Positions 1-64,000 of a DNA stretch of 64,000 nt are shown piece after piece. Position 1 is the first letter of the stretch. Each line of letters starts with the position of its first letter. This DNA comes from Saccharolobus solfataricus P2. Its GTDB lineage: Archaea; Thermoproteota; Thermoprotei_A; Sulfolobales; Sulfolobaceae. The stretch lies in the NCBI RefSeq assembly GCF_000007005.1, contig NC_002754.1; one strand, written 5' to 3'. A program made the translations under genes and the position numbers. The notes beneath the pieces are model-generated. The model did no database searches. It worked only from the letters and a program-made list of their open reading frames with translations, and was not told the origin of the DNA.

Positions 1-561
1 ACTGGTAGGGAGAAGAAATTTATTGATAAATTGGCTGTTGGTTTGAAACCCACTGCATGGATACTGGAGAATGGTTCCCTAATACTTTTCAACGATAGAG
101 AATTTGTGCTTTGTGAAAAAAGTTGGTTTGAAAGAGATAGGAAGAAGATTATTGAAATATTAGATAACCTTAAGGTTAGGTATTCCATAGGTAGGATTAT
201 ATTGTATGTGGATGGCTATGGATCTAAATTAGATATGTTAAGTGAAATAGAAAAGTATGGGAGAATAGAGGTAAATAGAAACGATGCTATGATACTACCT
301 AAAGGTGTGGATAAGGGTGTAGGAGTTTTGAAGTTTAAGGAATTAACTGGGTTTAAGGGAAAGATAATAGCCTTAGGAGACAGTGAAAATGATTATGCGT
401 TGTTTAGAGTTGCCGACATTAAAGTAGCAGTTGCAAATGCAATACCTCAAATAAAGGAAATTGCTGACATAGTTACCGAAAATCCTAATGGTTTAGGAGT
501 CGTGGAGATTTTAGATAAGATACTATCTGGAAATTTTGGAAAAGAAGTAGATATCTACTAA
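1..561 (+). CDS. HAD-superfamily hydrolase (phosphoglycolate phosphatase/Cof-like), 5' end outside the window
   Basis: Frame is open from base 1 (TGREKKFIDKLAVG...). Motifs ILENG, PKGVDKG and GDSENDYALF...AVANA are typical of HAD subclass IIB. Confidence 0.85.
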   Translation, partial: TGREKKFIDKLAVGLKPTAWILENGSLILFNDREFVLCEKSWFERDRKKIIEILDNLKVRYSIGRIILYVDGYGSKLDMLSEIEKYGRIEVNRNDAMILPKGVDKGVGVLKFKELTGFKGKIIALGDSENDYALFRVADIKVAVANAIPQIKEIADIVTENPNGLGVVEILDKILSGNFGKEVDIY

Positions 562-1131
562 GAACTCGTGAACTCTTCTCATATGCCATGGGTAATAAGG
601 TTTTAATCTAAACCTCTCAGACAATATTTCAGTAGAAAACCCATAGTCTTTAGCCATTGTAATAATGATTTCTCTTGATCTCTCGTTGGACTTATGTATT
701 GAGTATACCACATCAGAGATACTAAACGCTGTTTGTAAAAACTTGATATCTATTCCTCTATTTACTACTCCAAATGGTGGATTCTGAATTACAGTATCAA
801 ATTTAGAATAAAATTGAGTTGCATCAGCATTAATTAGCTCTATATCTAAATCCAATTCACTTTTCATATTCTTTACAGTGTCTAGTGATTCCATATCAAT
901 TTCCACACAAGTACAATAAGCACCTAAAAGTGATGCCGCTAAACAGAAGACGCCAGTCCCACAGCCTAAATCAACTACCTTTTTACTACTTAGATGTCCA
1001 GATATATAAGCATGCCAAATTATTTGAGCTACTATTGGTGAAGGCGTTACGTACTGTTCTAGTTCGTATTTGGGATTTGGATGGGGTCTTGAGTACTTCT
1101 CTAGGAATTTCTCAATTTCTCTTTTACTAAT
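523..1131 (-). CDS. METTL5-like N6-adenine methyltransferase, about 202 aa, probable ATT start
   Basis: The track's 127-aa ORF extends in frame upstream through KYELEQYVTP, VVDLGCGTG (SAM motif I) and VEID. It has an NPPF motif. No ATG/GTG/TTG occurs between the upstream in-frame stop and the GTG at 906; a GGAGG lies 7 nt before ATT at 1131. Confidence 0.8.
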   Translation of the reverse strand: MSKREIEKFLEKYSRPHPNPKYELEQYVTPSPIVAQIIWHAYISGHLSSKKVVDLGCGTGVFCLAASLLGAYCTCVEIDMESLDTVKNMKSELDLDIELINADATQFYSKFDTVIQNPPFGVVNRGIDIKFLQTAFSISDVVYSIHKSNERSREIIITMAKDYGFSTEILSERFRLKPYYPWHMRRVHEFLVDIYFFSKISR

Positions 1132-1769
1132 TCTAGTGCCTCCAATAAATTACTCACCTTATTTTCCCTGATTTCGGGGTAAAACCCTAATCTATCTAAA
1201 AGTATTGCTTCAAGACCTGCTCTTTTCGCCCCAATTACGTCTATTTCATAAATATCACCTATATGAATCCCATCACTTTTAGCGATTTCCATTGCATAGG
1301 AAAATATCTTCGGGTGAGGTTTCATAATGTTTAAGTCACACGAAGCAACTATACCGTCAAAGTATTTCTTAATCCCCAGATCTTCAACTATTTTATAGAT
1401 ACTTCTAGTTGCGTTACTGACTAAGACCAATTTAAATCCAAGTCCTTTGGCTTCCTCCAAAAACGTAATAGAATCGTCATAGAGTTCGTACTCCCCAGAT
1501 AATAGGTTCTTACTATTTAATCTTGTTATTAATTGCTCATCTGGATATATATTAAGCTCATAAAACAGTTCCCTAAAATCAAAAGCTGAAAGACCTCCAT
1601 ATTCTTGACTAGGATAATGATGTTTTCCTAGAATCTTCGCAACTGCCTTGAAGACCCTCCTTTCATCTACATTATATCCAATTTCCTTAAGAGCATAAGC
1701 AATATTTTCATGATATCTAGGCTTGAAGTGCACTAGAGTTTCTCCTAAGTCTACGAATATTGTCTTCAT
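1101..1769 (-). CDS. HAD-superfamily hydrolase, subfamily IA
   Basis: Motifs FVDLGETL, VSN, KPHPKIF and HIGDIYEIDVIGAKRAG. Confidence 0.9.
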   Translation of the reverse strand: MKTIFVDLGETLVHFKPRYHENIAYALKEIGYNVDERRVFKAVAKILGKHHYPSQEYGGLSAFDFRELFYELNIYPDEQLITRLNSKNLLSGEYELYDDSITFLEEAKGLGFKLVLVSNATRSIYKIVEDLGIKKYFDGIVASCDLNIMKPHPKIFSYAMEIAKSDGIHIGDIYEIDVIGAKRAGLEAILLDRLGFYPEIRENKVSNLLEALELVKEKLRNS

Positions 1770-1780
1770 ATATATTCGCT

Positions 1781-2086
1781 TTACTTGTTCCTAATTAAAA
1801 ATTTTGGCATTTCAATTTTCTCAGATTTGCAAATAGGACATCTACTAGGCTTTTTTATTTTGTCAGAATTAAATACGTAACCACAGCTCTTGCACTTTGC
1901 TGGTATTATTATAAGCATATAACCTTTCCTTTTGCTTGACCTCGCCAAATGCTCTAAATGATCGTAAACTTCTTTCTCTTTCCTAACGTCCAATCTTCTC
2001 ATTATCTCCCTAGCACTCAAAGGTTCATCTGAATAAAATAACAACAAGAATATTTTTTCCCTAGTTGTTAAGAAGTCTGTACTCAA
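1781..2086 (-). CDS. HTH plus Zn-ribbon transcriptional regulator (COG3357-like)
   Basis: N-terminal HTH (PLSAREIMRRL); Cys pairs CKSCG and CPICKS. Confidence 0.8.
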   Translation of the reverse strand: MSTDFLTTREKIFLLLFYSDEPLSAREIMRRLDVRKEKEVYDHLEHLARSSKRKGYMLIIIPAKCKSCGYVFNSDKIKKPSRCPICKSEKIEMPKFLIRNK

Positions 2087-2828
2087 TTAAGCTCAATATA
2101 CTCTCTTTTGCGTCGATTTTAATATTATATGCTCTTAAAAGCCAATCATCTAGCGAAAAATCCCTCTGTCGATTATCAATTTCAATAACTTCATTTCCAA
2201 AGATATCTGAAAGGTAACTACATATGTCAAAAAGAGATACTCTATTGCTCCCTACGTTTATTACTCCTCTTGCTTCCTTATCAATAAGTAATTTAATTAC
2301 CTTAGCTAATGTATTTAAATCGATAATTGAGATATAAAAGTTTTTATTACACTTTAGGACTTTCCCCATTGTGGAGGCTTTAATGAATGGAAATAGAAAA
2401 CCCCTATATGATAATGAAAATAATGCGCCAACTCTTAAAACTAAGTAATTACCCAAAGAGATAATACTACTCTCCCCCACTAGTTTAGTTAATCCGTAAT
2501 AATTTAGTGGATGAGGAGTATTATGTTCTTTGTAAAAACCTCTCTTCCCATCGTAAATTAAAAAAGAGGAAAGAAATACATTTACGCTCCCCGCCTTAGA
2601 CCCAGCTCTAGCTATGTTAATTGCGTACCACGTGTTAAATGACCAGGCTAAAGGAGGATTTGCGTTACTTTCAAAAATTGGTATTTCAAATGTATGTATT
2701 ATCACATCTGGTTTTTCCCTTATAACCTTGGAGGGATTATCCACAACTATAATTTCATTGCCTTTACCACCAAGAAATTTGGCAATTGCTTTAGCAACTT
2801 CTCCTTCATCAGTAACTGCAATTTTCAA
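2061..2828 (-). CDS. RmlD-like NAD(P)-dependent sugar epimerase/reductase with a degenerate nucleotide-binding motif
   Basis: Motifs PDVIIH, FLSSFLIYDG and PLNYYGLTKLVGE (YxxxK). The GxxGxxG motif is eroded. Confidence 0.75.
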   Translation of the reverse strand: MKIAVTDEGEVAKAIAKFLGGKGNEIIVVDNPSKVIREKPDVIIHTFEIPIFESNANPPLAWSFNTWYAINIARAGSKAGSVNVFLSSFLIYDGKRGFYKEHNTPHPLNYYGLTKLVGESSIISLGNYLVLRVGALFSLSYRGFLFPFIKASTMGKVLKCNKNFYISIIDLNTLAKVIKLLIDKEARGVINVGSNRVSLFDICSYLSDIFGNEVIEIDNRQRDFSLDDWLLRAYNIKIDAKESILSLIEYRLLNN

Positions 2829-2906
2829 TATCTATAATTCTTACTACCTAGAATTAAAAAGTTTCGATTACTATATATCATTATACGAGTACGTTAAAAA
2901 ATTGCT

Positions 2907-5900
2907 CTAGCTCAAGATTTTGCTTATCTCAGTTGTAATAACAGTTTTCAGTCGATCAATGTTATCCCTTAATAGCTGTATGACAGCAGAGATCACTACA
3001 TTCTCATCATATTCCTCTGTTACCTTACTTTTCAGTAATGAGGCAAACGGCTGTATAATCTTATCTAATTCAATTGCTGACAAAGTATTGGATATTTCTT
3101 TTATATACTCAGCCAGTATAATGGCCTTATCTATTGAAGACTCTGAAGATTTTTGCCTTATATTACCAGATAATTTAGATGCAATTATCTTACCTATATT
3201 GTCCACTACTTGAACTATAATGGGTTCAATAATCTTCTTATACTCGTCAACACCTGAAGTGGAAAATGCTGCTGTATCAGCTATTAAATTAACTTGGGAA
3301 TTAAGAGAAGATAATATACTGGAAATTAGTTCTTTCCTTATATATTCCTTACTATTCTCATCTAGTTGGAAAGATGCTACTTGATATTGCACGCTTTGTA
3401 TCCCTAATTTCTCTGCCAGGAATTCTATTAACGTCACGGCATTTATCCCAACACTTCTGAACTTAGCAGCAGCCAATGGACATAGTGTAACTACTTTTCC
3501 ATATCTCTCTCCTATAGCTCTAGCCATTAAGTCAGCTCTCTTTCCTAAACTCTTTTCTAGGATTGCACCTGAACAACCCTCAACCTTTTTAACCCTGAAT
3601 CCTTTCTCGCTTAACCTTCTAATTACCTCATCTGAATATTCCGAGGAGAAACAAGCTACATGTAAATTTACATTTTCATTACTTCCATCAATGACTATAG
3701 ACTTTAGCAGTCTAAGTTCTAACGGTACTACTTCGAAAATTACCTCTGTTCCAGCCAATTTAGAGTAGTCCTTATACGCTGTGGAGAATGTTCTATAATC
3801 CTCAGGAGTAATAGTAATTATTTCTAACGCATTATTAACTGCATCTAAATTATATTTCATTTTCTCTAAGAATTTATTCCCATTTCCACTTATATAATCC
3901 AGAAATCCGCTGTCTGCTGATGTACCTATCACTTTAACCTTTAATCCCATCTTTTTAAGTATCTTTAACGCTGTGATCGCCACTGCGGGGTTACTAACTG
4001 CATTCTTCCCAACCCACAATATGAATTGGCTATTTGGATCATTAACCGAAGCTAACTCTGGATCAGAAAAGAGAGATAACTCTACTCCCGGTTCCTCTGG
4101 TAATTTCTTAGCTACTAGACTATTTAATTTGATTAATAGTGTTGAGATTGGAATTCGCGCTGGACATACACCATCACAAAGACCGCACTTATGACAACCA
4201 GAAATCTCGGCTATCACGCTATCTGGTATATCGATGGAACCGTTTAATTCATAATAAGCCACTGCACCTCTGACGAAATCAAACATACCTTTTGGGGCAT
4301 AAGGCCATTGAGGAATTAGTCTATATTGAGGACACACGGTAACGCACATTGAACAGTCTATACACATGAGGCTGTAATCTGCAAAATCCTCCAAATACCT
4401 TCTTACATGCTTAAAACCCTCAACCTCACCACCTGGAGATAGCCTTTTAACAAAGCCAATCGCAAACCTAAAGTTTAAAGCTTCTTGCTGCCTTCTTGGA
4501 ATTTCCAGAACAGCTTTAGCTCTAATCTTCGGATCAAAGAGCTTTCCCGGATTGAAAATTTCTTCTGGATCAGTTTCTTCCTTGTACTTCCTTATTACCT
4601 CGTATCTATCAACTCCTAACTCAGTAAATGTTTTGCCCATACTGCTTAATCTATTTTTAGCATACTTGTGAGCAAAAATACCTACTGATAATAGGGAACC
4701 ATCAACTTTTACGAACTCATCCATCATTAGTGTGTTCTTAGCTAAATCATACAGTATTTTCTTATCGACAGGGCTTACTGAAATCTGAGTAAACGCGTTA
4801 ACTAAAAGGACTTCCCTCCTCTCTAAAGCTATATCTACATCAAACCCACCATCTGAAGACAGCTCACCTAATTTACCTAAAGCCTTTTCTAGATTCCTTA
4901 ATAAGTCTAAAAGCCTCGTATAGTGTATTAAACCGTGTTGATGTATTAATAAACCTTGTGTCCTTAATGCTGCCGCAACACCATGATTAAATGACCACCA
5001 ACCAGTCCATTCTCCTTCAAAAACTTTACCACCATAAGACTGGGCAATCTTATAAATTTTTGGTTCCACTAGAGGTGACCTAGGAGAAGGGTATAGTATT
5101 ACCATATTCCACTTTTGAGGTTCAAATGGCGCCTTATATTTCTCAGCCATATATGTAGAAATGTATGGACCTCTAACTTGAACGTGCCAAGCTGGAATCA
5201 CTTCTCTATAGAATTCTCCTACTGCATGCATCATTTGATCTAAATTATCAAAGGAAATGACCATAGCTTCAGTTGGAGAGAAATTCCTAAGCTTTAACCC
5301 AGCTTTAGCTATTATCCCGGTAGTACCTTCCGCTCCACATACTAACGCTAAATCCTTGCCCTCTAGTCTAACTAAGTCCCCTTTTGGATTTACCATTTCA
5401 ACGAAGCTTACATTGTCTGAAATAAAACCATATTCATATGAACCTATTCCTAAAGCGTCTCCAGCTATCCCTCCTCCCACAGTGGAATCGTATGAAGATG
5501 GGAAGGTCCTTAATTGCAGTCCCTTCTGCTGAGCATAGATATCAACAAGCTTCCAGGTAGCACCGGGCTCAACTATTGCCATCTTATTCGATTCATCTAT
5601 AGTTACGTTGGTCATCTTTGAAAAGTCAAGTAATATTCCACCATCTGCTGGTATTGCGTTACCATATCTATTTGTACCTCTGCCATAAGGGACTATTGGT
5701 ATTTTATATTTGAGTCCTAATCTAACTACGTTAATAATATCTTCCACCGACCTAGGATAAGCAACGTAGTCTGGGACAATGTTAATCTTTATTCCAGACC
5801 ACACTAGTTCTGGAACGAAACCGAAATCCACTGAATGAGATAGTCTCTCTACTAATTCATCATGAAAACTATCCCCTAGTAAACTTTTCAACTCCTCTTC

Positions 5901-5909
5901 CAAACCCAT
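2907..5909 (-). CDS. FAD-binding oxidoreductase (GlcD/lactate dehydrogenase-like) fused to 2x[4Fe-4S] and CCG-like domains
   Basis: FAD-binding PCMH motifs GRGTN, EPGAT, TVGGGIA and GAEGTTGII; Fe-S motifs CIDCSMCVTVCP and CHKCGLCDGVCP. Confidence 0.85.
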   Translation of the reverse strand: MGLEEELKSLLGDSFHDELVERLSHSVDFGFVPELVWSGIKINIVPDYVAYPRSVEDIINVVRLGLKYKIPIVPYGRGTNRYGNAIPADGGILLDFSKMTNVTIDESNKMAIVEPGATWKLVDIYAQQKGLQLRTFPSSYDSTVGGGIAGDALGIGSYEYGFISDNVSFVEMVNPKGDLVRLEGKDLALVCGAEGTTGIIAKAGLKLRNFSPTEAMVISFDNLDQMMHAVGEFYREVIPAWHVQVRGPYISTYMAEKYKAPFEPQKWNMVILYPSPRSPLVEPKIYKIAQSYGGKVFEGEWTGWWSFNHGVAAALRTQGLLIHQHGLIHYTRLLDLLRNLEKALGKLGELSSDGGFDVDIALERREVLLVNAFTQISVSPVDKKILYDLAKNTLMMDEFVKVDGSLLSVGIFAHKYAKNRLSSMGKTFTELGVDRYEVIRKYKEETDPEEIFNPGKLFDPKIRAKAVLEIPRRQQEALNFRFAIGFVKRLSPGGEVEGFKHVRRYLEDFADYSLMCIDCSMCVTVCPQYRLIPQWPYAPKGMFDFVRGAVAYYELNGSIDIPDSVIAEISGCHKCGLCDGVCPARIPISTLLIKLNSLVAKKLPEEPGVELSLFSDPELASVNDPNSQFILWVGKNAVSNPAVAITALKILKKMGLKVKVIGTSADSGFLDYISGNGNKFLEKMKYNLDAVNNALEIITITPEDYRTFSTAYKDYSKLAGTEVIFEVVPLELRLLKSIVIDGSNENVNLHVACFSSEYSDEVIRRLSEKGFRVKKVEGCSGAILEKSLGKRADLMARAIGERYGKVVTLCPLAAAKFRSVGINAVTLIEFLAEKLGIQSVQYQVASFQLDENSKEYIRKELISSILSSLNSQVNLIADTAAFSTSGVDEYKKIIEPIIVQVVDNIGKIIASKLSGNIRQKSSESSIDKAIILAEYIKEISNTLSAIELDKIIQPFASLLKSKVTEEYDENVVISAVIQLLRDNIDRLKTVITTEISKILS

Positions 5910-5945
5910 ATTACTACCCTTAAATGTTATATATTATTCTAGCAT

Positions 5946-6365
5946 TTATATATTCTTTAAAGTTTCTATTATTGCTTTTTGTACGTACTCGTAATATTCC
6001 CTTGACTGTTCTTTTCTTGGTACGAAATCTTTCATTATATCTGGATCTTGGGACCATGTTGGAACTATATGAAAATGAGAGTGAAATACCACTTGCCCTG
6101 CACTCTTTCCAATATTGGTTAATATTCTTATACCATCAGCCTTCAAAGCTTTCTTTACTGCAATTGAAATCTTTCTTACAGCTGTACATAAATATGGTAT
6201 GACGTCTTCAGAAATCTCTAAAAAATTCTCATAATGTGTTCTAGGTACTACCAAAGTATGTCCAGGTGTAATAGGAAATTTATCCAGAAATGCGACTACT
6301 CTATCGTTACTATACACGATATACCCATGATCCCTTCCTTCAACAATGTTGCAAAAGATACACAT
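5946..6365 (-). CDS. HIT-family nucleotide hydrolase
   Basis: Motifs MCIFC, PGHTLVVP and the histidine triad FHSHFHIVP. Confidence 0.95.
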   Translation of the reverse strand: MCIFCNIVEGRDHGYIVYSNDRVVAFLDKFPITPGHTLVVPRTHYENFLEISEDVIPYLCTAVRKISIAVKKALKADGIRILTNIGKSAGQVVFHSHFHIVPTWSQDPDIMKDFVPRKEQSREYYEYVQKAIIETLKNI

Positions 6366-6522
6366 CTGTATTGACCCTCATTACTACAAAATTATAAGTT
6401 TAGTTACAAAAAATCCCTTTGCTATTCAACTGGATTTCTTCATTCATGAAGATTCCATTTTTAATATTAAGTTTTGTGTAGGGAAGTCAAATTATGAAAC
6501 ATCACTGCTTTTAAGCTTATTA

Positions 6523-6903
6523 TCAAGGGTCTTCTATGCAGACTTCTTTTCCTTTCTTAAACTCTATGTGTAATATTTTTTGTAATTCTCTTCCTAAAAG
6601 CGAAATTTCCCTACCAAGAATAGGACTTTCAATAAGAGTGTCAAGTTTAATTTTACCAATCTTTATAATAGCCTTAGCAACTCTAGTTTTAACAATTCCG
6701 TTAAGCGTTGCGTAAACTCTTGGATTCTCTAGCTCAAGGGAATTTACTTTATTGTAAACAGAAGGAGGGATTAAAAGATAACCGGAAAATCCAGTGTCAA
6801 TTAATGCTCTAACTTCCATGAAATCCCCATTATAAGGATCTATTACGGTAACCGGTAAAGTAGGTTTATCATTTATTCTAAAGCAATCGAAGACCATCCC
6901 CAA
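6523..6903 (-). CDS. Clan AA retropepsin-like aspartic protease
   Basis: Motif ALIDTGFSGYL (DTG) and C-terminal SLLGRE. Size fits a single-domain retropepsin. Confidence 0.85.
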   Translation of the reverse strand: MGMVFDCFRINDKPTLPVTVIDPYNGDFMEVRALIDTGFSGYLLIPPSVYNKVNSLELENPRVYATLNGIVKTRVAKAIIKIGKIKLDTLIESPILGREISLLGRELQKILHIEFKKGKEVCIEDP

Positions 6904-7238
6904 TCTCCTATCTCTTGCTTATCGTAATTCTTACTACCTATCATACATTTCTTGTGCCCCTTCCCCTTTTCAACTGCCTCCTTTTCACTATCAAATGCAC
7001 CTATATATTCTCCGTCACAAGCTAAAACATACTTTCCTTCATTATATGCATTTATTGCTTCAGGATTAGTCTTAAGTACGATGTAATTATAATCACCTAT
7101 TCCTTCGGTAACGTTGAGCCACAAAGAAATAGCCTGCTGTATTGCTTCAGAGACACTTATCCCTAATAGTGCAGCTCTAGCTTTTAACATCCTATAAAGC
7201 TGCTCGTCCATATTCTTTATCAGCACCTTTGTTGCCAT
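6873..7238 (-). CDS. Ribbon-helix-helix plus DUF5678-like protein
   Basis: Likely start is MATKVLIKNMDEQLYRMLKARAALLGISVSEAI (RHH pattern). C-terminal YNEGKYVLACDGEYIGAFDSEKEAVE resembles DUF5678. Overlaps the protease start. Confidence 0.65.
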   Translation of the reverse strand: MATKVLIKNMDEQLYRMLKARAALLGISVSEAIQQAISLWLNVTEGIGDYNYIVLKTNPEAINAYNEGKYVLACDGEYIGAFDSEKEAVEKGKGHKKCMIGSKNYDKQEIGDWGWSSIALE

Positions 7239-7539
7239 ATGTTTAACTTGGTAAGAAATATAATAAAGTTTATCTTTAATACATGAGTCTGACAAAAAGA
7301 ACGATAAGCCTCGTCCCTTCTCGATAGATTAAAACTCACTATCTATATAATAACTTGACATAAGGATAAACGGAATTATAAAAGTAAATAAGAATATATC
7401 TATATTAAGGTAATTATTCAACTCAGACTCCAAGGAGAGGGAGAACTCACTTCCACGGGGAATCAACGCGAAACTAGAGAACGAATAAAACCAAGTATTA
7501 TAAGAGAAAAGGAAATAAGCAAATAAGAGAAATATTAAC

Positions 7540-7854
7540 ATAAGCCCAGGCACTCCGAGGGGATAAAACCCCATTCAAGAGGCTAGCTGTAAAACCTCTA
7601 GAAAACAAGAGAGGATCAAACACCGAGTAGGAGGTTGTACCCAAACTACTCTAGGGGCTGAACATAGTTAATATTATGCAAGAAAAACAAGGTGTTATGA
7701 CCACAAGGAATATATAGGGGTACATGATTGACACCCATAGATTCTCAATTCCCCCAGCTCTGTTAGAGGTGAAGCTTGTAGGGCCTCTTGATACATCAAG
7801 TAGACTTCAAAGCGTTAAAAAAGCAAATAGATATATTTCGAATTTATCTTGAGG
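7540..7854 (+). mobile_element. Probable non-coding end of an IS110-family element (ISC1190/ISC1229-like) with no transposase
   Basis: Intergenic, more GC-rich than its flanks, with short hairpins (gggg/cccc 7559-7572, gagg/cctc 7579-7598, agagg/cctct 7765-7788). It ends in gatatatttcgaatttatcttgagg, which I recall just upstream of Sulfolobus IS110 transposases; this is unverified recall. Confidence 0.4.
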
Positions 7855-7876
7855 CTTTTTGTAAAATTAAAACTAG

Positions 7877-8092
7877 TCAGATACTAAACTTGGCTTTAAT
7901 ATAATCGCCTTTTTCAGTTATCAATTCTATTATATGATCACCCTTTATAGGGGTAAAATCGTTTATTTCTATTGTTATATTTTTAACTCCATAGGGTATG
8001 TATTCTGGATTATATCTATACGTCATCTTACCATCGATTCTAATTGCTACGATCTTACCTGAAACCTTATCAGTTTGCAACCAAACTTTCAT
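7877..8092 (-). CDS. Small hypothetical protein, 71 aa, beta-rich
   Basis: ATG-initiated ORF fills the intergenic gap with protein-like composition. Confidence 0.6.
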   Translation of the reverse strand: MKVWLQTDKVSGKIVAIRIDGKMTYRYNPEYIPYGVKNITIEINDFTPIKGDHIIELITEKGDYIKAKFSI

Positions 8093-8147
8093 ATTTACAA
8101 ACTTCCTTGCATAATGTTTAAAAGTAATAACGCTATCCTATAGAGTA

Positions 8148-8753
8148 ATGTTAACGGCCCAAGAACTAATAGTAATATTCGTTATCTCGTTCATAACAAA
8201 TGCAACTCCATTCTTTGGAGCTCCTTACACCCTGATAACTACGTCAATATTAATAAAGAGTGGAGTATCACCTTTGTCGCTAATCTTGGCTGTAGTATTA
8301 AGCGGGCTTGGTGCATCCTTATCTAAGTTAGTAATGTACGCATTGGGAATAGCCATAAGAAAACCTCTAAAAGACAATAAGAATATTCTGCTTATAGAGA
8401 AGATTAGCAAGAGTTACGGATTTTATGCAGCTCTATTCATATTGACCATATTACCATTTTTACCATTAGACGACTACATATTTCTCGCGGGAGGAGTAGC
8501 TAGGCTTTCAGTTTTTAGAATGATACTGATTTCAATAATAGGTAAGACACTAAAAAGTGGAATTGAGATAAGTATAGAACTTACTGGAATTTCTTTAATA
8601 GCCTCAATATTTAGCATAAACGAATTTGAACTTTCTATAATTTCTATTATAGTATTCATTTTACTTGGAATTCTGTTATTCAAATTAGATTGGGAAGAAA
8701 TTCTGAAGAGGGGAGAAAAATTCTTAAGAGAAAAATTAAAAATTAATTTATGA
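8148..8753 (+). CDS. DedA/SNARE-associated (VTT) membrane protein
   Basis: Multiple hydrophobic segments; motifs PFFGAPY and PFLPLDD...AGG. Confidence 0.75.
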   Translation: MLTAQELIVIFVISFITNATPFFGAPYTLITTSILIKSGVSPLSLILAVVLSGLGASLSKLVMYALGIAIRKPLKDNKNILLIEKISKSYGFYAALFILTILPFLPLDDYIFLAGGVARLSVFRMILISIIGKTLKSGIEISIELTGISLIASIFSINEFELSIISIIVFILLGILLFKLDWEEILKRGEKFLREKLKINL

Positions 8754-9250
8754 AGATTTTTAGTGGTAAAAAATTTGAAGTGCACATAGATAAGGTGAAA
8801 TTGCCTAACGGATATGAAAGGGAATTAGAGTTCGTGAAGCATAGGGGTTCTGTCGTAATAATACCTAAGATAAACAATGAAATTATATTGATAAGGCAAT
8901 TTAGGCCTGTAATAGATAAATGGATATATGAGTTACCAGCAGGAACGATTGAGGAAGGAGAAGATCCATTAAATACTGCAAATAGAGAATTAATTGAGGA
9001 AATAGGATATGAAGCTGGGAAAATGAAAGAAATAATAAGTTTCTACGCTTCCCCTGGCATAACTACAGAGTATATGAGATTATACTTGGCTGAAGATCTT
9101 AGATACGTCGGAGCTAAACCGGAACCATATGAAATCATAGAACCCATTAGACTAAGTATAGAGGAGGCAATAAAAATGATAAGAGAAAGGAAAATAGAAG
9201 ACGCAAAAACGATAATAGGAATATTTACATTAAAGGAGCTCTTAGAATAA
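8750..9250 (+). CDS. Nudix hydrolase (ADP-ribose pyrophosphatase-like)
   Basis: Nudix box GTIEEGEDPLNTANRELIEEIGY; motifs LIRQFR and DAKT. Confidence 0.92.
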   Translation: MKIFSGKKFEVHIDKVKLPNGYERELEFVKHRGSVVIIPKINNEIILIRQFRPVIDKWIYELPAGTIEEGEDPLNTANRELIEEIGYEAGKMKEIISFYASPGITTEYMRLYLAEDLRYVGAKPEPYEIIEPIRLSIEEAIKMIRERKIEDAKTIIGIFTLKELLE

Positions 9251-9298
9251 AAAGAGAAGCGTAGAAAAATCTAAAATTGTGTAATATTACAGAATGTT

Positions 9299-9640
9299 AT
9301 GACAAGGTTCCCAATCGATGTGAGATCTCAGTATGAATTGAACGTAAATACTGCAATTAACGTGGCAAATGGATTAAAGATGAATGAGGCAGAGGATGTG
9401 AAAATCGTATTTTTAGTCTCAAGTATAACTATACTCGATATTGAAAATAGGTTGTCGGAGATAGTTAAAAAGAGTGCCGAGCCTCTTAAGAAAAACTCAG
9501 TTAAAGTTTTCAAATGTTAAATGGCTATGGAAAAATTATAATGTGAGCAAGGATAGTCTAGTATATGTAGACGAGATAAGTAGAGGTGTGAATGTTTAGT
9601 AAGAATGGCTAACGAAGGATACGAGATACTAACATTTTAA
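9299..9640 (+). pseudogene. DsrE-family protein, disrupted
   Basis: DsrE-like N-terminus (VKIVFL...KVFKC) stops at 9520. The continuation (MAMEK / YNVSKDSLVYVDEISRGVNV / VRMANEGYEILTF*) needs stop read-through and two frame changes. Confidence 0.6.
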
Positions 9641-10308
9641 ATTAAAAATAGATCTAAGCCCCTTAGCTCTCCAACTAGTATTGGTTCTTCTTTTGTTATC
9701 CATTTTCTTGCCTTGACTTCTCTAAGAGCCTCTACCACTTCAACCCAATTCTCTATTTCTGGAATCTCATAAACTACGACGAACTCATAATCACCTACTC
9801 CAAAAGAGTAAGTAGTATATGATCTAATTCCCTTGTTCTTTGGATGAGTTCGAGCAGTTTCAATATGTTCTTTCATGATTTTTTCCCTTTCTTCAAAAGG
9901 TAGAAGATACCATTCTACGTCTTTTTTCATGGGATATGCTACAAAATACCTTAAAGGCTCTAATGAGAGGACCTTATTAATGTCAAAATTTCCTCTTGTA
10001 TATGGAGACGACCTATATACGGAAAACAAGGATAGTGATTCATAACCTAAATCCCTTATTTTAGAAAGTAAAGTATATTTAAATTCTAACAATTTCGATG
10101 TATCGGAGGAAGTTACCCAATAAATAATATCACTATCATTCCTAAGAGATATGTATCTTTTTAGTGAAATTAGATTATTCCTAAACTGTGATTCTACAGA
10201 TTCTATCTCATTTATTGCGCTTCTTCTTTCCTCTCTACTACTACTCCACCATCTATTTGTAAGCTTTATCGAGGAAATATAAAAGTATGCTAAACTATTT
10301 TGGCTCAT
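9637..10308 (-). CDS. Chlorite dismutase family / coproheme decarboxylase (ChdC/HemQ-like)
   Basis: Motifs FVAYPMKK...WYLLPFEERE, MKEH and YSFGVGDYEFVVVYE. Confidence 0.85.
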   Translation of the reverse strand: MSQNSLAYFYISSIKLTNRWWSSSREERRSAINEIESVESQFRNNLISLKRYISLRNDSDIIYWVTSSDTSKLLEFKYTLLSKIRDLGYESLSLFSVYRSSPYTRGNFDINKVLSLEPLRYFVAYPMKKDVEWYLLPFEEREKIMKEHIETARTHPKNKGIRSYTTYSFGVGDYEFVVVYEIPEIENWVEVVEALREVKARKWITKEEPILVGELRGLDLFLI

Positions 10309-11482
10309 TATCCTCTAAGTCTTGAATAATGTCATTATACAATATTAATACTTCTTCCAAATTTGCCAAATAAGCTATGAAGTTGTTGGATAAATTCTGT
10401 CTAACATATTCGTCAAGTAAATCTAATCCATCCGCTGTAGGACCATTTATTATTCTTTCAACATACTCTTCAAATTTTTTCTTTGAATCAGCAAGTATTA
10501 TAAAAGCAATAGGTATGATACTTAATATATCCTTGGATGTGAAATTGACGTCCTTTACTACATCAGAGCTAACTCCGCTATAGTGAATAGAACTTAATCC
10601 ATGTTTCTTAGTTACTTTACTTTCGACCTTATTTTTTAACTTATCTATAGATAAAGGTAGGTAAGAAATAGGAGACGGATTGCCAATAATAACATCTACT
10701 CCAATATTATTGGAAATTCTATCCAAGTACATTATTGCCCTAAGCAATCTGGCTAATTTGTGTTTTTTAACCGAGCTAGGCTTCTTTCCTACGTTAAACC
10801 CTATAAGGTATTTGAAGATACATCCCGCGTAAATAGTTTTACCATTTTGTATAGGATTTTCAGCTGGTAATAGATTATATTCTACAAACTCCCTATAAAT
10901 CAAAGTATATTCCTCCTCGTTTATCAAAGACTTTAAGTAGTCTTCGAAGTTCTCTATGTTTTCTCTCCTCGATTCAACAACTTGGCCCAACTCGTTGTAT
11001 TTCTTAATTATCGGAGGATTATACGACATGTCAATAAATATTTGAAGAATAGGAAAGGAATCTTCACTCCTTAATACAGTGGCTGCGTAAGCATTGTTAG
11101 GAAATCTAACAACACCCACTATTACTCTAGAATTGACATCGCTAGATAACGCTACATGTTTTGAAGAAGCTAAGGCTAATCTTTCCATATCAAACCATTC
11201 TTTACTTAATCGTAGAGTCTCTGAATTAGTATCAATATTTCCGTAATTGTAAACTATTGAATCTACCTTTAATTCCTCCGCTACTTCCTCTATTACGTCC
11301 TTAATGAGAGAATCTATTTGGGGAATTGGTGGTAAAATATAGTGCTCCTCAGTCTTATATATATGGACGCCATTATCTTGTAGTTTTATTAACATTATCT
11401 CCTTTCTATTACCCTTGTCGTCAATTAGAGAGCATAGAATCTCTGGTTTTTCAGGGTTTGAGTATACTTCTAATAGTCCCAC
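10295..11482 (-). CDS. Hypothetical protein, 395 aa
   Basis: Long ORF overlapping the ChdC-like gene by 14 bp; no family recognised. Confidence 0.75.
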   Translation of the reverse strand: MGLLEVYSNPEKPEILCSLIDDKGNRKEIMLIKLQDNGVHIYKTEEHYILPPIPQIDSLIKDVIEEVAEELKVDSIVYNYGNIDTNSETLRLSKEWFDMERLALASSKHVALSSDVNSRVIVGVVRFPNNAYAATVLRSEDSFPILQIFIDMSYNPPIIKKYNELGQVVESRRENIENFEDYLKSLINEEEYTLIYREFVEYNLLPAENPIQNGKTIYAGCIFKYLIGFNVGKKPSSVKKHKLARLLRAIMYLDRISNNIGVDVIIGNPSPISYLPLSIDKLKNKVESKVTKKHGLSSIHYSGVSSDVVKDVNFTSKDILSIIPIAFIILADSKKKFEEYVERIINGPTADGLDLLDEYVRQNLSNNFIAYLANLEEVLILYNDIIQDLEDNEPK

Positions 11483-11865
11483 TATCCCATCCTACTTAAA
11501 TTTGTTAATACAGATACTTTTATTAGGATTATGGTAGAAAAACCTTTTCCATGTCTAATAACAATAGTTCATCCACCACCAGCTAATTCTCCTTATTCCT
11601 TAGGTAAGTTTTACTCCAAACCTCATTATAATAACGTTATCATTCGAAAACAGTTCTCCCATCATATAGAGATATGTTTAGTTCAAAACTTCTCCATACC
11701 TTAAAAGGTCTCCTGCATAAGTTCTATGTGATAGGATTAAGAGTGTCATATATATCCGTTTAAATCTAAATTTAAGGCATTAGCCAGCTATAACTTGATC
11801 TGGATTACGAATATCTAAAATAAGTGATAAATAAAGATAAATCAGTAGAGTCATTGATATAATCG

Positions 11866-12393
11866 ATGTTAGAAGAGTCGAAGAATGCTTTAAGGGTATT
11901 TATAACTGGTAACCCCGGTGTTGGGAAAACTACAATATTACTCTTTTTAATTAATAAATTAAGTGAGAATAATTACAAAGTTGCTGGATTTTATTGCCCA
12001 GAGGTGAGAGAGAATGGAAGAAGAATAGGTTTTAGAATAGTAGATATAACTACCAATGAAGGAGACTGGTTGGCTAAAGAAAACGCGCCTGGAAGAGTGA
12101 AAATAGGGAAATATACAGTTTTAGAAGATAGTGCTAAAAGAATAACTGAGATTACATTGTCTAACATTAATAAGGCAGATGTTTTAGCAATAGACGAAAT
12201 TGGGCCAATGGAGTTAAAAATACCTACAATAAAGAAATTAATTGAGACTATTCTAAATAATCAAAAACCTTTGATTGCAGTGTTACATAGGACACAAAAA
12301 CCCATGGGAGGAAGAATCTACGTAATTACCGTTGAAAATAGGGATTCGATAAAGTACGAGATTTTGAATTACATATTAAGTAGCCTAGATTAA
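11866..12393 (+). CDS. NTPase (COG1618/THEP1-like)
   Basis: Walker A ITGNPGVGKTT; motifs GRRIGF and IDEIGPME. Confidence 0.92.
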   Translation: MLEESKNALRVFITGNPGVGKTTILLFLINKLSENNYKVAGFYCPEVRENGRRIGFRIVDITTNEGDWLAKENAPGRVKIGKYTVLEDSAKRITEITLSNINKADVLAIDEIGPMELKIPTIKKLIETILNNQKPLIAVLHRTQKPMGGRIYVITVENRDSIKYEILNYILSSLD

Positions 12394-12473
12394 CTTCTTC
12401 TATGGCCTTTTCTAAATTCTCTTCATTCAGATGGTATTATACGTTAAATATTTGCTCAACAAATATTCTCATA

Positions 12474-13316
12474 ATGGTAATGCATGAATATATCAGAAAA
12501 TCACTCACAATAGATTGTGAAGCTGTTACTAACTATATTGTGGAAAGGATAAGGGAGTATCTTGAATTTAGCAATAAGAAAGGAGGAGTAATAGGGGTAA
12601 GCGGGGGAGTGGATTCAGCGGTAACTGCAACGCTTCTTGCTAAAGCTACTGATAATTTCTTCATACTTCTCATGCCTTCCTCTTCAACGCCAAAGATAGA
12701 TTTGGATGATTCATTCGAAATGATAAAATTCCTTAATGCACAAAATAAATACAAATTAATTAATATAGATGAAATTGTGAAGTCATTTTCAAATAAAATA
12801 GAAACAGAAAATAAATATATAATAGGCAACATAAAAGCTAGAGTTAGAATGATAATACTTTACGCTTATGCGCAAATGTTAGATTACTTGGTGGTAGGAA
12901 CTGGAGACAAGAGTGAGCTACTATTAGGATACTTCACAAAGTATGGGGATGGAGGTGTTGATGTTTTACCAATAGGTGATTTGTACAAGACACAGGTTAG
13001 AATGCTAGGAAAATGTTTAGGGTTACCGGAAAGAATAGTCACAAAACCAAGTTCCCCAGCCTTATGGGAAGGACAAACAGCAGAAGGAGAATTAGGAATT
13101 GACTATGAAACAATAGATTCAATACTATATTTAAGATTCGATGAAATGAGAAGCGAAGACGAGATAGTGAAAATGTTGGGAATTCCTATAGATATTGTTA
13201 AAAAAGTTGATAGACTAGTTAAAATCTCTCAACACAAGAGGCTACCCCCAGAGATCTTTAGGTTAAGTGGAAGGGCAATAAACTCAGACTGGAGGTTCCC
13301 TAGAAGATGGGCATAA
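12474..13316 (+). CDS. nadE: NH3-dependent NAD+ synthetase
   Basis: Motifs GVSGGVDS, GNIKARVRM, GTGDKSE and GYFTKYGDG. Start trimmed to the MVMHEY Met. Confidence 0.95.
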   Translation: MVMHEYIRKSLTIDCEAVTNYIVERIREYLEFSNKKGGVIGVSGGVDSAVTATLLAKATDNFFILLMPSSSTPKIDLDDSFEMIKFLNAQNKYKLINIDEIVKSFSNKIETENKYIIGNIKARVRMIILYAYAQMLDYLVVGTGDKSELLLGYFTKYGDGGVDVLPIGDLYKTQVRMLGKCLGLPERIVTKPSSPALWEGQTAEGELGIDYETIDSILYLRFDEMRSEDEIVKMLGIPIDIVKKVDRLVKISQHKRLPPEIFRLSGRAINSDWRFPRRWA

Positions 13317-14119
13317 AAGTGGAATTAGCCCAAATAAGATCTTATCCCGGGGACGTCTATAGGAACTACAAGAAACATTTAGAAATAATAGAGAGCAGTA
13401 GCGCAGATTGTGTAATCTTTCCAGAACTGTCCTTAACTGGTTACATTATAAAGGACTTAACATATGAAATATACAAAGACGCAGAGGAGGCTACACAGAA
13501 AATAGCAGAGAAAGTTAACAAGTGTGTGGTGTTTGGAACAATAAGGCAAGTTAGGAAAGGAATATTAAGAAACTCAGCAGCAGTTATCATTAACGGGAAA
13601 TTGGATTACATATATAAGTTTTATCTTCCAACATATGGATTATTTGAGGAGAGGAGATATTTCCAAAGAGGAGATCCACTGAAAGATCTGAAAATTTTTG
13701 AGTACAAAGACTTAAAATTTGGAGTAGTAATTTGTGAGGATGCTTGGCATCCGGAACCAATAGAGGCGTTATCGCTTATGGGAGCTGACGCAATTTTCAT
13801 ACCCTCAGCCTCACCAATGCGAAAACTAAGAGAAAACTTGGCAATAGAAGAGAGTTGGGACTCGCTTTTGAAAGCTCATTCATTAATGAATACTGTATGG
13901 ACTGTTTTCACAAATGTTGTAGGTAGTCAAGAGGAGGAGTACTTTTGGGGAGGATCTAGAGTAGTTTCGCCATTAGGAGATGTAAAACTTAAACTAAAAC
14001 TATTTTATGAGGATAGGGGAACTATAGAGATCACTGAAAATGAATTGCTTAGAGCTCGGTTCTTTAGTAGTTATAGGGATCATATAAGGGAGTTCCATTC
14101 AATTCTTGATAAACTATAA
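13307..14119 (+). CDS. Carbon-nitrogen hydrolase (nitrilase fold), probable glutaminase partner of NadE
   Basis: Catalytic triad motifs FPELSLTGY, KFYLP and ICEDAW. Overlaps nadE by 10 bp. Confidence 0.9.
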   Translation: MGIKVELAQIRSYPGDVYRNYKKHLEIIESSSADCVIFPELSLTGYIIKDLTYEIYKDAEEATQKIAEKVNKCVVFGTIRQVRKGILRNSAAVIINGKLDYIYKFYLPTYGLFEERRYFQRGDPLKDLKIFEYKDLKFGVVICEDAWHPEPIEALSLMGADAIFIPSASPMRKLRENLAIEESWDSLLKAHSLMNTVWTVFTNVVGSQEEEYFWGGSRVVSPLGDVKLKLKLFYEDRGTIEITENELLRARFFSSYRDHIREFHSILDKL

Positions 14120-14149
14120 CTTTTATAACTCTACATACGATATACATAA

Positions 14150-14440
14150 TTGAATATGATTTCTCAAAGGTTTAATCTCAATCTCTTACTTTTACTTATA
14201 ATTATAATTCTGCTCATCATAGCCATTTTCTATCCAGTGGCTCTTATTCCTGCAGCCCTAGTGGGCGCGTTTATAGACGGCTATCCTTTTGCAAGAATTT
14301 TTATACCGATACCATTATTAATATTATTTCTTTTAGGTCTTCATAACGATTTTTACCCATTTGGCACACTAGCAATGATATTATTATTACTTCTTTTATT
14401 TATTAGAAGTATTACCAAGAATGGAAACTTTAAATTTTAA
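14150..14440 (+). CDS. Small hydrophobic membrane protein
   Basis: Almost entirely hydrophobic, with three predicted TM segments. Confidence 0.6.
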   Translation: MNMISQRFNLNLLLLLIIIILLIIAIFYPVALIPAALVGAFIDGYPFARIFIPIPLLILFLLGLHNDFYPFGTLAMILLLLLLFIRSITKNGNFKF

Positions 14441-14471
14441 ATTTATAAACTACTTCTGCACTATTTTATAT

Positions 14472-14600
14472 ATGGACAATTTAATAAAGGCGCTACTGAT
14501 ACTAAATCTAATCTTATCACTCACCCTGTCAGAACTATTTGTAATTCCTCTCGTTCTACTCACAGCTAAATTCATTTTATCTAGTGCAAAAAGAGATTAG
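14472..14600 (+). CDS. Small membrane peptide, 42 aa (MDNLIKALLILNLILSLTLSELFVIPLVLLTAKFILSSAKRD)
   Basis: ATG 14472 to TAG 14600. TTTATAAA at 14441-14448 sits at leaderless-promoter spacing. Confidence 0.5.
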   Translation: MDNLIKALLILNLILSLTLSELFVIPLVLLTAKFILSSAKRD

Positions 14601-14614
14601 AACACTTGTTCTAA
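14597..14614. promoter_or_regulatory. Perfect 8-2-8 inverted repeat, putative operator
   Basis: ttagaaca-ct-tgttctaa lies just upstream of the TATA-like ttttatc of the wHTH gene. Confidence 0.5.
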
Positions 14615-14651
14615 GGCGTAGGGTTTTATCACCTTCTACAATTTTTAATAT

Positions 14652-14921
14652 ATGCTACTAAGATTAGATGAGATCTTCCAAAATAAGGGATGGGATACGA
14701 GAAAAAAGATATTAAATGAATTGGAAGAGAAACCACAAACTGCTTATGAATTATCGAAAAAATTGGGATTAAATTACTCTACTGTAAAATACCATTTAGA
14801 AATTTTAGAGAAATTCGGATTAGTAAATATTAATAGAGATAAAAATAAATGTTTCTATACTGTGACAAAGAATTATAAAATAGTTGAAAAGTATTTAGAG
14901 GAGGAAATAAGAAAAAGATAA
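14652..14921 (+). CDS. ArsR-type winged-HTH transcriptional regulator
   Basis: TRKKILNEL...QTAYELSKKLGLNYSTVKYHLEILEKFGLV. Confidence 0.9.
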   Translation: MLLRLDEIFQNKGWDTRKKILNELEEKPQTAYELSKKLGLNYSTVKYHLEILEKFGLVNINRDKNKCFYTVTKNYKIVEKYLEEEIRKR

Positions 14922-14932
14922 CTGAGAAAAGT

Positions 14933-15832
14933 TTGAACGGCAGTTCAATATTTTTCATAGTATTATATCTAATATTTTTAATTATAGGCAAGATAAAATA
15001 TGTAAAAGAAGCCGAGAGAATCGTAGACATCGTAGTTATACTTCTAATATTGACAATCTCATATTGGGCAGGAGAAGAGATCACGAGCAATCAAGTCTTT
15101 AGCCTAGTTATAAGTTCACTAATACTGAGCATATTTTCAATAATTATCACATATTTTTCTGGAGTCGCAATAAGATCTTTTAATAATAGCACAAAACTCC
15201 TAGTAAAAACTAATAAAGAAAAAGTACCTAATAGAAGCAATAGACAGACGATAATAAAGTATATGTTACCTTTCATATCAGGATGGATCTTTGGATTATT
15301 GTTTCATATAAATGATAATATTGTCATAAACTTAGTAGATTACGAATTGTATGCTTTGGCCTCAGTGCTAGGCTATACGATGGGAAAGGACGTTAATCGT
15401 AAGGTAATTCTAAATAGTAGTAAGGATTCTTTAATCTCATTATTCATAACAATTCTTGGAGATATCATACTAGCACTAGTTATTTACATGTTACACATAG
15501 CTAACCTTACCATTTCATTTGCTATTGCGTTGGCCAGTGGATGGTATAGTTACGTTGGACCGTTAGTAGCAGTAAGCTCTAATCCCTATTTGGGTACTCT
15601 AGCCTTTCTAATAAATTTCCTTAGAGAACAACTAACTTATGTTTTAGTACCTTTTCTTCTTAGAGTGAAATTTGAACCTAGATCTGCAGTAGCTGTAGGA
15701 GGTGCGACAGCAATGGATACTACACTTCCACTCTATGTAGAAGTTTTGGGAAAAGAGTATGCTCTATCCGCAATGATTACAGGTGTAATATTAACGCTTA
15801 TAATACCAATTATTTTACCTCTAATAATCTAA
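14933..15832 (+). CDS. LysO (DUF340) family exporter
   Basis: Motifs ASGWYS, NFLRE and GGATAMDTTLP; polytopic membrane protein. Confidence 0.85.
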   Translation: MNGSSIFFIVLYLIFLIIGKIKYVKEAERIVDIVVILLILTISYWAGEEITSNQVFSLVISSLILSIFSIIITYFSGVAIRSFNNSTKLLVKTNKEKVPNRSNRQTIIKYMLPFISGWIFGLLFHINDNIVINLVDYELYALASVLGYTMGKDVNRKVILNSSKDSLISLFITILGDIILALVIYMLHIANLTISFAIALASGWYSYVGPLVAVSSNPYLGTLAFLINFLREQLTYVLVPFLLRVKFEPRSAVAVGGATAMDTTLPLYVEVLGKEYALSAMITGVILTLIIPIILPLII

Positions 15833-16383
15833 ATCTTACCTATTTTTATCAGCAAAATTACTGCAACAATTATTACAATAAGGAGAACAATCAACGGTAA
15901 ATAACTATATATTGTTGGGGATGGTGATTCATTTTCAGAATTTATCTGGAATATATATATATGTACGTTTTTACTAGTACCGTTTGCTTGATAAAGTATA
16001 TTGTTGTGATAAATTAGGTTTAATACTATTTCACTCCTATTTAATTTTAAAAATCCCTTATATACAGATATATTTGTGTTATTTTCCATTTTACTTAGGA
16101 TAAGAGTATAATTTCCAATAAGGCTCGCATTTATAAGTAATGCTGGTGGAAATAGGGAATAGTTAGAGATTGTGAAGACCTTATTATAAATTATACTTCC
16201 ATTAGAATTATAGATTGTAAAATTATAGGTTAAAGGAGATATTGATAATATAGTATAATTATATACATATAGATATAAAGTATTATTATAAATTATCTGA
16301 ACGTTATAGGAAAAAGATTGGTGAGGAGAAAGAGGTATTGAAATTAATAATATAAGAAATATAAATGCTAATTGATAAACCAT
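15829..16383 (-). CDS. Secreted, membrane-anchored surface protein (hypothetical)
   Basis: N-terminal signal peptide, many N-x-S/T sequons, C-terminal TM helix with basic tail. Confidence 0.75.
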   Translation of the reverse strand: MVYQLAFIFLILLISIPLSPHQSFSYNVQIIYNNTLYLYVYNYTILSISPLTYNFTIYNSNGSIIYNKVFTISNYSLFPPALLINASLIGNYTLILSKMENNTNISVYKGFLKLNRSEIVLNLIYHNNILYQANGTSKNVHIYIFQINSENESPSPTIYSYLPLIVLLIVIIVAVILLIKIGKI

Positions 16384-16417
16384 ACATTAATAACTCTCTT
16401 TTAACTTTATAAAATCT

Positions 16418-17149
16418 ATGAGCGACGAGTGGATTAAAATCTTTGAATCTGATTTTTACGTTCGTGAGATGATAAAAGTATGGGATGAGGGAGAAAAGTG
16501 GGCTAATTGGATAGATGAAGTTGTGAGTAAATACAAGTTAGAAAAGAAGGTTCTAGATATACCTTGTGGAATTGGTAGAGTTTCGTATTTTCTTGCAAAT
16601 AGGGGTTATAAGGTTACTGGAATAGATATTTCTGAAAGAATGATATCAATGGCAAGATCCAATATTCAAAACGGAAAATTTATAGTAGGCGATATGAGAA
16701 AAATAAAGGAAATAATTGGTAATGAAAAGTACGACCTTGTGATAAATATTTACAACAGTTTAGGGTACTATTCCGAAGAAGATGATCTAAAGATCTTAGA
16801 ATCCTTACGAGATAGTACAAGGAAAATAGTGGTTATTAATTTAGATAATAGAGACTATATAATATATAATAGACCTAATGAATATTATACTTATATACCG
16901 CCGTATTTAGTATACTCTAAAGTCGAATTTGAACAAGAAACTTCAAGGTTGAAAATTTATAGAAAATATTACCTAAATGATAAAGAAGTAGGAGAGATGA
17001 TTTACGAGCAAAGACTATATAGCATCCACGAAATCTTAGCTCTACTCAAAAAGGCGGGACTACAACCAATAGAAGTCCTATCAGGATATTCTTGGAAGAA
17101 ATTCAGCATAATGGATCCAGAAATGACGATAATAGCTACACCAGCTTAA
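16418..17149 (+). CDS. Class I SAM-dependent methyltransferase
   Basis: Motifs VLDIPCGIGR, VTGIDIS and GDMR. Confidence 0.9.
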   Translation: MSDEWIKIFESDFYVREMIKVWDEGEKWANWIDEVVSKYKLEKKVLDIPCGIGRVSYFLANRGYKVTGIDISERMISMARSNIQNGKFIVGDMRKIKEIIGNEKYDLVINIYNSLGYYSEEDDLKILESLRDSTRKIVVINLDNRDYIIYNRPNEYYTYIPPYLVYSKVEFEQETSRLKIYRKYYLNDKEVGEMIYEQRLYSIHEILALLKKAGLQPIEVLSGYSWKKFSIMDPEMTIIATPA

Positions 17150-17579
17150 CCGCTTAGCTTCCTCGGCAAAATAACAGCACTATATTTTTAAAAACGGTTC
17201 TCATGTAATTTAACTTCCCTATGACAATTCGTAGTATATTCTGTCCTAGAATATATAATCCTATTATGATAGATTTTTAGTTATGCCTAGTTAATCTATT
17301 GAATATTTTTCCACGAAACTACTATTATCTTTATTTCGATAATTCCAAAGTGTACAATTTAGGTTTGTGATGCCGTTTTCTTTGTGGTTGAGATTAGACT
17401 CTCCTATATGCTCACTTAGTCAGCGTATCCAAATGACTTTACGTTTTCGTTTAAATTCAGTACGGAAGTTATTAATTGTTTTATATTCTCACTCATTTTT
17501 TTATATAATAGACTCTAAAATACTATAACTTATACTTTTAAAATAAGCTTATATCCCAGTAACTCTATATATTATGTGA

Positions 17580-18656
<1,077 letters not shown>

Positions 18657-18688
18657 CTCTTTTTTACTATCCTTTCTTATTCTACACT

Positions 18689-19486
18689 ATGAATTTTATT
18701 ACATTTGCTGAGAAGTTAGGAATTGATCGGGAAGCTGCGATAAAAGTTTATAGATTGTTTAATGGTGGTTACTTTGAAAGTTTATACTATTCTAAACCTC
18801 CTATTCTCCATAAACTTAGGGAATGGCCTAGGAAATATTTGACAAAAAAACTGATATTAATAAAAAATTTTCAATTAAATCAAGCATTTGAAGCCCTAAT
18901 ATGGGCAGATATCATAGCAATCTATGGAATGTCTTCAAAATTAATCGATAGGCCTCTTAAATATGGCATTTTGGAGAAAAATATAGAGTACATATATGAG
19001 GAAATCAAAAAGTATTCTCTTTCCAATAATTTTACTGACTATCCTACAACCTTAAGTCTGGATTTTATTAAGGTGGATTTTTCACCATTCATAAAGGACT
19101 TAACTAATAAAAGAATGGAGGAGATGAAAGCTAACGATTCAGAAATAATAAATGATATTGCATATGATAGCAAATTGATGGAAGAAATAAAAATTAAATA
19201 TCCTTGGGCAAAGAACGTCAAAAGGGAGAACGCTGTAAGGGCTTTTCAATTATCTGAAAGAGTAAACGAATTCGTAGAGTATATTATACCATTCATTTAC
19301 TATTTGGCAGCATCGAAGACCCTTCATTTTGATTACACTCTTCTAAGTAATACTATTTCAGATACAATAAAACTTGTCGAAGAAGAAGGAAGTAGAGCAA
19401 TAAAAGAGCAAGAAATGAGTAGTGAATACCAAAGAAAAGTTAGAGAACTTTACCAACTTATTATTACTACTCTTAACTACTTTTAG
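18689..19486 (+). CDS. Hypothetical protein, 265 aa
   Basis: Long ORF co-directional with mcr; no family recognised. Confidence 0.7.
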   Translation: MNFITFAEKLGIDREAAIKVYRLFNGGYFESLYYSKPPILHKLREWPRKYLTKKLILIKNFQLNQAFEALIWADIIAIYGMSSKLIDRPLKYGILEKNIEYIYEEIKKYSLSNNFTDYPTTLSLDFIKVDFSPFIKDLTNKRMEEMKANDSEIINDIAYDSKLMEEIKIKYPWAKNVKRENAVRAFQLSERVNEFVEYIIPFIYYLAASKTLHFDYTLLSNTISDTIKLVEEEGSRAIKEQEMSSEYQRKVRELYQLIITTLNYF

Positions 19487-19518
19487 GTTTATATACTATT
19501 TCGGCATAAAGATAACAC

Positions 19519-19866
19519 GTGACAACAAGAGGAAAAGAACAGCAGAAAAAAAAGAAAAGATATACTGAAAGTATTGCTGCATTTAAAAAAGAATTAAAAG
19601 CACTAAGCTTTGAACCAATTTATGGGGAGTCCATAAAGGATATAATAGCGAGATTAACGGTGAAAATAGAAGATATTGCAAACCAGTACAAGTATACAGT
19701 GGAATTTCCTGAGAAAGCTGAAATTGAGGCTGAAGGAGACATTTACTATTTCATATATCCTATAACTCTGAAGACAAAGACTGGAAGAAAAAAAATCTAT
19801 CTTCATGTCCAATACCTTATGTATGATCAGAACCAATGGGCCGGAATGATAACTGGAGTTAAATAA
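19519..19866 (+). CDS. Hypothetical protein, 115 aa, basic N-terminus
   Basis: ORF fills the gap and converges on the sedolisin stop. Confidence 0.65.
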   Translation: MTTRGKEQQKKKKRYTESIAAFKKELKALSFEPIYGESIKDIIARLTVKIEDIANQYKYTVEFPEKAEIEAEGDIYYFIYPITLKTKTGRKKIYLHVQYLMYDQNQWAGMITGVK

Positions 19867-22800
19867 ACTTCTTTCTTCTCTTTATCAAGATCAATGCAAT
19901 AATAGTTATAATATCTAGTACGATTCCTATAGTCAAAATTGAACCACTGTCTAAACTCGGGTAACTAGACTTAGCATGATTATTACCAATCGTTGTGATG
20001 TAGTTTACATTATTGCCTACAGTACTATTTATTTTTATTATTTCTGAATTGACTAGACTTACATTTTGCACCTTAGAATTGATTAAGGTAACTGTACCGT
20101 TTTCAACAATCAAGTTACGTATTATACTATTAATAAAAGTAGCATTATGCCCAACTACTATAGCTTTATCTATGAACTCATTAAAGGCTATAGTGCCATT
20201 GAATACGCTCACATATACATAAGGTAAGACAACAAATTGACTAGAAGGTGATATAGGATTTATGGATAAAGTATTAACGTCAAGAGTGGCAGGGAAATTC
20301 GTAGGAATTCCATCCGCAGATATACCCTCCACATAAACATCCCAATAGCCAGATATACCATAGGTAGAATAGCCTAAGGAATTAGTAGAAGATCCGCTTG
20401 GAATTTCCAATTGACCAATCCAACTTCCGTTGATGTACGTTAAGGGAACACTGTATTGCAACTGTAAGTTATCGAACTGGCTGGAGAGATAGGAGGGAAC
20501 AATAATAGCGGAAAATGAACCGTATTTAACCTCAGTGCCATTAGGATAAGTAATATTTGCTATAACGTATATTTGTTGATTTTGATACACAATACTATTA
20601 TTAGGTATTATTCTAACCTTAACGTTAAGTGAGTATGGAGACACGTAAATTTGAGTTAAACCTACGCCCTCTGCAGTAAAGTTAGAAGCGTTGTAAATTG
20701 CCTTAGTAACAACATAGTAGTATCCTGGCTTCAATTTTGGCAAGGTAATTTGAGTTATATATAATAAAGTATTCTGATAAGTAATTGCATTAACGGGTAT
20801 AGAGTAAACCTTATTTCCCGAGATATTATAGAAAGTTACAGTAACGTTAGGAGATCCTATTGCTAAGGCTTCAGCGAGTATTGTAACGTTTTGACCAGGG
20901 GATAGTACCACTGGGTTTGTAAAGACTGGAGGATAGACCGCATCAAGAATATATATGCCACTAACGAATTCGTCAAAGCCAAACACGTTCGGTATTTTAA
21001 TAAAATAGACTCCACTTATGATATTGCTTGGCAACTGATAGACCCCGGTGAGGTAGCTAGATTCAATTTGGATACCTAAAATGGAAAGGTTTATTAATGA
21101 GGTTCTTTGCAATTGAACGCTAGAAATAATTGACATTTTATTATTCATCTGATCATATTTATATATCAAAGCTGTAAGATTTGAAGGATTCCTCACTAGA
21201 GAACCATTGGGATAAATAAGTTGAACAACTATAGGAACGGGTTCAGGCTCTGGGAATAATGCAATAGGCGGAAAAATGAATTGAGCTTGATAACCAATAG
21301 TAACGTAAGTAGAACCTTCTAAATTACCCGCTTTTACTATTACTTCCTCTATACCGCTTCCTTCTGCAACAAATTCACCAACCCAATAAGTTCCATTAAA
21401 CGACAATGAGAACTGCTGAACAACAGAGCTACCATTATACACGATTCCAATTACACTTGAAGGTCTTATTCCGGTAATATTAGCGACTACTTTTACGACT
21501 TGCCCATCTAAATATGTAATATTATTAACCCCCACAGAAATACTTGAAGAGTGTATTACTTTAGGTAATAGTTGATATAAATATCCGGCATTTATTGATC
21601 CTAAACCAGTTACAGGATTCAATTCTGACGAATTAACGTAATAAGGTGTATTATATCCGAAACCTATGGGAGATAATGCACTTGTGTTTCTTAGCTCATA
21701 AAGAAAAGGATTTACAAATCCTAGCTTACCGTAGCTTTGAGTCATTAGGTCAATAATCCCACTAACTATTGGTGTAGCTAATGATGTGCCGCCCACTAAG
21801 TAAGTTTGATTGTAGTAATACAAGATAAAAGCACCAGTATATGGATTAGCGTCAGCTACAACATCTGGGACCACTCTAAAACCATTACTATCTTGATACC
21901 AAGGAGCGGGAAATAATGTACTATATCCACCGGTAGACGCTCCTAGCACGCTTTCACCGCTCCACGCTGTTTCCATAGTCTTATTCCCACCTATGTAGAC
22001 AGATGAACCGCCTACTGCTAAGACGTAAGGTATAGAAGCTGGAAATATTACGGAACCTTGAGGAGCTAAGAAGTAATTGTATCCATTTCCGCCTGCGTCA
22101 CCAGAAGCAGCAGCGAAACTAATCCCCTCAACCTCACCTAGCCAATATTCATACATTAGCGAATTGACATATGAAAGAGGAATTAGACCTAAATCTACAT
22201 ATAGTTCGGGGATACCAAAACTTTGCGATACTACGTTTACTTCATCTTGTTGAACTATATATGCTATAATTGCAGGAAGAGGGATATTTGGATTGGCTAC
22301 GTATAAAACAATTCCAGCATCAGGAGCTATAACATGAGCATACTCAACATCTAAAGAGATTTCCATTGCCCAACCTGTTGAAATACCATTATTAGGATTG
22401 TAAGCTCCTATGGGGACAATTTTAAAGAATGGAGGATTTGGAATATTATACTGTTTGTCAAATTCTTGTAATTGTTGCTGTATGTAGGGATTACCGTAGA
22501 AATCCAATATGCCTATAGCGGTGCCTTTTCCAGTTATGTTATGGGCGTGTAACCAGCTAATATTATAAGCATAGAGTAATTGACTAGGCTTTAATGCATT
22601 ATATGCGACAGCTTGTGTAACGTTATAGAGTGTTGTGGGCTTATTTAGAATTAGTGAAGTAATATTAGTACCTATTACGATGGCGTTAGGAATTACTGGA
22701 GAACCAAAAAATTCAAAGAACCTCTTTCCGTTGAGTTCATAAACGTAGAACTTCCCATTTAATGCTTTCTCTAGCTGTGAAACAGTTCCACTAGCCAATA

Positions 22801-23092
22801 TTACATTCATATAACTGGTTGCGGATATATTTGATTGCCTTAACTGAGATAACGTTTTTGATATTTCCTCTGTTGGAATGAAAAGCTTTTCCACTTGAGT
22901 CTGATTTAATATTACATGTTCTTGAACATATTGTTGTAAAAGAGTTAGATTACTCGGTGGAAAAACTATAGCCACCGTTAAGTAATAGTTTGGAGATAAT
23001 GTTGTGATTGACTGGTTGTTTATATTCGTAATAGTCAATGGTAATACAATGTCACTTAAAGCTAAAATCAGCAAGAATATACTCCATGTCAT
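19859..23092 (-). CDS. Sedolisin (peptidase S53) family membrane-anchored surface protease
   Basis: Signal peptide and prodomain; catalytic motifs EISLDVE, SGDAG and GGTSLATP; C-terminal TM helix followed by KRRKK. Confidence 0.92.
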   Translation of the reverse strand: MTWSIFLLILALSDIVLPLTITNINNQSITTLSPNYYLTVAIVFPPSNLTLLQQYVQEHVILNQTQVEKLFIPTEEISKTLSQLRQSNISATSYMNVILASGTVSQLEKALNGKFYVYELNGKRFFEFFGSPVIPNAIVIGTNITSLILNKPTTLYNVTQAVAYNALKPSQLLYAYNISWLHAHNITGKGTAIGILDFYGNPYIQQQLQEFDKQYNIPNPPFFKIVPIGAYNPNNGISTGWAMEISLDVEYAHVIAPDAGIVLYVANPNIPLPAIIAYIVQQDEVNVVSQSFGIPELYVDLGLIPLSYVNSLMYEYWLGEVEGISFAAASGDAGGNGYNYFLAPQGSVIFPASIPYVLAVGGSSVYIGGNKTMETAWSGESVLGASTGGYSTLFPAPWYQDSNGFRVVPDVVADANPYTGAFILYYYNQTYLVGGTSLATPIVSGIIDLMTQSYGKLGFVNPFLYELRNTSALSPIGFGYNTPYYVNSSELNPVTGLGSINAGYLYQLLPKVIHSSSISVGVNNITYLDGQVVKVVANITGIRPSSVIGIVYNGSSVVQQFSLSFNGTYWVGEFVAEGSGIEEVIVKAGNLEGSTYVTIGYQAQFIFPPIALFPEPEPVPIVVQLIYPNGSLVRNPSNLTALIYKYDQMNNKMSIISSVQLQRTSLINLSILGIQIESSYLTGVYQLPSNIISGVYFIKIPNVFGFDEFVSGIYILDAVYPPVFTNPVVLSPGQNVTILAEALAIGSPNVTVTFYNISGNKVYSIPVNAITYQNTLLYITQITLPKLKPGYYYVVTKAIYNASNFTAEGVGLTQIYVSPYSLNVKVRIIPNNSIVYQNQQIYVIANITYPNGTEVKYGSFSAIIVPSYLSSQFDNLQLQYSVPLTYINGSWIGQLEIPSGSSTNSLGYSTYGISGYWDVYVEGISADGIPTNFPATLDVNTLSINPISPSSQFVVLPYVYVSVFNGTIAFNEFIDKAIVVGHNATFINSIIRNLIVENGTVTLINSKVQNVSLVNSEIIKINSTVGNNVNYITTIGNNHAKSSYPSLDSGSILTIGIVLDIITIIALILIKRRKKFI

Positions 23093-23152
23093 TAAACCAA
23101 AAATAGTTTCTGAGAGTATATAGTTTTTCCCAATATCTGAGCTTCCAATGCT

Positions 23153-23169
23153 ATTTAACTCCCCAGTTA
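23153..23169 (+). repeat. 17-bp element containing the dyad TTAACT-cccc-AGTTA(A), with an inverted copy at 24826-24842
   Basis: atttaactccccagtta (23153-23169) is the exact reverse complement of taactggggagttaaat (24826-24842). Confidence 0.7.
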
Positions 23170-23305
23170 AATAAGGAGAGCGATCACGCGAAAATGGTTT
23201 TTAAGGAAGCTTGAAAACTTTTAATTAGAGAACATAATAATCACTAGACTTTAGTGCTAAAAAGGTTAGCAATGATTTTAAATTTATACATAGTAGAGTT
23301 AGAGT

Positions 23306-24547
23306 TTGATGCAAAAGATACCAGAAGATGGAGAAGTAATTAAATTTGAAAATGGGAAATGGATTGTACCAAAAAAGCCAATAATTCTGTATGTTGAAGG
23401 GGATGGAATAGGGCATGAAATAACACATGCTGCTATGAAGGTTATAAACAAAGCAGTGGAAAAAGCTTATGGATCTGATAGAGAAATTAAGTGGGTAGAA
23501 GTTCTAGCAGGAGATAAGGCAGAAAAGCTAACCGGAAATAGATTTCCTAAAGAGTCAGAGGAATTGATAGAGAAGTATAGAGTCTTATTAAAAGGTCCCC
23601 TAGAAACACCAATAGGCAAAGGCTGGAAATCCATCAATGTAGCAATTAGATTAATGTTGGATCTTTATGCAAATATAAGACCAGTAAAATACATTCCAGG
23701 TATAGAAAGTCCAATTAAGAACGCAGATAAGATTGACCTTATAATATTTAGGGAAAATACTGATGATTTGTACAGAGGAATAGAGTATCCTTATGACAGT
23801 GAACAAGCAAAGAAAATTAGAGATTTTCTAAGAAAGGAGCTAGGAGTGGAAGTGGAAGATGATACTGGAATTGGTATAAAACTTATCAGTAGATTTAAGA
23901 CGCAAAGGATTGCGAGAATGGCTATAAAATACGCTATAGACCATAAACGAAAGAAAGTTACAATAATGCATAAAGGTAATGTGATGAAATATACCGAAGG
24001 AGCATTTAGAGAATGGTCATATGAAGTTGCAACAAAAGAATTTAGAGATTATATAGTTACTGAGGAAGAGGTAACAAAGAATTATAATGGAGTACCTCCT
24101 TCTGGGAAGGTCATAATAAATGATAGGATAGCTGATAACATGTTCCAACAGATAATTATCAGACCAGACGAGTACGATATAATATTAGCACCTAACGTAA
24201 ATGGGGATTACATATCGGATGCTGCGGGCGCACTGGTAGGAAATATTGGTATGTTAGGCGGTGCAAATATAGGAGATACTGGAGGTATGTTCGAGGCAAT
24301 ACATGGTACCGCACCTAAGTATGCTGGTAAGAATGTTGCAAACCCCACTGGAATAATAAAAGGTGGTGAGTTAATGTTAAGATTTATGGGATGGGATAAG
24401 GCTGCTGAGTTAATAGATTCTGCAATCATGGAATCTATAAGACAGAAGAAGGTTACTCAGGATTTAGCTAGATTTATGGGTGTAAGAGCCTTATCAACTA
24501 CTGAATATACTGACGAGCTAATTGCGATAATCGATACACTATCATAA
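23306..24547 (+). CDS. idh: NADP-dependent isocitrate dehydrogenase
   Basis: Motifs EGDGIG, KGPLETP, FRENT, MHKGNVMK, NGDYISD and EAIHGTAPKYAG. Confidence 0.97.
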   Translation: MMQKIPEDGEVIKFENGKWIVPKKPIILYVEGDGIGHEITHAAMKVINKAVEKAYGSDREIKWVEVLAGDKAEKLTGNRFPKESEELIEKYRVLLKGPLETPIGKGWKSINVAIRLMLDLYANIRPVKYIPGIESPIKNADKIDLIIFRENTDDLYRGIEYPYDSEQAKKIRDFLRKELGVEVEDDTGIGIKLISRFKTQRIARMAIKYAIDHKRKKVTIMHKGNVMKYTEGAFREWSYEVATKEFRDYIVTEEEVTKNYNGVPPSGKVIINDRIADNMFQQIIIRPDEYDIILAPNVNGDYISDAAGALVGNIGMLGGANIGDTGGMFEAIHGTAPKYAGKNVANPTGIIKGGELMLRFMGWDKAAELIDSAIMESIRQKKVTQDLARFMGVRALSTTEYTDELIAIIDTLS

Positions 24548-24549
24548 AT

Positions 24550-24845
24550 TTTACAGTAAATTTCCTACGTTTCTATAACACTTTCGTACCCTAATCTCTC
24601 AATACAATTGTCTCTGTGTAAATTTCCTACGTTTCATCTGAAAATCTAGCTATTAGAGCTTGGTTTAATTATACAAACTCAATATTTTTCTTTTTTCCTT
24701 CCTTTAATGTTTCAGATGAAATTAAGAGAGTGTCTCTTTAAAAACGATAATACTTTATACAAACGTACTACTTTTGGCGGTATATAGGGTATTTTTAAGG
24801 ATGAAATCACAGGAAATTTACTGCATAACTGGGGAGTTAAATTTT
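24550..24845. other. oriC2: Replication origin oriC2
   Basis: Inverted mini-ORBs tttcatctgaaa (24632-24643) and tttcagatgaaa (24710-24721) flank an AT/pyrimidine-rich DUE. gtaaatttcctacgtttc is repeated at 24556-24573 and 24618-24635, with an inverted variant at about 24800-24823. The region lies upstream of cdc6-3. Confidence 0.9.
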
Positions 24846-25007
24846 TCCGATAATTATAATATTTCAGAAAAAAGAATTTAAAGTCCAATATTTGCTTCAC
24901 TATGGTTACATTACCTTGTAATAAGGAAAAACTATTTTTAGATTCTAGACTTTTAAGTTTCTAACAATTATGAAAAGATTAATAAGTTAATTCTTGAAGG
25001 TAGGTTT

Positions 25008-25310
25008 GTGGCAATGGTTATTAGACGTACGTTTATAAAGTCTACCTTAGCAGTGTCCTTTTCAATATCGTATTTACTATACCTTATTGCTAGGGCATCT
25101 TTTGGATCGGGTAAACTAGCCTTTGTTATAGCATTGTTACAATTGTATCCTTACTTTCTAATTGAGTACTTGCCTACAGGGCAAGTTATTTCATTGTTCT
25201 TCCAATCTCTTTTATTGCTTCTTTTTGCGATTTTCGTTTTATTGATTACATATATCTTATTTTCATTCTATAAATTATACAAAATGATTAAAACCTCAGT
25301 TTTGAAGTAA
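25008..25310 (+). CDS. Small hypothetical membrane protein
   Basis: Hydrophobic 100-aa ORF between the origin and cdc6-3. Confidence 0.55.
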   Translation: MAMVIRRTFIKSTLAVSFSISYLLYLIARASFGSGKLAFVIALLQLYPYFLIEYLPTGQVISLFFQSLLLLLFAIFVLLITYILFSFYKLYKMIKTSVLK

Positions 25311-25384
25311 TATTGATTTAACCTGTGGTCTAGATATTACCAACAAAGTCATAGGAAACAGGTTTAACAGCAGAAACATTAGAA

Positions 25385-26569
25385 GTGCATGTGATAAGGG
25401 AAACATTGAAAGGTGGTAAGGGTGAAGTTATAAAAAACCCTAAGGTCTTTATCGATCCGTTATCTGTATTTAAGGAGATTCCGTTTAGAGAGGATATATT
25501 AAGGGATGCCGCAATTGCTATTAGGTATTTCGTTAAGAATGAGGTCAAGTTTTCGAACTTATTCCTTGGATTAACCGGTACCGGAAAAACTTTCGTGAGC
25601 AAATATATCTTTAATGAAATTGAGGAGGTGAAGAAAGAGGACGAGGAATATAAGGATGTAAAACAAGCTTATGTTAATTGCAGAGAGGTTGGTGGAACAC
25701 CACAAGCTGTATTATCCTCTTTAGCTGGGAAACTAACTGGTTTTTCAGTACCAAAGCATGGTATTAATTTAGGTGAGTATATTGATAAGATAAAGAATGG
25801 CACAAGGAATATAAGAGCAATTATATATCTTGACGAGGTTGACACGTTAGTGAAGAGAAGAGGGGGAGATATAGTTCTTTATCAGCTGCTTAGATCAGAT
25901 GCAAATATATCTGTTATAATGATTAGTAATGACATTAATGTTCGTGATTATATGGAGCCCAGAGTTTTATCATCTTTAGGGCCTTCGGTAATCTTTAAAC
26001 CTTACGATGCAGAGCAACTGAAATTTATTCTTTCGAAGTATGCTGAATATGGCCTAATAAAAGGTACCTATGATGACGAAATATTGAGCTATATTGCAGC
26101 TATTTCTGCTAAAGAGCACGGTGATGCAAGGAAAGCAGTAAATTTGCTTTTCAGGGCAGCTCAGCTAGCTTCAGGTGGGGGTATTATTAGGAAGGAGCAC
26201 GTAGATAAGGCCATTGTGGATTATGAACAAGAGAGGCTTATAGAGGCCGTCAAAGCTCTTCCTTTTCACTATAAATTGGCTTTAAGAAGTCTGATAGAGT
26301 CAGAAGATGTAATGTCTGCTCATAAAATGTATACAGATCTTTGTAATAAATTCAAGCAAAAACCCTTATCGTATAGGAGGTTTTCAGATATCATATCAGA
26401 ATTGGACATGTTTGGGATAGTCAAGATAAGGATAATTAATAGGGGTAGAGCCGGTGGAGTTAAGAAATATGCATTGGTGGAAGATAAGGAGAAGGTATTA
26501 AGAGCGCTTAATGAGACTTTTGAAGATAGTATTAGTATTGGTGATTTTGATGATGTGGGAGAAAATTAA
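25385..26569 (+). CDS. cdc6-3: Orc1/Cdc6 replication initiator (Cdc6-3/Orc1-3)
   Basis: Walker A GLTGTGKT, Walker B YLDEVD, HGDARKA, and a C-terminal wHTH ([10 protein letters not shown]...GRAGG). Adjacent to the origin. Confidence 0.92.
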
Positions 26570-26870
26570 GAGGTTAGAAGAGAGATTGTATGAACTAAGA
26601 AAGGAAATTGAGGAAGTCGAAAAAGAGTTAGAAGGATATCCAAGTGGACATCTAGAAGTTAAGACAATTAATGGAAATGTCTACTACTACTTAAGGTATT
26701 GGGAAGATGGTAAATTAAGAAGCAAATATGTTGGCAAGTTTGCTAATGAGATCAAGGAAAAACTTTCTAAGGGTGAGCAGTTAAGGAGGAGACTAACTCA
26801 GTTAAAAGAGGAAGAAAAAAAGTTATCCATTATTATAAACAAAATAGAAAAAATTATTACCGATTACTAA
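26550..26870 (+). CDS. Coiled-coil protein with [19 protein letters not shown] motif (DUF6788-like, typical of mobile elements)
   Basis: Likely start MMWEK overlaps the cdc6-3 stop. Coiled coils flank a beta-hairpin motif. Confidence 0.65.
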
Positions 26871-26927
26871 ACTTATCTTCATATTTACGTTTGATCATAA
26901 GATAGTCTTAAATAAACACTATTCTCT

Positions 26928-27773
26928 ATGAATATACAGAGGATATCCGTGATAATAGTATCAGCTCAAACATCGATTTCGCAAGCCTTATCTGGGATAG
27001 CTACTAGTATTATTGATGCAATACCTTCTATAATACTATTTGTAATAATACTATTAGTAGGTTATATAATAGGTAATATCGTAGCGTATTCCATAAGGAC
27101 ATTTTTAGGTAGGATTTTTAGAGAGGAACACGTTAGAGCAAGTGTTGATATAATAGCAGGTACAGTGAAGGCGTTAATCATCCTAATCGCATTGTCAATT
27201 GCTCTTTCTTTTTTACAGCTAGGAGCAGCTTCTGGATATATTCAACAGATAGCTAATTATTTGCCCAAATTAGCTGGAGCAATAGTTCTTCTTACCATTG
27301 GCTTAACTCTAGTTAATATTTTAGTTGATTACATGCAGAGGCAAATAGGAGCTAGATCGCAAGATGACTTAATAACTGCGATATTCAATGTCTTAAGGTT
27401 CGGTTTATATGCAGCCATCATAACTGTTGCTGCGGCCTTAGCGATTTTTAGTGTTATACCATATGTGGATCCTTATGTATTTTATGCTGTAATATTAGGT
27501 GCGGTAATACTATATGCTGCCTATGCTTTAATTGATAAGGTGTTAGTTCCCTTTGCTAACTCTAATCCAGATCTAGCCTACGTAGCAAATTATGGTAGAT
27601 TTATACTATATATAATTGTACTATTGATCGCAATTGCCATAATAGTTGAACCCTTTGGAAACGTTACATCAATAATATATGCTTTATCATGGGGTCTAGC
27701 GATAGCTTTTGCCATAGCGTTAATTCCTCTTGTTATAGCTTTAGTAAAGAAATTCTTAGCAGAAATTAAGTGA
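26928..27773 (+). CDS. TM-helix-repeat membrane protein (CmpX/MscS-associated)
   Basis: Repeated IPSIILFVIILLVGYII and LPKLAGAIVLLTIG units; no cytoplasmic MscS domain. Confidence 0.7.
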   Translation: MNIQRISVIIVSAQTSISQALSGIATSIIDAIPSIILFVIILLVGYIIGNIVAYSIRTFLGRIFREEHVRASVDIIAGTVKALIILIALSIALSFLQLGAASGYIQQIANYLPKLAGAIVLLTIGLTLVNILVDYMQRQIGARSQDDLITAIFNVLRFGLYAAIITVAAALAIFSVIPYVDPYVFYAVILGAVILYAAYALIDKVLVPFANSNPDLAYVANYGRFILYIIVLLIAIAIIVEPFGNVTSIIYALSWGLAIAFAIALIPLVIALVKKFLAEIK

Positions 27774-27820
27774 TTCTTTTTAAGAAGCTATTTTTAAACT
27801 CTAGTTTCTTTTTATTTCTT

Positions 27821-28114
27821 ATGAGTGGGATTTCCTCGAAGGAATTAGAGGAACTTAAAATTAACGGATGGATAGTATTAGAGAATGGAAAGAAGATTAA
27901 GAAGGAATTTAGATTCAAGGATTTTAAGCAATCGGTAGATTTCTTGAAAGATATACAACCTTCAGCTGACGCTTTAGATCACCACCCTGATGTGTGTGTT
28001 TATTATAATAGAGTCGTAGTAGAGTTAACAACTCATGATGTAGGAGGGTTAACAGATCTCGACTATAAATTAGCTATAAAACTTGACGAGCTTTACAAAA
28101 TGAAAACTAGTTAA
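27821..28114 (+). CDS. Pterin-4-alpha-carbinolamine dehydratase
   Basis: Motifs KEFRFKDF, DHHPD and LTTHDVGGLTDLD. Start trimmed to MSGISS. Confidence 0.92.
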   Translation: MSGISSKELEELKINGWIVLENGKKIKKEFRFKDFKQSVDFLKDIQPSADALDHHPDVCVYYNRVVVELTTHDVGGLTDLDYKLAIKLDELYKMKTS

Positions 28115-28180
28115 TATATAGTGGACTTGTGTCTTAGATAATAATTTTGTTTTTGTAAATTAGCTATACTTCTCAAAGTT

Positions 28181-28690
28181 TCAAGAAGTTAGAAAGAACT
28201 CAATACGTTCTCTTCCACCAACCTTAATTCCTTTGTTTACTTTGATTTTCAAGAAGTTTTCTAATATACTGACTTGTCCTTTCATTTTAACGTTTAATAT
28301 TTTCCCTGGGAATCTCCATATTGCCTCATAAGGATATTCCGTGATCTCCTCTTCATAGAAGTTTTCATAGACATTTAATCCTTCCTTTAATGTTCCCTTG
28401 AATGTTATTATAAACTCAATAACGGGGTGGGTTGTATCTAAAAGGAAAATATCTGTACTAACTACTTTAGCTCTTGTTACCCTATCGTTTATTATTATTT
28501 TTTCCTCATCTAAAAAACTTTGCATGTTCTCCTTAACTAATTCCATTTCTTTATCCAACATTTCCCTTGGTAAACTTACGTAGTAGTTTTCTGGATCATA
28601 ATAATAGAAAAAAGTGTATTGAGTTACGTTGCCTAACTTATCCATCACGAAATTTCCCAAGCCAAAAATTGGAGTTACGTTTTCACTCAT
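28181..28690 (-). CDS. Hypothetical protein, 169 aa
   Basis: Last gene of an apparent three-gene operon; overlaps the upstream ORF by 8 bp. Confidence 0.7.
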   Translation of the reverse strand: MSENVTPIFGLGNFVMDKLGNVTQYTFFYYYDPENYYVSLPREMLDKEMELVKENMQSFLDEEKIIINDRVTRAKVVSTDIFLLDTTHPVIEFIITFKGTLKEGLNVYENFYEEEITEYPYEAIWRFPGKILNVKMKGQVSILENFLKIKVNKGIKVGGRERIEFFLTS

Positions 28691-29399
28691 TTTTCTTCCT
28701 TTTCCTCCCTGTCTTCACTTGCAAATAGGGTTGTAATACATCTCTAAGAGTGGGACATTCATTTAACTTTCTCTTTAGCTCTGTTAGGAAACAGCACAGA
28801 GCTCCTAGCCTCTCCATACTAGTAAACTTTATCGAGTTTTGTGGTCTTTCAGTGGATATTGTTAAAAATTTGGCTTGGCCAGATAACGCTTTTAAGTATA
28901 GCCTGCTCGTTGAAGCCAATTCTGTAGTTGTCCATTTTCCCTCGGTTGATTCTGGTAATTTTATTTCGTTCCAAGATACGTTATCACATTCAATTTGGCA
29001 TTCAAATTCCTCATCTGTACTAATTAGGTCTACAACTTCTGCCTCTGCAATCTGTGCTGTAGGTGACAAGAAGTTTGATGTGGTATTTTTTAATTCCTCT
29101 TTCTGATATGCACAGCATGCTAAGGTTTGCAATTCATCTAGCATTTCAAAATCTCTCAGATTTATGTTATTCGTCCCTCTTACAGTAGATATTGTGAGTA
29201 ATGTAAGTGAGTTAGGAAGCATAAGAACTTCAAATTTAAAGTAGTTTGAGTCAGCTATTCTTATTATATAAGTCTTATTTTCTTCATTTGATAATTTTCT
29301 AAAGCTTTCAAATTTTTCTCGAAGAAGAGTTGAATCACAATTAGGTACGAGAAATGAGAAACCTCTTATTTCCCTTATTGACTTTGTGGAACATTTCAT
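28683..29399 (-). CDS. Hypothetical protein with an internal duplication and basic tail
   Basis: LTIST...CC unit occurs twice (about aa 52-96 and 164-203); C-terminus KTGRKRKK. Confidence 0.7.
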   Translation of the reverse strand: MKCSTKSIREIRGFSFLVPNCDSTLLREKFESFRKLSNEENKTYIIRIADSNYFKFEVLMLPNSLTLLTISTVRGTNNINLRDFEMLDELQTLACCAYQKEELKNTTSNFLSPTAQIAEAEVVDLISTDEEFECQIECDNVSWNEIKLPESTEGKWTTTELASTSRLYLKALSGQAKFLTISTERPQNSIKFTSMERLGALCCFLTELKRKLNECPTLRDVLQPYLQVKTGRKRKKNE

Positions 29400-29432
29400 C
29401 GAATATATTATGCATTATCTAGGTATTTAACT

Positions 29433-30236
29433 TTAAGAGCTATTTAGTTCGTTAGCTTTTCGAATATCCGCATAAGCCTCCTCTTCTCTCCCCAATTTCA
29501 TCAACGATTTCGCTCTTCTTACGTAAGCATTTCTATACAATGGATTGATATTGATACTTTTCGAATACATATCTACAGCTTCTTCTAACAATCCCCTACT
29601 TTCCTTTAATTCTCCTAAACTGAAGTAAACTTCTGCATAGTATGGGTTTAGATTAATTGCGATTTCTAAATCATTTTCAGCCTCCTTATAGTTTCCTAAT
29701 TCTCTTTGAGCTAAAGCTCTATAGAAGTACAATTCTGCATCAGTAGGATATTTTTCAATAGCTAAACTCAAGTCAATTATAGCATCATTGTATTTACCTA
29801 ATTTAAGTTCGGAAATTCCCCGTATCTTATACACTAAAGGATCTTCGTCTTCTACTACCTTGATCTCATCTAGGGCTTTCTCATAGTTTTCTAATTTTAA
29901 ATAGATAAGTCCCCTTAGTTTTCTAGAATCTTTTGAATTGTCATTTAGATATATTAGCGCGTCTCTATAAAGTCCTTGAGCTATAAGTACTTTTGCCATT
30001 CCAATTTTATCTTCAGCCTTCTGAAAATTCTCATAAGCCTCTTGTAGTTTTCCTAGTTCAAAGAGTATCTTTCCTTTTAAGGAGTAGGCCTCCTTTAGAT
30101 CTGGGTTCTGGGTAATTAACTCGTCTAATAATTTCAATGCATAATTTAAGTTCTTATTCTTATATTGGGTATAGGCTTCTTTTAGGCTCAAACTCTCACT
30201 TAATATATCAATTAATCTTTTTGATAAAATAAGCAT
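29433..30236 (-). CDS. Tetratricopeptide-repeat protein
   Basis: Multiple TPR units (AYSLKGKILFELG, LYFYRALAQRELG, VYFSLGEL). Confidence 0.92.
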   Translation of the reverse strand: MLILSKRLIDILSESLSLKEAYTQYKNKNLNYALKLLDELITQNPDLKEAYSLKGKILFELGKLQEAYENFQKAEDKIGMAKVLIAQGLYRDALIYLNDNSKDSRKLRGLIYLKLENYEKALDEIKVVEDEDPLVYKIRGISELKLGKYNDAIIDLSLAIEKYPTDAELYFYRALAQRELGNYKEAENDLEIAINLNPYYAEVYFSLGELKESRGLLEEAVDMYSKSININPLYRNAYVRRAKSLMKLGREEEAYADIRKANELNSS

Positions 30237-30784
30237 TTTATATGACCTTGTACACTTTCTCGTAATTAGTCAGCTACAAAAATGCTGGTAGAAAGCCTTA
30301 GGCAAGGTTTAATACACCTTAACTTAAAACTGAATTAACTCTGGGTTACATCATAAAGAGAATAAAAAGTATTAAGAATATTTACTCTTTAGCCTTATAT
30401 TATACTTAGGTAAGCGAATAATATAACAATAATAAGTATGGTTTAACTTATGGCGGTAGATCCAAAATCGTATTATTAAAAATAACAGTTATTTGTTAAT
30501 AATGAATCATTGCGAACTAGGTGGCTATTTTGTTTAACTCTATGGGAAATTCTTAGAAAAATCTCTATACTATAGTATATTTTTTACAATATTTTAGTAT
30601 AAAAAGTGCTAATTGAGTACGAGAATTAATAGAAATAGAATTAAATTCGAAGAAATTCCATTTTATTTATATTGTAAGATACACATAATTATATTTAAGA
30701 TTATCAATAACAAGTATAATGAAAAATTTTCTTGTTATAGAGAAAAAATGATAATCTCAGTTAAATCTATATTTGTAAAAGGAT

Positions 30785-30882
30785 TTTGGATCTACCGCTG
30801 TGGGAGATTGAGTTTGCTCAGAGAAGCAGGGAATCCTCATCCTGAAGTGAGGATGCCCCGTCGTGAGGACGTGGTAGTTTAC
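30785..30882 (+). mobile_element. Relic right end of an IS200/IS605/IS607 (TnpB) element, omega-RNA-like
   Basis: GC-rich island in very AT-rich DNA, with hairpins catcct/aggatg (30838-30855) and cgtc/gacg (30859-30871). It ends gccccgtcgtgaggacgtggtagtttac, like the GCCCCGTCCGTNAGGGCGGGGTAGTTCAC ends I recall for Sulfolobales TnpB elements. No tnpB ORF is present. Confidence 0.6.
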
Positions 30883-31130
30883 ATATCTAAATACTTCGAA
30901 TAGTAGTTTTAGGAAATTCCCTTATCATAAAAAGTCAAAATATTTATCCATGTATTTATAAATATCTTTCATTGTACTTCTTAATATTATAGCTTATCAA
31001 TAAACATTTTTCATCTAACTAGGAAAGATTCATTATATATTTTTAACGTAACGTAAAAGTGTAACGATTTTCCTATAAATGCTATTCGAACTATTGTTCA
31101 CGGTGGAGAAGTGGTCAGAGTTAGTAGTAG

Positions 31131-31179
31131 TCAGAACCGAGTTCGTTCTTCATCAATCAAGATATGCCAGGTTCATCAT
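31131..31179 (-). ncRNA. Box C/D methylation-guide sRNA candidate
   Basis: ATGATGA-acctggcatatc-TTGA-t-TGATGA-agaacgaactcggtt-CTGA, overlapping the 3' end of the GGCT gene. Confidence 0.8.
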
Positions 31180-31987
31180 ATAAGCCAGTGCTTACGCATT
31201 CATTTCCCCATCCTCTCATTAGCCCTTCTCTAATTATTTTTACGTATTCTTCACTTGGTTTCTTCCTATTCTCTTTATAGCTCGAGACGTAGGCATATGC
31301 AAAATACTCCTTCCCATTTCTATCGTAAACTTTTACAACTTCTCTAATATACTTTATTAGATGTTGTTCAGCCTTATCTAGAGAGTTTAAAGTATGAAGG
31401 AACACCTTTTGCAAATATCCACATATTATACCACTTTCGTCCTCTATCAAGTTTGCGCAATAACCGTATTTGCAAGGTATGTTGAATATCAGTCTATAAC
31501 CTTTTGTATAGGCCGGAGTTTCACTTAATATCATGTCAACCCCACGCTGATGTAAAATTCTCTCATTAGTATTTTCAGCATATGCAAAATAGTTTACAAT
31601 TATGGGCATTCCGCTCCACGCTGAGTAATCACCATCTTCTATTTTCTCCATATTTTTTACTATTTCTTTGTTATATCTGTAAAAATAGACATTATCTAAG
31701 TAATATTTTCTTTTCTGATCAAAATATACCCTAGTTTTTTCCCTTACATAAAGGTCATCTGGCGATCCCTTATAATCCTCCACCTCATCAAGTAATTTAA
31801 TTAGATTTTCATCTATTTCATAAACTTCTCCCCAAACTATACCATCACCTTTAATTACACCTGGATAATTGCCTAAATCGTACATCTCATAACCCTCTAT
31901 ATAGCCTAAGCCTACGAACCTTGACTTAGCTACTAAGTGATTTAGCTCGAAGCCATATCTTAGACTCCCATATACTAAAAGATACAT
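31157..31987 (-). CDS. Gamma-glutamylcyclotransferase (AIG2-like) protein with two tandem domains
   Basis: Domain 1 LLVYGSLR...VWGEVY...LDEVE; domain 2 YFAYAEN...LDKAE...AYAY. Confidence 0.85.
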   Translation of the reverse strand: MYLLVYGSLRYGFELNHLVAKSRFVGLGYIEGYEMYDLGNYPGVIKGDGIVWGEVYEIDENLIKLLDEVEDYKGSPDDLYVREKTRVYFDQKRKYYLDNVYFYRYNKEIVKNMEKIEDGDYSAWSGMPIIVNYFAYAENTNERILHQRGVDMILSETPAYTKGYRLIFNIPCKYGYCANLIEDESGIICGYLQKVFLHTLNSLDKAEQHLIKYIREVVKVYDRNGKEYFAYAYVSSYKENRKKPSEEYVKIIREGLMRGWGNECVSTGLYDEPGIS

Positions 31988-31989
31988 AA

Positions 31990-32280
31990 CTATTCACCTA
32001 ATAATGACTCTAACCAAGGTTGAACTTCTTCCATTTTTAAAATTTTTATGGGCTTATCGTTTTCCATGAGTGTTGTAGAATCGTAATACGCTAATCCATT
32101 TATTATCTTAAACTTTATAACATAGTATCTTTGGTTTAGCATCTCTCCTTCTCCCCCTGCTTCTTCTATTGTTGGAGGGTAAAATATTGCTAACAATTCC
32201 TCTCCGTTTTCTCTAACGTCAAATCCTCTTTTAGTAAGCATATCTACCAGTTTTTCATACTCTACTGGTTTCAATATCAC
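31990..32280 (-). CDS. Hypothetical protein, 96 aa
   Basis: Tightly coupled to the flanking minus-strand genes. Confidence 0.65.
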   Translation of the reverse strand: MILKPVEYEKLVDMLTKRGFDVRENGEELLAIFYPPTIEEAGGEGEMLNQRYYVIKFKIINGLAYYDSTTLMENDKPIKILKMEEVQPWLESLLGE

Positions 32281-32629
32281 TCACCTTCTTTCTTACCATT
32301 AGTTTCATTCCCTCTCTTTTCACTACTACTATATCTTCGTTTTTCTTTATATCCTCTAGAGCTAAGGCTCGCCAATATTCACCCTCTACTATTACATAGC
32401 CTTCTTGTCCAGACTTTATATCATCAACTGCTTTTCCAATTTTTCCCTCATAGGAGTATAAGTTTCTTCCTCTTGTTTTTATAACAACATTAATAACCCG
32501 ATATGTCAGGAAACCTAGTAGGGCCAGTGTTGGAATATCTATTATAGGGTCAGATATGTAACCAGTAATGACTAAAATTGCGATTAAAATTGCGATAATT
32601 ATCAAGGTGATTGCTACTGGGTGTGCCAC
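32255..32629 (-). CDS. Short NfeD-family protein (TM helices plus C-terminal OB fold)
   Basis: EGKIGKAV...GYVIVEGEYWRA...IVVVKREGMKLMV. Confidence 0.88.
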   Translation of the reverse strand: MAHPVAITLIIIAILIAILVITGYISDPIIDIPTLALLGFLTYRVINVVIKTRGRNLYSYEGKIGKAVDDIKSGQEGYVIVEGEYWRALALEDIKKNEDIVVVKREGMKLMVRKKVSDIETSRV

Positions 32630-32661
32630 AGATTTTTTATTAGCTTGATTGGTATATATTT

Positions 32662-33993
32662 GTGATGTATAAGGTTCTGCTCATAATAATTCTATTATTG
32701 CCATTATCAATGCCCTTGAGTATACCCACTACTTCACAACCTTCAGCTTTAGCTTTTCCCTCAGGAGTGACTAGTTATCCTTTGAATACAATAATCTATA
32801 CAGATTTCGTTATGGGTAGGATCAATATTTCATATTTAAATATAGGTAGCTCGTACTTACCAGGAGGAGAATATTTCACTACTGGAAACGCATCGCTTCA
32901 GTTAAACGCTATGGTATTAGGAGAGTATTGGGCACAAAATGTGATTCTATTTCATCAAATATCAAATAATACCTTTTATGCTACACTGATAGTAAATCTT
33001 TGGAATCTTTCTGGCCCCTTTAGTAATACAACAAGTAATTCGTTAGTATATCAAGGTCTAGGTGTAATTTGCTATCAAGGTCCAACGTTCAAGGTAACCT
33101 TACCCCTTTCCATTAGCCTATTTATGGAAATAGTTAATTCTACATTAAACTTTGGATATAATATAAATGGGCAGAAGGGAATCTATTTCAGATACCCTAT
33201 AATAGGTTTATTCCAGTTAGGTGGTCTTTCACTATTAGGGTTGCCAAATGATCTAGAGTTAGTTTGGGGAGGACCAGGTGGTGGAAGTGTGGTATTTATG
33301 AATGTGAGTAGTATAGCCAATTTGTACTATTTCAATGGGAATACTTTAACTATTGTACCCAACGCTTACTCTATAGGATTTGATACTGCAGAATCGGCTT
33401 ACGGGGTAAAGGTATACTCCACTTTTCCTAGTGTATTTTCACCTATAGTGATTGAGACAAGTGGGGTTAACGTACCTTCAGTATTATGGCCAATTCCTCC
33501 CCACGTTTTAGTTAATCAGACTAGTAATAAAATAACTGTGAAGTTGTCCATAAGTAATAAGTCCTTATCAGGGCAAGCGGTCTATTTGGAAACCGGATTT
33601 CCTCCTTCGGTCATATCTTCTGCAGTGACAAATTCCTCTGGAATTGCGGTATTTCCTAATAACAATTATTCGTTTTATGTAGTTTATTTTCCAGGCAATT
33701 TCACTCTATCTTCGACCTACTACTTCTCCTCACCAATCCTTAATTCACTTTCTAGTAAGTTTCGATCTTATTACCAAGATTTATTGAATTTTCTAAACTC
33801 GGCCCAGAATTCCTTTAAGAAAGGTATAAAGTCTGTACTATCTAAGCAAGAAACTTCCATAACTACTACCACGTTAACTTCTACTACTTCAAGTTCTTCC
33901 CAATTTGGGGTTAACTTGTATATCGTACTTTATATCTTAGCTTTTGTAATAGGTATGGTAATTTCAGCAATATTAATAAGGTTCAAATTATAG
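32662..33993 (+). CDS. Thermopsin-family acid protease, membrane-anchored
   Basis: Signal peptide; motifs ASLQLNA, YWAQNV and DLELVWGGPGGG; Thr/Ser linker and C-terminal TM helix. Confidence 0.9.
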   Translation: MMYKVLLIIILLLPLSMPLSIPTTSQPSALAFPSGVTSYPLNTIIYTDFVMGRINISYLNIGSSYLPGGEYFTTGNASLQLNAMVLGEYWAQNVILFHQISNNTFYATLIVNLWNLSGPFSNTTSNSLVYQGLGVICYQGPTFKVTLPLSISLFMEIVNSTLNFGYNINGQKGIYFRYPIIGLFQLGGLSLLGLPNDLELVWGGPGGGSVVFMNVSSIANLYYFNGNTLTIVPNAYSIGFDTAESAYGVKVYSTFPSVFSPIVIETSGVNVPSVLWPIPPHVLVNQTSNKITVKLSISNKSLSGQAVYLETGFPPSVISSAVTNSSGIAVFPNNNYSFYVVYFPGNFTLSSTYYFSSPILNSLSSKFRSYYQDLLNFLNSAQNSFKKGIKSVLSKQETSITTTTLTSTTSSSSQFGVNLYIVLYILAFVIGMVISAILIRFKL

Positions 33994-34017
33994 TTATATA
34001 TTTGGAGGTAGTAAGAT

Positions 34018-34821
34018 TTGGCTATAAGCATAGGAGATATAGTAGGTATAGTATTTCTTATCATTATAATAATCATCTTTATCGCCATGTCATTTAGGGT
34101 AGTTAGAGAATGGGAGAGAGCCGTTGTATTAAGATTGGGGAGATTTTTGAGAGTTAAAGGCCCTGGAATCATATTCCTTATACCCTTTGTTGATAGGCCA
34201 TTAGTAGTGGATCTAAGAGTGAATACTGTTGAGGTTCCACCTCAAACTATCTTAACTAAAGATAACGTTACTGTAAGTGTAGACGCGGTTGTATACTATA
34301 AGGTTGTTGATCCACAGAAAGCAGTATTAAGTGTTTTCAATTATAATGTGGCAGTACTAAATTTAGCTCAGACCTCATTAAGGGATATTGTTGGACAAAT
34401 GGAATTGGATGAGTTACTAAGTAAAAGGGAAGAAATCAATAAGAGGATACAAGAAATATTAGACGTCACAACTGAAGGATGGGGAATCAAAGTTACTGCT
34501 GTAACTATAAGAGATATTAGATTATCTCAAGATCTGTTATCTGCTATGGCAAAGCAAGCTGAGGCAGAGAGATTGAGAAGAGCAAAGGTAATACTAAGTG
34601 AAGGTGAAAGGCAAGCTGCAAGTATTTTAGCTGATGCATCAGCTTACTACAAGAATAATCCATCAGCATTACAGTTGAGATTTTTAGAAACATTATCAGA
34701 CATCTCACAAAGAGGAGGTTTAATAATAGTAGTTCCTGCAGGGAATGAAATATACCCTACTCTAGGTACAAGCGCCGCATTATCAACTCTCTCAAAAAAG
34801 TTTCAAACTGAAACCAAGTAA
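34018..34821 (+). CDS. SPFH/band 7 (stomatin-like) protein
   Basis: Motifs VVREWERAVVLRLG, LTKDNVTVSVD and QAEAERLRRA. Confidence 0.95.
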   Translation: MAISIGDIVGIVFLIIIIIIFIAMSFRVVREWERAVVLRLGRFLRVKGPGIIFLIPFVDRPLVVDLRVNTVEVPPQTILTKDNVTVSVDAVVYYKVVDPQKAVLSVFNYNVAVLNLAQTSLRDIVGQMELDELLSKREEINKRIQEILDVTTEGWGIKVTAVTIRDIRLSQDLLSAMAKQAEAERLRRAKVILSEGERQAASILADASAYYKNNPSALQLRFLETLSDISQRGGLIIVVPAGNEIYPTLGTSAALSTLSKKFQTETK

Positions 34822-34869
34822 TCAGCTGGACTAGGAGTATTCATCCATCATTTACGTCTTCCTCATCAT
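34822..34869 (-). ncRNA. Box C/D methylation-guide sRNA candidate
   Basis: ATGATGA-ggaagacgtaa-ATGA-t-GGATGA-atactcctagtccag-CTGA, overlapping the stop of the NurA-like gene. Confidence 0.7.
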
Positions 34870-35943
34870 TAGCTCTGCTAGCTTATCGTTTATATCTAAA
34901 TAGTTTTCTCTAGCTAAGTTAAATAATAATGCGTATTTCTTTGCATCTTGTGAATTTATCTCCGAAAGTTCATCAGCTAGTTTGTTCAATAACGTAACTT
35001 CTCTAATACTTTGCATAGCCCAAATATTCAAATATTTAATTGGTGTGAAGTCAGGTTCCCTTTCAGCCAGCACATCTATTCTAACTATTGGTGACGTTGT
35101 ATTATATTGGTAATACAGAGAGTATATTGAGAGTGAGTCATTAAACACCTTTTTATATCGATTATAAGCCTTCGAGATTCCCTTAAGATCATCCAATATT
35201 ATCTGATTATTTATTAACGAATCCCAACTTATCCACCCTAGATATACTGGTTTATTAAACTCAGATTTTTCGAGCCTATATTTATACATAATACTAAATA
35301 TAATATAGTTCTCTCTTGCCTTCATCAGTGCGGGATAATTATTTAAAAACTCCTTGATCAATATTCTATGAGAGAAGTTCTTTACTATTCCCACGATTAA
35401 TTTATTCTTACCCTTTAATCTTCTAAGTACTGTAGAACGATATAGTGCTAACTTATCCAGAGATAAGATATTTTCTATCTCAACATCCTCTTCATAATAT
35501 GTTGGTGGATCCACAATAGGTCCATCGATAAATATCACGTCACACTCCTCACACTTCTCTATTAGACTCGTTTCTAAAGTAAGCATAAATAAAATGGATT
35601 TGTTGGATATCACGTTCTTATCGTAGTAATTCTCTATTATCTTGAAATCCTCAGCTATCTCAGATGGGACACTCTTTTTGTCCTTCTTTTTGCCTAAAAT
35701 CTTCACAGCTCTAGCTAGGATAAGGGTTACATCACTTAACTCTATTTCATATTTGCTTCCGTCTACTGCACATGCAATGTGCTCAGAATCTATAATCTCA
35801 TCAAGTATTCCTATTTTTAAATCAATGCTATTTGATATTATATCGTCAAAAATTAAGTTAACTGCCATATTTATCTTTCCTCTCTCATTAACATCTTTGC
35901 TAGCTAACTCATTTACCTTTTTAATAATCTCATTTGTATTCAA
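34852..35943 (-). CDS. NurA-family nuclease (divergent paralog)
   Basis: Acidic motifs CAVDGS and IFIDGP plus VGIVK; in an operon with a HerA-family gene. Confidence 0.82.
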   Translation of the reverse strand: MNTNEIIKKVNELASKDVNERGKINMAVNLIFDDIISNSIDLKIGILDEIIDSEHIACAVDGSKYEIELSDVTLILARAVKILGKKKDKKSVPSEIAEDFKIIENYYDKNVISNKSILFMLTLETSLIEKCEECDVIFIDGPIVDPPTYYEEDVEIENILSLDKLALYRSTVLRRLKGKNKLIVGIVKNFSHRILIKEFLNNYPALMKARENYIIFSIMYKYRLEKSEFNKPVYLGWISWDSLINNQIILDDLKGISKAYNRYKKVFNDSLSIYSLYYQYNTTSPIVRIDVLAEREPDFTPIKYLNIWAMQSIREVTLLNKLADELSEINSQDAKKYALLFNLARENYLDINDKLAELMMRKT

Positions 35944-36628
35944 ACTTTCACCTTTATAGAAATATTTTTCTCAACAAGCATTTTTATAACCTTTATAGAC
36001 TCTTCTAGGTTGTCTCTACTAATCTTGATTTCACCTTTGTCTATTAGTAATATCAATATGCTAATTTCTTTCTCATTTAGATTTATTTTTCTCAATTCAT
36101 CCACGATAATCCCATACAACTCATTAAGGTGTTGTTTAGCTTGTATTTCAACTTCATTTAGCTTAGAGAGTGATCTTTCCTTGGGTATACTAAAAGTTTT
36201 TGCGTCTTTCTGAATTTTAAGGAAGTGATACAGTATTTTAGCATATAATATTAGTCTATTATTTATTTCCTCAATGCTCTTGATTTTCTCTTCTATTATC
36301 TTATTTAGGTCTTGTTCTATATCTTTCTCCAGGCTATCTACTTTACTTTTTATTTTATCTATATATCTGATTATCTCTTCAGCCGAGTTGAGCTTGGTTA
36401 GTTTCTCTATATCCGTTTAACTTCCTCCAGCTTGTCTTCATATTTATTTAATTCGTTTATCTTTTTCTCTAAGGTCCTTAATTTCTTTAGAGACTCCTTT
36501 AGACTTTGTTTAGATTTTTCTAATTCCTCTATTGTCTCGGTAATTTTTCTATCCTCTTCTCTTAGTCTTTCTACATCCAGATTCTGTTTATATTGGGTTA
36601 GTCTTTCCATAAATTCAGCTAAATCCAT
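35940..36628 (-). pseudogene. Coiled-coil protein of about 229 aa split by a 1-nt frameshift near 36415-36418
   Basis: The 73-aa ORF ends AAA CGG ATA TAG. The -1 frame is open from ACG GAT ATA GAG to TGA at 35940, overlapping the NurA-like TTG. The total span of 689 nt is one base short of an intact ORF. Confidence 0.8.
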
Positions 36629-39600
36629 ACTCTTCTAGAACCTCCTTTATTTCTTGAATTAATTGTGTTATTTTTTGTGTATTTCTCTCAACGTTTTCTC
36701 TCAACTTAGGTAATTCTGGACTTATCTTTTCTAGATCATTTACAATCATCTCAATATTATTTAATTGGATACCGACTTTACCTAATGATGCGATTTCCTC
36801 AATTATCGTATCTTTTAACTCATCTCCAGATATTGATACGCCATTTAGTATCTCTTTCAGCAATTTGAATAATATGAAATAAAGGTTTGAGTTATCTTCA
36901 ACGTGTATAGTAGCAAGTAAGTAATCGAGATATCGTTTAAACGACTCTGTTTGTCCCCTCTCATTTATCTCTTGAATTTTCCTCACTAACTTGTCCATTT
37001 GCATTTTGAAGTTGTCTTTAAGTTCATGAATTATCTCATATACCTTCTCTATTTCCTCAATTTTCTCGTTTATCTTTACATGCCTCTTGGCTTTCTCTAC
37101 AACCTCCAATTTTTTGTAGATTTCCTCAACGATCTTGTCTGTCTCAATCACTGATTCTTCGGTCTTTCTTAATAATTCCAAATATATATTCGATAAATAT
37201 AGATAATCATAACATAGCCTTATGTCTTTATTTTCAGTGCAAGATTTCTCATAAGCTTCTATGACCTCTCTCATTTCCTCAAGGCTTCTTATTGCAGCTC
37301 CCCTCTTTTTAGCTGTTATGAAGTACCCATAGGTCGAGTATGGATTATCTAGTTTTTCCTTTATTTTTCTTATTTGCTCGTCTATTTTCAGATAAATTAC
37401 ATCTTTATTTAAATATTTAGCAATTTCGCCACTAACTATTGACGAGTAAACTAAGAAGTCTAAGGTGGGATTTTGTCCAATTTTTTTATCGGGGCTAAAA
37501 ATTTGATACGCAAAGACTAAGGGATTATTTTTATTATCTTTTCTTTTGTTATCTTGTGGACTTACATAATACATTATATAATTAAATACAACCTCCTCTG
37601 CTTCTTGCTTGTATTTTTGCCTAATAAGACCCGCAAACAGCTTAGCGAATGAGGATAACGATTCTCCCGCTAGGTCTTCGAAATCTATGTAATTGGATCT
37701 AATCTTTATTATACGATTACCATAGAAGTAAGTAATAATGTCATCAACAAACGTGTTGGATGTTTCTATATCTTCTAAATGGAACTGCTTACTTCCATAC
37801 ATTCTAAATTTCTCATTAATTATCTCATTTACTTTCTCGAATAACTCATTAGCATTTACCATTTTTATTGATGGGTAAAATATTATCCAATTGAATGATT
37901 GTATTAATCTCTTATTTCTAGGTATGGGAAGTTGGTTCAAGTTAAGATTATCTCTTATTTTTAGCAGTAGGGAGGATATCGAATTTTTCAGATCTCCTAG
38001 TCTTAGTTCTATGGAATCAAGCCTAATTCTACTTTGTCCGTAGATTTTAGAGAATAGTAGATATAGCAACTGTCTTTTCTTTGGTGTGGTCATTTTTAGT
38101 TCGATCAACGGTATTGATAGTCCGTCTAGAGTTTTGGATAGTTCTTCCTTCCTTATTTGAGGCTCTATTAGAATAAGACCGTGAATTAGCTCGTCACTTT
38201 CGTTGATCTCTTTTATTAAGTTCTTAATTTCATCCTCGTTAGCTGGATTTGCCAAAATAATAGTAATTTTCTTATTATCCATTATAAGTTTTAAAAACCT
38301 TATGTAGTCTTTGCTTCTATTTACACTATCTACCTTTATTCCTAGTACTTCCATTAAATATTCTAATGATTCAAGTTCCTTCTCTCTATCTGTAATATAC
38401 GTATTCACGAACTGTAAGGCTTTATCTCTAATTTCTCTTGACTTAAACTCTACTATTAATCCTCCTATATTAGTATTCGCTATGCTCTCAAAAAAGCTCC
38501 AGGATATTGCATATGCATCAGTTTTACCGAATAGTGATAGTTTTTTTACATTCTCCTTTATTTTACTTATATCTATGCTTTCATGGAGTATAGTTTCTAT
38601 ATTGTCGGATATAAATACATGAAAATCGTCTTGATAATATGTTAAAAGAAAGTCCTCAACGTATTCTTGACCTTTAGGGAACATCTCAATCCATTTTAGA
38701 TATGGTATCAGTACCCCTTTTATTACATGACCTTCTAATTTCTTTATGACTAGTTTTTCGTCAGTAAATATTCTGCTCATTAAGACTTTGTATAATTTAC
38801 TTAACTCTTGGGAGTCCATTTCGTTCTCTAATTTTGTTAACATATCTAGTCTAACGGTCTCTCCTTCTGAGTTTAGATTAATTCCCTTATCCGATCTAGC
38901 CAGTTCGTTGAAAATTCTATCTACGTTAGGAAGATTATCGCATACTATATCGTTGAAGAACTTTACGTATTTTCTTCTTTCTTGATCTATTACCCAGTAA
39001 GGCAAATCCATGTACTGTAGTATCTTTAAGTCATTTATGTTAGCCATATTTAGCATACACTTTAACATTAATAGAAACTCTAATTTAGATGGATTTTCTA
39101 TACTAACTTTTCTTATTCTTTCTAGAAGTGAAGGGTAAGTTTCTGAAAATAAGTTATAAATTATGCCTCCAGTTCCAAATATTTTAGAATATGCGCTTGG
39201 GGTCATGGAAAGGTATATTATTGAATTTCCAGTTGAATTAGCTAATTCCTTTACCTTGCTCCAAAAGTCCTTTATCTCGTTTTGATACTCTGCGAAGTAA
39301 TCTACAGAACTTTCCACTTCATCAATAAGGTACACATTATTTTTGAACGTTAACAAATCTTCGGTTCGGCTTAAAAGTTCTACAAAGGGTATCTTTATTA
39401 CATTAATATTTCTATTTTTTGCATATTCCTCAATGATGTCAAGGAACGTACTTTTTCCTTGTCCCCAATCGCCGACAAGCGATATTATTTCTGGGGATTG
39501 TTTAATCTTAGATATCCTGTCTATCTCATCCTTAACTTGCTTGAAAAATCTTAATCTATTTATGTATAATGAGTTCTCTGTAATGCAAGAGAAAATTTGA

Positions 39601-39653
39601 TAGATATAAGAGGAGTCAGATGCTGTTTCGCTTATTCTCTTAGAACAACTCAC
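36615..39653 (-). CDS. Large P-loop NTPase (1012 aa) with C-terminal coiled coil
   Basis: Walker A GDWGQGKST and Walker B VYLIDEVE near the N-terminus; long helical C-terminal region. Confidence 0.8.
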   Translation of the reverse strand: MSCSKRISETASDSSYIYQIFSCITENSLYINRLRFFKQVKDEIDRISKIKQSPEIISLVGDWGQGKSTFLDIIEEYAKNRNINVIKIPFVELLSRTEDLLTFKNNVYLIDEVESSVDYFAEYQNEIKDFWSKVKELANSTGNSIIYLSMTPSAYSKIFGTGGIIYNLFSETYPSLLERIRKVSIENPSKLEFLLMLKCMLNMANINDLKILQYMDLPYWVIDQERRKYVKFFNDIVCDNLPNVDRIFNELARSDKGINLNSEGETVRLDMLTKLENEMDSQELSKLYKVLMSRIFTDEKLVIKKLEGHVIKGVLIPYLKWIEMFPKGQEYVEDFLLTYYQDDFHVFISDNIETILHESIDISKIKENVKKLSLFGKTDAYAISWSFFESIANTNIGGLIVEFKSREIRDKALQFVNTYITDREKELESLEYLMEVLGIKVDSVNRSKDYIRFLKLIMDNKKITIILANPANEDEIKNLIKEINESDELIHGLILIEPQIRKEELSKTLDGLSIPLIELKMTTPKKRQLLYLLFSKIYGQSRIRLDSIELRLGDLKNSISSLLLKIRDNLNLNQLPIPRNKRLIQSFNWIIFYPSIKMVNANELFEKVNEIINEKFRMYGSKQFHLEDIETSNTFVDDIITYFYGNRIIKIRSNYIDFEDLAGESLSSFAKLFAGLIRQKYKQEAEEVVFNYIMYYVSPQDNKRKDNKNNPLVFAYQIFSPDKKIGQNPTLDFLVYSSIVSGEIAKYLNKDVIYLKIDEQIRKIKEKLDNPYSTYGYFITAKKRGAAIRSLEEMREVIEAYEKSCTENKDIRLCYDYLYLSNIYLELLRKTEESVIETDKIVEEIYKKLEVVEKAKRHVKINEKIEEIEKVYEIIHELKDNFKMQMDKLVRKIQEINERGQTESFKRYLDYLLATIHVEDNSNLYFILFKLLKEILNGVSISGDELKDTIIEEIASLGKVGIQLNNIEMIVNDLEKISPELPKLRENVERNTQKITQLIQEIKEVLEEYGFS

Positions 39654-39657
39654 ATTT

Positions 39658-41271
39658 TCACCCTTCGCTTAAAATTAAATCAATTCTTTCCACGTTTCCA
39701 GCGTATGATCCTAACCTAGGATCCCATGGGATTCTTACCAATGCCGGACTTTTCATTATTGACATAAGTCCACTTACTATTACGTATCCAGTATCTAATG
39801 ATGTCAAATTCTTAGTTAATGATTCGGGTAAACCACCTGAAGCGGACATAACATATCTTACGTCTTCATGATATATTCTATGAAAGAAAAAGGTGTTAAT
39901 CATGGATAATACGTATTTATCTATAAATGCTGGTCTTTGACTTACCAGAATTAGAGATGCCCCAAATTTTCTTCCTTGAGTAGCTAGTGTTACCAATACG
40001 TCTTTTGTCAAGTTAGCGTTTACTGGATAATCAATAGAAGGTATGTAGTTCTGTGCCTCTTCTATCACAAATCCCAAAAACCTTTGATTACCGTTGTATT
40101 TGGATCTCGTAAGATAATTAAATATTAATCTAGTTATGTAGCTTACGATGAGTTGTTTCGTAAGGACATCTACTCCTGGTGAACCATCAGCCGAGAAGTC
40201 TATTATTGCTAAACCTCTATTCCTCCAAATCACTTCTAATGTGTTCTCAGTCAAAGATGCAGAAGAGTTGACAAGTTGTAGTCTGCTAATTACTTTGTTT
40301 TTGAATATTTCTAATGCGCTAGCAATTCCCCTAGCAGTACCCGTTGTGATTCCTATATCCTTATTTTGAGCCATCGTAAGAATCTCATTCCTTAGGGTCT
40401 CAATTCCTATTGCACTACCTAAAAGGGTATTATATTCCTTGCTCTCATGGTTTGCTAAAACTTGCTCTAGGAAATTTAGTTGCAGTGTGTTATATGAAGC
40501 CTCACCGTATTTTAGAGACATAATAAATTCTGATAATTCTCTAGGCGTGAATATGGACAAATCTATTGTAAGCTTAATGTCGTTTTGCTCCTTAGGATCC
40601 TTCAATATATACCTCTTTATCCAGCCTCTTCCTTTAGATACTATGTCTAGATTTGTCGAAGCTAAATCTATGTAATCCCCATTCGCATCAATTACAATCA
40701 TCGGTAAGGCCGTGATCTTGTCTCCTATTTTTATGTTAGATAAAAGCTTAATTAAGTATCTCATGTTGTAGCTTTTTCCACTTCCAGTCTCTCCAAAAAC
40801 TCCCATGTGCATTGTTATTGCATTAAGGTCTAACAATAATGGTATTTCAGAACCTGCTAAGGCTCCGTACTCAATTAATCCTTTTTTGTTTTTTATTCCA
40901 TAAAAGGAAAGTAGCTCTTTTTCACTCTTTATTTCTGGTAATCTTCTTACGAAAGAGCCAGGTTTAGGGGTTGTATTATGGTCATATTTTTTTATTAAGT
41001 GCAAAGTTGCTTTTATTATTGTATTCATATCGAGAATTTCATATATCGAAGGTTCTTTTAATATTGACTTAGCTATCTCCCCCTTTTCGTCAAAGAACTC
41101 ATTCAGAAATTCGTAATTTTCAACCCTGACTAGTGAAAGCTTCTCGGAATCATCAACTAATAACAATTGTCCTACGCTTATTTCCTCATCAGCTCTAATT
41201 AGTCCTTGCATTTCATTTGCTTCGCTCTTCTGCAGTACTATTCCTATAATCTCTCCCCTTTCCATCACCAT
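39658..41271 (-). CDS. HerA/FtsK-family ATPase (HerA paralog)
   Basis: N-terminal HAS-barrel-like region; motifs HMGVFGETGSGKS, VIDANGDY, FVIEEAQNY, QGRKFG and SQRP. Confidence 0.92.
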   Translation of the reverse strand: MVMERGEIIGIVLQKSEANEMQGLIRADEEISVGQLLLVDDSEKLSLVRVENYEFLNEFFDEKGEIAKSILKEPSIYEILDMNTIIKATLHLIKKYDHNTTPKPGSFVRRLPEIKSEKELLSFYGIKNKKGLIEYGALAGSEIPLLLDLNAITMHMGVFGETGSGKSYNMRYLIKLLSNIKIGDKITALPMIVIDANGDYIDLASTNLDIVSKGRGWIKRYILKDPKEQNDIKLTIDLSIFTPRELSEFIMSLKYGEASYNTLQLNFLEQVLANHESKEYNTLLGSAIGIETLRNEILTMAQNKDIGITTGTARGIASALEIFKNKVISRLQLVNSSASLTENTLEVIWRNRGLAIIDFSADGSPGVDVLTKQLIVSYITRLIFNYLTRSKYNGNQRFLGFVIEEAQNYIPSIDYPVNANLTKDVLVTLATQGRKFGASLILVSQRPAFIDKYVLSMINTFFFHRIYHEDVRYVMSASGGLPESLTKNLTSLDTGYVIVSGLMSIMKSPALVRIPWDPRLGSYAGNVERIDLILSEG

Positions 41272-41293
41272 TTAACATTACCTAAGAACGTTT

Positions 41294-41884
41294 TTAAACG
41301 ATTAAGCTTCTGGGATTAGATAATGAAAGGTTTCTTATTACATTGGCTATAGTTTTGAAGGCCAATCTACCATATGGGTAAATTGTTATTTTTAAATGTG
41401 AGATTTCAGCTGCACCTTTCACTATTTCATAGTGATGCCTAGGGAGTATACCTATTAATCTCTCGTGTAATTTACTAATTTTTATAAGGGGCTTCGTTAA
41501 TAACTCAACGAACTCTTCTTTTTCCTCTTTGCTCATAAGCGCTGGGGGGTAATCGTAATTGTTAAAAGGATAGCATTCCTCTAACTCTCTAGGCACTAAT
41601 AGCATTGGTTCGGATACTGAATATACTTGTACTTTCTCCTCTAAATTATATTTCTGTAATATGGCGTAGGCTATTTTGTGTGTTGGTGATGACGAGTAAG
41701 GTTTAACTACAGTACAAGGTAACAACAACGCAATCTCCTTATTTGAACTCCAGTTCTCTAGAAAGTAGCGATGCCATCTCATCACCACTGGGTGTCTGAA
41801 CAGATCGTCAGTATTATCTCTTTTCGATATTCTAGTAAAGTCAGGCTTAAGGTATTCATATAGTTGTTCACATGCAGAGCTCAT
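41294..41884 (-). CDS. DUF5591 (ArcS/TgtA2-associated domain) protein
   Basis: Motifs LLLPCTVVKPYSSSPTH and SEPMLLVPRELE..YP...YD. Confidence 0.78.
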   Translation of the reverse strand: MSSACEQLYEYLKPDFTRISKRDNTDDLFRHPVVMRWHRYFLENWSSNKEIALLLPCTVVKPYSSSPTHKIAYAILQKYNLEEKVQVYSVSEPMLLVPRELEECYPFNNYDYPPALMSKEEKEEFVELLTKPLIKISKLHERLIGILPRHHYEIVKGAAEISHLKITIYPYGRLAFKTIANVIRNLSLSNPRSLIV

Positions 41885-42740
41885 TTACCTCCTCCTCTAT
41901 CTCATCTTCCGCGAAAGTATCTAGTTTTTTAGAATATCTTATCAAAGGATTGTTGCTTTCATATTCTGAATTCAAGAGCACCCAAGCGTTGATTAGACTT
42001 CTGTCTATCCAATTGTCGAATCTAATTTGAAATGGGTAGTGAGTTTTATCTAAAAATGATAATAAAATCTCTAGTTCCTCTTCGCTCGCTCTTTTAGTGC
42101 CCCACACTATTTTCCTATTTCCTACGTATCTTTCTCCTTTACCGGGTATAATAACCATACCATGTATGCCCTTAACTCTGTAGGTCGAAGTATCCACGCT
42201 GTCGGCGTTGAAGTAGACTTTTCTCATGAAAGGTGATCCTGCACCTAAGACGTGTATTTTCCCCTTCCATAATTTCCTAACTAAATAATATATTGCAACC
42301 GCAAGTTTTTTGTTACCGCTCTTGTTTAGGGTAGGAGGGACGATCCCACCAAAAGCTACTAGGTCCGTATATTGGGAGTAGAAGTCTATGGATTTCTTTA
42401 TTGACTCAGGATCATAAGCGTGTATGACTGGTACTATTTTCTTATCGAAAACTGTGTATAAGTACTCGAAGTATTTGTAATTCAATTCTGATGGCTTATG
42501 GCAAGGAATTGATGGTATATCAAGGCTCATATATTGTGTGGCATCTAGTATTTTATACTTCTCAACTACTTTTTCTATTTCAACTTTTATTCCTCTAACC
42601 ATTATTTGGTATCCTCCAGAGTCTACCCATGTCTCATTTTCCCAAGATGGTCTATCCCAGTTTAATTGGTTAATCATTAATGGTTGTTTAAACGTCCAAA
42701 CTGGGATTTTCAGATCAGGTATGCCTAGTATTATCTTCAT
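41868..42740 (-). CDS. tRNA-guanine transglycosylase-fold protein (DpdA-like, no Zn site)
   Basis: Motifs DSGGYQ, MSLDIP, PVIH, AFGG, HVLGAG and DSVDTS match TGT catalytic positions. There is no CxCxxC motif. Confidence 0.82.
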   Translation of the reverse strand: MKIILGIPDLKIPVWTFKQPLMINQLNWDRPSWENETWVDSGGYQIMVRGIKVEIEKVVEKYKILDATQYMSLDIPSIPCHKPSELNYKYFEYLYTVFDKKIVPVIHAYDPESIKKSIDFYSQYTDLVAFGGIVPPTLNKSGNKKLAVAIYYLVRKLWKGKIHVLGAGSPFMRKVYFNADSVDTSTYRVKGIHGMVIIPGKGERYVGNRKIVWGTKRASEEELEILLSFLDKTHYPFQIRFDNWIDRSLINAWVLLNSEYESNNPLIRYSKKLDTFAEDEIEEEVNELCM

Positions 42741-42845
42741 TTTTCCTGATATTGGTATTACTATTGGGTTAAATCTTGATTATATAATAATACTACTTGT
42801 TTTCTTACGTTCTCGCTAATGGAAAATGCAATTTCGTATATTACA

Positions 42846-42894
42846 TCAGTGAAACAACCCTTCATCACGCTTCAGTTAAGGTTGGTTTCCTCAT
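42846..42894 (-). ncRNA. Box C/D methylation-guide sRNA candidate
   Basis: ATGAGGA-aaccaaccttaa-CTGA-agcg-TGATGA-agggttgtttca-CTGA, intergenic. Confidence 0.8.
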
Positions 42895-42970
42895 ATATTG
42901 TAATCATTGTTTTCAGTTGCTATTATCACTTACGCTCCCCTGCCTGTTAGATATTAAGCATCTAGTTATT

Positions 42971-43651
42971 GTGTCCAAAGGAGCAGTAATCCTTATATTG
43001 ATTACATTATTTGTATATACTCTGAATATTATTAGTAATGCGTACTTAGTTAATGTAAAGATTTTAAGTCCTTTTCCGATCACGTTAATGTTTTCTGACT
43101 CACAAGGTGTTAAACTGGTTTCTTCCAATCAAACGTTAAATGTCAGCAGCTCAAATTTAAGGATTCAAGTGTTTGTTCTATCCCCCTACTCCTACTGTAT
43201 ATTTATCAACGGAAATAAGACCGACGAATTTAACGTTACTTTGTCTAATTACTCTCAATTTAACCTTACGGTAACAGTTATTCCTAAGTATGCTTTTTTG
43301 AAAGTTAACGTTGTTGGTAAGGGTACAGCTTATATTGAATTAGATAATGGTAGCATAATTGCAGTAAGGAACTCTTCTGTAATTAGAGTGTATAATGGTT
43401 CCAGTGTTCTTCTTGAGGCTAACGGTGATCTTATTAATTGGTCAAATGGGGCTAATACTATGACGCTTTGGTATACAGTTGGTGGCAACTCGACAATTAC
43501 GGCATTTTTTGGTAATTCTAGTATTCTTCCAAAGTCTGGTACTGTTAAACCTACAGTAAACTACACTGAAGTTGGGCTTAGTTTATTTGCGGTAGGATTT
43601 TTCATATTATATAAAATATATTCTAGAAAAGACCAAGATACTAATGTTTGA
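42971..43651 (+). CDS. Secreted, membrane-anchored glycoprotein (hypothetical)
   Basis: Likely GTG start at 42971 gives a signal peptide; many N-x-S/T sequons and a C-terminal TM helix. Confidence 0.7.
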   Translation: MSKGAVILILITLFVYTLNIISNAYLVNVKILSPFPITLMFSDSQGVKLVSSNQTLNVSSSNLRIQVFVLSPYSYCIFINGNKTDEFNVTLSNYSQFNLTVTVIPKYAFLKVNVVGKGTAYIELDNGSIIAVRNSSVIRVYNGSSVLLEANGDLINWSNGANTMTLWYTVGGNSTITAFFGNSSILPKSGTVKPTVNYTEVGLSLFAVGFFILYKIYSRKDQDTNV

Positions 43652-45624
43652 TAACAACTTTTAAATGTGTACTCGTTACTAAAAATATTAGAATGAATGA
43701 GAGATTAATGAATTCTCAAAGTGGATATTTAAGGAAGGCAGTAAATCATCCAATAAATTGGTACACTTGGTCTAATGATGTATTTGAAATTGCGAAGAAG
43801 GAGAATAAGCCAATACTTATTGATGTAGGCGCTGCTTGGTGCCATTGGTGCAATGTTATGGATGAGGATACCTATTCAAATCCAGAAATAGCTAAGATAG
43901 TTAACGAGAATTTTATTCCCGTAAAGGTTGATCGTGATGAAATGCCCGATTTGGACAGGTTACTTCAAAACGCAGCTATGGCAATAACAGGTGAATCTGG
44001 ATGGCCTTTAACTATATTTATGACACCAGAGGGAAAGGTCTTCTTTGGTGGCACTTACTTTCCTCCAGAGGATAGATATGGACGAATAGGCTTCAAGAGA
44101 TTACTATTGGAGATTTTGAGAATATGGAGAGAAGATAGAAACCAAATACTATTATCTTCAATAGACCCCAATATGTTGATTCCTAAAAATACTGGTGGAG
44201 TTCTAAATTCAAGCGTTTTAGATGATGCGTTTTCCTTTATAACATCCTATTTTGATATCGAGTATGGTGGATTAGGGTTTGGTGCCAAATTTCCCCATCC
44301 TTTTGTCGACTTGTTATTCCTTAACTACAGTGCTACTAGAGGAGATGATTTAGGTAAGAAACTAGGTCTATTCACTTTAAGGAAAATGTACTATGGTGGT
44401 ATTTTTGATCAAGTTGGTGGAGGATTTCATAGATATACCGTTGATAGAGAGTGGAAGTTACCTCATTTTGAGAAACTACTTATAGATAATGCTGAATTAA
44501 TCTACGATTACTTTACTTATTATATAGCGACTAATGATATAGAAATTCTTGACGCCTTACGAAATTCAGTAGATTTCGTTTTAAGAGAATTATACATAGA
44601 TGGGAAAGGCTTTGCTAATAGTTTAGATGCAGATAGTGAAGGTATGGAAGGTAAGTATTACACGTGGACTGAGGATGAGCTAAAAGATTCGTTAGGAAAT
44701 GATTACGGTATCGCTATAAGGGTATTTGACTTGAAGAATACAGTGGAGGTTGAAGGTAGGAAAGTTCTATTGAGAACTATTGAACTTAGGGAGCTGTGTA
44801 AAGCAACTGGTTTACAAGTGAATGATATGATAAAGAAGATAAGTGAGATAAGAACTAAACTATTGGCATATAGAAAGCAAAATAGAAAAATGCCATATAG
44901 AGATGATAATACGTACACTTATTCTAACGCAAAGCTGGCAGAATCCATGTTGTATTCCTCATTAATTTTAAACAAGAGCATTGAGGAGGCTAAGCTTGTT
45001 CTGAGTAAGTTAGGAAAAACTGTTAGTAGAAGATTAGATGGCGGAAAGGCGGGATTACCAGAAGACTATGCTGCAGCACTTTTAGCAACTATTTCCGCAT
45101 ACGAGGTATTAGGCGAAGAAAGGTATTATGATTTGGCAATTGAACTCGGTAGAAATATTGGAGTCATTAAGCCTAATAATTTCACTGACATGCCTAATGA
45201 GTCTGCAAATTCAATGTACATTAGGGCGTTATTCAAGTTGTCGCTATTATCTGATGAGTTTAAAGTTGATGAGGAGAAAATAAAACCTTTAATTCCCTCT
45301 TTAACTGCAGAAAACTCTCAATTTATTGCTGGCATAGTAAATTCTATCTCTAGTTACATTAGTGGAATGGCTCATGTTGTGGTGGTTGATGAAAAGGATG
45401 GATTAGCTGAGAGGTTACATAAAGTTGCGTTACTTACCTATTATCCCTTTAAACTAGTTGAAAAGGTGGATGATAGCAGAACTGACTATGTTAGCTCAGT
45501 AATAAGGGCTATGATTAAATATAATGTGGGAAGGAGTAGAGCATATGTGTGTATAGGCAATACGTGCAGTATGCCAGTAAGTGAAGAGGAAAAGATTAAA
45601 CAATTACTTAAAACTAAGCTTTGA
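43648..45624 (+). CDS. Thioredoxin-domain protein YyaL/SSP411 (DUF255 plus alpha/alpha barrel)
   Basis: Motifs HPINWY, AWCHWCNVM, KVDRDEMPD, SGWPLTIF and PHFEK. The true start may be a later Met. Confidence 0.92.
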   Translation: MITTFKCVLVTKNIRMNERLMNSQSGYLRKAVNHPINWYTWSNDVFEIAKKENKPILIDVGAAWCHWCNVMDEDTYSNPEIAKIVNENFIPVKVDRDEMPDLDRLLQNAAMAITGESGWPLTIFMTPEGKVFFGGTYFPPEDRYGRIGFKRLLLEILRIWREDRNQILLSSIDPNMLIPKNTGGVLNSSVLDDAFSFITSYFDIEYGGLGFGAKFPHPFVDLLFLNYSATRGDDLGKKLGLFTLRKMYYGGIFDQVGGGFHRYTVDREWKLPHFEKLLIDNAELIYDYFTYYIATNDIEILDALRNSVDFVLRELYIDGKGFANSLDADSEGMEGKYYTWTEDELKDSLGNDYGIAIRVFDLKNTVEVEGRKVLLRTIELRELCKATGLQVNDMIKKISEIRTKLLAYRKQNRKMPYRDDNTYTYSNAKLAESMLYSSLILNKSIEEAKLVLSKLGKTVSRRLDGGKAGLPEDYAAALLATISAYEVLGEERYYDLAIELGRNIGVIKPNNFTDMPNESANSMYIRALFKLSLLSDEFKVDEEKIKPLIPSLTAENSQFIAGIVNSISSYISGMAHVVVVDEKDGLAERLHKVALLTYYPFKLVEKVDDSRTDYVSSVIRAMIKYNVGRSRAYVCIGNTCSMPVSEEEKIKQLLKTKL

Positions 45625-45636
45625 CATTTTTTATTT

Positions 45637-46356
45637 ATGGGAAGGTTAGATAATAAGAAAGTAGCTATTATAGGTGTAAGCGAAGGTTTAGGTTATGCTG
45701 TAGCTTATTTTGCATTAAAAGAGGGTGCGCAAGTTTGTATAAATGCGAGGAATGAGAACAAGCTAAAGAAAATGAAGGAGACTCTAAGTAAGTATGGTAA
45801 TATCCAGTATGTAGTTGGTGATGTCTCTAATATTGAAGGTGCTAGGAATGTATTAGATAAGTGTGCATCTTTTCTTAACGGAATAGATCATTTAGTTGTT
45901 ACTGTTGGAGGATATATTGAGGACACAATAGATCATTTTAGTGGATTAGAAGAGATGTTGACTAATCACATAAAGATTCCTCTTTATGTAATCAATTCAT
46001 CTCTAAGGTTTCTTAGGGAAGGTTCCAGTGTAGTTTTAGTATCATCAATGAGTGGTATTGGTAAAGCATCCCCTGACCAATTATCTTATGCAGTAGCTAA
46101 AGCGGGTCTAGCTAAGGAGGTCGAAATTATAGCCTCTGAATTATTAGGTAAGGGTATCAGAGTTAACGGTATTGCTCCAACTACTATAGGTGGAGAATTT
46201 GAACCTGAAAGAAATTGGAAGAAGCTTAGAAAATTAGGTGATGATATGGCTCCTCCAGAGGATTTCGCTAAGGTTATTATTTGGCTTTTAACTGACGAAT
46301 CGGAATGGGTAGATGGAGTTGTAATACCAGTTCATGGTGGCGCAAGGCTAAAATAG
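45637..46356 (+). CDS. Short-chain dehydrogenase/reductase
   Basis: Motifs IIGVSEGLG, YAVAK and GIRVNGIAP. Confidence 0.92.
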   Translation: MGRLDNKKVAIIGVSEGLGYAVAYFALKEGAQVCINARNENKLKKMKETLSKYGNIQYVVGDVSNIEGARNVLDKCASFLNGIDHLVVTVGGYIEDTIDHFSGLEEMLTNHIKIPLYVINSSLRFLREGSSVVLVSSMSGIGKASPDQLSYAVAKAGLAKEVEIIASELLGKGIRVNGIAPTTIGGEFEPERNWKKLRKLGDDMAPPEDFAKVIIWLLTDESEWVDGVVIPVHGGARLK

Positions 46357-46998
46357 GTGTCCATAGTGGGTAATGTTGAAAACTTGATCAATGGTGTAGG
46401 AGAATTATGGAATAAATACGTTAAACACGAATTCATACTTAAGATGAGGGATGGATCTCTTCCATTAGATATTTTTAGATATTACCTTATACAAGATGGA
46501 AAATATGTAGAGGATATGTTAAGAGCATTGCTAATCGCATCCAGCAAAGGTCCTATTGATAAAGTTACTAAGATACTTAATTTAGTTTTTTCTAGTCGGG
46601 ATAAAGGGTTAGAGACTCATGGTAAACTTTATTCTAAATTGGATATTTCTAGAGATGTAATAGTTAAAACTGGATATAATCTAATAAATTATGCTTATAC
46701 GAGACATCTATACTACTATGCTAATCTAGATTGGAATAAATTTTTAGTTGCATGGACTCCGTGTATGTTTGGATATAGTATAGTTGGGGATTACGTAATT
46801 GATTCTCCTAATGAAGTCTACAAAACGTGGGCCTCATTTTATGCCTCAACTGAATATAAGAAGAGAATTGAAGCTATTCTTTATGCCTTAGATGAGGTTA
46901 GTATTACTGAAGATCTTCTAAATATATTTATAAATTCTGTAAGGTTTGAAATAGGTTTCTGGGATGCCTCCTTAAGGAAGGATCCTACGGTGTATTGA
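46357..46998 (+). CDS. tenA: TenA/THI-4/PQQC family protein
   Basis: Motifs FRYYLIQD, TPCMFGY and EIGFWD. Confidence 0.88.
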   Translation: MSIVGNVENLINGVGELWNKYVKHEFILKMRDGSLPLDIFRYYLIQDGKYVEDMLRALLIASSKGPIDKVTKILNLVFSSRDKGLETHGKLYSKLDISRDVIVKTGYNLINYAYTRHLYYYANLDWNKFLVAWTPCMFGYSIVGDYVIDSPNEVYKTWASFYASTEYKKRIEAILYALDEVSITEDLLNIFINSVRFEIGFWDASLRKDPTVY

Positions 46999-47663
46999 AA
47001 ATGAGCTGGATAAGAGATACTAGTTTTCTTATGGAGTGTGTTAAGAATGAGAACATAAAGATTGAAATCAATAGTTCTAATTATTTCATGTCCTTTAATC
47101 TCCTTAACGGAAAATATAATTTGTCGTTATTTTCATCGCATGATATTAGAATATCATATGATGGTAATAGGCTAATCGATATGCATAACTTGAGAGTTTT
47201 GAAGGATAATGAGGCTAGGGTACACATTTCTAATATGATTCGTAATATCAAGGTAAATATGTCAAATGAAATAAACAACCTCGCTATAATGTATAACATT
47301 CCAGTGAAAATTCTATATGAGAATCTAGAAGCTATATTCAATCTTGATTTCTCGCTATTAAGCTGTTTAGATTACGGCCTAGATTATTTTCTACTTCATT
47401 TGACCAATAACTTTGCAAAGCAATCGTCTCAATTTGAGGTAGTAAAGAAGTTGAAATTCATACTAGGAAATGAAAGGGGTTGTATTAAGGCTATTCTAAG
47501 CTTATCTAACACTTATGAATCGGATTCTTTTTTATTTTCGAGTGATTGTATAAATTTTCAGACTGACGTTAATGCATTCTCTAAATTCTTGAGAGATTAT
47601 AGAACACTCAATGTGAAATATATAGAAGTTATAGATTATCTCAAACAAAGATTGCCTCATTAA
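46995..47663 (+). CDS. Hypothetical protein, 222 aa
   Basis: Overlaps the tenA stop; no family recognised. Confidence 0.7.
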
Positions 47664-48370
47664 CTAGAGTAGTTCTTTATGTCATATCTGATAAACTCAA
47701 GACCTAATTTTTGTAATAATTCTCTAGCATGGATAGTTAAATCCGGAGCTACGAGTATTCCTCTTATCTTATCTCCTTTTATTTCTCTCATGTGTAAGTA
47801 GTATCTATACAATTGTGATATTGCGTTTAGTTGAGCTTTGCTTCTCTTTACTTCAATTATTACAAAATTACCTTTTTTATCTAATCCTATTAGATCTATT
47901 TTCCCGTATGGGGTATTATACTCTCTAGTTAATGGGACAAATCCTTCTTCGATCATACTGGGATTTTGGATAATAGTATTTACGATGTCGATCTCTCTTC
48001 CTTTAATCGTGAAATCTCCTTCCTTTACTTCAGCTGAAGTTATGTAAAATACCTCTTTCAAATCTATCTCTATTACCTCTTTTGGTCTATTTCTTTGAGC
48101 CACTATCTTTAATGGATAATCGTTCATTATTTCTATTTTAGTACCTGGTGGTTGCCAGTTTAAGGGTTCCCTTTTAACGCTTTCGTGTATTATCACTGTA
48201 CCATCTGGTTTCAATATTATCAACCTAGGTGATTCTGATGCAACTGATTCGGCTCTTCCCTTATAATTAACCTTACATGTAGCAAAGATTACTATAAGTT
48301 CTCTATAAATTCGGTCGGTTAAGAAGGAATAGATTTCCGTGTTGCTAGGATTTAGTAGTACTGAATACAC
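47660..48370 (-). CDS. nucS: Mismatch-specific endonuclease NucS/EndoMS
   Basis: Motifs [24 protein letters not shown] and GKIDLIG..IIEVK. Confidence 0.93.
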
Positions 48371-48421
48371 AGTATTACCTATTCCTAATGCTTAAATACC
48401 TTACTGTATCACTCGATACTA

Positions 48422-49480
48422 ATGGAATATTATAATTTGATACTTTATCTCCTTGTATTTGGAGCTGATATGTTAATAATTCTGCAGACCTATAATGAAA
48501 TCAAAATGTGGAAAACAGTGAAAGGAAACTTTGTAGGTAAAGTATCGATAATAGTGCCAATAAAGGGCATAGACACTAGATTAGAAAGGAACATAGAGTC
48601 TTTGCTCTCTCAAGATTATCCATACCCTTATGAGGTAATTTACGTGGTAGAAAAGGGAGACGAAGTGGAGAATATTTTAAAAAAGTACAACGTCAAGATC
48701 GTTTATTCAGATTTTAATTGTGATTCATGTAGCGGGAAAATTAGGGCCCAAATTTCGGGTCTTTTAAGAGCATCTAATGATATCATAGTTTTTGCAGATT
48801 CGGATACATGGTATCCTAGATATTGGCTTAGAAATTTAATTTCGCCGTTAGATAAATATGATACAACTACTACGTTTTCTTGGCCTTTCCCTTCTAGAAT
48901 AACCTTAAGTAATCTCATAAGAGCAGGGTTTTGGACCTTAGGTTTTGAATCTCAATCACTTCAGAGCTCTAGATTTTTATGGGGAGGTTCAATGGCGCTA
49001 AGAAGGGAATTCTTTGATAACGAAGTTTTAGACGAACTTTCTAAAGAATGGTGTGATGATTGTACATTGACTAGGATAATTAAGAGAAGAGGTGGTAAGA
49101 TAGGTTTCGTTATGAGTGCAATTCCCCTTAATGTTTATGACGAGAATAGTCTCATAAGCTGGTCATCTCGACAGATTATTACTATTCTAGCTTATTCGCC
49201 TAGAGGAGCAAGGGCGTATTTGGTAGCAGGTACGTTTTTCGCTTTAATTCTGATTTATTCTCTAGTTTATCTCAATATAGTTACGTTCACCCCCTATATA
49301 CTATGGATAGTTAAGAATGTAATTAGAGGAGTGAAATATCCTAAACAAGCTCTGATTGCATCACTTATGACTATACTGGCAATACCCTATGCGTTATTTC
49401 TTTTGGTGTTTAACTGGAATAGGAGAGAGGTCTATTGGAGGGGTAAAAGATATATAGTAAAACCTTTAAGGGAAAAGTGA
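48422..49480 (+). CDS. Glycosyltransferase family 2 (ceramide glucosyltransferase-like), membrane-bound
   Basis: Motifs IIVPIKG, GK, FADSD and DD; N- and C-terminal TM helices. Confidence 0.85.
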   Translation: MEYYNLILYLLVFGADMLIILQTYNEIKMWKTVKGNFVGKVSIIVPIKGIDTRLERNIESLLSQDYPYPYEVIYVVEKGDEVENILKKYNVKIVYSDFNCDSCSGKIRAQISGLLRASNDIIVFADSDTWYPRYWLRNLISPLDKYDTTTTFSWPFPSRITLSNLIRAGFWTLGFESQSLQSSRFLWGGSMALRREFFDNEVLDELSKEWCDDCTLTRIIKRRGGKIGFVMSAIPLNVYDENSLISWSSRQIITILAYSPRGARAYLVAGTFFALILIYSLVYLNIVTFTPYILWIVKNVIRGVKYPKQALIASLMTILAIPYALFLLVFNWNRREVYWRGKRYIVKPLREK

Positions 49481-49497
49481 AAGATAGAAAGGTGATG

Positions 49498-49543
49498 CTG
49501 ATGTTCTACCCCTAAAGATTGATGATTGGAGGTGTGACGCTGA
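49498..49543 (+). ncRNA. Box C/D sRNA candidate, first of a tandem pair
   Basis: cTGATGt-tctaccccta-aaga-t-TGATGA-ttggaggtgtgacg-CTGA. The C and D' boxes are degenerate. Confidence 0.6.
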
Positions 49544-49544
49544 G

Positions 49545-49592
49545 ATGATGAGGTCGAGTGCTATAGATAGATGATATAAGGACCACTTCTGA
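49545..49592 (+). ncRNA. Box C/D sRNA candidate, second of a tandem pair
   Basis: ATGATGA-ggtcgagtgcta-taga-t-aGATGA-tataaggaccactt-CTGA. Confidence 0.7.
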
Positions 49593-49603
49593 TAATATAA
49601 TAT

Positions 49604-50167
49604 ATGCAAACTACTTCAGTGGAAATTTACCTAAACATTTATTCATTTAGACGTGAGCTAGAACACTTTACCATAGAAGAGGAAAGGGACGAATGGTTAA
49701 TTGTAAAAGATAAAGCCAATGAAAAGTATATTGTAAAAGAGTTTGCTGATTACGGGATTTTAATATATCCTATTTACGATTTGAAAGATGATATATTATC
49801 TTCATTTTCCTTCCAGCTATCCTCAGTTAGCAAACTTAAAGAAGTTCTCTACACACCGGAAAAGTGGATTGATAGGCTGGATTTAAGAATAAACGATAAT
49901 AGTATAGAAGTCACTTCGTTAATATTAGATTATTTAACAGGAATAGATATTATAAACTCCTTAATATCTAGCTTTGGCTTCGAATATGCTCAACTGGATG
50001 ATAACTCCTTGATTATTAAAATACGCATATCTAGACCCTTGAATCACACTTTATTGGATTCCTATATTAAAGCGATTTGGCATATGCTAGAATTGTACTA
50101 TAGTGTAAAAAAAGCACAAGAGGATATTGCGTCTAAGATTACTCTAAATTATATAAAAAGCATATAA
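49604..50167 (+). CDS. Hypothetical protein, 187 aa
   Basis: Intact ORF upstream of the radical SAM gene. Confidence 0.7.
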   Translation: MQTTSVEIYLNIYSFRRELEHFTIEEERDEWLIVKDKANEKYIVKEFADYGILIYPIYDLKDDILSSFSFQLSSVSKLKEVLYTPEKWIDRLDLRINDNSIEVTSLILDYLTGIDIINSLISSFGFEYAQLDDNSLIIKIRISRPLNHTLLDSYIKAIWHMLELYYSVKKAQEDIASKITLNYIKSI

Positions 50168-50191
50168 AAACGTCCCCGCTTTTGGTATACT

Positions 50192-51244
50192 ATGTTATGG
50201 CTTCTAATGACAACCGGGAAATGCAACCTTAAGTGTGATTACTGTGGAGGGTCTTTTCCAGATAATGTTGTACCTTACGGTATTAAATATGATATTAATT
50301 CAGTCAAAAAGCTCATAGAGAAAGATAAGGATTCCACAATAATATTCTACGGTGGTGAACCATTGCTTAATTATAAATTTGTAATGGCCGTTTTAGATAA
50401 TGTAAGAGCGAAGAGATATGGGATACAAACTAATGGTATTGCAGTAAGGCTCCTTCCGGAAAGATATTGGAGGAAAATAAATGTAGCCTTATTATCTATA
50501 GATGGTAGAGAGGAAATTACTAACAAGCATAGGGGTAAAGGTATCTATAAGGCGGTTCTGCGATCGGCGAAATATCTTAAGGATCTAGGTGTTGAAACGA
50601 TAGCTAGGATGACAGTTACGCAGGATACTGATATCTTTACCGATGTTATGCATCTAATAGATTTAGGACTATTTGATAAAGTGCATTGGCAATTAGATGT
50701 AATATGGAGTGAAGAATGGGATTTCAAAAGTTGGTCTTTTTCATACTTGAATGGGATAAAAAGACTAACTGACTACTTCCTTTCAGAACTAAGAAAGGGA
50801 AGAGTAGTAAAAATAATACCCATATTAGGTGTAATTAGCGCTCATTTCTTTGAGGGATATAAGGGTTCTCCATGCGGTGCTGGATATTCCTCAGTTACCG
50901 TTACTCCCGATGGGAGAATACTTTCTTGTCCGATAGCGGTAAGAGAAAAATGGGCTGAGTTAGGCAACGTAAATTTAGGGTATAGGCTCTTAGAAGATCC
51001 ATTACCGGATGATTGTAAGAGATGCGAGTTCAAACGATACTGTGGTGGAAGATGTTTATATGCACAAAAGGAGAGATACTGGGGGGAGGAGGGGTTTAAG
51101 GCTGTGGATGAGGTTAATAAGGAATATCTTCGTACGGTACTCTCAATAATACCCGAAATTGAAAGACTTATCAGAGATGGCTACATAAGACTTAGTGATT
51201 TGTACTACAATCCAATACTTGATTCAACTGAGATCATACCTTAA
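50192..51244 (+). CDS. Radical SAM/SPASM protein (archaeal AF0577-like family)
   Basis: Motifs CNLKCDYC and FYGGEPL; SPASM cysteines CGAG, CPI and [14 protein letters not shown]. Confidence 0.88.
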
Positions 51245-51269
51245 AAACTCTTTGTGTACAATATATTAT

Positions 51270-51965
51270 ATGAGTGTTAAATTCGAGGAAAGTAGTAGAT
51301 TATTAGAGGCTATAAAAAGTATGTTAGCCTCGGCTACTTCTTCCATTTTAATAGTTACATACGGTATTGATCAAGAAGCCGCTTCTGAAATACTGACTAA
51401 AGCTGCAAGTGGAGTTAACACAGTCCTAGTCACAGCTGATAAGGATTGGGCAAGATGGTTGAAAAACCAAGCTGAGGCTTATAAAAAAGATGAAGAGAAA
51501 AGGTTGTATAGAGAGCTGAGAAGAAATGAGACCATTTACACGCAGATAATCTATTTTACTCTAATTATTTCTATAGCAATCGCCATAATAGATATTATCC
51601 TTTATTTCATGATGGGTACTCTCGTCTATTATGATGTTCCTTTATCAATAATTGCTATTGGGTTCCTAATCTACTATGGAATAAGAAGGAGGAAGGAAGC
51701 CTTATCTCAAATAAGCATATTGAGGGAGAGTGCTCAGAACTTCGTACAAGAGGTAGGTCAAATCAGGCAGAAGATTAAAGAGAAGTTGAAAATTATAGAA
51801 ATCGATAATCAAGTTTCCTTTTCAATTGTTTCTTGTGACGATAAAACTATTCTATTTAGTGCACCTCTTAAGTTTTCAATGGAGAAATCCTCAGTTCATG
51901 TGGTTATGGAAATATCTAAACAACTCGCCGATCAGTTAGTTAATCTTATACTAAAAATAAGCTAG
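51270..51965 (+). CDS. Membrane protein: PLD/TrmB-like alpha/beta fold interrupted by two TM helices
   Basis: N-terminal ATSSILIVTY...VLVT, central TM hairpin, C-terminal SIVSCDDKTILFS. Start trimmed to MSVKFEE. Confidence 0.55.
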   Translation: MSVKFEESSRLLEAIKSMLASATSSILIVTYGIDQEAASEILTKAASGVNTVLVTADKDWARWLKNQAEAYKKDEEKRLYRELRRNETIYTQIIYFTLIISIAIAIIDIILYFMMGTLVYYDVPLSIIAIGFLIYYGIRRRKEALSQISILRESAQNFVQEVGQIRQKIKEKLKIIEIDNQVSFSIVSCDDKTILFSAPLKFSMEKSSVHVVMEISKQLADQLVNLILKIS

Positions 51966-52094
51966 GAAGTCTTTAGAACAGCTTAATGTCTGGCACATAA
52001 TAAAGATATTGTAATAAGTAGTAGAGCATTGTTTAATAAATTCTTCTACTATTGATATTTTTTAGAAGTATATGGAGTAAAATGTAAATTCCGT

Positions 52095-53138
52095 CTAGGT
52101 ATTTAAATTATTACTTCCTACTAGTTCACTATATAACTCGTCAATTTTTCTCACTAACGTACTATTACTAACTCCTCTGATGAAAGCCATTATCGTTGAT
52201 CCTCCAGCTCCTACCCCCTCCTTAACATAGCCTTTTTCGTACGTTCTTATTCCTTCATGAATAGAAATTGAAAGATCTAACATACTCGCCAGTACCTTAA
52301 CTCCTACTTGTTTTGCTAAACTTAACATGTCCGCAGATTTATCTTCCACTATCCACTTTGTGGTACCAATTATAATATCTTTTAACTTACTCTTATCGAA
52401 TTCATTAACTATGGCAGCAGCAGCTGTCATTTGAGTCCCTCCAGCTAATAAAATCTTTCCTCTAAATCCTAAAGATATTCCAGCTACGCCCAATAGGACG
52501 GGATCAGAAACTTTAGCTAATCTTTGCAAAGGATCTGTTGGCAAATTCCTCAACGCTTCTTCCACAACTTTTCTTTTTAATTCCTTCGGATTATCAGGAG
52601 ATGCTGAACTCACTTTATCCATAGCGTCATAACCTAATGCCAAAAGAGTAGCCATTGCAGTGGTTGTACCAGCTGGTATTGATTCTCCAATCATAATAAG
52701 TTCGTATTCATTAGATAGCTCTTCGCCTAATTTGATGCCATTTTCAATTATAATATTCACTTTTTCTATGGAGAGTGCTTGTTTTCTAATATCTTTTCCA
52801 GGCTCACCTTGAAGATCTATATATGGAATCTTAGGTGTTATTCTACTTCCTGCATTTACTACAATTTTTAAGGACTTTGTGAAAGATAGTGATGCTCTTG
52901 TTAATAAAGCAGGTGTTGGTATTCCAGTAGGACTAACTGGAATAGTATTTATGCTTTTACATTTACCTAGAATCACGTATTCAGCGTCAGCAGCAGGTGT
53001 AAAGTGAGTTAATTCTGGAGTTGCCCCAGCTATGGTTAACCCTGGAATTAGGCTGACGTCAGTAGTTCCTATTACTAATATATAGGCGAAATCTTTATTT
53101 AGGGTAAAAGTTTCAGCTCCAAAATATGCCTTAATCAT
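52095..53138 (-). CDS. cobT: Nicotinate mononucleotide-dependent phosphoribosyltransferase, archaeal CobT
   Basis: Motifs GESIPAGTTTA, LAGGTQM and VKEGVGAGG. Confidence 0.9.
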   Translation of the reverse strand: MIKAYFGAETFTLNKDFAYILVIGTTDVSLIPGLTIAGATPELTHFTPAADAEYVILGKCKSINTIPVSPTGIPTPALLTRASLSFTKSLKIVVNAGSRITPKIPYIDLQGEPGKDIRKQALSIEKVNIIIENGIKLGEELSNEYELIMIGESIPAGTTTAMATLLALGYDAMDKVSSASPDNPKELKRKVVEEALRNLPTDPLQRLAKVSDPVLLGVAGISLGFRGKILLAGGTQMTAAAAIVNEFDKSKLKDIIIGTTKWIVEDKSADMLSLAKQVGVKVLASMLDLSISIHEGIRTYEKGYVKEGVGAGGSTIMAFIRGVSNSTLVRKIDELYSELVGSNNLNT

Positions 53139-53177
53139 TTTCGGTGCATATAAATAATTTCACGTATATAAAAATTT

Positions 53178-53543
53178 GTGAGTTTTTGGGAGTATTATAG
53201 AATGGTTGAAAAGGGAACTTTAGTAAGTATTGAGGAGTTCAAAAGTAATCGTAAATTAAAGGAAAGTGTTAAGAACGGGATAAAAGGTTTAGTGAAGTTA
53301 CTTTTTCAAGAGGCTGATAAGATAATTAAATTTGACTCTAACGAGGATTTGATATTTCAATTGATGAAATTAGGATTAATTTCACCTACTTTGGCTCAAG
53401 AACTTCTTGACATTCTTAAAATTGCTGATAATCTAGATAATGTTGATGACGAAATCTTATACAGTATGCTCGTAAGAATTATGGAAGATGTTGAAGAGGC
53501 CATAAATAATATAGGGAAATATATGGTTAAAAATTCTAGTTGA
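53178..53543 (+). CDS. HEPN/DUF86-like domain protein lacking the R-X4-H motif
   Basis: All-helical 121 aa; LMKLGLIS...DDEILY follows the DUF86 pattern, but RNxxxH is absent. Confidence 0.55.
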   Translation: MSFWEYYRMVEKGTLVSIEEFKSNRKLKESVKNGIKGLVKLLFQEADKIIKFDSNEDLIFQLMKLGLISPTLAQELLDILKIADNLDNVDDEILYSMLVRIMEDVEEAINNIGKYMVKNSS

Positions 53544-54666
53544 ATTTTCTTTCGAGTTCTGAGATTTTCTCAATAGTCTTTTGAACTTCCTCCTCTGTAT
53601 TGTAGAAGTGCGTTGATATCCTTATCCCTTCTCCTCTTGGCGACACAACTATGTTTTCCTTTAATAGTTCCTTCGCTATCTCTTTAGGTTTTTTAACCTT
53701 TACTATGACAATTCCAGCTCTCTTATCCTCTGGAGTGATTACCTCCATGCTATGGTCCTTTGCTAATCTTATTGCAAATTGGGAAAGATTCGTCACTGAA
53801 CTCTCAATTAATTCCATATTTTCGCCTATTATTTCGCAAGACTTTGCAAGTGATAAGTTTGCAGCTAAATCTACTGTACCTATTTCAAATCTTCTAGGAC
53901 CCTTCTCTAATGTAAACTTATTTGGATTAAAATCCAAGTAATCAGCACTAGTTTTCCATCCATAAAACGGTGGATCTTCTATCAATCCTCTTTTAACATA
54001 GATAAATCCGGATCCTTGTGGACTCATTAACCATTTATATCCTCCAGCAATAGCGAAATCTATACCAAGTTCCTTTACATTTATTTTGACTGCACCAGCA
54101 CTCTGTATGATATCTAATAGAACTAGAGTATTGTTCTCCCTTGCGGCTTTTACAATTTTTCTAACATCTACTTTCAGACCAGTATTAAAGCTAACATGGC
54201 TTATTGCAACTAATCTAGTATTTTTATCAATATGTGATATTATATCTTCCTCAAAGGTATAGGGATTAGTCTCTACTATATTTATCTTGACTCCTTTTTT
54301 CGTTAATTTCAAAAATGGGTACACTACAGTTGGGAACTCAAGGTTATCTGTTACTATATTATCATCTCCCTTCCATTCTAGCCCATGTGCAACTAAGTTT
54401 ACCCCATAACTAGTATTTGGAATTAGCGAAATCTCATCTGAGTATGCTCCTACCAAATTGGATATTTTAGACCTTATGTGATACAGTTCATCCTCTTCCT
54501 CTTCATTAACAGCTATGCTTCCCCTATTTGCAACTTCATATAAATATCTGTAAGCCTCAAATAACGACGGTAAAGGTGTGGGTGACACTGATGCATGATT
54601 TAAATATACGTATTTTCTGGTAACGGGTACGTTTTCCCTAAATTCTCTCGGATCTCTTAATCTCAT
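53536..54666 (-). CDS. Class V PLP-dependent aminotransferase (cysteine desulfurase-like)
   Basis: Motifs [25 protein letters not shown] and RISTHFYN. Confidence 0.92.
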
Positions 54667-56353
54667 TTTTGATCTCCTTTAATATTTCTGGGTCTTCCAA
54701 TATAGTTTCATCTATTTCTTTTCCCAATAATAAATCTCTCAAAACTCTTCTAACTATTTTACCACTTCGAGACTTCGGTAGTCTTTCAACCTTATATATT
54801 TTGTCAATGACATATATAGGCCCCAACATTTCCCTAACCTTTGTTGCTACTATTCTTTCGTCTACGTTTCCCACATAAAATACTACTAATTTTTCACCCT
54901 TTATCTCATCCGGTATTCCTACAGCAGCTGATTCAATTATTCCTTGCAAGGAATTTATTACACTTTCTACTTCTCCACTAGTTATTCTATGTCCAGCTAT
55001 CTTTATCATATCGTCATCTCTACCAACTATTTTAACATAACCTTTCTCATCAATTATGGCTAGATCCCCAGTATCGTGGCTGTTGAATTTTTCAAAATAG
55101 CTTAAAAATTTGTCTTCATCTTTCCAAATTCCAATAAATTGGGTAGGAAATGGTTCTCTTGCGACTAGATGACCAATATGTCCTCTTAAACTTTTCCCAT
55201 TTTCGTCTACTGTGTCTATAACTGCAGCTGGAAATGGCAATCCAGCATATCCTATTTTTGGTTCTACACCATCTAACGCATAAGGATAGCCTATTACATA
55301 ACCTAACTCAGTTTGCCCATATACATCTGCAACTCTATCAGAAAACCTTAATGCGTATTTCCATGCAGTTTCATCCATTATCTCTCCTGCTGTGGCTATA
55401 AACTCCACTCTTGGAAGTTTCACATCTAACTTTTGTAAAGTTCTAAGGAGTGTAGGGGATGTAAATAATACTTTAGGCTGTAACTCGTCAATAATTTTTG
55501 GCAATCTATCCGATGGATAGTCTGGCGCTCCTTCCATAAATGCCAACGTGGAGCCATGCATTAGAGTTCCATACATTATTCTTGAGAACGTTATCCATCC
55601 CACATCTGCAGTTGTTAGAACTATATCGTCACTCTTTAATGAAAACATTAAGTCAAATACTGTATAATCTCCTACCATCCAAGCTCCATGTGGTAAGATT
55701 ACACCTTTAGGTTTACCCGTTGTTCCAGAAGTATACATTATTTTCAATGGTTCATTACTTTCTATTTTCTCAAATTCTTTATATTCTCTTGTATAGTCAA
55801 ATTGCGAGGAGTCCCTCGGAAATACTATATTGGCTAAGTTAGTATATAGTTTTATTTCCTTTCCCCTTCTGAATGTCTTATCTATGGAGATTACTAATTT
55901 AGGTTCCAGATTTGAAATCCTACTTACTATAGCATTTATTCCTAATCCTGCAAAAATGAGCGTATAAATTGCTCCTAGTCTAGCCGCAGCTAGTATCGTA
56001 GCTATCGTACATATTGAGTTAGGCATATAAATCGCAATTCTATCTCCTCTTCTTACCCCTTTATCTAGTAATAATCCAGCAATCATTGAACTCATATTAT
56101 TTAACTCATCGAATGTAATTTCATCTCCTTTATGTTTATTCTCTTGGTAAAATATAAGGGCCTTACCACCGTGATTAAGGGCGTTATATGCAATATTTGT
56201 AGTACCGTTAATGAACCATTTAGCTATGGGTAATTGTTTATTTTTTTCTATGACTTTTTCCCATTTCTTAAAGAATGATAACCTATTAGCAAACGTTTCC
56301 CAGTAGGTTTCTGGTTTTTCTAAGGAAAGGTCGTAAAGTGTGTAGTAGTCCAT
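54638..56353 (-). CDS. AMP-forming acetyl/acyl-CoA synthetase
   Basis: Motifs [27 protein letters not shown] and [11 protein letters not shown]. Confidence 0.92.
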
Positions 56354-56410
56354 ATCTTTTACTTCTTATAACTTTTTAATTTGTTTTTATGATTAGAAGA
56401 AGCATTGCAA

Positions 56411-56887
56411 TCACTCCATTATTCTTCTCTTTACTACTTTTCCACCACAATATGGGCACTCTCCATGGTCTATGTTAAATTCTCTTTTACAGTTGACGCA
56501 GACATATTTGAATTTGAAGGATTTTTCCACTTTTTTATTGATTTTGACTGACGAGAATTGTATTCCAAGTTGTTTAAGTATATTTTGTACGGACAAGTCA
56601 TCAGTAAATACAATTGACGGTTGTAGATCTAGGGCAAGTGCAATCACTGATATATCTGTATTAGATAGTTTTCTCTCTTTGGTAAGATTTAATACTTTAG
56701 TTACTTTTTCTACACTTCTTGTAGAAGGCTTCATTATTATTACCTTTCCAGACGATATAGCAATTTCCAGGTTAAATCTGGAGTATTTATCCTTTATTTC
56801 ATTTATGACCTCCTGCGTAGTATAGACTCTATCTAAAGAGAGTTGCAGTCCAGATAAAAACCCTGAGGTATCAAATATGATATGCAT
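56411..56887 (-). CDS. nob1: Nob1-family PIN ribonuclease with Zn ribbon
   Basis: PIN motifs [13 protein letters not shown] and TDD; Zn ribbon CVNC...CPYCG. Confidence 0.88.
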
Positions 56888-57620
56888 GTAATACTTCTCC
56901 TATTAAGTCTAGTTTGAAAAATCTTAAGATTTTTGCCTTGTGTTGAGAGACTCTTACCGTAATTTCTTGATTAGTTTTTATTAAGGTAACTACTTCACCA
57001 TCTACCACTACTCTGGCTGTTTGAGGATACCCCTTATCTTCTAATCTTAGGATTAGAGACTTTGGTGGTATTACAACCGATCTTAGATAGTAGAAAATTG
57101 GATTAACGAATATTATCTCTATCGCGTTTAGGTCTTTATATAGCAAGGAGTTGGTTGCAGACATGCCCCAACCACTACTTCCTTGTGGTGTTGATACTAA
57201 AACTCCGTCTCCTTCCACTGAGACTCTTTCAGTATCGAAGCTTATTCCAACTTTTATAGCCTCTGGTCTATCGTATAAGATTCCTATCTCGTTAAATCCT
57301 AATTCTACCTTATCATTATGTACCATTTCCAATAGCATGTATTCTTCCTCGTTATAATCTCCCTTTTTTAGCCTCAGAAGAGCGTCCTCAATCTTATCCA
57401 CAGGTACATCCATTAGTAGTCCTCTCCTTCCAGCTTTTATCGCAATCACTGGCTTACCTAGCTTAACTGCTCTTAATAACGTTCCATCTCCACCTACTGC
57501 AATGACATAATCGAAATCAATATCTACCACTTCAAAACCTAATTTATTAGAAATATTCTTAATTTTTTCTACAGTGTAATTAAGTTGTGAAGTAGGCTTA
57601 CTTACAATCTTAACTCTCAT
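56871..57620 (-). CDS. nadK: NAD kinase
   Basis: Motifs GGDGTLL, GFNE and [15 protein letters not shown]. Confidence 0.93.
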
Positions 57621-57720
57621 TTTGTTCTCATATTCATCGGAAATACTAATATTCTTTTCCTCTTACATCTGATGCATAGGAAAATTTAATAGCGTAATTT
57701 TTGATTCATCCAATGCAACA

Positions 57721-58788
57721 ATGAAAGGCATAAAAATCATAGTCGCGAGGGTCATCTACGCTATACATTGGTTTTATCTTGCTCCCCTAATACCTTTTCT
57801 AGCAGGTAAACTTAATTTATCGTTGCAAATCGTTGGTTTAATTCCTCTTTCTTTCTTTTTAGGCTCTGGTATTATGCAAATACCTTCTGCCTTTTTATCA
57901 ACTAGAATAGGATTAAGGAACACTTTACTCCTAGGTCTTTTTATAATGAGTATATCACCACTATTGATACCGTTATCATCCAATTTTATTGAACTACTGA
58001 TATTTTACCTAATGGACGGTGTTGGTGCTTCAATGTTCTTTTCCACCGGAGGTGGGATTTTAGCTTCATTGAATAGGGACTCTCCTAGTTTAGCCTTAGG
58101 TTTATATAATGCATCTTTTGCAGTTGGAGGACTTATAGGTTTAAATTGGTATATTGTGTTTGGAAACTATTTATCATTTTACATCTTATCAATTTTAACT
58201 TTTCTTTCACTTATTATTAATGTAAATAACTCAAACCTAAAACCGTGTTGGAGAATAATAAGGGATAATAGGATAGTAATTCTAGGGATTTCGATAGCTG
58301 GAATATGGGGAGTTTATTACGTTATAGGAGAATTATATCCCACATTTGCATATTATTACTTGCATCTAAACTTAATCGATTCAAGCTTGTTCACTTCACT
58401 GCTACTTGTTTCCTCAGTTATAGGTGGAAGTTTAACATTTTTAGCAGATAGAAAGATCAAGAAGTTTAACCTCCTTATAATTTCCTCGCTTCTAGGTTCA
58501 GTCCCTTCTCTTCTTCTCTATACGAAGGTCTATTTGCTAGGTATTGTAATAACTGGTATTTTTAATGAACTAGCAATATCGGTACTGTACTCGATAATAG
58601 CTAGTTTGCAAAGGGATGCAAATGCAACCATGGGGTTAGCATTGGTTAATTCACTAAATATTTTAATTGGAATGAATTTTGAGCTACTTGCTTCATATTC
58701 GGGTTATTATATGTGGATTGCGGTTAATATTATAGGACTACTATTATTTTCACTTATAGTGTTGGTTAGACAGAATATCTCAATTTGA
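57721..58788 (+). CDS. MFS transporter
   Basis: About 12 TM segments; motif-A-like STRIGLRN. Confidence 0.85.
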   Translation: MKGIKIIVARVIYAIHWFYLAPLIPFLAGKLNLSLQIVGLIPLSFFLGSGIMQIPSAFLSTRIGLRNTLLLGLFIMSISPLLIPLSSNFIELLIFYLMDGVGASMFFSTGGGILASLNRDSPSLALGLYNASFAVGGLIGLNWYIVFGNYLSFYILSILTFLSLIINVNNSNLKPCWRIIRDNRIVILGISIAGIWGVYYVIGELYPTFAYYYLHLNLIDSSLFTSLLLVSSVIGGSLTFLADRKIKKFNLLIISSLLGSVPSLLLYTKVYLLGIVITGIFNELAISVLYSIIASLQRDANATMGLALVNSLNILIGMNFELLASYSGYYMWIAVNIIGLLLFSLIVLVRQNISI

Positions 58789-59119
58789 CTCGTACTTGAA
58801 ATACTTTACTCTCGTTTATTAACTCTAGATTTCCGCTTTCGTTCAATAGGCGTATTTTAAAGATTTTCTGCTTCGGTCCACTATTCACTCTTATTGTTAT
58901 CCAAGGGTTAACTCCATATACTAAGACAGATACTTTTCCATCTATTTTGACAGTTCTAGTACTAGAAGGCAATAACAATACCTCCTCTTCTCTATATTTC
59001 TCACCGACGTATTTTGTTCCCTCAGTTATAATGATATTATAATATTTGAACCACAAATAAGTCAGAATAGGCAAAGGTACAGCTAAAATTACTATATTAA
59101 GTTGTGTGTAATCAGTCAT
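58766..59119 (-). CDS. Hypothetical protein with N-terminal TM helix
   Basis: ATG-initiated ORF converging on the MFS gene. Confidence 0.6.
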   Translation of the reverse strand: MTDYTQLNIVILAVPLPILTYLWFKYYNIIITEGTKYVGEKYREEEVLLLPSSTRTVKIDGKVSVLVYGVNPWITIRVNSGPKQKIFKIRLLNESGNLELINESKVFQVRVKLRYSV

Positions 59120-59205
59120 ATATATATCTTTACGTTATTTGGTAATAAAAATTTGCACTAAGGTTTAAATAGTATAAATACTACAACCTAATAGGTGGTG
59201 TATAA

Positions 59206-60204
59206 GTGGATGAATACGATATAGTTGTAATTGGAGGTGGCCCAGTAGGTCTATTCGGTACTTTTTATGCAGGATTAAGAGATATGAAAACATTATTGAT
59301 AGATGCTCAAGATGAGCTAGGCGGTCAACTAGTATCATTATATCCAGAGAAAATTGTATATGATGTAGGTGGTTTGGCAGGAATCCAAGCTTATGAATTA
59401 GCTCAAAGGCTTATTGAGCAAGCTAAAATGTTTGGCCCAGATATAAAAGTTAATGAATTAGCTGACATGATAGAGAAAACTAACGATAACATGTGGATAG
59501 TTAAGACTGATAAAGCCACATACAAAACTAAGACTATTTTCATTGCAGCAGGTATAGGGAAGATAGTTCCTTCAAGGTTAGGGGCTAAAGGAGAGATCGA
59601 GTACGAGAATAGAGGGGTCTATTATACCGTAAGAAGGAAGAAAGACTTTGAGGGTAAGAGGGTATTAATAGTAGGTGGTGGAGATTCAGCAGTAGATTGG
59701 GCATTAACTTTAGCTCCAGTAGCTAAATCTGTGACATTAATACATAGAAGAGATCAATTTAGAGCTCATGAGAGAAGTGTAAAGGAGCTCTTTAGGGTAG
59801 CTAACGTTTATGTTTGGCATGAATTAAAAGAAGTTAAAGGGGATGGTAATAAGGTAACCCAAGCAATAATATTCGATAATAGGACAAAGGAGGAGAAAGT
59901 GTTAGATGTAGATAGTGTAATTATAAGTATAGGATACAAAGGTGATCTTGGTAATATTCCTAAATGGGGAGTAACCATGAAAGGTAGGGATATAGTCGTT
60001 AACGGTAGGATGGAAACTAACTTACCTGGTGTTTATGCTGGAGGGGATATTGTACAGATGGAAGGTTCTCCCAAGTTAGCGCTAATAGCTGTAGGTTTTG
60101 CTCATGCTGCCATCGCTATAAGTGTAGCCAAGAAGTATGTGGAGCCTAATGCATCCTTATTTGCCGGCCACAGTTCGGAAATGGACAAATTTAAACCTAA
60201 GTAA
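59206..60204 (+). CDS. Thioredoxin-reductase-like flavoprotein (ferredoxin-NADP+ reductase type, no CxxC)
   Basis: Motifs [28 protein letters not shown] and GVYAGGD. Confidence 0.9.
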
Positions 60205-60226
60205 TCATTCTTTTTCTCTAAATACA

Positions 60227-60967
60227 ATGAAGACTAAAAGGCTTAGTGAGTTTTTCCCTGGTGTAAGAAGTTATTATATCGTAGGCGAGATAGCCATAAT
60301 AACTCCTAAGCGAGTTAACGTGGATTATAATTTAGTTGCAGAAAAGATAATGCAAGCTCATCCTAAGATAAAGGCTGTATATCTTAAGAAGAAGGTGAAA
60401 GGTGAATTAAGAACAAACGAGTTAGAATTTTTGTCCGGAGAAAGAATATCTAGCACAATTTATAAGGAGAATGGAGTGTTGTTTTATGTAGATATAAATA
60501 AGGTTTACGTTAATCCTTCTCTTTCTGGAGATAGATTAAAAAACTTGGAACTTGTAGAAGAAGGAAGCACTGTATTAGACGCCTTTACTGGTTATGGCGC
60601 GATTGCGCTAAATATAGCTCATAAAAAAAGGGTTTATGTCGTTGCCGGGGATATTAATATTGATGGATTGTATATGCTCAAGAAGTCTTTAAGTCTGAAT
60701 AAGATAAAAGGTATGATAGATATCGTACAATACGATGCACATCATCTGCCATTTAGAGATAAGGTCTTTAAGTTATCTTTCGGTGATAATCCTACATTAA
60801 TAATTGATTTCAAAGAAGAGTTGTGCAGGGTTTCTGAAAATGTTGTATTTTACATTTTATGTGAATCCGAAGATAAGGCAAATTCGAGTTTAGGTCGAAC
60901 TTCTTGGATTAAGATTAACGACTATTCTAAGAATCTCTTTATCTTCAAGGGGTTGGTCAGATGCTAA
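60227..60967 (+). CDS. Trm5/TYW2 (Met-10+)-like SAM-dependent tRNA-modifying transferase
   Basis: Motifs YKENG, VLDAFTGYG and DIN. Start trimmed to MKTKRL. Confidence 0.8.
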   Translation: MKTKRLSEFFPGVRSYYIVGEIAIITPKRVNVDYNLVAEKIMQAHPKIKAVYLKKKVKGELRTNELEFLSGERISSTIYKENGVLFYVDINKVYVNPSLSGDRLKNLELVEEGSTVLDAFTGYGAIALNIAHKKRVYVVAGDINIDGLYMLKKSLSLNKIKGMIDIVQYDAHHLPFRDKVFKLSFGDNPTLIIDFKEELCRVSENVVFYILCESEDKANSSLGRTSWIKINDYSKNLFIFKGLVRC

Positions 60968-61375
60968 AATAATAATTTCTCCTTCAATTTCAGTTTTAAG
61001 TAAATCAATTATTTCCCTATTTATGTCTCTTGCAGCTTTATCTGAATTTATCATCACTGTTGATCCTTCTATAAAAGTAGACTTCCTAAATATAATTTTA
61101 TTTTGGTTTTCAAAAGTAAATTTAGATGACCCTCTACCATGAACTACGTCTAAGAACTCTTTCACTCTAATTACTCCATAAATAAAACTTTTATCATTTC
61201 TAGCAATTTTTTTTAAGTCCTCGCTTAGATCTCTGGCTCCTTTATTAGCTAATATTCCTATTATACAATCTCCCCTACTCGTTAGATAGTCATCCTTAGT
61301 TATTTCCAATGTAGTTTTGTGAAATGCTCTAACATTATGATGTCCTTTTATCTTTACTTTATCTATCGCTATCAA
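60890..61375 (-). CDS. DUF371 family protein
   Basis: Motifs GHHNVRAFHKTTLEIT, GDCIIG, IFRKS and DKAARD. Confidence 0.9.
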   Translation of the reverse strand: MIAIDKVKIKGHHNVRAFHKTTLEITKDDYLTSRGDCIIGILANKGARDLSEDLKKIARNDKSFIYGVIRVKEFLDVVHGRGSSKFTFENQNKIIFRKSTFIEGSTVMINSDKAARDINREIIDLLKTEIEGEIIILASDQPLEDKEILRIVVNLNPRSST

Positions 61376-61628
61376 TTTTAGCTAATATAAAAGTATATCC
61401 TCTAACCTCTATAAGTTTAGCCCCAACCATTTCTGCAACTCTTTTTGCGAATTCTTTTCGGTCATCAATTTCTTTAATCCCTATTTTTACCTTTACAACC
61501 TTATGTTCATTTAATCTTCTTTTTATTTCGTTTATCATACCTTCTGTTACACCATATTTTCCTATTCTTATATCTGCTCTTTCAGCTCTCGTTTTCTTTA
61601 TCAGATCTTTTATTTCCTGAGAGTACAT
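61359..61628 (-). CDS. YhbY/CRM RNA-binding protein
   Basis: Motifs IRIGKYGVT, HKVVKVK and EVRG. Confidence 0.9.
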   Translation of the reverse strand: MYSQEIKDLIKKTRAERADIRIGKYGVTEGMINEIKRRLNEHKVVKVKIGIKEIDDRKEFAKRVAEMVGAKLIEVRGYTFILAKIDSDR

Positions 61629-61902
61629 ATCTCCTTTGCCAATTACAAATTAGGCATGTTCTAATTAAAATCTTTGACCTCATTCTCCTTCTCTCAGTTA
61701 CTCCAATAATTAATGGTGTGTAGCACTTCCTACAAAACATTCGTTTGTACTTTAAAGGAATTTCGACCTTACCTTTTCTAGAATACATCTCAGCTAATTT
61801 TACATACTCTCTAGCTAACTCCAGATTACCACTCTTTGCAGTATTGTAAGCTAGCTCTATAAGCTCGATAATCCTCTTCTTAATCTGGTTTTTTCTTCTC
61901 AC
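61582..61902 (-). CDS. rnp4: RNase P protein subunit Rpp21
   Basis: Motifs KRMFCRKC and CLICNWQRRY. Confidence 0.92.
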   Translation of the reverse strand: MRRKNQIKKRIIELIELAYNTAKSGNLELAREYVKLAEMYSRKGKVEIPLKYKRMFCRKCYTPLIIGVTERRRMRSKILIRTCLICNWQRRYVLSGNKRSDKENES

Positions 61903-61923
61903 AATAACTAATAAATCCTCTTT

Positions 61924-62595
61924 ATGTTAAAATATTCTATGCATTTAAACATCATCTTATTGGAAGCCAGTTTAGAACTAGTTCCTAAAGAAATAGTTAA
62001 TCATCCGGCAGTTATTAAAAACGCCAAGAGGAGGAATAAAAAGCCGGAAGACACATTACTAGACATTTCCTTACACTATCATGCAATGAAGTATTTAGAA
62101 AATAGCCATAAAAGAGGTAGACCGGATATTTTACATCAAGCCTTGCTTGTAATTTTAACAGATCCAGTAATTAAAGGTGATATATTTATACATACAATAC
62201 AATCTAAGATAATTAAGGTAAATCCCAATATGAGGCCACCTAAAAATTATTTGAGATTTATAGGTTTAATGGAGCAATTATTGAAATACGGTAAAATACC
62301 TATTAATGGAGATGAGACTCTAATGGAGGTTACAAATCTTACATTAGACAACATTGTGAATAGATATGATTTAATACTATTATCAGAAAAGGGAGAGAAA
62401 ATTAATCCAGAAGAAATATGTAAATTAGATGAAAAATGGCTATTAGGAATAGGGGCTTTTCCTCATGGAGATTTTTCTGACAAAATTTTGAATTTGGCTA
62501 AGAAAATTTATTCTATAAGTGGATTTCCTCTGGAAACACAACAGGTTTTATGTAGAATCTTTTCTGCTTGTAATTCTATTTTAGGTTGGCCTTAG
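61924..62595 (+). CDS. nep1: 16S rRNA pseudouridine N1-methyltransferase Nep1/Emg1
   Basis: Motifs EASLELVP, GRPDILH, RPPKNYLRFIGLMEQL and IGAFPHG. Confidence 0.95.
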   Translation: MLKYSMHLNIILLEASLELVPKEIVNHPAVIKNAKRRNKKPEDTLLDISLHYHAMKYLENSHKRGRPDILHQALLVILTDPVIKGDIFIHTIQSKIIKVNPNMRPPKNYLRFIGLMEQLLKYGKIPINGDETLMEVTNLTLDNIVNRYDLILLSEKGEKINPEEICKLDEKWLLGIGAFPHGDFSDKILNLAKKIYSISGFPLETQQVLCRIFSACNSILGWP

Positions 62596-63151
62596 CCTTG
62601 ATAGTAACTATTCCACCTGGTACCACATCCACATCTTGTATCGATAAATCGTACGCCTCTGCGATTTTTGAGAAAATTTTTCCAGCACATAAGGTAGAGA
62701 TTAAACTAAATCCAGTTCCAGTTATTCTAAATTCTATCATATCTCCAGTATTTTTAATCGAGACATTTCTAATAGGTAGTGCAATCTTTATTGCATTATA
62801 AAAATCAAATAGCTCATCTAACGTTGAGGCTTTTGATCTCAAGAACGATCCTATTTGTTCTCCTACTTCTTCACACATATTTTCATATTGCTTATTGTCT
62901 TTTTCATAAGCCAATTTAGTTAAGTTCTCAAGAAACCAACTAGTTACCGGAACTATATCTAAGGCCTTTGATATTGTATAATAATCTACCAAACTTTCTA
63001 GCGTATTTGCATCCTCACCCTCCTTGAGTAGTTTCAACAAGGCTTTAAGGGCAGCGTTAGTTAAAGAATAGATAGTATAACCTCTCTTTTTCGCCTCATT
63101 TTCTAATTGCTCTATTAGGTCAGCTTCAGCTGCTATATTAACTCTTGGCAT
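62576..63151 (-). CDS. Hypothetical protein with N-terminal RHH-like domain
   Basis: MPRVNI...LENEAKKRGYTIYSL (RHH pattern) followed by an alpha/beta domain. Confidence 0.7.
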   Translation of the reverse strand: MPRVNIAAEADLIEQLENEAKKRGYTIYSLTNAALKALLKLLKEGEDANTLESLVDYYTISKALDIVPVTSWFLENLTKLAYEKDNKQYENMCEEVGEQIGSFLRSKASTLDELFDFYNAIKIALPIRNVSIKNTGDMIEFRITGTGFSLISTLCAGKIFSKIAEAYDLSIQDVDVVPGGIVTIKAKANLK

Positions 63152-63226
63152 ATCTGTCTATAGAGAGTTTGTAAAAAAGGCTATTTATATTTAGTCATGC
63201 TACCGCTTAAAGTTATTTTAAAAGGG

Positions 63227-63373
63227 TTATGAATGAGGTATGAAAGCAATTAAATCGAAAATTATGAACAGTATTAATAATACTATGAAGCCCCCTAAAT
63301 ACCAATTGTCATTAACAAATAATGCTCTAATTAAATCAGTCCAACTCCTTATCTCATTCTTCTTTTGACTCAA
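63227..63373 (-). CDS. Small single-TM protein, 48 aa
   Basis: TTG start after GGTGG; sequence MSQKKNEIRSWTDLIRALFVNDNWYLGGFIVLLILFIIFDLIAFIPHS. Confidence 0.45.
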   Translation of the reverse strand: MSQKKNEIRSWTDLIRALFVNDNWYLGGFIVLLILFIIFDLIAFIPHS

Positions 63374-63507
63374 GTAAGTCCACCATATTTATATTTAGGT
63401 TTTCCCATTTATAACTTTTGCTATAATTTATATGCGAAAGTTTATTTATAAAATAAACCATATTTACTAGGGAATAAGATATAAATCCACTAATTTTATA
63501 GCAAGTC

Positions 63508-63529
63508 TCAGTCTACATATGTAGGCTGA
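63508..63529. promoter_or_regulatory. Near-perfect 22-bp palindrome
   Basis: tcagtctaca-ta-tgtaggctga (one mismatch) in a divergent intergenic region. Confidence 0.4.
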
Positions 63530-63755
63530 CAATTAACGCACTTTCATGAAGATTCAACTGAAACCCAAATCCCCTTAAATATTTACAAAATGTAATTCCG
63601 AAAAGATAAGATAATCTTTGAAGGGAAAATTTAACTAGACATGTAGCTAATTGAAGCAAATTGTTTAGCCCGATAAACTATAAATACCTACATTATCTAA
63701 TAAATACTGTATAGGCTACTCTGTTCTCCTATAAGTTATGGTGTGGTGATGAGAG

Positions 63756-64000
63756 TTGATTTCAGGTAAAGTCCTAAGGAGAGTATCAATAATTTTTCTT
63801 TTCAGTAGTATTTCTTTAATTCCAATATTTCTGTCAGAATTAATTGCTGGAATACTATTTAAATCATATGTGTTAATGGCAGATTCTTATCATACATTAA
63901 TAGACTTTTTAATGTCATTTATTTTTTATTTCACATTAATAAAGATAAATACTAGATCTAAAAGATTTCCTTGGGGACTCTATAATCTTGAAAGTCTTGT
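63756..64000 (+). CDS. Cation diffusion facilitator (CDF) family transporter, 3' end outside the window
   Basis: TTG start after GGTGA; motifs LMADSYHTLID and FPWGLYNLE. Open to the window end. Confidence 0.8.
   Translation, partial: MISGKVLRRVSIIFLFSSISLIPIFLSELIAGILFKSYVLMADSYHTLIDFLMSFIFYFTLIKINTRSKRFPWGLYNLESL

Follow-up and report, generated by a model that had tools for sequence, protein, structure and literature searches.

Bacterial Dpd systems (DpdA/B/C with DpdD-K; Thiaville 2016, Gedara 2023) use a TGT paralogue to place a 7-deazaguanine in DNA, mature the inserted preQ0 on the DNA with a second enzyme, and have, linked to these modifiers, a multi-gene set of ATPase, helicase and nuclease components that restricts DNA lacking the modification. 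Pairs of DpdA and ArcS2, carried by the viruses STSV1, STSV2 and STSV4 and by Vibrio phage nt-1 (Hutinet 2023), occur by themselves and are putative anti-restriction genes; the nt-1 DpdA2 and ArcS pair yields dG+ in plasmid DNA, and dCDG has been reported in STSV2 DNA at 0.04% of G (PMC10516641). BREX-related capture (BRC), a computationally predicted system (NAR 2026, PMC12839542), contains a HerA/FtsK translocase, a large ORC/Cdc6-type AAA+ ATPase and a TGT homologue suggested to label self DNA with 7-deazaguanine. A HerA-family ATPase coupled to an effector, sometimes with a DNA-modification module next to it, anchors the defence systems DndFGH, Sir2-HerA, DUF4297-HerA and MADS (mad8). In the canonical archaeal operon, associated with end resection, Mre11 and Rad50 lie between HerA and NurA.

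The 64,000-nt window analysed here, which at the cluster is identical to Saccharolobus solfataricus P2, carries six co-directional, tightly packed genes on the minus strand (34852-42740), encoding in order a TGT-fold enzyme (g1), a DUF5591 protein (g2), a HerA paralogue (g3), a 1012-aa AAA+ protein (g4), a coiled-coil protein (g5) and a NurA paralogue (g6). The first-pass annotation had described a six-gene operon lacking mre11-rad50: the coordinates and the junctions (exactly -17, +22, +4, -14 and -4 nt) are as described, and the six genes form one conserved unit, but g5 is frameshifted, with no intact ORF in P2; neither mre11, rad50, a second HerA nor a second NurA was found within the window. 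A 56-nt intergenic region 5' of g1 (42741-42796, minus strand) is, on direct reading of the sequence, the likely operon promoter, with a TATA-like A/T-rich element, TTATTATATAA, at 42780-42790, ~40 nt ahead of the g1 ATG. No functional description of this gene combination was found in the literature, as had been supposed, the nearest systems being bacterial Dpd and the predicted BRC.

The reading tentatively favoured here is a chromosomal, modification-dependent DNA surveillance system of Thermoproteota, possibly working in the manner of restriction-modification with a HerA-NurA effector. Gene content, folds, retained catalytic residues, conserved linkage and viral distribution are observed; from these sequences and gene neighbourhoods we infer that the substrate is DNA, and likewise the chemistry, the way DNA status is sensed and a role in defence. 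In this scheme g1 would replace certain guanines of double-stranded DNA with a 7-deazaguanine precursor, preQ0 being the likeliest; g2 would act on the DNA to turn the inserted nitrile into dG+ or a similar amidine-type adduct; g4 and the g5 coiled-coil protein would read the status of the DNA and license the effector; and the g3 HerA hexamer would pump unmarked DNA to the g6 NurA nuclease, to be degraded. Viruses of the same hosts would disguise their DNA with the marking genes. If true, the system would be an undescribed variant related to bacterial Dpd and the predicted BRC.

The 290-aa product of g1 (41868-42740, minus strand) is, by profile match and structure model, a TGT-fold protein, assigned by homology to the TGT superfamily (DpdA-like) and predicted to be a base-exchange enzyme replacing guanine with 7-deazaguanine. 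It has no Pfam match and a weak match to NCBIfam TgtA (18.6 bits vs a 350-bit cut-off); the family profile matches ArcTGT (1iq8) at 3e-6 and DpdA (7ui4) at 1.5e-3, and the AF2 model (pLDDT 91) has ArcTGT, TGT, Cap10 and DpdA as its top Foldseek matches, with phage DpdAs also recovered. Phrog_887 matches g1 at 4e-48, and identity reaches 70% to the 'DpdA' of STSV1/STSV2 and 35-40% to rudivirus TGT-like proteins. D40, D74, H107 and D183 are invariant; both catalytic Asp residues and the base-binding Asp are retained and, with the His, complete the catalytic set of bacterial DpdA; this His occupies the site of DpdA His181 and ArcTGT Gln169, where tRNA TGTs have Gln.

As in bacterial Dpd, a TGT paralogue and a putative maturation enzyme are linked to a module with ATPase and nuclease components. 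None of DpdD-K is present, and the archaeal operon also lacks DpdB (a ParB-like ATPase) and DpdC (DUF328); its maturation step would instead use an ArcS-type amidinotransferase, its effector would be HerA, NurA and the AAA+/coiled-coil proteins, g1 is only 290 aa long, and where Dpd forms a 20-kb island, this locus belongs to the core chromosome. g1 has no conserved Cys cluster and is missing the structural Zn site of bacterial DpdA, which, together with the lack of the DpdB ATPase that bacterial DpdA needs, counts against the surveillance reading. In Foldseek the g1 model also matches Cap10 (9ntn, E about 1e-6), on a par with many tRNA TGTs and better than DpdA. This raises a type IV CBASS-like scheme, to which the tight operon with an effector complex also lends itself, where the TGT-like enzyme and its partner would attach deazaguanine to a protein of the complex (e.g. 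HerA, g4 or NurA), priming or regulating the effector in the way that Cap9/Cap10 act on a CD-NTase. Such a scheme is judged very improbable, given that the partner enzyme is ArcS-like and not QueC-like, that the nearest relatives are proteins of a virus with modified DNA, and that viruses keep the pair without any effector.

The partner enzyme, g2 (41294-41884, minus strand; 196 aa), is a stand-alone ArcS catalytic core of the 'ArcS2' type; its predicted substrate is the nitrile of inserted preQ0, which it would amidate. It matches DUF5591 in Pfam (E=2e-19), aligns to region 261-409 of NCBIfam ArcS at 1e-21 (77 bits vs the 440-bit ArcS cut-off), weakly matches a separate full-length Thermoproteota ArcS model in NCBIfam, and matches AF0587 (2q07) at 1e-8. 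The complete ArcS catalytic motif, given as PC-X3-KPY-X2-S-X2-H in PMC10516641, is present as PCTVVKPYSSSPTH; domain searches detected neither a PUA nor a C2 domain.

The tRNA archaeosine pathway of ArcTGT with ArcS or QueF-L draws on both enzyme superfamilies and presumably on identical chemistry, in which preQ0 is inserted and its nitrile then amidated, and g1 and g2 could accordingly be read as a short crenarchaeal arcTGT/ArcS pair making archaeosine or a relative, with the HerA, AAA+ and NurA proteins as independent repair paralogues sharing the operon. Several observations lean this way: JGI and UniProt annotate some g1-family members as tRNA ribosyltransferase and label one g2 homologue 'Archaeosine synthase, short'; Thermoproteales members lie nearest to the ArcTGT catalytic domain; Ignisphaera has a solo g1 in housekeeping surroundings; and the Thermoproteus tenax homologue overlaps a QueF-family (QueF-like) gene, an enzyme type that makes tRNA G+, QueF-L forming G+ on preQ0-tRNA in P. 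calidifontis (PMC5485725). The overlap, and the finding of no preQ0-pathway gene among the scanned window ORFs (37 of the 58 ORFs >=120 aa) or beside distant clusters, also count against DNA surveillance. Nevertheless, a tRNA role is improbable. Both proteins lack the C1-C2-PUA domains, and with them a PUA or C2 domain for RNA binding, and fall far under the TgtA and ArcS cut-offs; g1 has His at the Gln site of tRNA TGTs; and the linkage to HerA/NurA has outlasted rearrangement into seven or more gene orders across the two deep clades. S. acidocaldarius, in which tRNA G+15 is assigned to Saci0659 and Saci0657, has no g1 homologue (PMC9976892 Table 1), which argues that the Sulfolobales tRNA pathway is not the role of g1 and g2 and is counted in favour of surveillance. 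Furthermore, 7-deazaguanine occurs in the DNA of STSV2, whose host is reported to be without 7-deazaguanine tRNA modification (PMC10516641).

Among viruses, STSV1/2/4 carry g1 and g2, and rudiviruses carry g1; g1 and g2 are 70% and 60% identical to STSV2_15 and STSV2_16, the proteins named DpdA and ArcS2 in PMC10516641, and in the g1 tree the STSV pair nests within the clade of its Sulfolobales hosts. The cluster itself is present in S. tengchongensis, the host of STSV, which has been described as without a Q/G+ pathway (PMC10516641), a point that weighs against the surveillance reading with regard to the base source. With both families, their order and the overlapping junction shared, sequence similarity supports g1 and g2 as cellular counterparts of the viral pair; the cellular pair, in contrast, heads a translocase-nuclease operon. 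No HerA, NurA or AAA+ gene accompanies any of the eight distinct viral g1 loci, and no g6 homologue (NurA2) was found in 50,697 phage records. Modifier-only viruses are the pattern expected if the mark protects from a host effector.

The putative effector begins with g3 (39658-41271, minus strand; 537 aa), a HerA-family hexameric DNA translocase paralogous to the repair HerA, identified by HerA/DUF87 in Pfam (3e-37) and a full-length alignment to S. solfataricus HerA (4d2i) at 7e-22, with the Walker motifs and the full-length fold conserved, although its score of 99 bits is far from the 800 bits that the NCBIfam HerA equivalog model requires. The 363-aa g6 (34852-35943, minus strand), a NurA-family nuclease (Pfam, 3e-17) and repair-NurA paralogue, has near-invariant motifs D61-G-S, E124 and D140-G-P among 11 orthologues. 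Between them, g4 (36615-39653, minus strand; 1012 aa) combines an N-terminal ORC/Cdc6/Hda-like AAA+ domain (~250 aa), a ~500-aa middle region and a ~220-aa helical/coiled-coil tail, with invariant Walker A (GDWGQGKS) and Walker B (LIDEVE) motifs, weak Pfam matches to KAP_NTPase and BrxC_BrxD, and an AF2 model (pLDDT 85) for which Foldseek gave no match beyond the AAA+ domain. The g4 family is tiny (29 matches in 5.8e9 proteins; 16 representatives in 1.84e9), and the protein is a candidate sensor or scaffold. Conservation of the HerA Walker motifs, the NurA catalytic motifs and g4 Walker A/B suggests a competent effector, in support of the surveillance reading.

These families, with motifs intact, are also those of archaeal HerA-NurA end resection, from which the operon departs in that g3 and g6 are divergent paralogues, the window has no Mre11 or Rad50, and the g4 AAA+/coiled-coil protein and the small g5 coiled-coil protein lie between HerA and NurA. 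The ORC/Cdc6-like head and faint BrxC/BrxD matches of g4 recall BRC, but PglZ, DUF4007, STAND NTPase and GNAT proteins are absent from the operon, g4 has no DUF6079 match, and the operon has a NurA nuclease and a DUF5591 enzyme; PMC12839542 makes no mention of NurA, Sulfolobales or Thermoproteota. Relative to HerA-anchored defence systems, the effector is NurA and the mark would come from base exchange, not from phosphorothioation or methylation. In a PADLOC check the HerA models and mad8 match g3, as do anti-phage HerA structures, and mad8 marginally matches g4 (E=0.022), while no model matches g1, g2 or g6; recognition of the generic HerA alone counts against a surveillance role.

Conservation of the six-gene order and of the linkage between modifiers and herA-nurA, both put forward for checking in the first-pass annotation, is borne out. 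Acidianus, Sulfolobus sp. UBA167 and other Sulfolobaceae have the order too, at the corresponding syntenic site, a recurrence in other genera that makes a chance arrangement untenable and supports the six genes acting as one unit. The linkage extends well beyond Sulfolobales and survives rearrangement: HerA and/or NurA lie <=8 kb from 12 of 15 assessable pairs (non-viral TGT and DUF5591 pairs with enough flank), compared with 2/17 for g1 without g2. It is seen in no fewer than seven gene orders, in each of the two deep branches of the TGT-like family and to either side of the g1 tree's root, in lineages including Sulfolobales and Conexivisphaera; other orders occur in a metagenomic lineage (L016), Conexivisphaera (L018), Stygiolobus caldivivus (L017) and clade-B lineages (L056, L089, L093, L116). 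In Sulfurisphaera javensis and Ca. Aramenus the two modules are nonetheless separate, and a 1.99-Mb genome (CP045483.1, L014) has the four-gene effector module by itself, which counts against the surveillance reading, as does a core, syntenic locus outside variable defence islands. The proposal that TGT and DUF5591 mark self DNA and the remainder degrades unmarked DNA is partly supported, by modifier identity, linkage and viral pattern, and is weakened by the core locus and occasionally separate modules.

The same setting bears on a genome-maintenance role, where a mark of 7-deazaguanine or another exchanged base and the HerA/AAA+/NurA machinery would serve the cell's own chromosome rather than defence. 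DNA could, for example, be marked after replication, stalled forks or breaks could be processed where marks lie, or repair by base exchange could be coupled to resection. In another version, the ATP-dependent DNA opening required by DpdA-type enzymes would come from HerA and the AAA+ protein, as it does from DpdB in bacteria. The locus is vertically inherited and syntenic across genera, near orc1/cdc6, among housekeeping genes and ~5 kb from NucS, with neither defence-island neighbours nor a plasmid location found; the full-length similarity of g3 is highest to the repair HerA; and bacterial DpdA needs an ATPase partner, the operon having no ParB-like gene. The operon promoter is reported to be bound by the cell-cycle regulator aCcr1, shown by EMSA for the orthologue SiL_0019 (PMC9976892), and an aCcr1 target promoter would also fit chromosome maintenance. 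We regard this role as unlikely, if worth weighing: viruses carry g1 or g1 and g2 and never the HerA/NurA part, a pattern difficult to account for unless the virus benefits from the mark itself, and the lack of g1 in S. acidocaldarius (PMC9976892) indicates that the function is dispensable for a sulfolobale.

The state of g5 in P2, broken with no obvious consequence, likewise speaks against maintenance. Reading of the ORFs gives a 73-aa coiled-coil N-terminus (36407-36628, minus strand) and, in another frame, a 158-aa coiled-coil C-terminus (35940-36416, minus strand) whose stop overlaps the g6 start by 4 nt; the 689-nt span (35940-36628) is no multiple of 3, and the N-terminal frame stops early because of a one-base indel in strain P2. 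There is no significant Pfam match, but tblastn with the C-terminal piece recovers orthologues in L003-L009, and intact orthologues of 229-231 aa occur in L003, L020, L022 and L023. In three other S. solfataricus assemblies g5 is intact (229 aa), the single-base indel being the difference.

Six minus-strand reading frames occupy window positions 34852-42740, with junctions of -17, +22, +4, -14 and -4 nt exactly as the first-pass annotation had them, and encode a TGT-like, DpdA-like protein (g1), a DUF5591/ArcS2 protein (g2), HerA (g3), an AAA+/coiled-coil protein (g4), a coiled-coil protein (g5) and NurA (g6). The six-gene operon proposed from this layout stands as to arrangement and junctions and has to be amended at g5, which in the window is not one intact frame: its 689 nt are divided between piece A (36407-36628, minus strand, 73 aa) and piece B (35940-36416, minus strand, 158 aa, in a different frame). 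Intact g5 of 229-231 aa is found in three other S. solfataricus assemblies and one Saccharolobus MAG, from which P2, the only S. solfataricus assembly compared in which the gene is split, differs by a single-base indel; the split may reflect a genuine loss of function in this strain or a mistake in the 2001 reference sequence. Window positions 32352-38443 (6,092 nt), which take in g5 and g6 together with the 3' part of g4 and the stomatin/thermopsin flank, are identical to P2 AE006641.1 at about 2.016-2.022 Mb. Two genes place the cluster in a replication-origin-proximal, core part of the chromosome: nucS, for the mismatch endonuclease (47660-48370), at ~5 kb from g1, and an initiator gene of orc1/cdc6 type (25385-26569), at ~8 kb from g6. 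An integrated-element origin was dropped, the window containing no tRNA gene and the flanking genes scanned no integrase. A sigma-70 promoter and terminator scan, a model not applicable to an archaeon, stayed at background level, and a 1077-aa minus-strand ORF at 19859-23092 is without an NCBIfam match at E<=1e-5.

The first gene of the cluster is recognisable chiefly by its fold. On its own, g1 (290 aa) yields no Pfam match, nothing useful in a PDB sequence search and a weak TgtA match (18.6 bits against a 350-bit cut-off; NCBIfam TIGR00432); a profile from 40 relatives matches Pyrococcus horikoshii ArcTGT at 3e-6 and DpdA, a DNA-guanine transglycosylase, at 1.5e-3. The AF2 model (pLDDT 91, pTM 0.89) is a TIM-barrel of TGT type, with best Foldseek PDB matches to ArcTGT (1iq8; 1.7e-9), bacterial TGTs, Cap10 and DpdA (7ui4; 8e-6); among viral structures it is best matched by one from a rudivirus (TM 0.87) and by numerous DpdA-type proteins of phages. 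Across the 40 family members aligned, D40, D74 and D183 do not vary; they correspond to P. horikoshii ArcTGT residues D95, D130 and D249, which in TGTs supply the general acid/base (DSGGxQ), the Asp that binds the base and the nucleophile (two catalytic, one base-binding), and they bear out the TGT/DpdA-like assignment. A Cap9/Cap10-like conjugation of protein by g1 and a partner, for which the Cap10 match could be cited, is very improbable. Invariant H107 aligns with His201 of chain 7ui4, equated with DpdA His181 by an inferred tag offset of about 20 residues, and with Gln169 of 1iq8; this Watson-Crick-edge position is His181 in S. Montevideo DpdA and Gln in tRNA TGTs, and its diagnostic value is uncertain because the Thermoproteus tenax family member adjoining QueF-L also has His. 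No Cys is invariant or nearly so in the 40-sequence alignment, where H107 and H163 are the only invariant His; with no conserved Cys cluster, g1 therefore differs from DpdA and TGTs in missing their structural Zn2+ site. A ParB-like domain, as in the DpdB-type ATPase partner, is found in none of the six genes, and HerA or the AAA+ protein g4 could serve as a stand-in.

Adjacent g2 (196 aa) consists of a DUF5591 domain alone, which in archaeosine synthase forms the C1 catalytic core: Pfam PF17884 covers residues 34-167 of 196 (2e-19), and the motif PCTVVKPYSSSPTH, read directly, is the full PC-X3-KPY-X2-S-X2-H of ArcS2, without Nt, C2 or PUA domains, in agreement with the original DUF5591 call. 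No PUA domain was matched in g1 or g2. The canonical tRNA enzymes ArcS and ArcTGT were rejected as identities, both proteins missing the NCBIfam equivalog cut-offs (for g2, 77 bits vs 440 for NF040592 and 61 vs 600 for NF053620) and lacking the C2/PUA RNA-binding domains.

The closest counterparts of this modifier pair are viral: two neighbouring genes of the Sulfolobus viruses STSV1, STSV2 and STSV4 match g1 at 70% and g2 at 60% identity (the latter against STSV2_16), making g1 and g2 cellular twins of the viral pair STSV2_15/16, which Hutinet et al. 2023 named DpdA and ArcS2; a SIRV-type rudivirus gene matches g1 at 35-40%. STSV2 DNA carries 7-carboxy-7-deazaguanine (dCDG) at 0.04% of G, and in Vibrio phage nt-1 an analogous pair, DpdA2+ArcS, makes dG+ when the target is plasmid DNA (PMC10516641); Hutinet et al. 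left unexplained the source of the STSV2 deazaguanine base and the reason for the viral pair, and reported that the STSV host has no preQ0 pathway (PMC10516641). Insertion of preQ0 into DNA by g1 is predicted indirectly, from its 70% identity to a protein of a virus with dCDG in its DNA. The viruses have the modifier pair by itself, with no HerA or NurA beside it and with HerA, NurA and the AAA+ gene in 0/8 distinct viral g1 loci; the phage collection contained neither g4 nor NurA2, and the plasmid collection neither g4 nor g1. On the g1 tree the STSV pair has Ca. Aramenus as its sister and falls within the clade of Sulfolobales hosts.

The remaining four genes encode effector-type proteins. 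Domain matches and retained catalytic motifs sustain the annotation of g3 as HerA (DUF87 at 3e-37; full-length alignment with S. solfataricus HerA 4d2i at 7e-22) and of g6 as NurA (Pfam NurA at 3e-17; DGS, E and DGP motifs conserved). As paralogues with those motifs kept, they resemble the archaeal HerA-NurA resection operon; they differ from it in that the cluster encodes no Mre11 or Rad50 domain, as had been noted, the window holds no second HerA or NurA, and g3 is by score not orthologous to the repair enzyme (99 bits vs the 800-bit cut-off of HerA_Thermprot). In the 1012-aa g4 protein (100% identical to AZF82668.1) the Walker A and B motifs are invariant and separated by some 50 residues; the model (pLDDT 85) shows an N-terminal ORC/Cdc6/Hda/DnaA-like AAA+ fold, a tail of long helices and a middle of ~500 residues that found no match in the structure search. 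The g4 family is tiny, with 29 members in a set of 5.8 billion proteins and 16 representatives in one of 1.84 billion. Walker spacing and AAA+ fold rule out a Rad50/SMC protein, and membership of the KAP or BrxC families was not demonstrable, the matches being faint and at P-loop level. The coiled-coil protein g5, whose pieces were searched one by one, with the intact orthologue of the homologous locus L023 used where a whole protein was required, gave no significant family match.

That the pair and the effector module belong together is indicated by their genomic distribution. The same order at the same site, flanked by DUF255, SDR and TenA genes, recurs in Acidianus, Sulfolobus sp. UBA167 and other Sulfolobaceae; by locus tags it also occurs in A. 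sulfidivorans and the STSV host S. tengchongensis, and protein-cluster members are present in many S. islandicus strains and S. shibatae. A g1-profile scan retrieved 80 further loci in metagenomes, with 11 in the viral scan, partner genes being called by HMMs built from window proteins; a g4-profile search of genome contigs, far poorer than the metagenome scan, gave only 7 loci because it was limited to two narrow peptide patterns. In the set of non-viral loci whose flanks reach 6 kb or more on each side of g1, HerA and/or NurA lies within 8 kb in 12 of 15 with both modifier genes (nine also with an AAA+ gene, one with HerA and NurA, two with NurA), as against 2/17 with g1 lacking g2. Few HerA- or NurA-like genes occur per genome, so linkage of ~4% would be expected by chance, a rough estimate of our own for loci that are not independent.

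Linkage is seen in at least seven gene architectures: g1-g2-HerA-AAA-cc-NurA; g2-g1-HerA-AAA(1460 aa)-NurA (L016); g2-g1-x-HerA-AAA...NurA (Conexivisphaera, L018); g2-x-g1-NurA (Stygiolobus caldivivus and relatives, L017, L042, L044); g1-g2-NurA-HerA-1482 aa (L093); 1500 aa<-HerA<-NurA diverging from g1->g2 (L056, L116); and HerA...g1-g2<-NurA (L089). Linked loci fall on both sides of the root of the maximum-likelihood g1 tree, and the neighbourhood is real, conserved and Thermoproteota-wide. The large proteins (~1480-1506 aa) of clade B, the second deep branch of that tree, share with g4 an architecture of P-loop head and coiled-coil tail; unseeded g4 HMM and pairwise BLASTP searches against them reach nothing beyond the P-loop, and analogous architecture alone is therefore claimed. 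An iterated HMM that tied these proteins, and the g5 genes of L007 and L008, to g4 had been seeded with them and was discarded as circular.

What the analysis shows are folds, retained catalytic residues, a conserved neighbourhood and viruses with the modifier genes alone; from these we infer the substrates and a defence outcome. In the system proposed, g1 would replace guanine of DNA by preQ0 or a 7-deazaguanine akin to it, g2 would amidate the nitrile of the inserted base, the AAA+ and coiled-coil proteins would sense DNA status and gate the effector, and a HerA hexamer would feed DNA to NurA; viruses infecting such hosts would carry the marking genes as camouflage. That the cluster marks self DNA and degrades unmarked DNA, as first suggested, is a credible reading at somewhat under an even chance. 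The broader claim, held tentatively and with appreciable doubt, is that this would be the first cellular archaeal 7-deazaguanine modification-restriction system, a Thermoproteota chromosome being marked by DpdA/ArcS2 and unmarked DNA destroyed by a HerA-NurA paralogue under a lineage-specific AAA+/coiled-coil sensor, with STSV bicaudaviruses and SIRV rudiviruses escaping by means of captured marking genes.

Few innate defences are known in Sulfolobales, HerA-NurA in archaea has so far been a repair machine, and, to our knowledge, 7-deazaguanine DNA modification has not been shown in any archaeal cell. Self-marking by base exchange would thus be added to archaeal immunity if the proposal is true, HerA-NurA would gain a second role as restriction effector, and the TGT-like genes of STSV and rudiviruses, including DpdA and ArcS2 of STSV2, would be explained. 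The system is present in genetically tractable model organisms, S. solfataricus and the S. islandicus strains REY15A and LAL14/1, and P2, with its putatively broken g5, stands beside intact strains, so that the mechanism proposed is open to direct test in both species.

Several observations count against marking and degradation. The locus is core and syntenic, near orc1/cdc6, with housekeeping neighbours and no signs of mobile elements; g1 is without a Zn site and a DpdB-type partner; and no preQ0-pathway genes were seen among the window ORFs scanned or beside distant clusters, the pathway reportedly being missing from the STSV host as well. PADLOC-DB v2 returns no system-level match, generic HerA and mad8 models matching g3, mad8 marginally matching g4 (E=0.022), the g5 pieces giving coiled-coil noise, and no model matching g1, g2 or g6. 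Regulation belongs on the same side: for SiL_0019, the g1 orthologue of S. islandicus LAL14/1, the promoter (its counterpart here lies at window 42741-42796) is listed as bound by the cell-cycle regulator aCcr1 (SiL_0190), and the gene is down-regulated when cells express its SIRV2 homologue, gp21 (PMC9976892). Binding and down-regulation fit either a viral counter-measure or a chromosome-cycle function, the latter in keeping with a genome-maintenance role of the cluster; such a role is unlikely, and if true would mean a cell-cycle-linked chromosome mark in archaea, likewise new.

A further reading makes g1 and g2 a tRNA-modification pair with unrelated effector genes as neighbours. In T. tenax (FN869859.1; locus L115:8001-9255), of the Thermoproteales branch that is closest within the g1 family to the ArcTGT catalytic domain, a 325-aa member of the g1 family and a 110-aa QueF-family protein are encoded by overlapping genes, so a TGT-like enzyme can be paired with a nitrile-amidating partner of either DUF5591 or QueF-like type; the latter is a tRNA-type enzyme and weighs against marking and degradation of DNA. 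The tRNA reading is nevertheless improbable: S. acidocaldarius has G+15, assigned to Saci0659 and Saci0657, and is marked as without a homologue of SiL_0019 (PMC9976892), NCBIfam holds a separate full-length Thermoproteota ArcS model, and g1 and g2 are without an RNA-binding domain.

Among known systems, bacterial Dpd shares with the proposed marking and degradation system a TGT paralogue, an on-DNA maturation enzyme and a restriction module, but none of DpdB-K is present: the search suggested for bacterial Dpd genes revealed neither DpdC (DUF328) nor DpdD-K domains in the cluster. The viral DpdA/ArcS2 pair is contained within it. BREX-related capture (BRC) systems, predicted in 45 taxa by a comparative-genomics study of 2026, are held to combine HerA, TGT and an ORC/Cdc6-type AAA+ with PglZ, DUF4007, a STAND NTPase and GNAT (PMC12839542); HerA, TGT and an ORC/Cdc6-like AAA+ head on g4 occur here also, whereas the defining PglZ, DUF4007 and DUF6079 are absent, there is no GNAT match, and the BRC paper (PMC12839542) is without NurA, DUF5591 and mention of Sulfolobales. 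Full-text searches of the openly accessible literature found no functional description of the gene combination, in line with the first-pass annotation.

Pair and module also occur apart. In Sulfurisphaera javensis they stand at different places, in Ca. Aramenus the modifier pair is at the syntenic site and the module elsewhere, and in the 1.99-Mb genome CP045483.1 (L014) the module stands with no g1 or g2 next to it; there a second HerA/FtsK-like gene (649 aa; L014:14051-16000) is convergent to HerA-AAA-cc-NurA. A Saccharolobus MAG contig (L003:1-592) reaches 589 nt upstream of HerA before it ends, with no g2-like sequence in that stretch; the other module genes and the flank downstream are conserved, and the pair may be either lost or cut off by an assembly break. 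On a Saccharolobus-like metagenome contig, a 1.7-kb insert between g2 and HerA (L025:11420-13121) contains a fragment resembling an IS110-family transposase, judged by eye from its N-terminal sequence. Ignisphaera has a solo g1 amid housekeeping genes, which in one Ignisphaera sp. lies beside ribonucleotide reductase and divergently adjoins the gene of a 593-aa zinc-ribbon radical SAM protein (L012:7049-8830). At L040:8468-15121, an AAA_14 ATPase-MarR-type winged helix fusion precedes a g1 without g2, followed by an oppositely oriented HerA gene and one for a coiled-coil protein of 543 aa, and directly upstream of g1 the distant clade-B loci L089 (8970-9764) and L093 (3224-3865) both have a gene for a HAD-family hydrolase.

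Follow-up and report, generated by a model that had tools for sequence, protein, structure and literature searches.

The two genes at positions 41,294 to 42,740 of the 64,000-nucleotide stretch of Saccharolobus solfataricus DNA analysed here (the window) form the start of an operon of six genes, and the locus as a whole looks like an undescribed restriction-modification-type system of archaea. The pair encodes a predicted DpdA-like guanine transglycosylase and a stand-alone ArcS2 protein. It is followed by genes for a HerA-like ATPase, a large NTPase, a coiled-coil protein and a NurA-like nuclease. Our best explanation is that a Dpd-like module, which would mark DNA with a 7-deazaguanine, is coupled to a HerA/NurA restriction module, and that the marking genes were captured by viruses. 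We regard this explanation as about an even call. Literature searches on the context of HerA, NurA, transglycosylase and 7-deazaguanine found no description of the cellular six-gene cluster.

All six genes lie on the minus strand. The DpdA-like protein (290 aa) is encoded at 41868..42740 and ArcS2 (196 aa) at 41294..41884; both open reading frames were confirmed at these positions, and they overlap by 17 nt. The genes for the HerA-like DUF87 ATPase (537 aa, 39658..41271), the P-loop NTPase (1012 aa, 36615..39653), the coiled-coil protein of about 229 aa (35940..36628) and the NurA-like nuclease (363 aa, 34852..35943) follow in this order. The operon is tightly packed: adjacent genes either overlap or are separated by no more than 22 nt, and the start of the NurA-like gene overlaps the stop of the ~229-aa gene. 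The divergent intergenic region of 56 bp at 42741..42796 is a candidate promoter, in which an A/T-rich TTATATAA box can be read about 40 nt upstream of the first ATG. An Orc1/Cdc6 gene is located approximately 9 kb from the locus.

The original prediction described the 290-aa protein as a TGT-fold enzyme with the catalytic Asp motifs but neither Zn site nor PUA domain, and each of these features was confirmed. The protein contains WVDSGGYQ at residues 38-45, SLD at 72-74 and DSVD at 180-183, and D40, D74 and D183, the three Asp residues for catalysis or substrate binding, did not vary among 23 homologues with identities down to 36%. In a family profile, these residues corresponded to D95, D130 and D249 of P. 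horikoshii arcTGT (1iq8, E=6e-6). The AlphaFold model (AF2, pLDDT 90) has the TIM-barrel TGT fold, and its best PDB fold matches were arcTGT (1j2b/1iq8, E=1e-9), bacterial TGT, DpdA (7ui4) and Cap10. The structural Zn site CxCxxC...H, which is conserved in all TGTs and in bacterial DpdA, is absent: the 290-aa protein has two Cys residues (C80 and C289) and no CxCxxC, and the His Zn ligand of arcTGT ('LHNLWV') is replaced by Ile ('LINAWV'). CxCxxC was missing in all of the closest ~35 clusters and present in remoter relatives. The C-terminal C1-C2-PUA domains of arcTGT are also absent, as the chain stops at residue 290 and the profile alignment of the family spans arcTGT residues 92-321 only.

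The assignment to the TGT superfamily (PF01702/TIGR00449) is one of remote similarity and is based on profile, fold and motif conservation taken jointly. A Pfam scan of the 290-aa protein gave no TGT (PF01702) match at E<=0.1, the NCBIfam arcTGT model scored 18.6 bits, below its cut-off of 350, and the NCBIfam DpdA model NF041059 did not match. A profile was needed, as a PDB search with the single sequence returned nothing meaningful; the profile match to DpdA 7ui4 had an E value of 2.4e-4 across 90 residues only. Identity to the arcTGT, bacterial TGT and phage DpdA subfamilies was 10-16%. Because a tree at this level is untrustworthy, profile and fold comparisons were used in place of a phylogeny, and they assigned the protein to no bacteriophage DpdA subfamily. 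These results support the prediction that the 290-aa protein is a stand-alone enzyme of the base-exchange type with intact catalytic residues, paired with an ArcS catalytic domain that also stands alone.

The 196-aa partner matched Pfam DUF5591 (PF17884), the C1 catalytic domain of ArcS, at 2e-19 (70 bits, cut-off 26). The motif PC-X3-KPY-X2-S-X2-H, noticed originally as PC..KPYS.S.TH in a stand-alone ArcS-type domain, is intact at residues 56-69 (P56-C57-x3-K61-P62-Y63-x2-S66-x2-H69), and P56, C57, K61 and P62 showed no variation among 17 homologues. The NCBIfam ArcS model was matched at positions 261-409 only; the N-terminal TGT-like domain, C2 and PUA of full-length ArcS are absent from the 196-aa protein. 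A PDB match was obtained with AF0587 (2q07, 1e-8). ArcS of T. kodakarensis needs RaSEA for activity (PMC11298593). A RaSEA partner was not found in the scanned neighbourhood (~31-56 kb of the window), and the six-gene operon contains no radical SAM gene. The sole radical SAM gene of that neighbourhood, at 50192-51244 and ~7.5 kb from the operon, was considered as QueE and rejected, as it encodes a SPASM protein of the rSAM_AF0577 family.

Both proteins have close homologues in viruses of Sulfolobus. The 290-aa protein was 70% identical to the proteins of STSV1/2/4 (STSV2_15 in STSV2) and 35-40% identical to SIRV proteins, and ArcS2 was 61% identical to STSV2_16. This close relationship places the 290-aa protein with the viral 'DpdA' group of STSV (STSV2_15) and rudiviruses (SIRV ORF310). 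In the tree with host sequences, the STSV sequences were nested within the Saccharolobus side, and the rudiviral sequences were placed inside the Sulfolobales clade. The STSV1/2 pair was published as DpdA and ArcS (Hutinet 2019, PMC6884629), and the latter was renamed ArcS2 (Cui 2023, PMC10516641). Like the pair of S. solfataricus, it consists of two overlapping genes, encodes a Zn-less TGT-like protein and has an intact ArcS2 motif. The pair was originally proposed to be new, which does not hold in view of these two reports and the 70% and 61% identities. The viral pair, however, stands alone among viral genes, whereas that of S. solfataricus is chromosomal and heads the HerA/NTPase/small protein/NurA operon. 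A rudiviral permease gene upstream of the TGT-like gene was considered as a member of the YhhQ family and rejected, since it gave a weak AA_permease_2 match only.

The DNA of STSV2 virions contains 7-carboxy-7-deazaguanine (dCDG) at 0.04% of G, and DpdA2 and ArcS2 of phage nt-1 produced dPreQ0 and dG+ in plasmid DNA (PMC10516641). The dCDG of STSV2 is readily explained by neither DpdA nor ArcS2 chemistry. Both its identity and its very low level count against our best explanation. The proposal that the second step adds an amino acid or amine was not borne out by the dCDG of STSV2 or by the dG+ of nt-1, and to our knowledge no lysine adduct has been observed in any DNA.

In S. islandicus, FolE, QueD, QueE, Gat-QueC and a canonical arcTGT are present (PMC6884629 Suppl. 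Table 2), and G+ occurs in the tRNA of Sulfolobales (PMC11298593). Therefore, preQ0 is available in these cells and the pair is dispensable for tRNA. The host genus has a complete tRNA archaeosine route that does without ArcS; no preQ0 synthesis enzyme was found among the window proteins scanned (~31-56 kb and selected ORFs elsewhere). A non-tRNA substrate, most likely DNA, fits the evidence best for the 290-aa enzyme, because its partners are a dsDNA translocase and a DNA nuclease and because its close homologues are found in dsDNA viruses, one of which has 7-deazaguanine in its DNA. On these grounds the substrate originally suggested, likely DNA rather than tRNA, is reasonable.

We consider it very improbable, and the least probable of the alternatives, that the pair acts on tRNA as a split or alternative archaeosine system in which the TGT-like part and the C1 domain work jointly as ArcS. 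Both proteins descend from the arcTGT and ArcS families and keep the arcTGT core residues and the ArcS C1 motif; the likely base is preQ0 in either case, split forms of ArcS and arcTGT exist, and the database names are tRNA transglycosylase. However, the pair lacks the Zn site, the C-terminal domains including PUA, C2 and C3, and RaSEA, and its scores are far under the equivalog cut-offs. The Asp residues of a true transglycosylase are kept, Saccharolobus already has arcTGT and Gat-QueC for G+, the operon also codes for a DNA translocase and a nuclease, and homologues occur in viruses without tRNA genes in that region.

In our best explanation, the 290-aa protein would be a DNA-guanine transglycosylase of an archaeal Zn-less branch, called DpdA in Sulfolobus viruses. 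By the double-displacement chemistry of TGT, D183 would act as the nucleophile, D40 as the general acid/base and D74 as the residue that recognises the edge of the guanine. Guanine in double-stranded DNA would thus be swapped for preQ0 that is already made for tRNA archaeosine. ArcS2 may then act on the nitrile of the inserted base to form an amidine, either dG+ or an amine/lysine adduct, or else the amide or carboxylate that follows from hydrolysis (dADG/dCDG). The HerA-like translocase, the AAA+/KAP-like NTPase, the coiled-coil protein and the NurA-like nuclease would thread and degrade unmarked DNA. STSV, with DpdA and ArcS2, and the rudiviruses, with DpdA only, would have acquired these marking genes from their hosts among the Sulfolobales, plausibly in order to be taken for self DNA.

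The target of the base exchange could instead be a protein, as in type IV CBASS, where Cap10 attaches a deazaguanine to a CD-NTase, and the attachment would switch the HerA/NTPase/NurA effector on or off. Cap10 (9ntn) was among the structural matches (E=2e-5), and the operon holds two large ATPases open to regulation. We judge this improbable, since arcTGT and phage DpdA proteins matched better than Cap10, no QueC-like Cap9 partner is present and a modified base is found in DNA where the viral orthologue occurs. In addition, ArcS2 acts on nucleoside-level preQ0 substrates (PMC11298593). A role of the transglycosylase as effector rather than self-marker appears equally improbable. In that case, HerA and the NTPase would bring it to invading DNA, guanines would be removed or replaced or covalent or abasic intermediates left, and NurA would degrade the DNA. 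Blanket protection would require far more modification than is found in STSV2, and the association of the TGT-like gene with HerA/NurA is tighter and older than that with ArcS2. Viruses would nevertheless gain nothing from carrying an effector against themselves, and every characterised DpdA that we know of is a self-marking enzyme.

The four downstream genes were overlooked in the original prediction, and we judged them to be the more interesting part of the locus. The HerA-like ATPase matched PF01935 at 3e-37 and the PADLOC HerA models at 1e-29, with Walker A GETGSGKS at 160 and Walker B FVIEE at 401. The NurA-like nuclease matched PF09376 at 3e-17 and has the invariant D61 and D140-G-P within the NurA core motifs. 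As in the canonical archaeal HerA-NurA system that accompanies Mre11-Rad50, a DUF87 ATPase with intact Walker motifs and a NurA-domain protein are thus encoded in one operon. However, this HerA is a paralogue of repair HerA, scoring 99 bits with the NCBIfam HerA models against an equivalog cut-off of 800, and the operon contains no mre11/rad50 and has in addition the 1012-aa NTPase and the linkage to TGT/ArcS2. The N-terminal part of the NTPase is AAA+/ORC-Cdc6/STAND/KAP-like, with Walker A GDWGQGKS at 61 and Walker B VYLIDE at 107, and it is followed by a large helical C-terminal part. The NTPase gave weak Pfam matches to KAP_NTPase and BrxC_BrxD (E=0.008 for the latter), and its AF2 model (pLDDT 86) matched AAA+ ATPases via the N-terminal part only. 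The family of this NTPase was found in Sulfolobales only, and every genus that has it also carries the TGT-like gene. The ~229-aa protein matched no Pfam family. Its gene is split here into two reading frames, as seen by three-frame translation and tblastn, and a DNA alignment showed a single 1-nt gap at ~36415/36416; it is unbroken in S. islandicus (229 aa, L053:9315-10004).

The best-known function of HerA and NurA is in DNA end resection. The operon could serve housekeeping genome maintenance as a second HerA-NurA end-processing machine, with base exchange for repair or chromosome marking, for example near the origin, and not for defence. The Orc1/Cdc6 gene ~9 kb away agrees with such a role. 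It is also a core locus with conserved synteny in all S. islandicus strains and across the genera of Sulfolobaceae. Since the operon is a vertically inherited core locus and not a variable defence island, a housekeeping role suits it equally well, and this inheritance counts against our best explanation. We still consider the housekeeping role unlikely. The TGT-like gene occurs in two unrelated virus families of these hosts, which points to a role in conflict, the cells also retain canonical herA-nurA genes, and a large STAND/KAP-like NTPase with HerA and a nuclease is the pattern of anti-invader capture (PMC12839542).

The operon resembles HerA/FtsK-anchored capture and BREX-related capture (BRC) systems in its HerA, large AAA+/STAND NTPase, small accessory protein and nuclease, and BRC sometimes has a TGT homologue, proposed to be a self-DNA marker (PMC10853773, PMC12839542). 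BRC combines PglZ, DUF6079/BrxC, an active STAND (BrxB-like) NTPase and DUF4007 with HerA, and GNAT and TGT may be present or absent. The operon differs from BRC in its NurA nuclease, its ArcS2 and its archaea-only lineage. HerA, the TGT-like protein and the large NTPase are shared with BRC, whereas PglZ, DUF6079/BrxC, DUF4007 and GNAT were not found in the scans.

About 70 loci were examined. S. islandicus, S. caldissimus, Acidianus brierleyi and Sulfuracidifex tepidarius carry all six genes at the chromosomal position that they occupy in S. solfataricus, and tblastn and ORF clustering showed the same genes in MAG loci L002-L005. In distant lineages too, a TGT-like gene adjoins a HerA-like or a NurA-like gene, namely in Njordarchaeota (L028/L046), Desulfurococcales (L029), Thermoproteaceae (L034/L037/L038), Caldivirga (L040-42) and Stygiolobus (L007). 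Such adjacency recurs in at least 8 separate lineages with differing gene orders and HerA subfamilies, for which chance is no explanation. This argues against the view that the two modules are unrelated and that an orphan DNA-modification pair lies beside an independent HerA-NurA cassette, a view we find quite improbable. A small gene is inserted between the modules in S. caldissimus, and the HerA-NTPase-small-NurA cassette lies apart from the TGT/ArcS2 pair in Sulfurisphaera and Aramenus, though these unlinked genomes still carry both modules. This separation and the solitary TGT-like gene of Ignisphaera and Pyrobaculum count against our best explanation.

The proposed Dpd-like restriction-modification logic shares with bacterial Dpd (DpdA/DpdB/DpdC and DpdD-K) the insertion of preQ0 into DNA by a TGT-family enzyme, the conversion of its nitrile by a second enzyme and linked genes that restrict unmarked DNA, and would use a different restriction machine, with HerA/NurA as the candidate. 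The second enzyme is ArcS2 instead of DUF328, the 290-aa protein lacks the DpdA-specific insertions as well as the Zn site, and homologues of DpdB, DpdC and DpdD-K are lacking in the operon. Pfam, NCBIfam and PADLOC scans found neither DpdB (ParB-like ATPase) nor DpdC (DUF328) among the operon proteins. Bacterial DpdA requires the DpdB ATPase, and the absence of DpdB here counts against our best explanation, as do the missing structural Zn site and the lack of a radical SAM partner of the kind that T. kodakarensis ArcS needs. PADLOC, whose models cover neither the DpdA-like protein nor ArcS2, recognised neither of them, and S. tengchongensis, the host of STSV2, is without preQ0 genes according to the authors (PMC10516641); both points also weigh against it.

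7-Deazaguanines in DNA are known from bacteria, in Dpd islands, and from viruses. If the coupling is true, a conserved second HerA-NurA pair and an orphan 1012-aa NTPase would gain a function, and the 'tRNA transglycosylase' genes noted long ago in rudiviruses and STSV would be explained as counter-defence. The coupling would also address the origin of dCDG in STSV2 DNA, and a restriction machine based on an end-resection motor would join the modification-dependent defence systems. If it is false, the finding remains an ordinary one, namely a cellular counterpart of an enzyme pair already published from viruses. A wider reading, possible though rather doubtful in our view, is that the chromosomes of Sulfolobales, and more widely those of many Thermoproteota and Asgard-related archaea, bear a 7-deazaguanine derivative as a self mark, and that a HerA/NurA/STAND machine reads this mark and destroys invaders without it. 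The mark might be a preQ0-amine or preQ0-lysine amidine unseen in DNA so far, with dCDG as its breakdown product. We know of no archaeal cell with a 7-deazaguanine in its DNA and of no DNA modification reported for Sulfolobales chromosomes, and the latter counts against our best explanation. If the wider reading is right, this would be a new class of archaeal restriction-modification and would explain DpdA in rudiviruses and bicaudaviruses. S. solfataricus and every sequenced S. islandicus strain, the main genetic models of Crenarchaeota, have the locus.

Four remote Zn-containing relatives were sampled, with 24-30% identity to the viral homologues. Their neighbourhoods contained DUF87 (three of four), DUF5591 (two of four) and NurA (two of four), and a transporter of the Vut_1/YhhQ family was encoded near one of them; YhhQ is the preQ0 transporter. 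Bacterial matches (Streptomyces, Planomonospora and others) were rejected, as they proved to be rudivirus DNA in those assemblies. The radical SAM gene beside the Ignisphaera homologues was likewise rejected as RaSEA; it encodes the tetraether lipid synthase Tes, and its adjacency is housekeeping synteny.

The first gene of the operon (42740..41868, minus strand; G+C of the window about 33%) encodes the 290-aa protein, and its ORF overlaps that of ArcS2. The protein had no Pfam match. Its sole family signal came from the NCBIfam arcTGT model and was weak (E=5e-4, 18.6 bits vs. a cut-off of 350), and a single-sequence search found nothing among PDB sequences. A search of 5.8 billion proteins yielded 149 homologues, 23 of which (36-80% identity to the window protein) were used for a motif alignment. 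D40 (WVDSGGYQ), D74 (SLD), and D183 (DSVD) were invariant in this alignment. The 23-homologue profile matched Pyrococcus horikoshii arcTGT (E=6e-6), aligning the three residues to D95, D130, and D249, and also matched Salmonella DpdA (E=2.4e-4). The top PDB structure matches of the AlphaFold model (pLDDT 90) were arcTGT, bacterial TGT, DpdA, and Cap10. In a viral structure library, the best match was a rudivirus protein (TM 0.87); phage DpdA proteins ranked next, among them the nt-1 and phiST proteins. The conserved Asp residues, the profile matches, and the predicted fold together led us to assign the protein to the TGTs. It has two Cys residues in total and no CxCxxC motif, and Ile occupies the position of the arcTGT His Zn ligand; the Zn site is lost.

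The second ORF (41884..41294, minus strand) encodes the 196-aa ArcS2, a stand-alone DUF5591 domain (PF17884, 2e-19) corresponding to ArcS model positions 261-409; Archaeoglobus fulgidus AF0587 matches it. It contains the motif P56-C57-x3-K61-P62-Y63-x2-S66-x2-H69, the core of which was invariant across 17 homologues. These results confirm that the original prediction was correct in describing a TGT fold with its Asp motifs kept and its Zn site missing, next to a stand-alone ArcS-type partner with a PC..KPY motif.

Phage and archaeal virus genomes were then searched by tblastn. Homologues of the 290-aa protein were found at 70% identity in STSV1, STSV2, and STSV4; rudiviruses, namely SIRV1-11, Beppu, and Stygiolobus rod-shaped virus, have more remote ones (28-40% identity). 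In STSV2, the homologue is STSV2_15; its gene overlaps that of STSV2_16, a protein with 61% identity to the DUF5591 protein of the window. This viral pair has been named DpdA and ArcS (Hutinet et al. 2019, PMC6884629) and later DpdA and ArcS2 (Cui et al. 2023, PMC10516641). STSV2 DNA contains 2'-deoxy-7-carboxy-7-deazaguanine at 0.04% of G where dG+ had been expected, and its authors left the base source and the dCDG route unsettled (PMC10516641). Vibrio phage nt-1 DpdA2 alone produced dPreQ0 in plasmids in Escherichia coli, and together with its ArcS2 small amounts of dG+ (PMC10516641). The proposal of a possible new two-step base modification, probably of DNA, points in the right direction, but for the pair itself it is not new: the idea was already published for these STSV near-orthologues. 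An enzyme that deazaguanylates protein, as Cap10 does, would share the fold of the 290-aa protein; with its viral near-orthologues described in DNA modification, we consider this improbable. In a maximum-likelihood tree, the STSV proteins were nested in the Sulfolobaceae clade, on its Saccharolobus side, and the rudiviral proteins formed a long branch inside the Sulfolobales clade. This nesting points to gene exchange between Sulfolobales hosts and their viruses.

We also weighed a role of the pair on tRNA. Besides a canonical arcTGT, S. islandicus has genes for FolE, QueD, QueE, and Gat-QueC (PMC6884629 Suppl. Table 2), and archaeosine is present in the tRNA of both S. acidocaldarius and S. 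tokodaii (PMC11298593), so the cell makes preQ0 and has an ArcS-free route to tRNA. Neither PUA nor any other RNA-binding domain was present in the pair. As the smallest substrates accepted by ArcS include the preQ0 nucleotide (PMC11298593), tRNA shape is dispensable for its chemistry. tRNA is thus an unlikely substrate, and despite the arcTGT-like profile we give a tRNA role of the pair very little chance indeed.

Four further same-strand genes follow the pair, neighbouring genes overlapping or being separated by no more than 22 nt. The first (41271..39658, minus) encodes a DUF87/HerA-like ATPase with intact Walker A and B motifs, scoring 99 bits vs. the HerA equivalog cut-off of 800. It is followed by a 1012-aa P-loop protein (39653..36615, minus) with conserved Walker A and B motifs, whose family is confined to Sulfolobales and whose AlphaFold model (pLDDT 86) resembles AAA+, ORC/Cdc6, and STAND ATPases in the N-terminal part only. 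This 1012-aa protein shares 100% identity with one from Saccharolobus solfataricus. Between this NTPase gene and that of a NurA-domain protein (35943..34852, minus) lies the gene for a ~229-aa protein (36628..35940, minus), which is split in the window into two frames with a 1-nt gap at about 36415/36416 and is intact in S. islandicus (L053:9315-10004); the gap could reflect either a true mutation or a fault in the assembly. Among the operon genes, the viruses hold only the marking genes, as expected if the mark shields DNA from a host machine. That the TGT-like enzyme is instead itself the effector is improbable in our judgement.

The six-gene set was found at the same site in S. islandicus, S. 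caldissimus, Acidianus brierleyi, and Sulfuracidifex tepidarius. Its neighbours are a DUF255 thioredoxin-like gene and, at the opposite end, usually a Band_7 gene. The MAG loci L002-L005 carry the same six genes (tblastn and ORF clustering), and exact-cluster look-ups placed operon proteins in all listed sequenced S. islandicus strains and S. shibatae. In Sulfurisphaera and Aramenus, the HerA-NTPase-small-NurA cassette lies elsewhere and the pair at its usual place; the two units are thus separable, yet both are kept. The TGT-like protein was found in every genus with the 1012-aa NTPase. A NucS/EndoMS mismatch endonuclease gene (47660-48370, minus; NucS_N and NucS_C) lies upstream of the operon at a distance of about 5 kb and is syntenic in other Sulfolobaceae. 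An Orc1/Cdc6 gene (25385-26569, plus; Cdc6_C, Cdc6_lid, AAA_22) lies about 9 kb from the operon end, and the locus may be near a replication origin.

Neighbourhoods beyond Sulfolobales were surveyed by iterated HMM searches and ORF clustering of 48 genome loci. A HerA-like gene adjoins the TGT-like gene in Njordarchaeota (L028, L046), Thermoproteaceae (L034, L038, L037), Caldivirga (L040-42), and the Desulfurococcales MAG locus L029, and a NurA-like neighbour was found in Stygiolobus (hhalign probability 84%). In L029, the order is TGT, DUF5591, NurA-like, HerA, and a 1478-aa NTPase. When 1.84 billion cluster representatives were searched with a profile, 340 clusters were obtained at E<1e-10. 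Of these, the nearest ~35 have no Zn motif. The proteins of the next layer (280-400 aa) do contain CxCPxC; they pass the TGT superfamily model of general scope and are nearer to arcTGT than to bacterial DpdA. In the phage collection, they matched Sulfolobus viruses only. Contigs of four distant CxCPxC relatives were looked up and carried TGT, DUF5591, NurA, DUF87, and a large NTPase (L058); a Vut_1/YhhQ-family transporter, TGT, DNA methyltransferase, HerA, and NurA (L059-61); TGT and DUF5591 (L062); and TGT, an ABC-type ATPase, a 1448-aa protein, and DUF87 (L063). The large proteins of L058, L063, and L029 are mutually homologous, with AAA/STAND/KAP-like N-termini. The adjacency thus recurs despite changing gene order and different HerA subfamilies, which is our main argument that the base-exchange enzyme and HerA/NurA act together. 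Chance adjacency of pair and cassette, to which their separation in two genera might lend weight, is very improbable. The recurrent contexts also speak for a 7-deazaguanine substrate. Some lineages lack the link: the TGT-like gene stands solo between Tes and ribonucleotide reductase in Ignisphaera, and likewise solo in Pyrobaculum.

In the proposed mechanism, D183 would displace a DNA guanine to form a covalent intermediate, with D40 as acid/base, and preQ0 would then be installed, as suggested by the conserved residues and the TGT/DpdA mechanism (PMC10164549). ArcS2 would add an amine to the nitrile. From the gene context, a HerA-like hexamer and the NurA-like nuclease might break down unmarked DNA under control of the large NTPase and the small protein. 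Of the concepts in the literature, the bacterial Dpd system and HerA/FtsK-anchored capture systems (PMC12839542, PMC10853773) come closest. The capture systems include BRC, some instances of which have a TGT homologue (PMC12839542). Except for HerA and the TGT-like protein, the defining components of these systems are absent from the operon. No description of this archaeal HerA/NurA-coupled operon was found in the literature, and such coupling of the pair is, as far as we could find, undescribed.

Several points weaken this marking and degradation model. Chromosomal deazaguanine in Sulfolobales has no report in the literature, the modification level in STSV2 is very low, and the base found there is unexpected. 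The TGT superfamily elsewhere conserves the Zn site that the 290-aa enzyme lacks. Thermococcus kodakarensis ArcS requires RaSEA (PMC11298593) and bacterial DpdA requires DpdB, and both partners are absent here. In its behaviour, the locus resembles a core gene cluster rather than a defence island. The modification level, core locus, Zn loss, and missing partners keep the rival readings in play, among them a housekeeping role in genome maintenance, which we regard as doubtful. The marking and degradation model is directly testable in laboratory Sulfolobus strains.

Some minor observations were made on the compared loci. In Ignisphaera and related loci (L010-L027, L036, L043), the solo TGT-like gene lies in a conserved housekeeping neighbourhood with no DUF5591, HerA, or NurA nearby, and its role there may differ. 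The metagenomic loci L059 (5021-8202), L060, and L061 also carry an N6/N4 DNA methyltransferase, a DUF6884 protein, as well as an unassigned 443-aa protein, which suggests a composite modification and defence locus. In metagenomic relatives (L059:2792-5024), the TGT gene has a clear Vut_1/YhhQ-family transporter two genes away. We take YhhQ to belong to Pfam Vut_1. It is the preQ0 transporter (PMC6884629). In rudiviruses, a 399-aa membrane permease with a weak AA_permease_2 match and nothing more directly precedes the TGT-like gene (ORF399 and ORF310 of SIRV2, L064:1942-4082). Both transporters hint at import of the base substrate.

The rudivirus TGT-like gene was also seen on contigs of bacterial genome assemblies labelled Streptomyces gamaensis, Planomonospora alba, Paenochrobactrum glaciei, and Nocardioides koreensis (L022, L023, L044, L045). 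SIRV3 is 99.6% identical to L023:7000-13000, and a bacterial origin was rejected in favour of rudivirus DNA contaminating those assemblies, from which the protein name 'MULTISPECIES [Bacteria]' stems. The contig L008, labelled Thermogutta sp. MAG23 (Planctomycetota), carries the archaeal DUF5591-TGT-HerA-NTPase cluster and is probably mis-binned, since the TGT-like protein it encodes falls among Conexivisphaera-like sequences of archaea.
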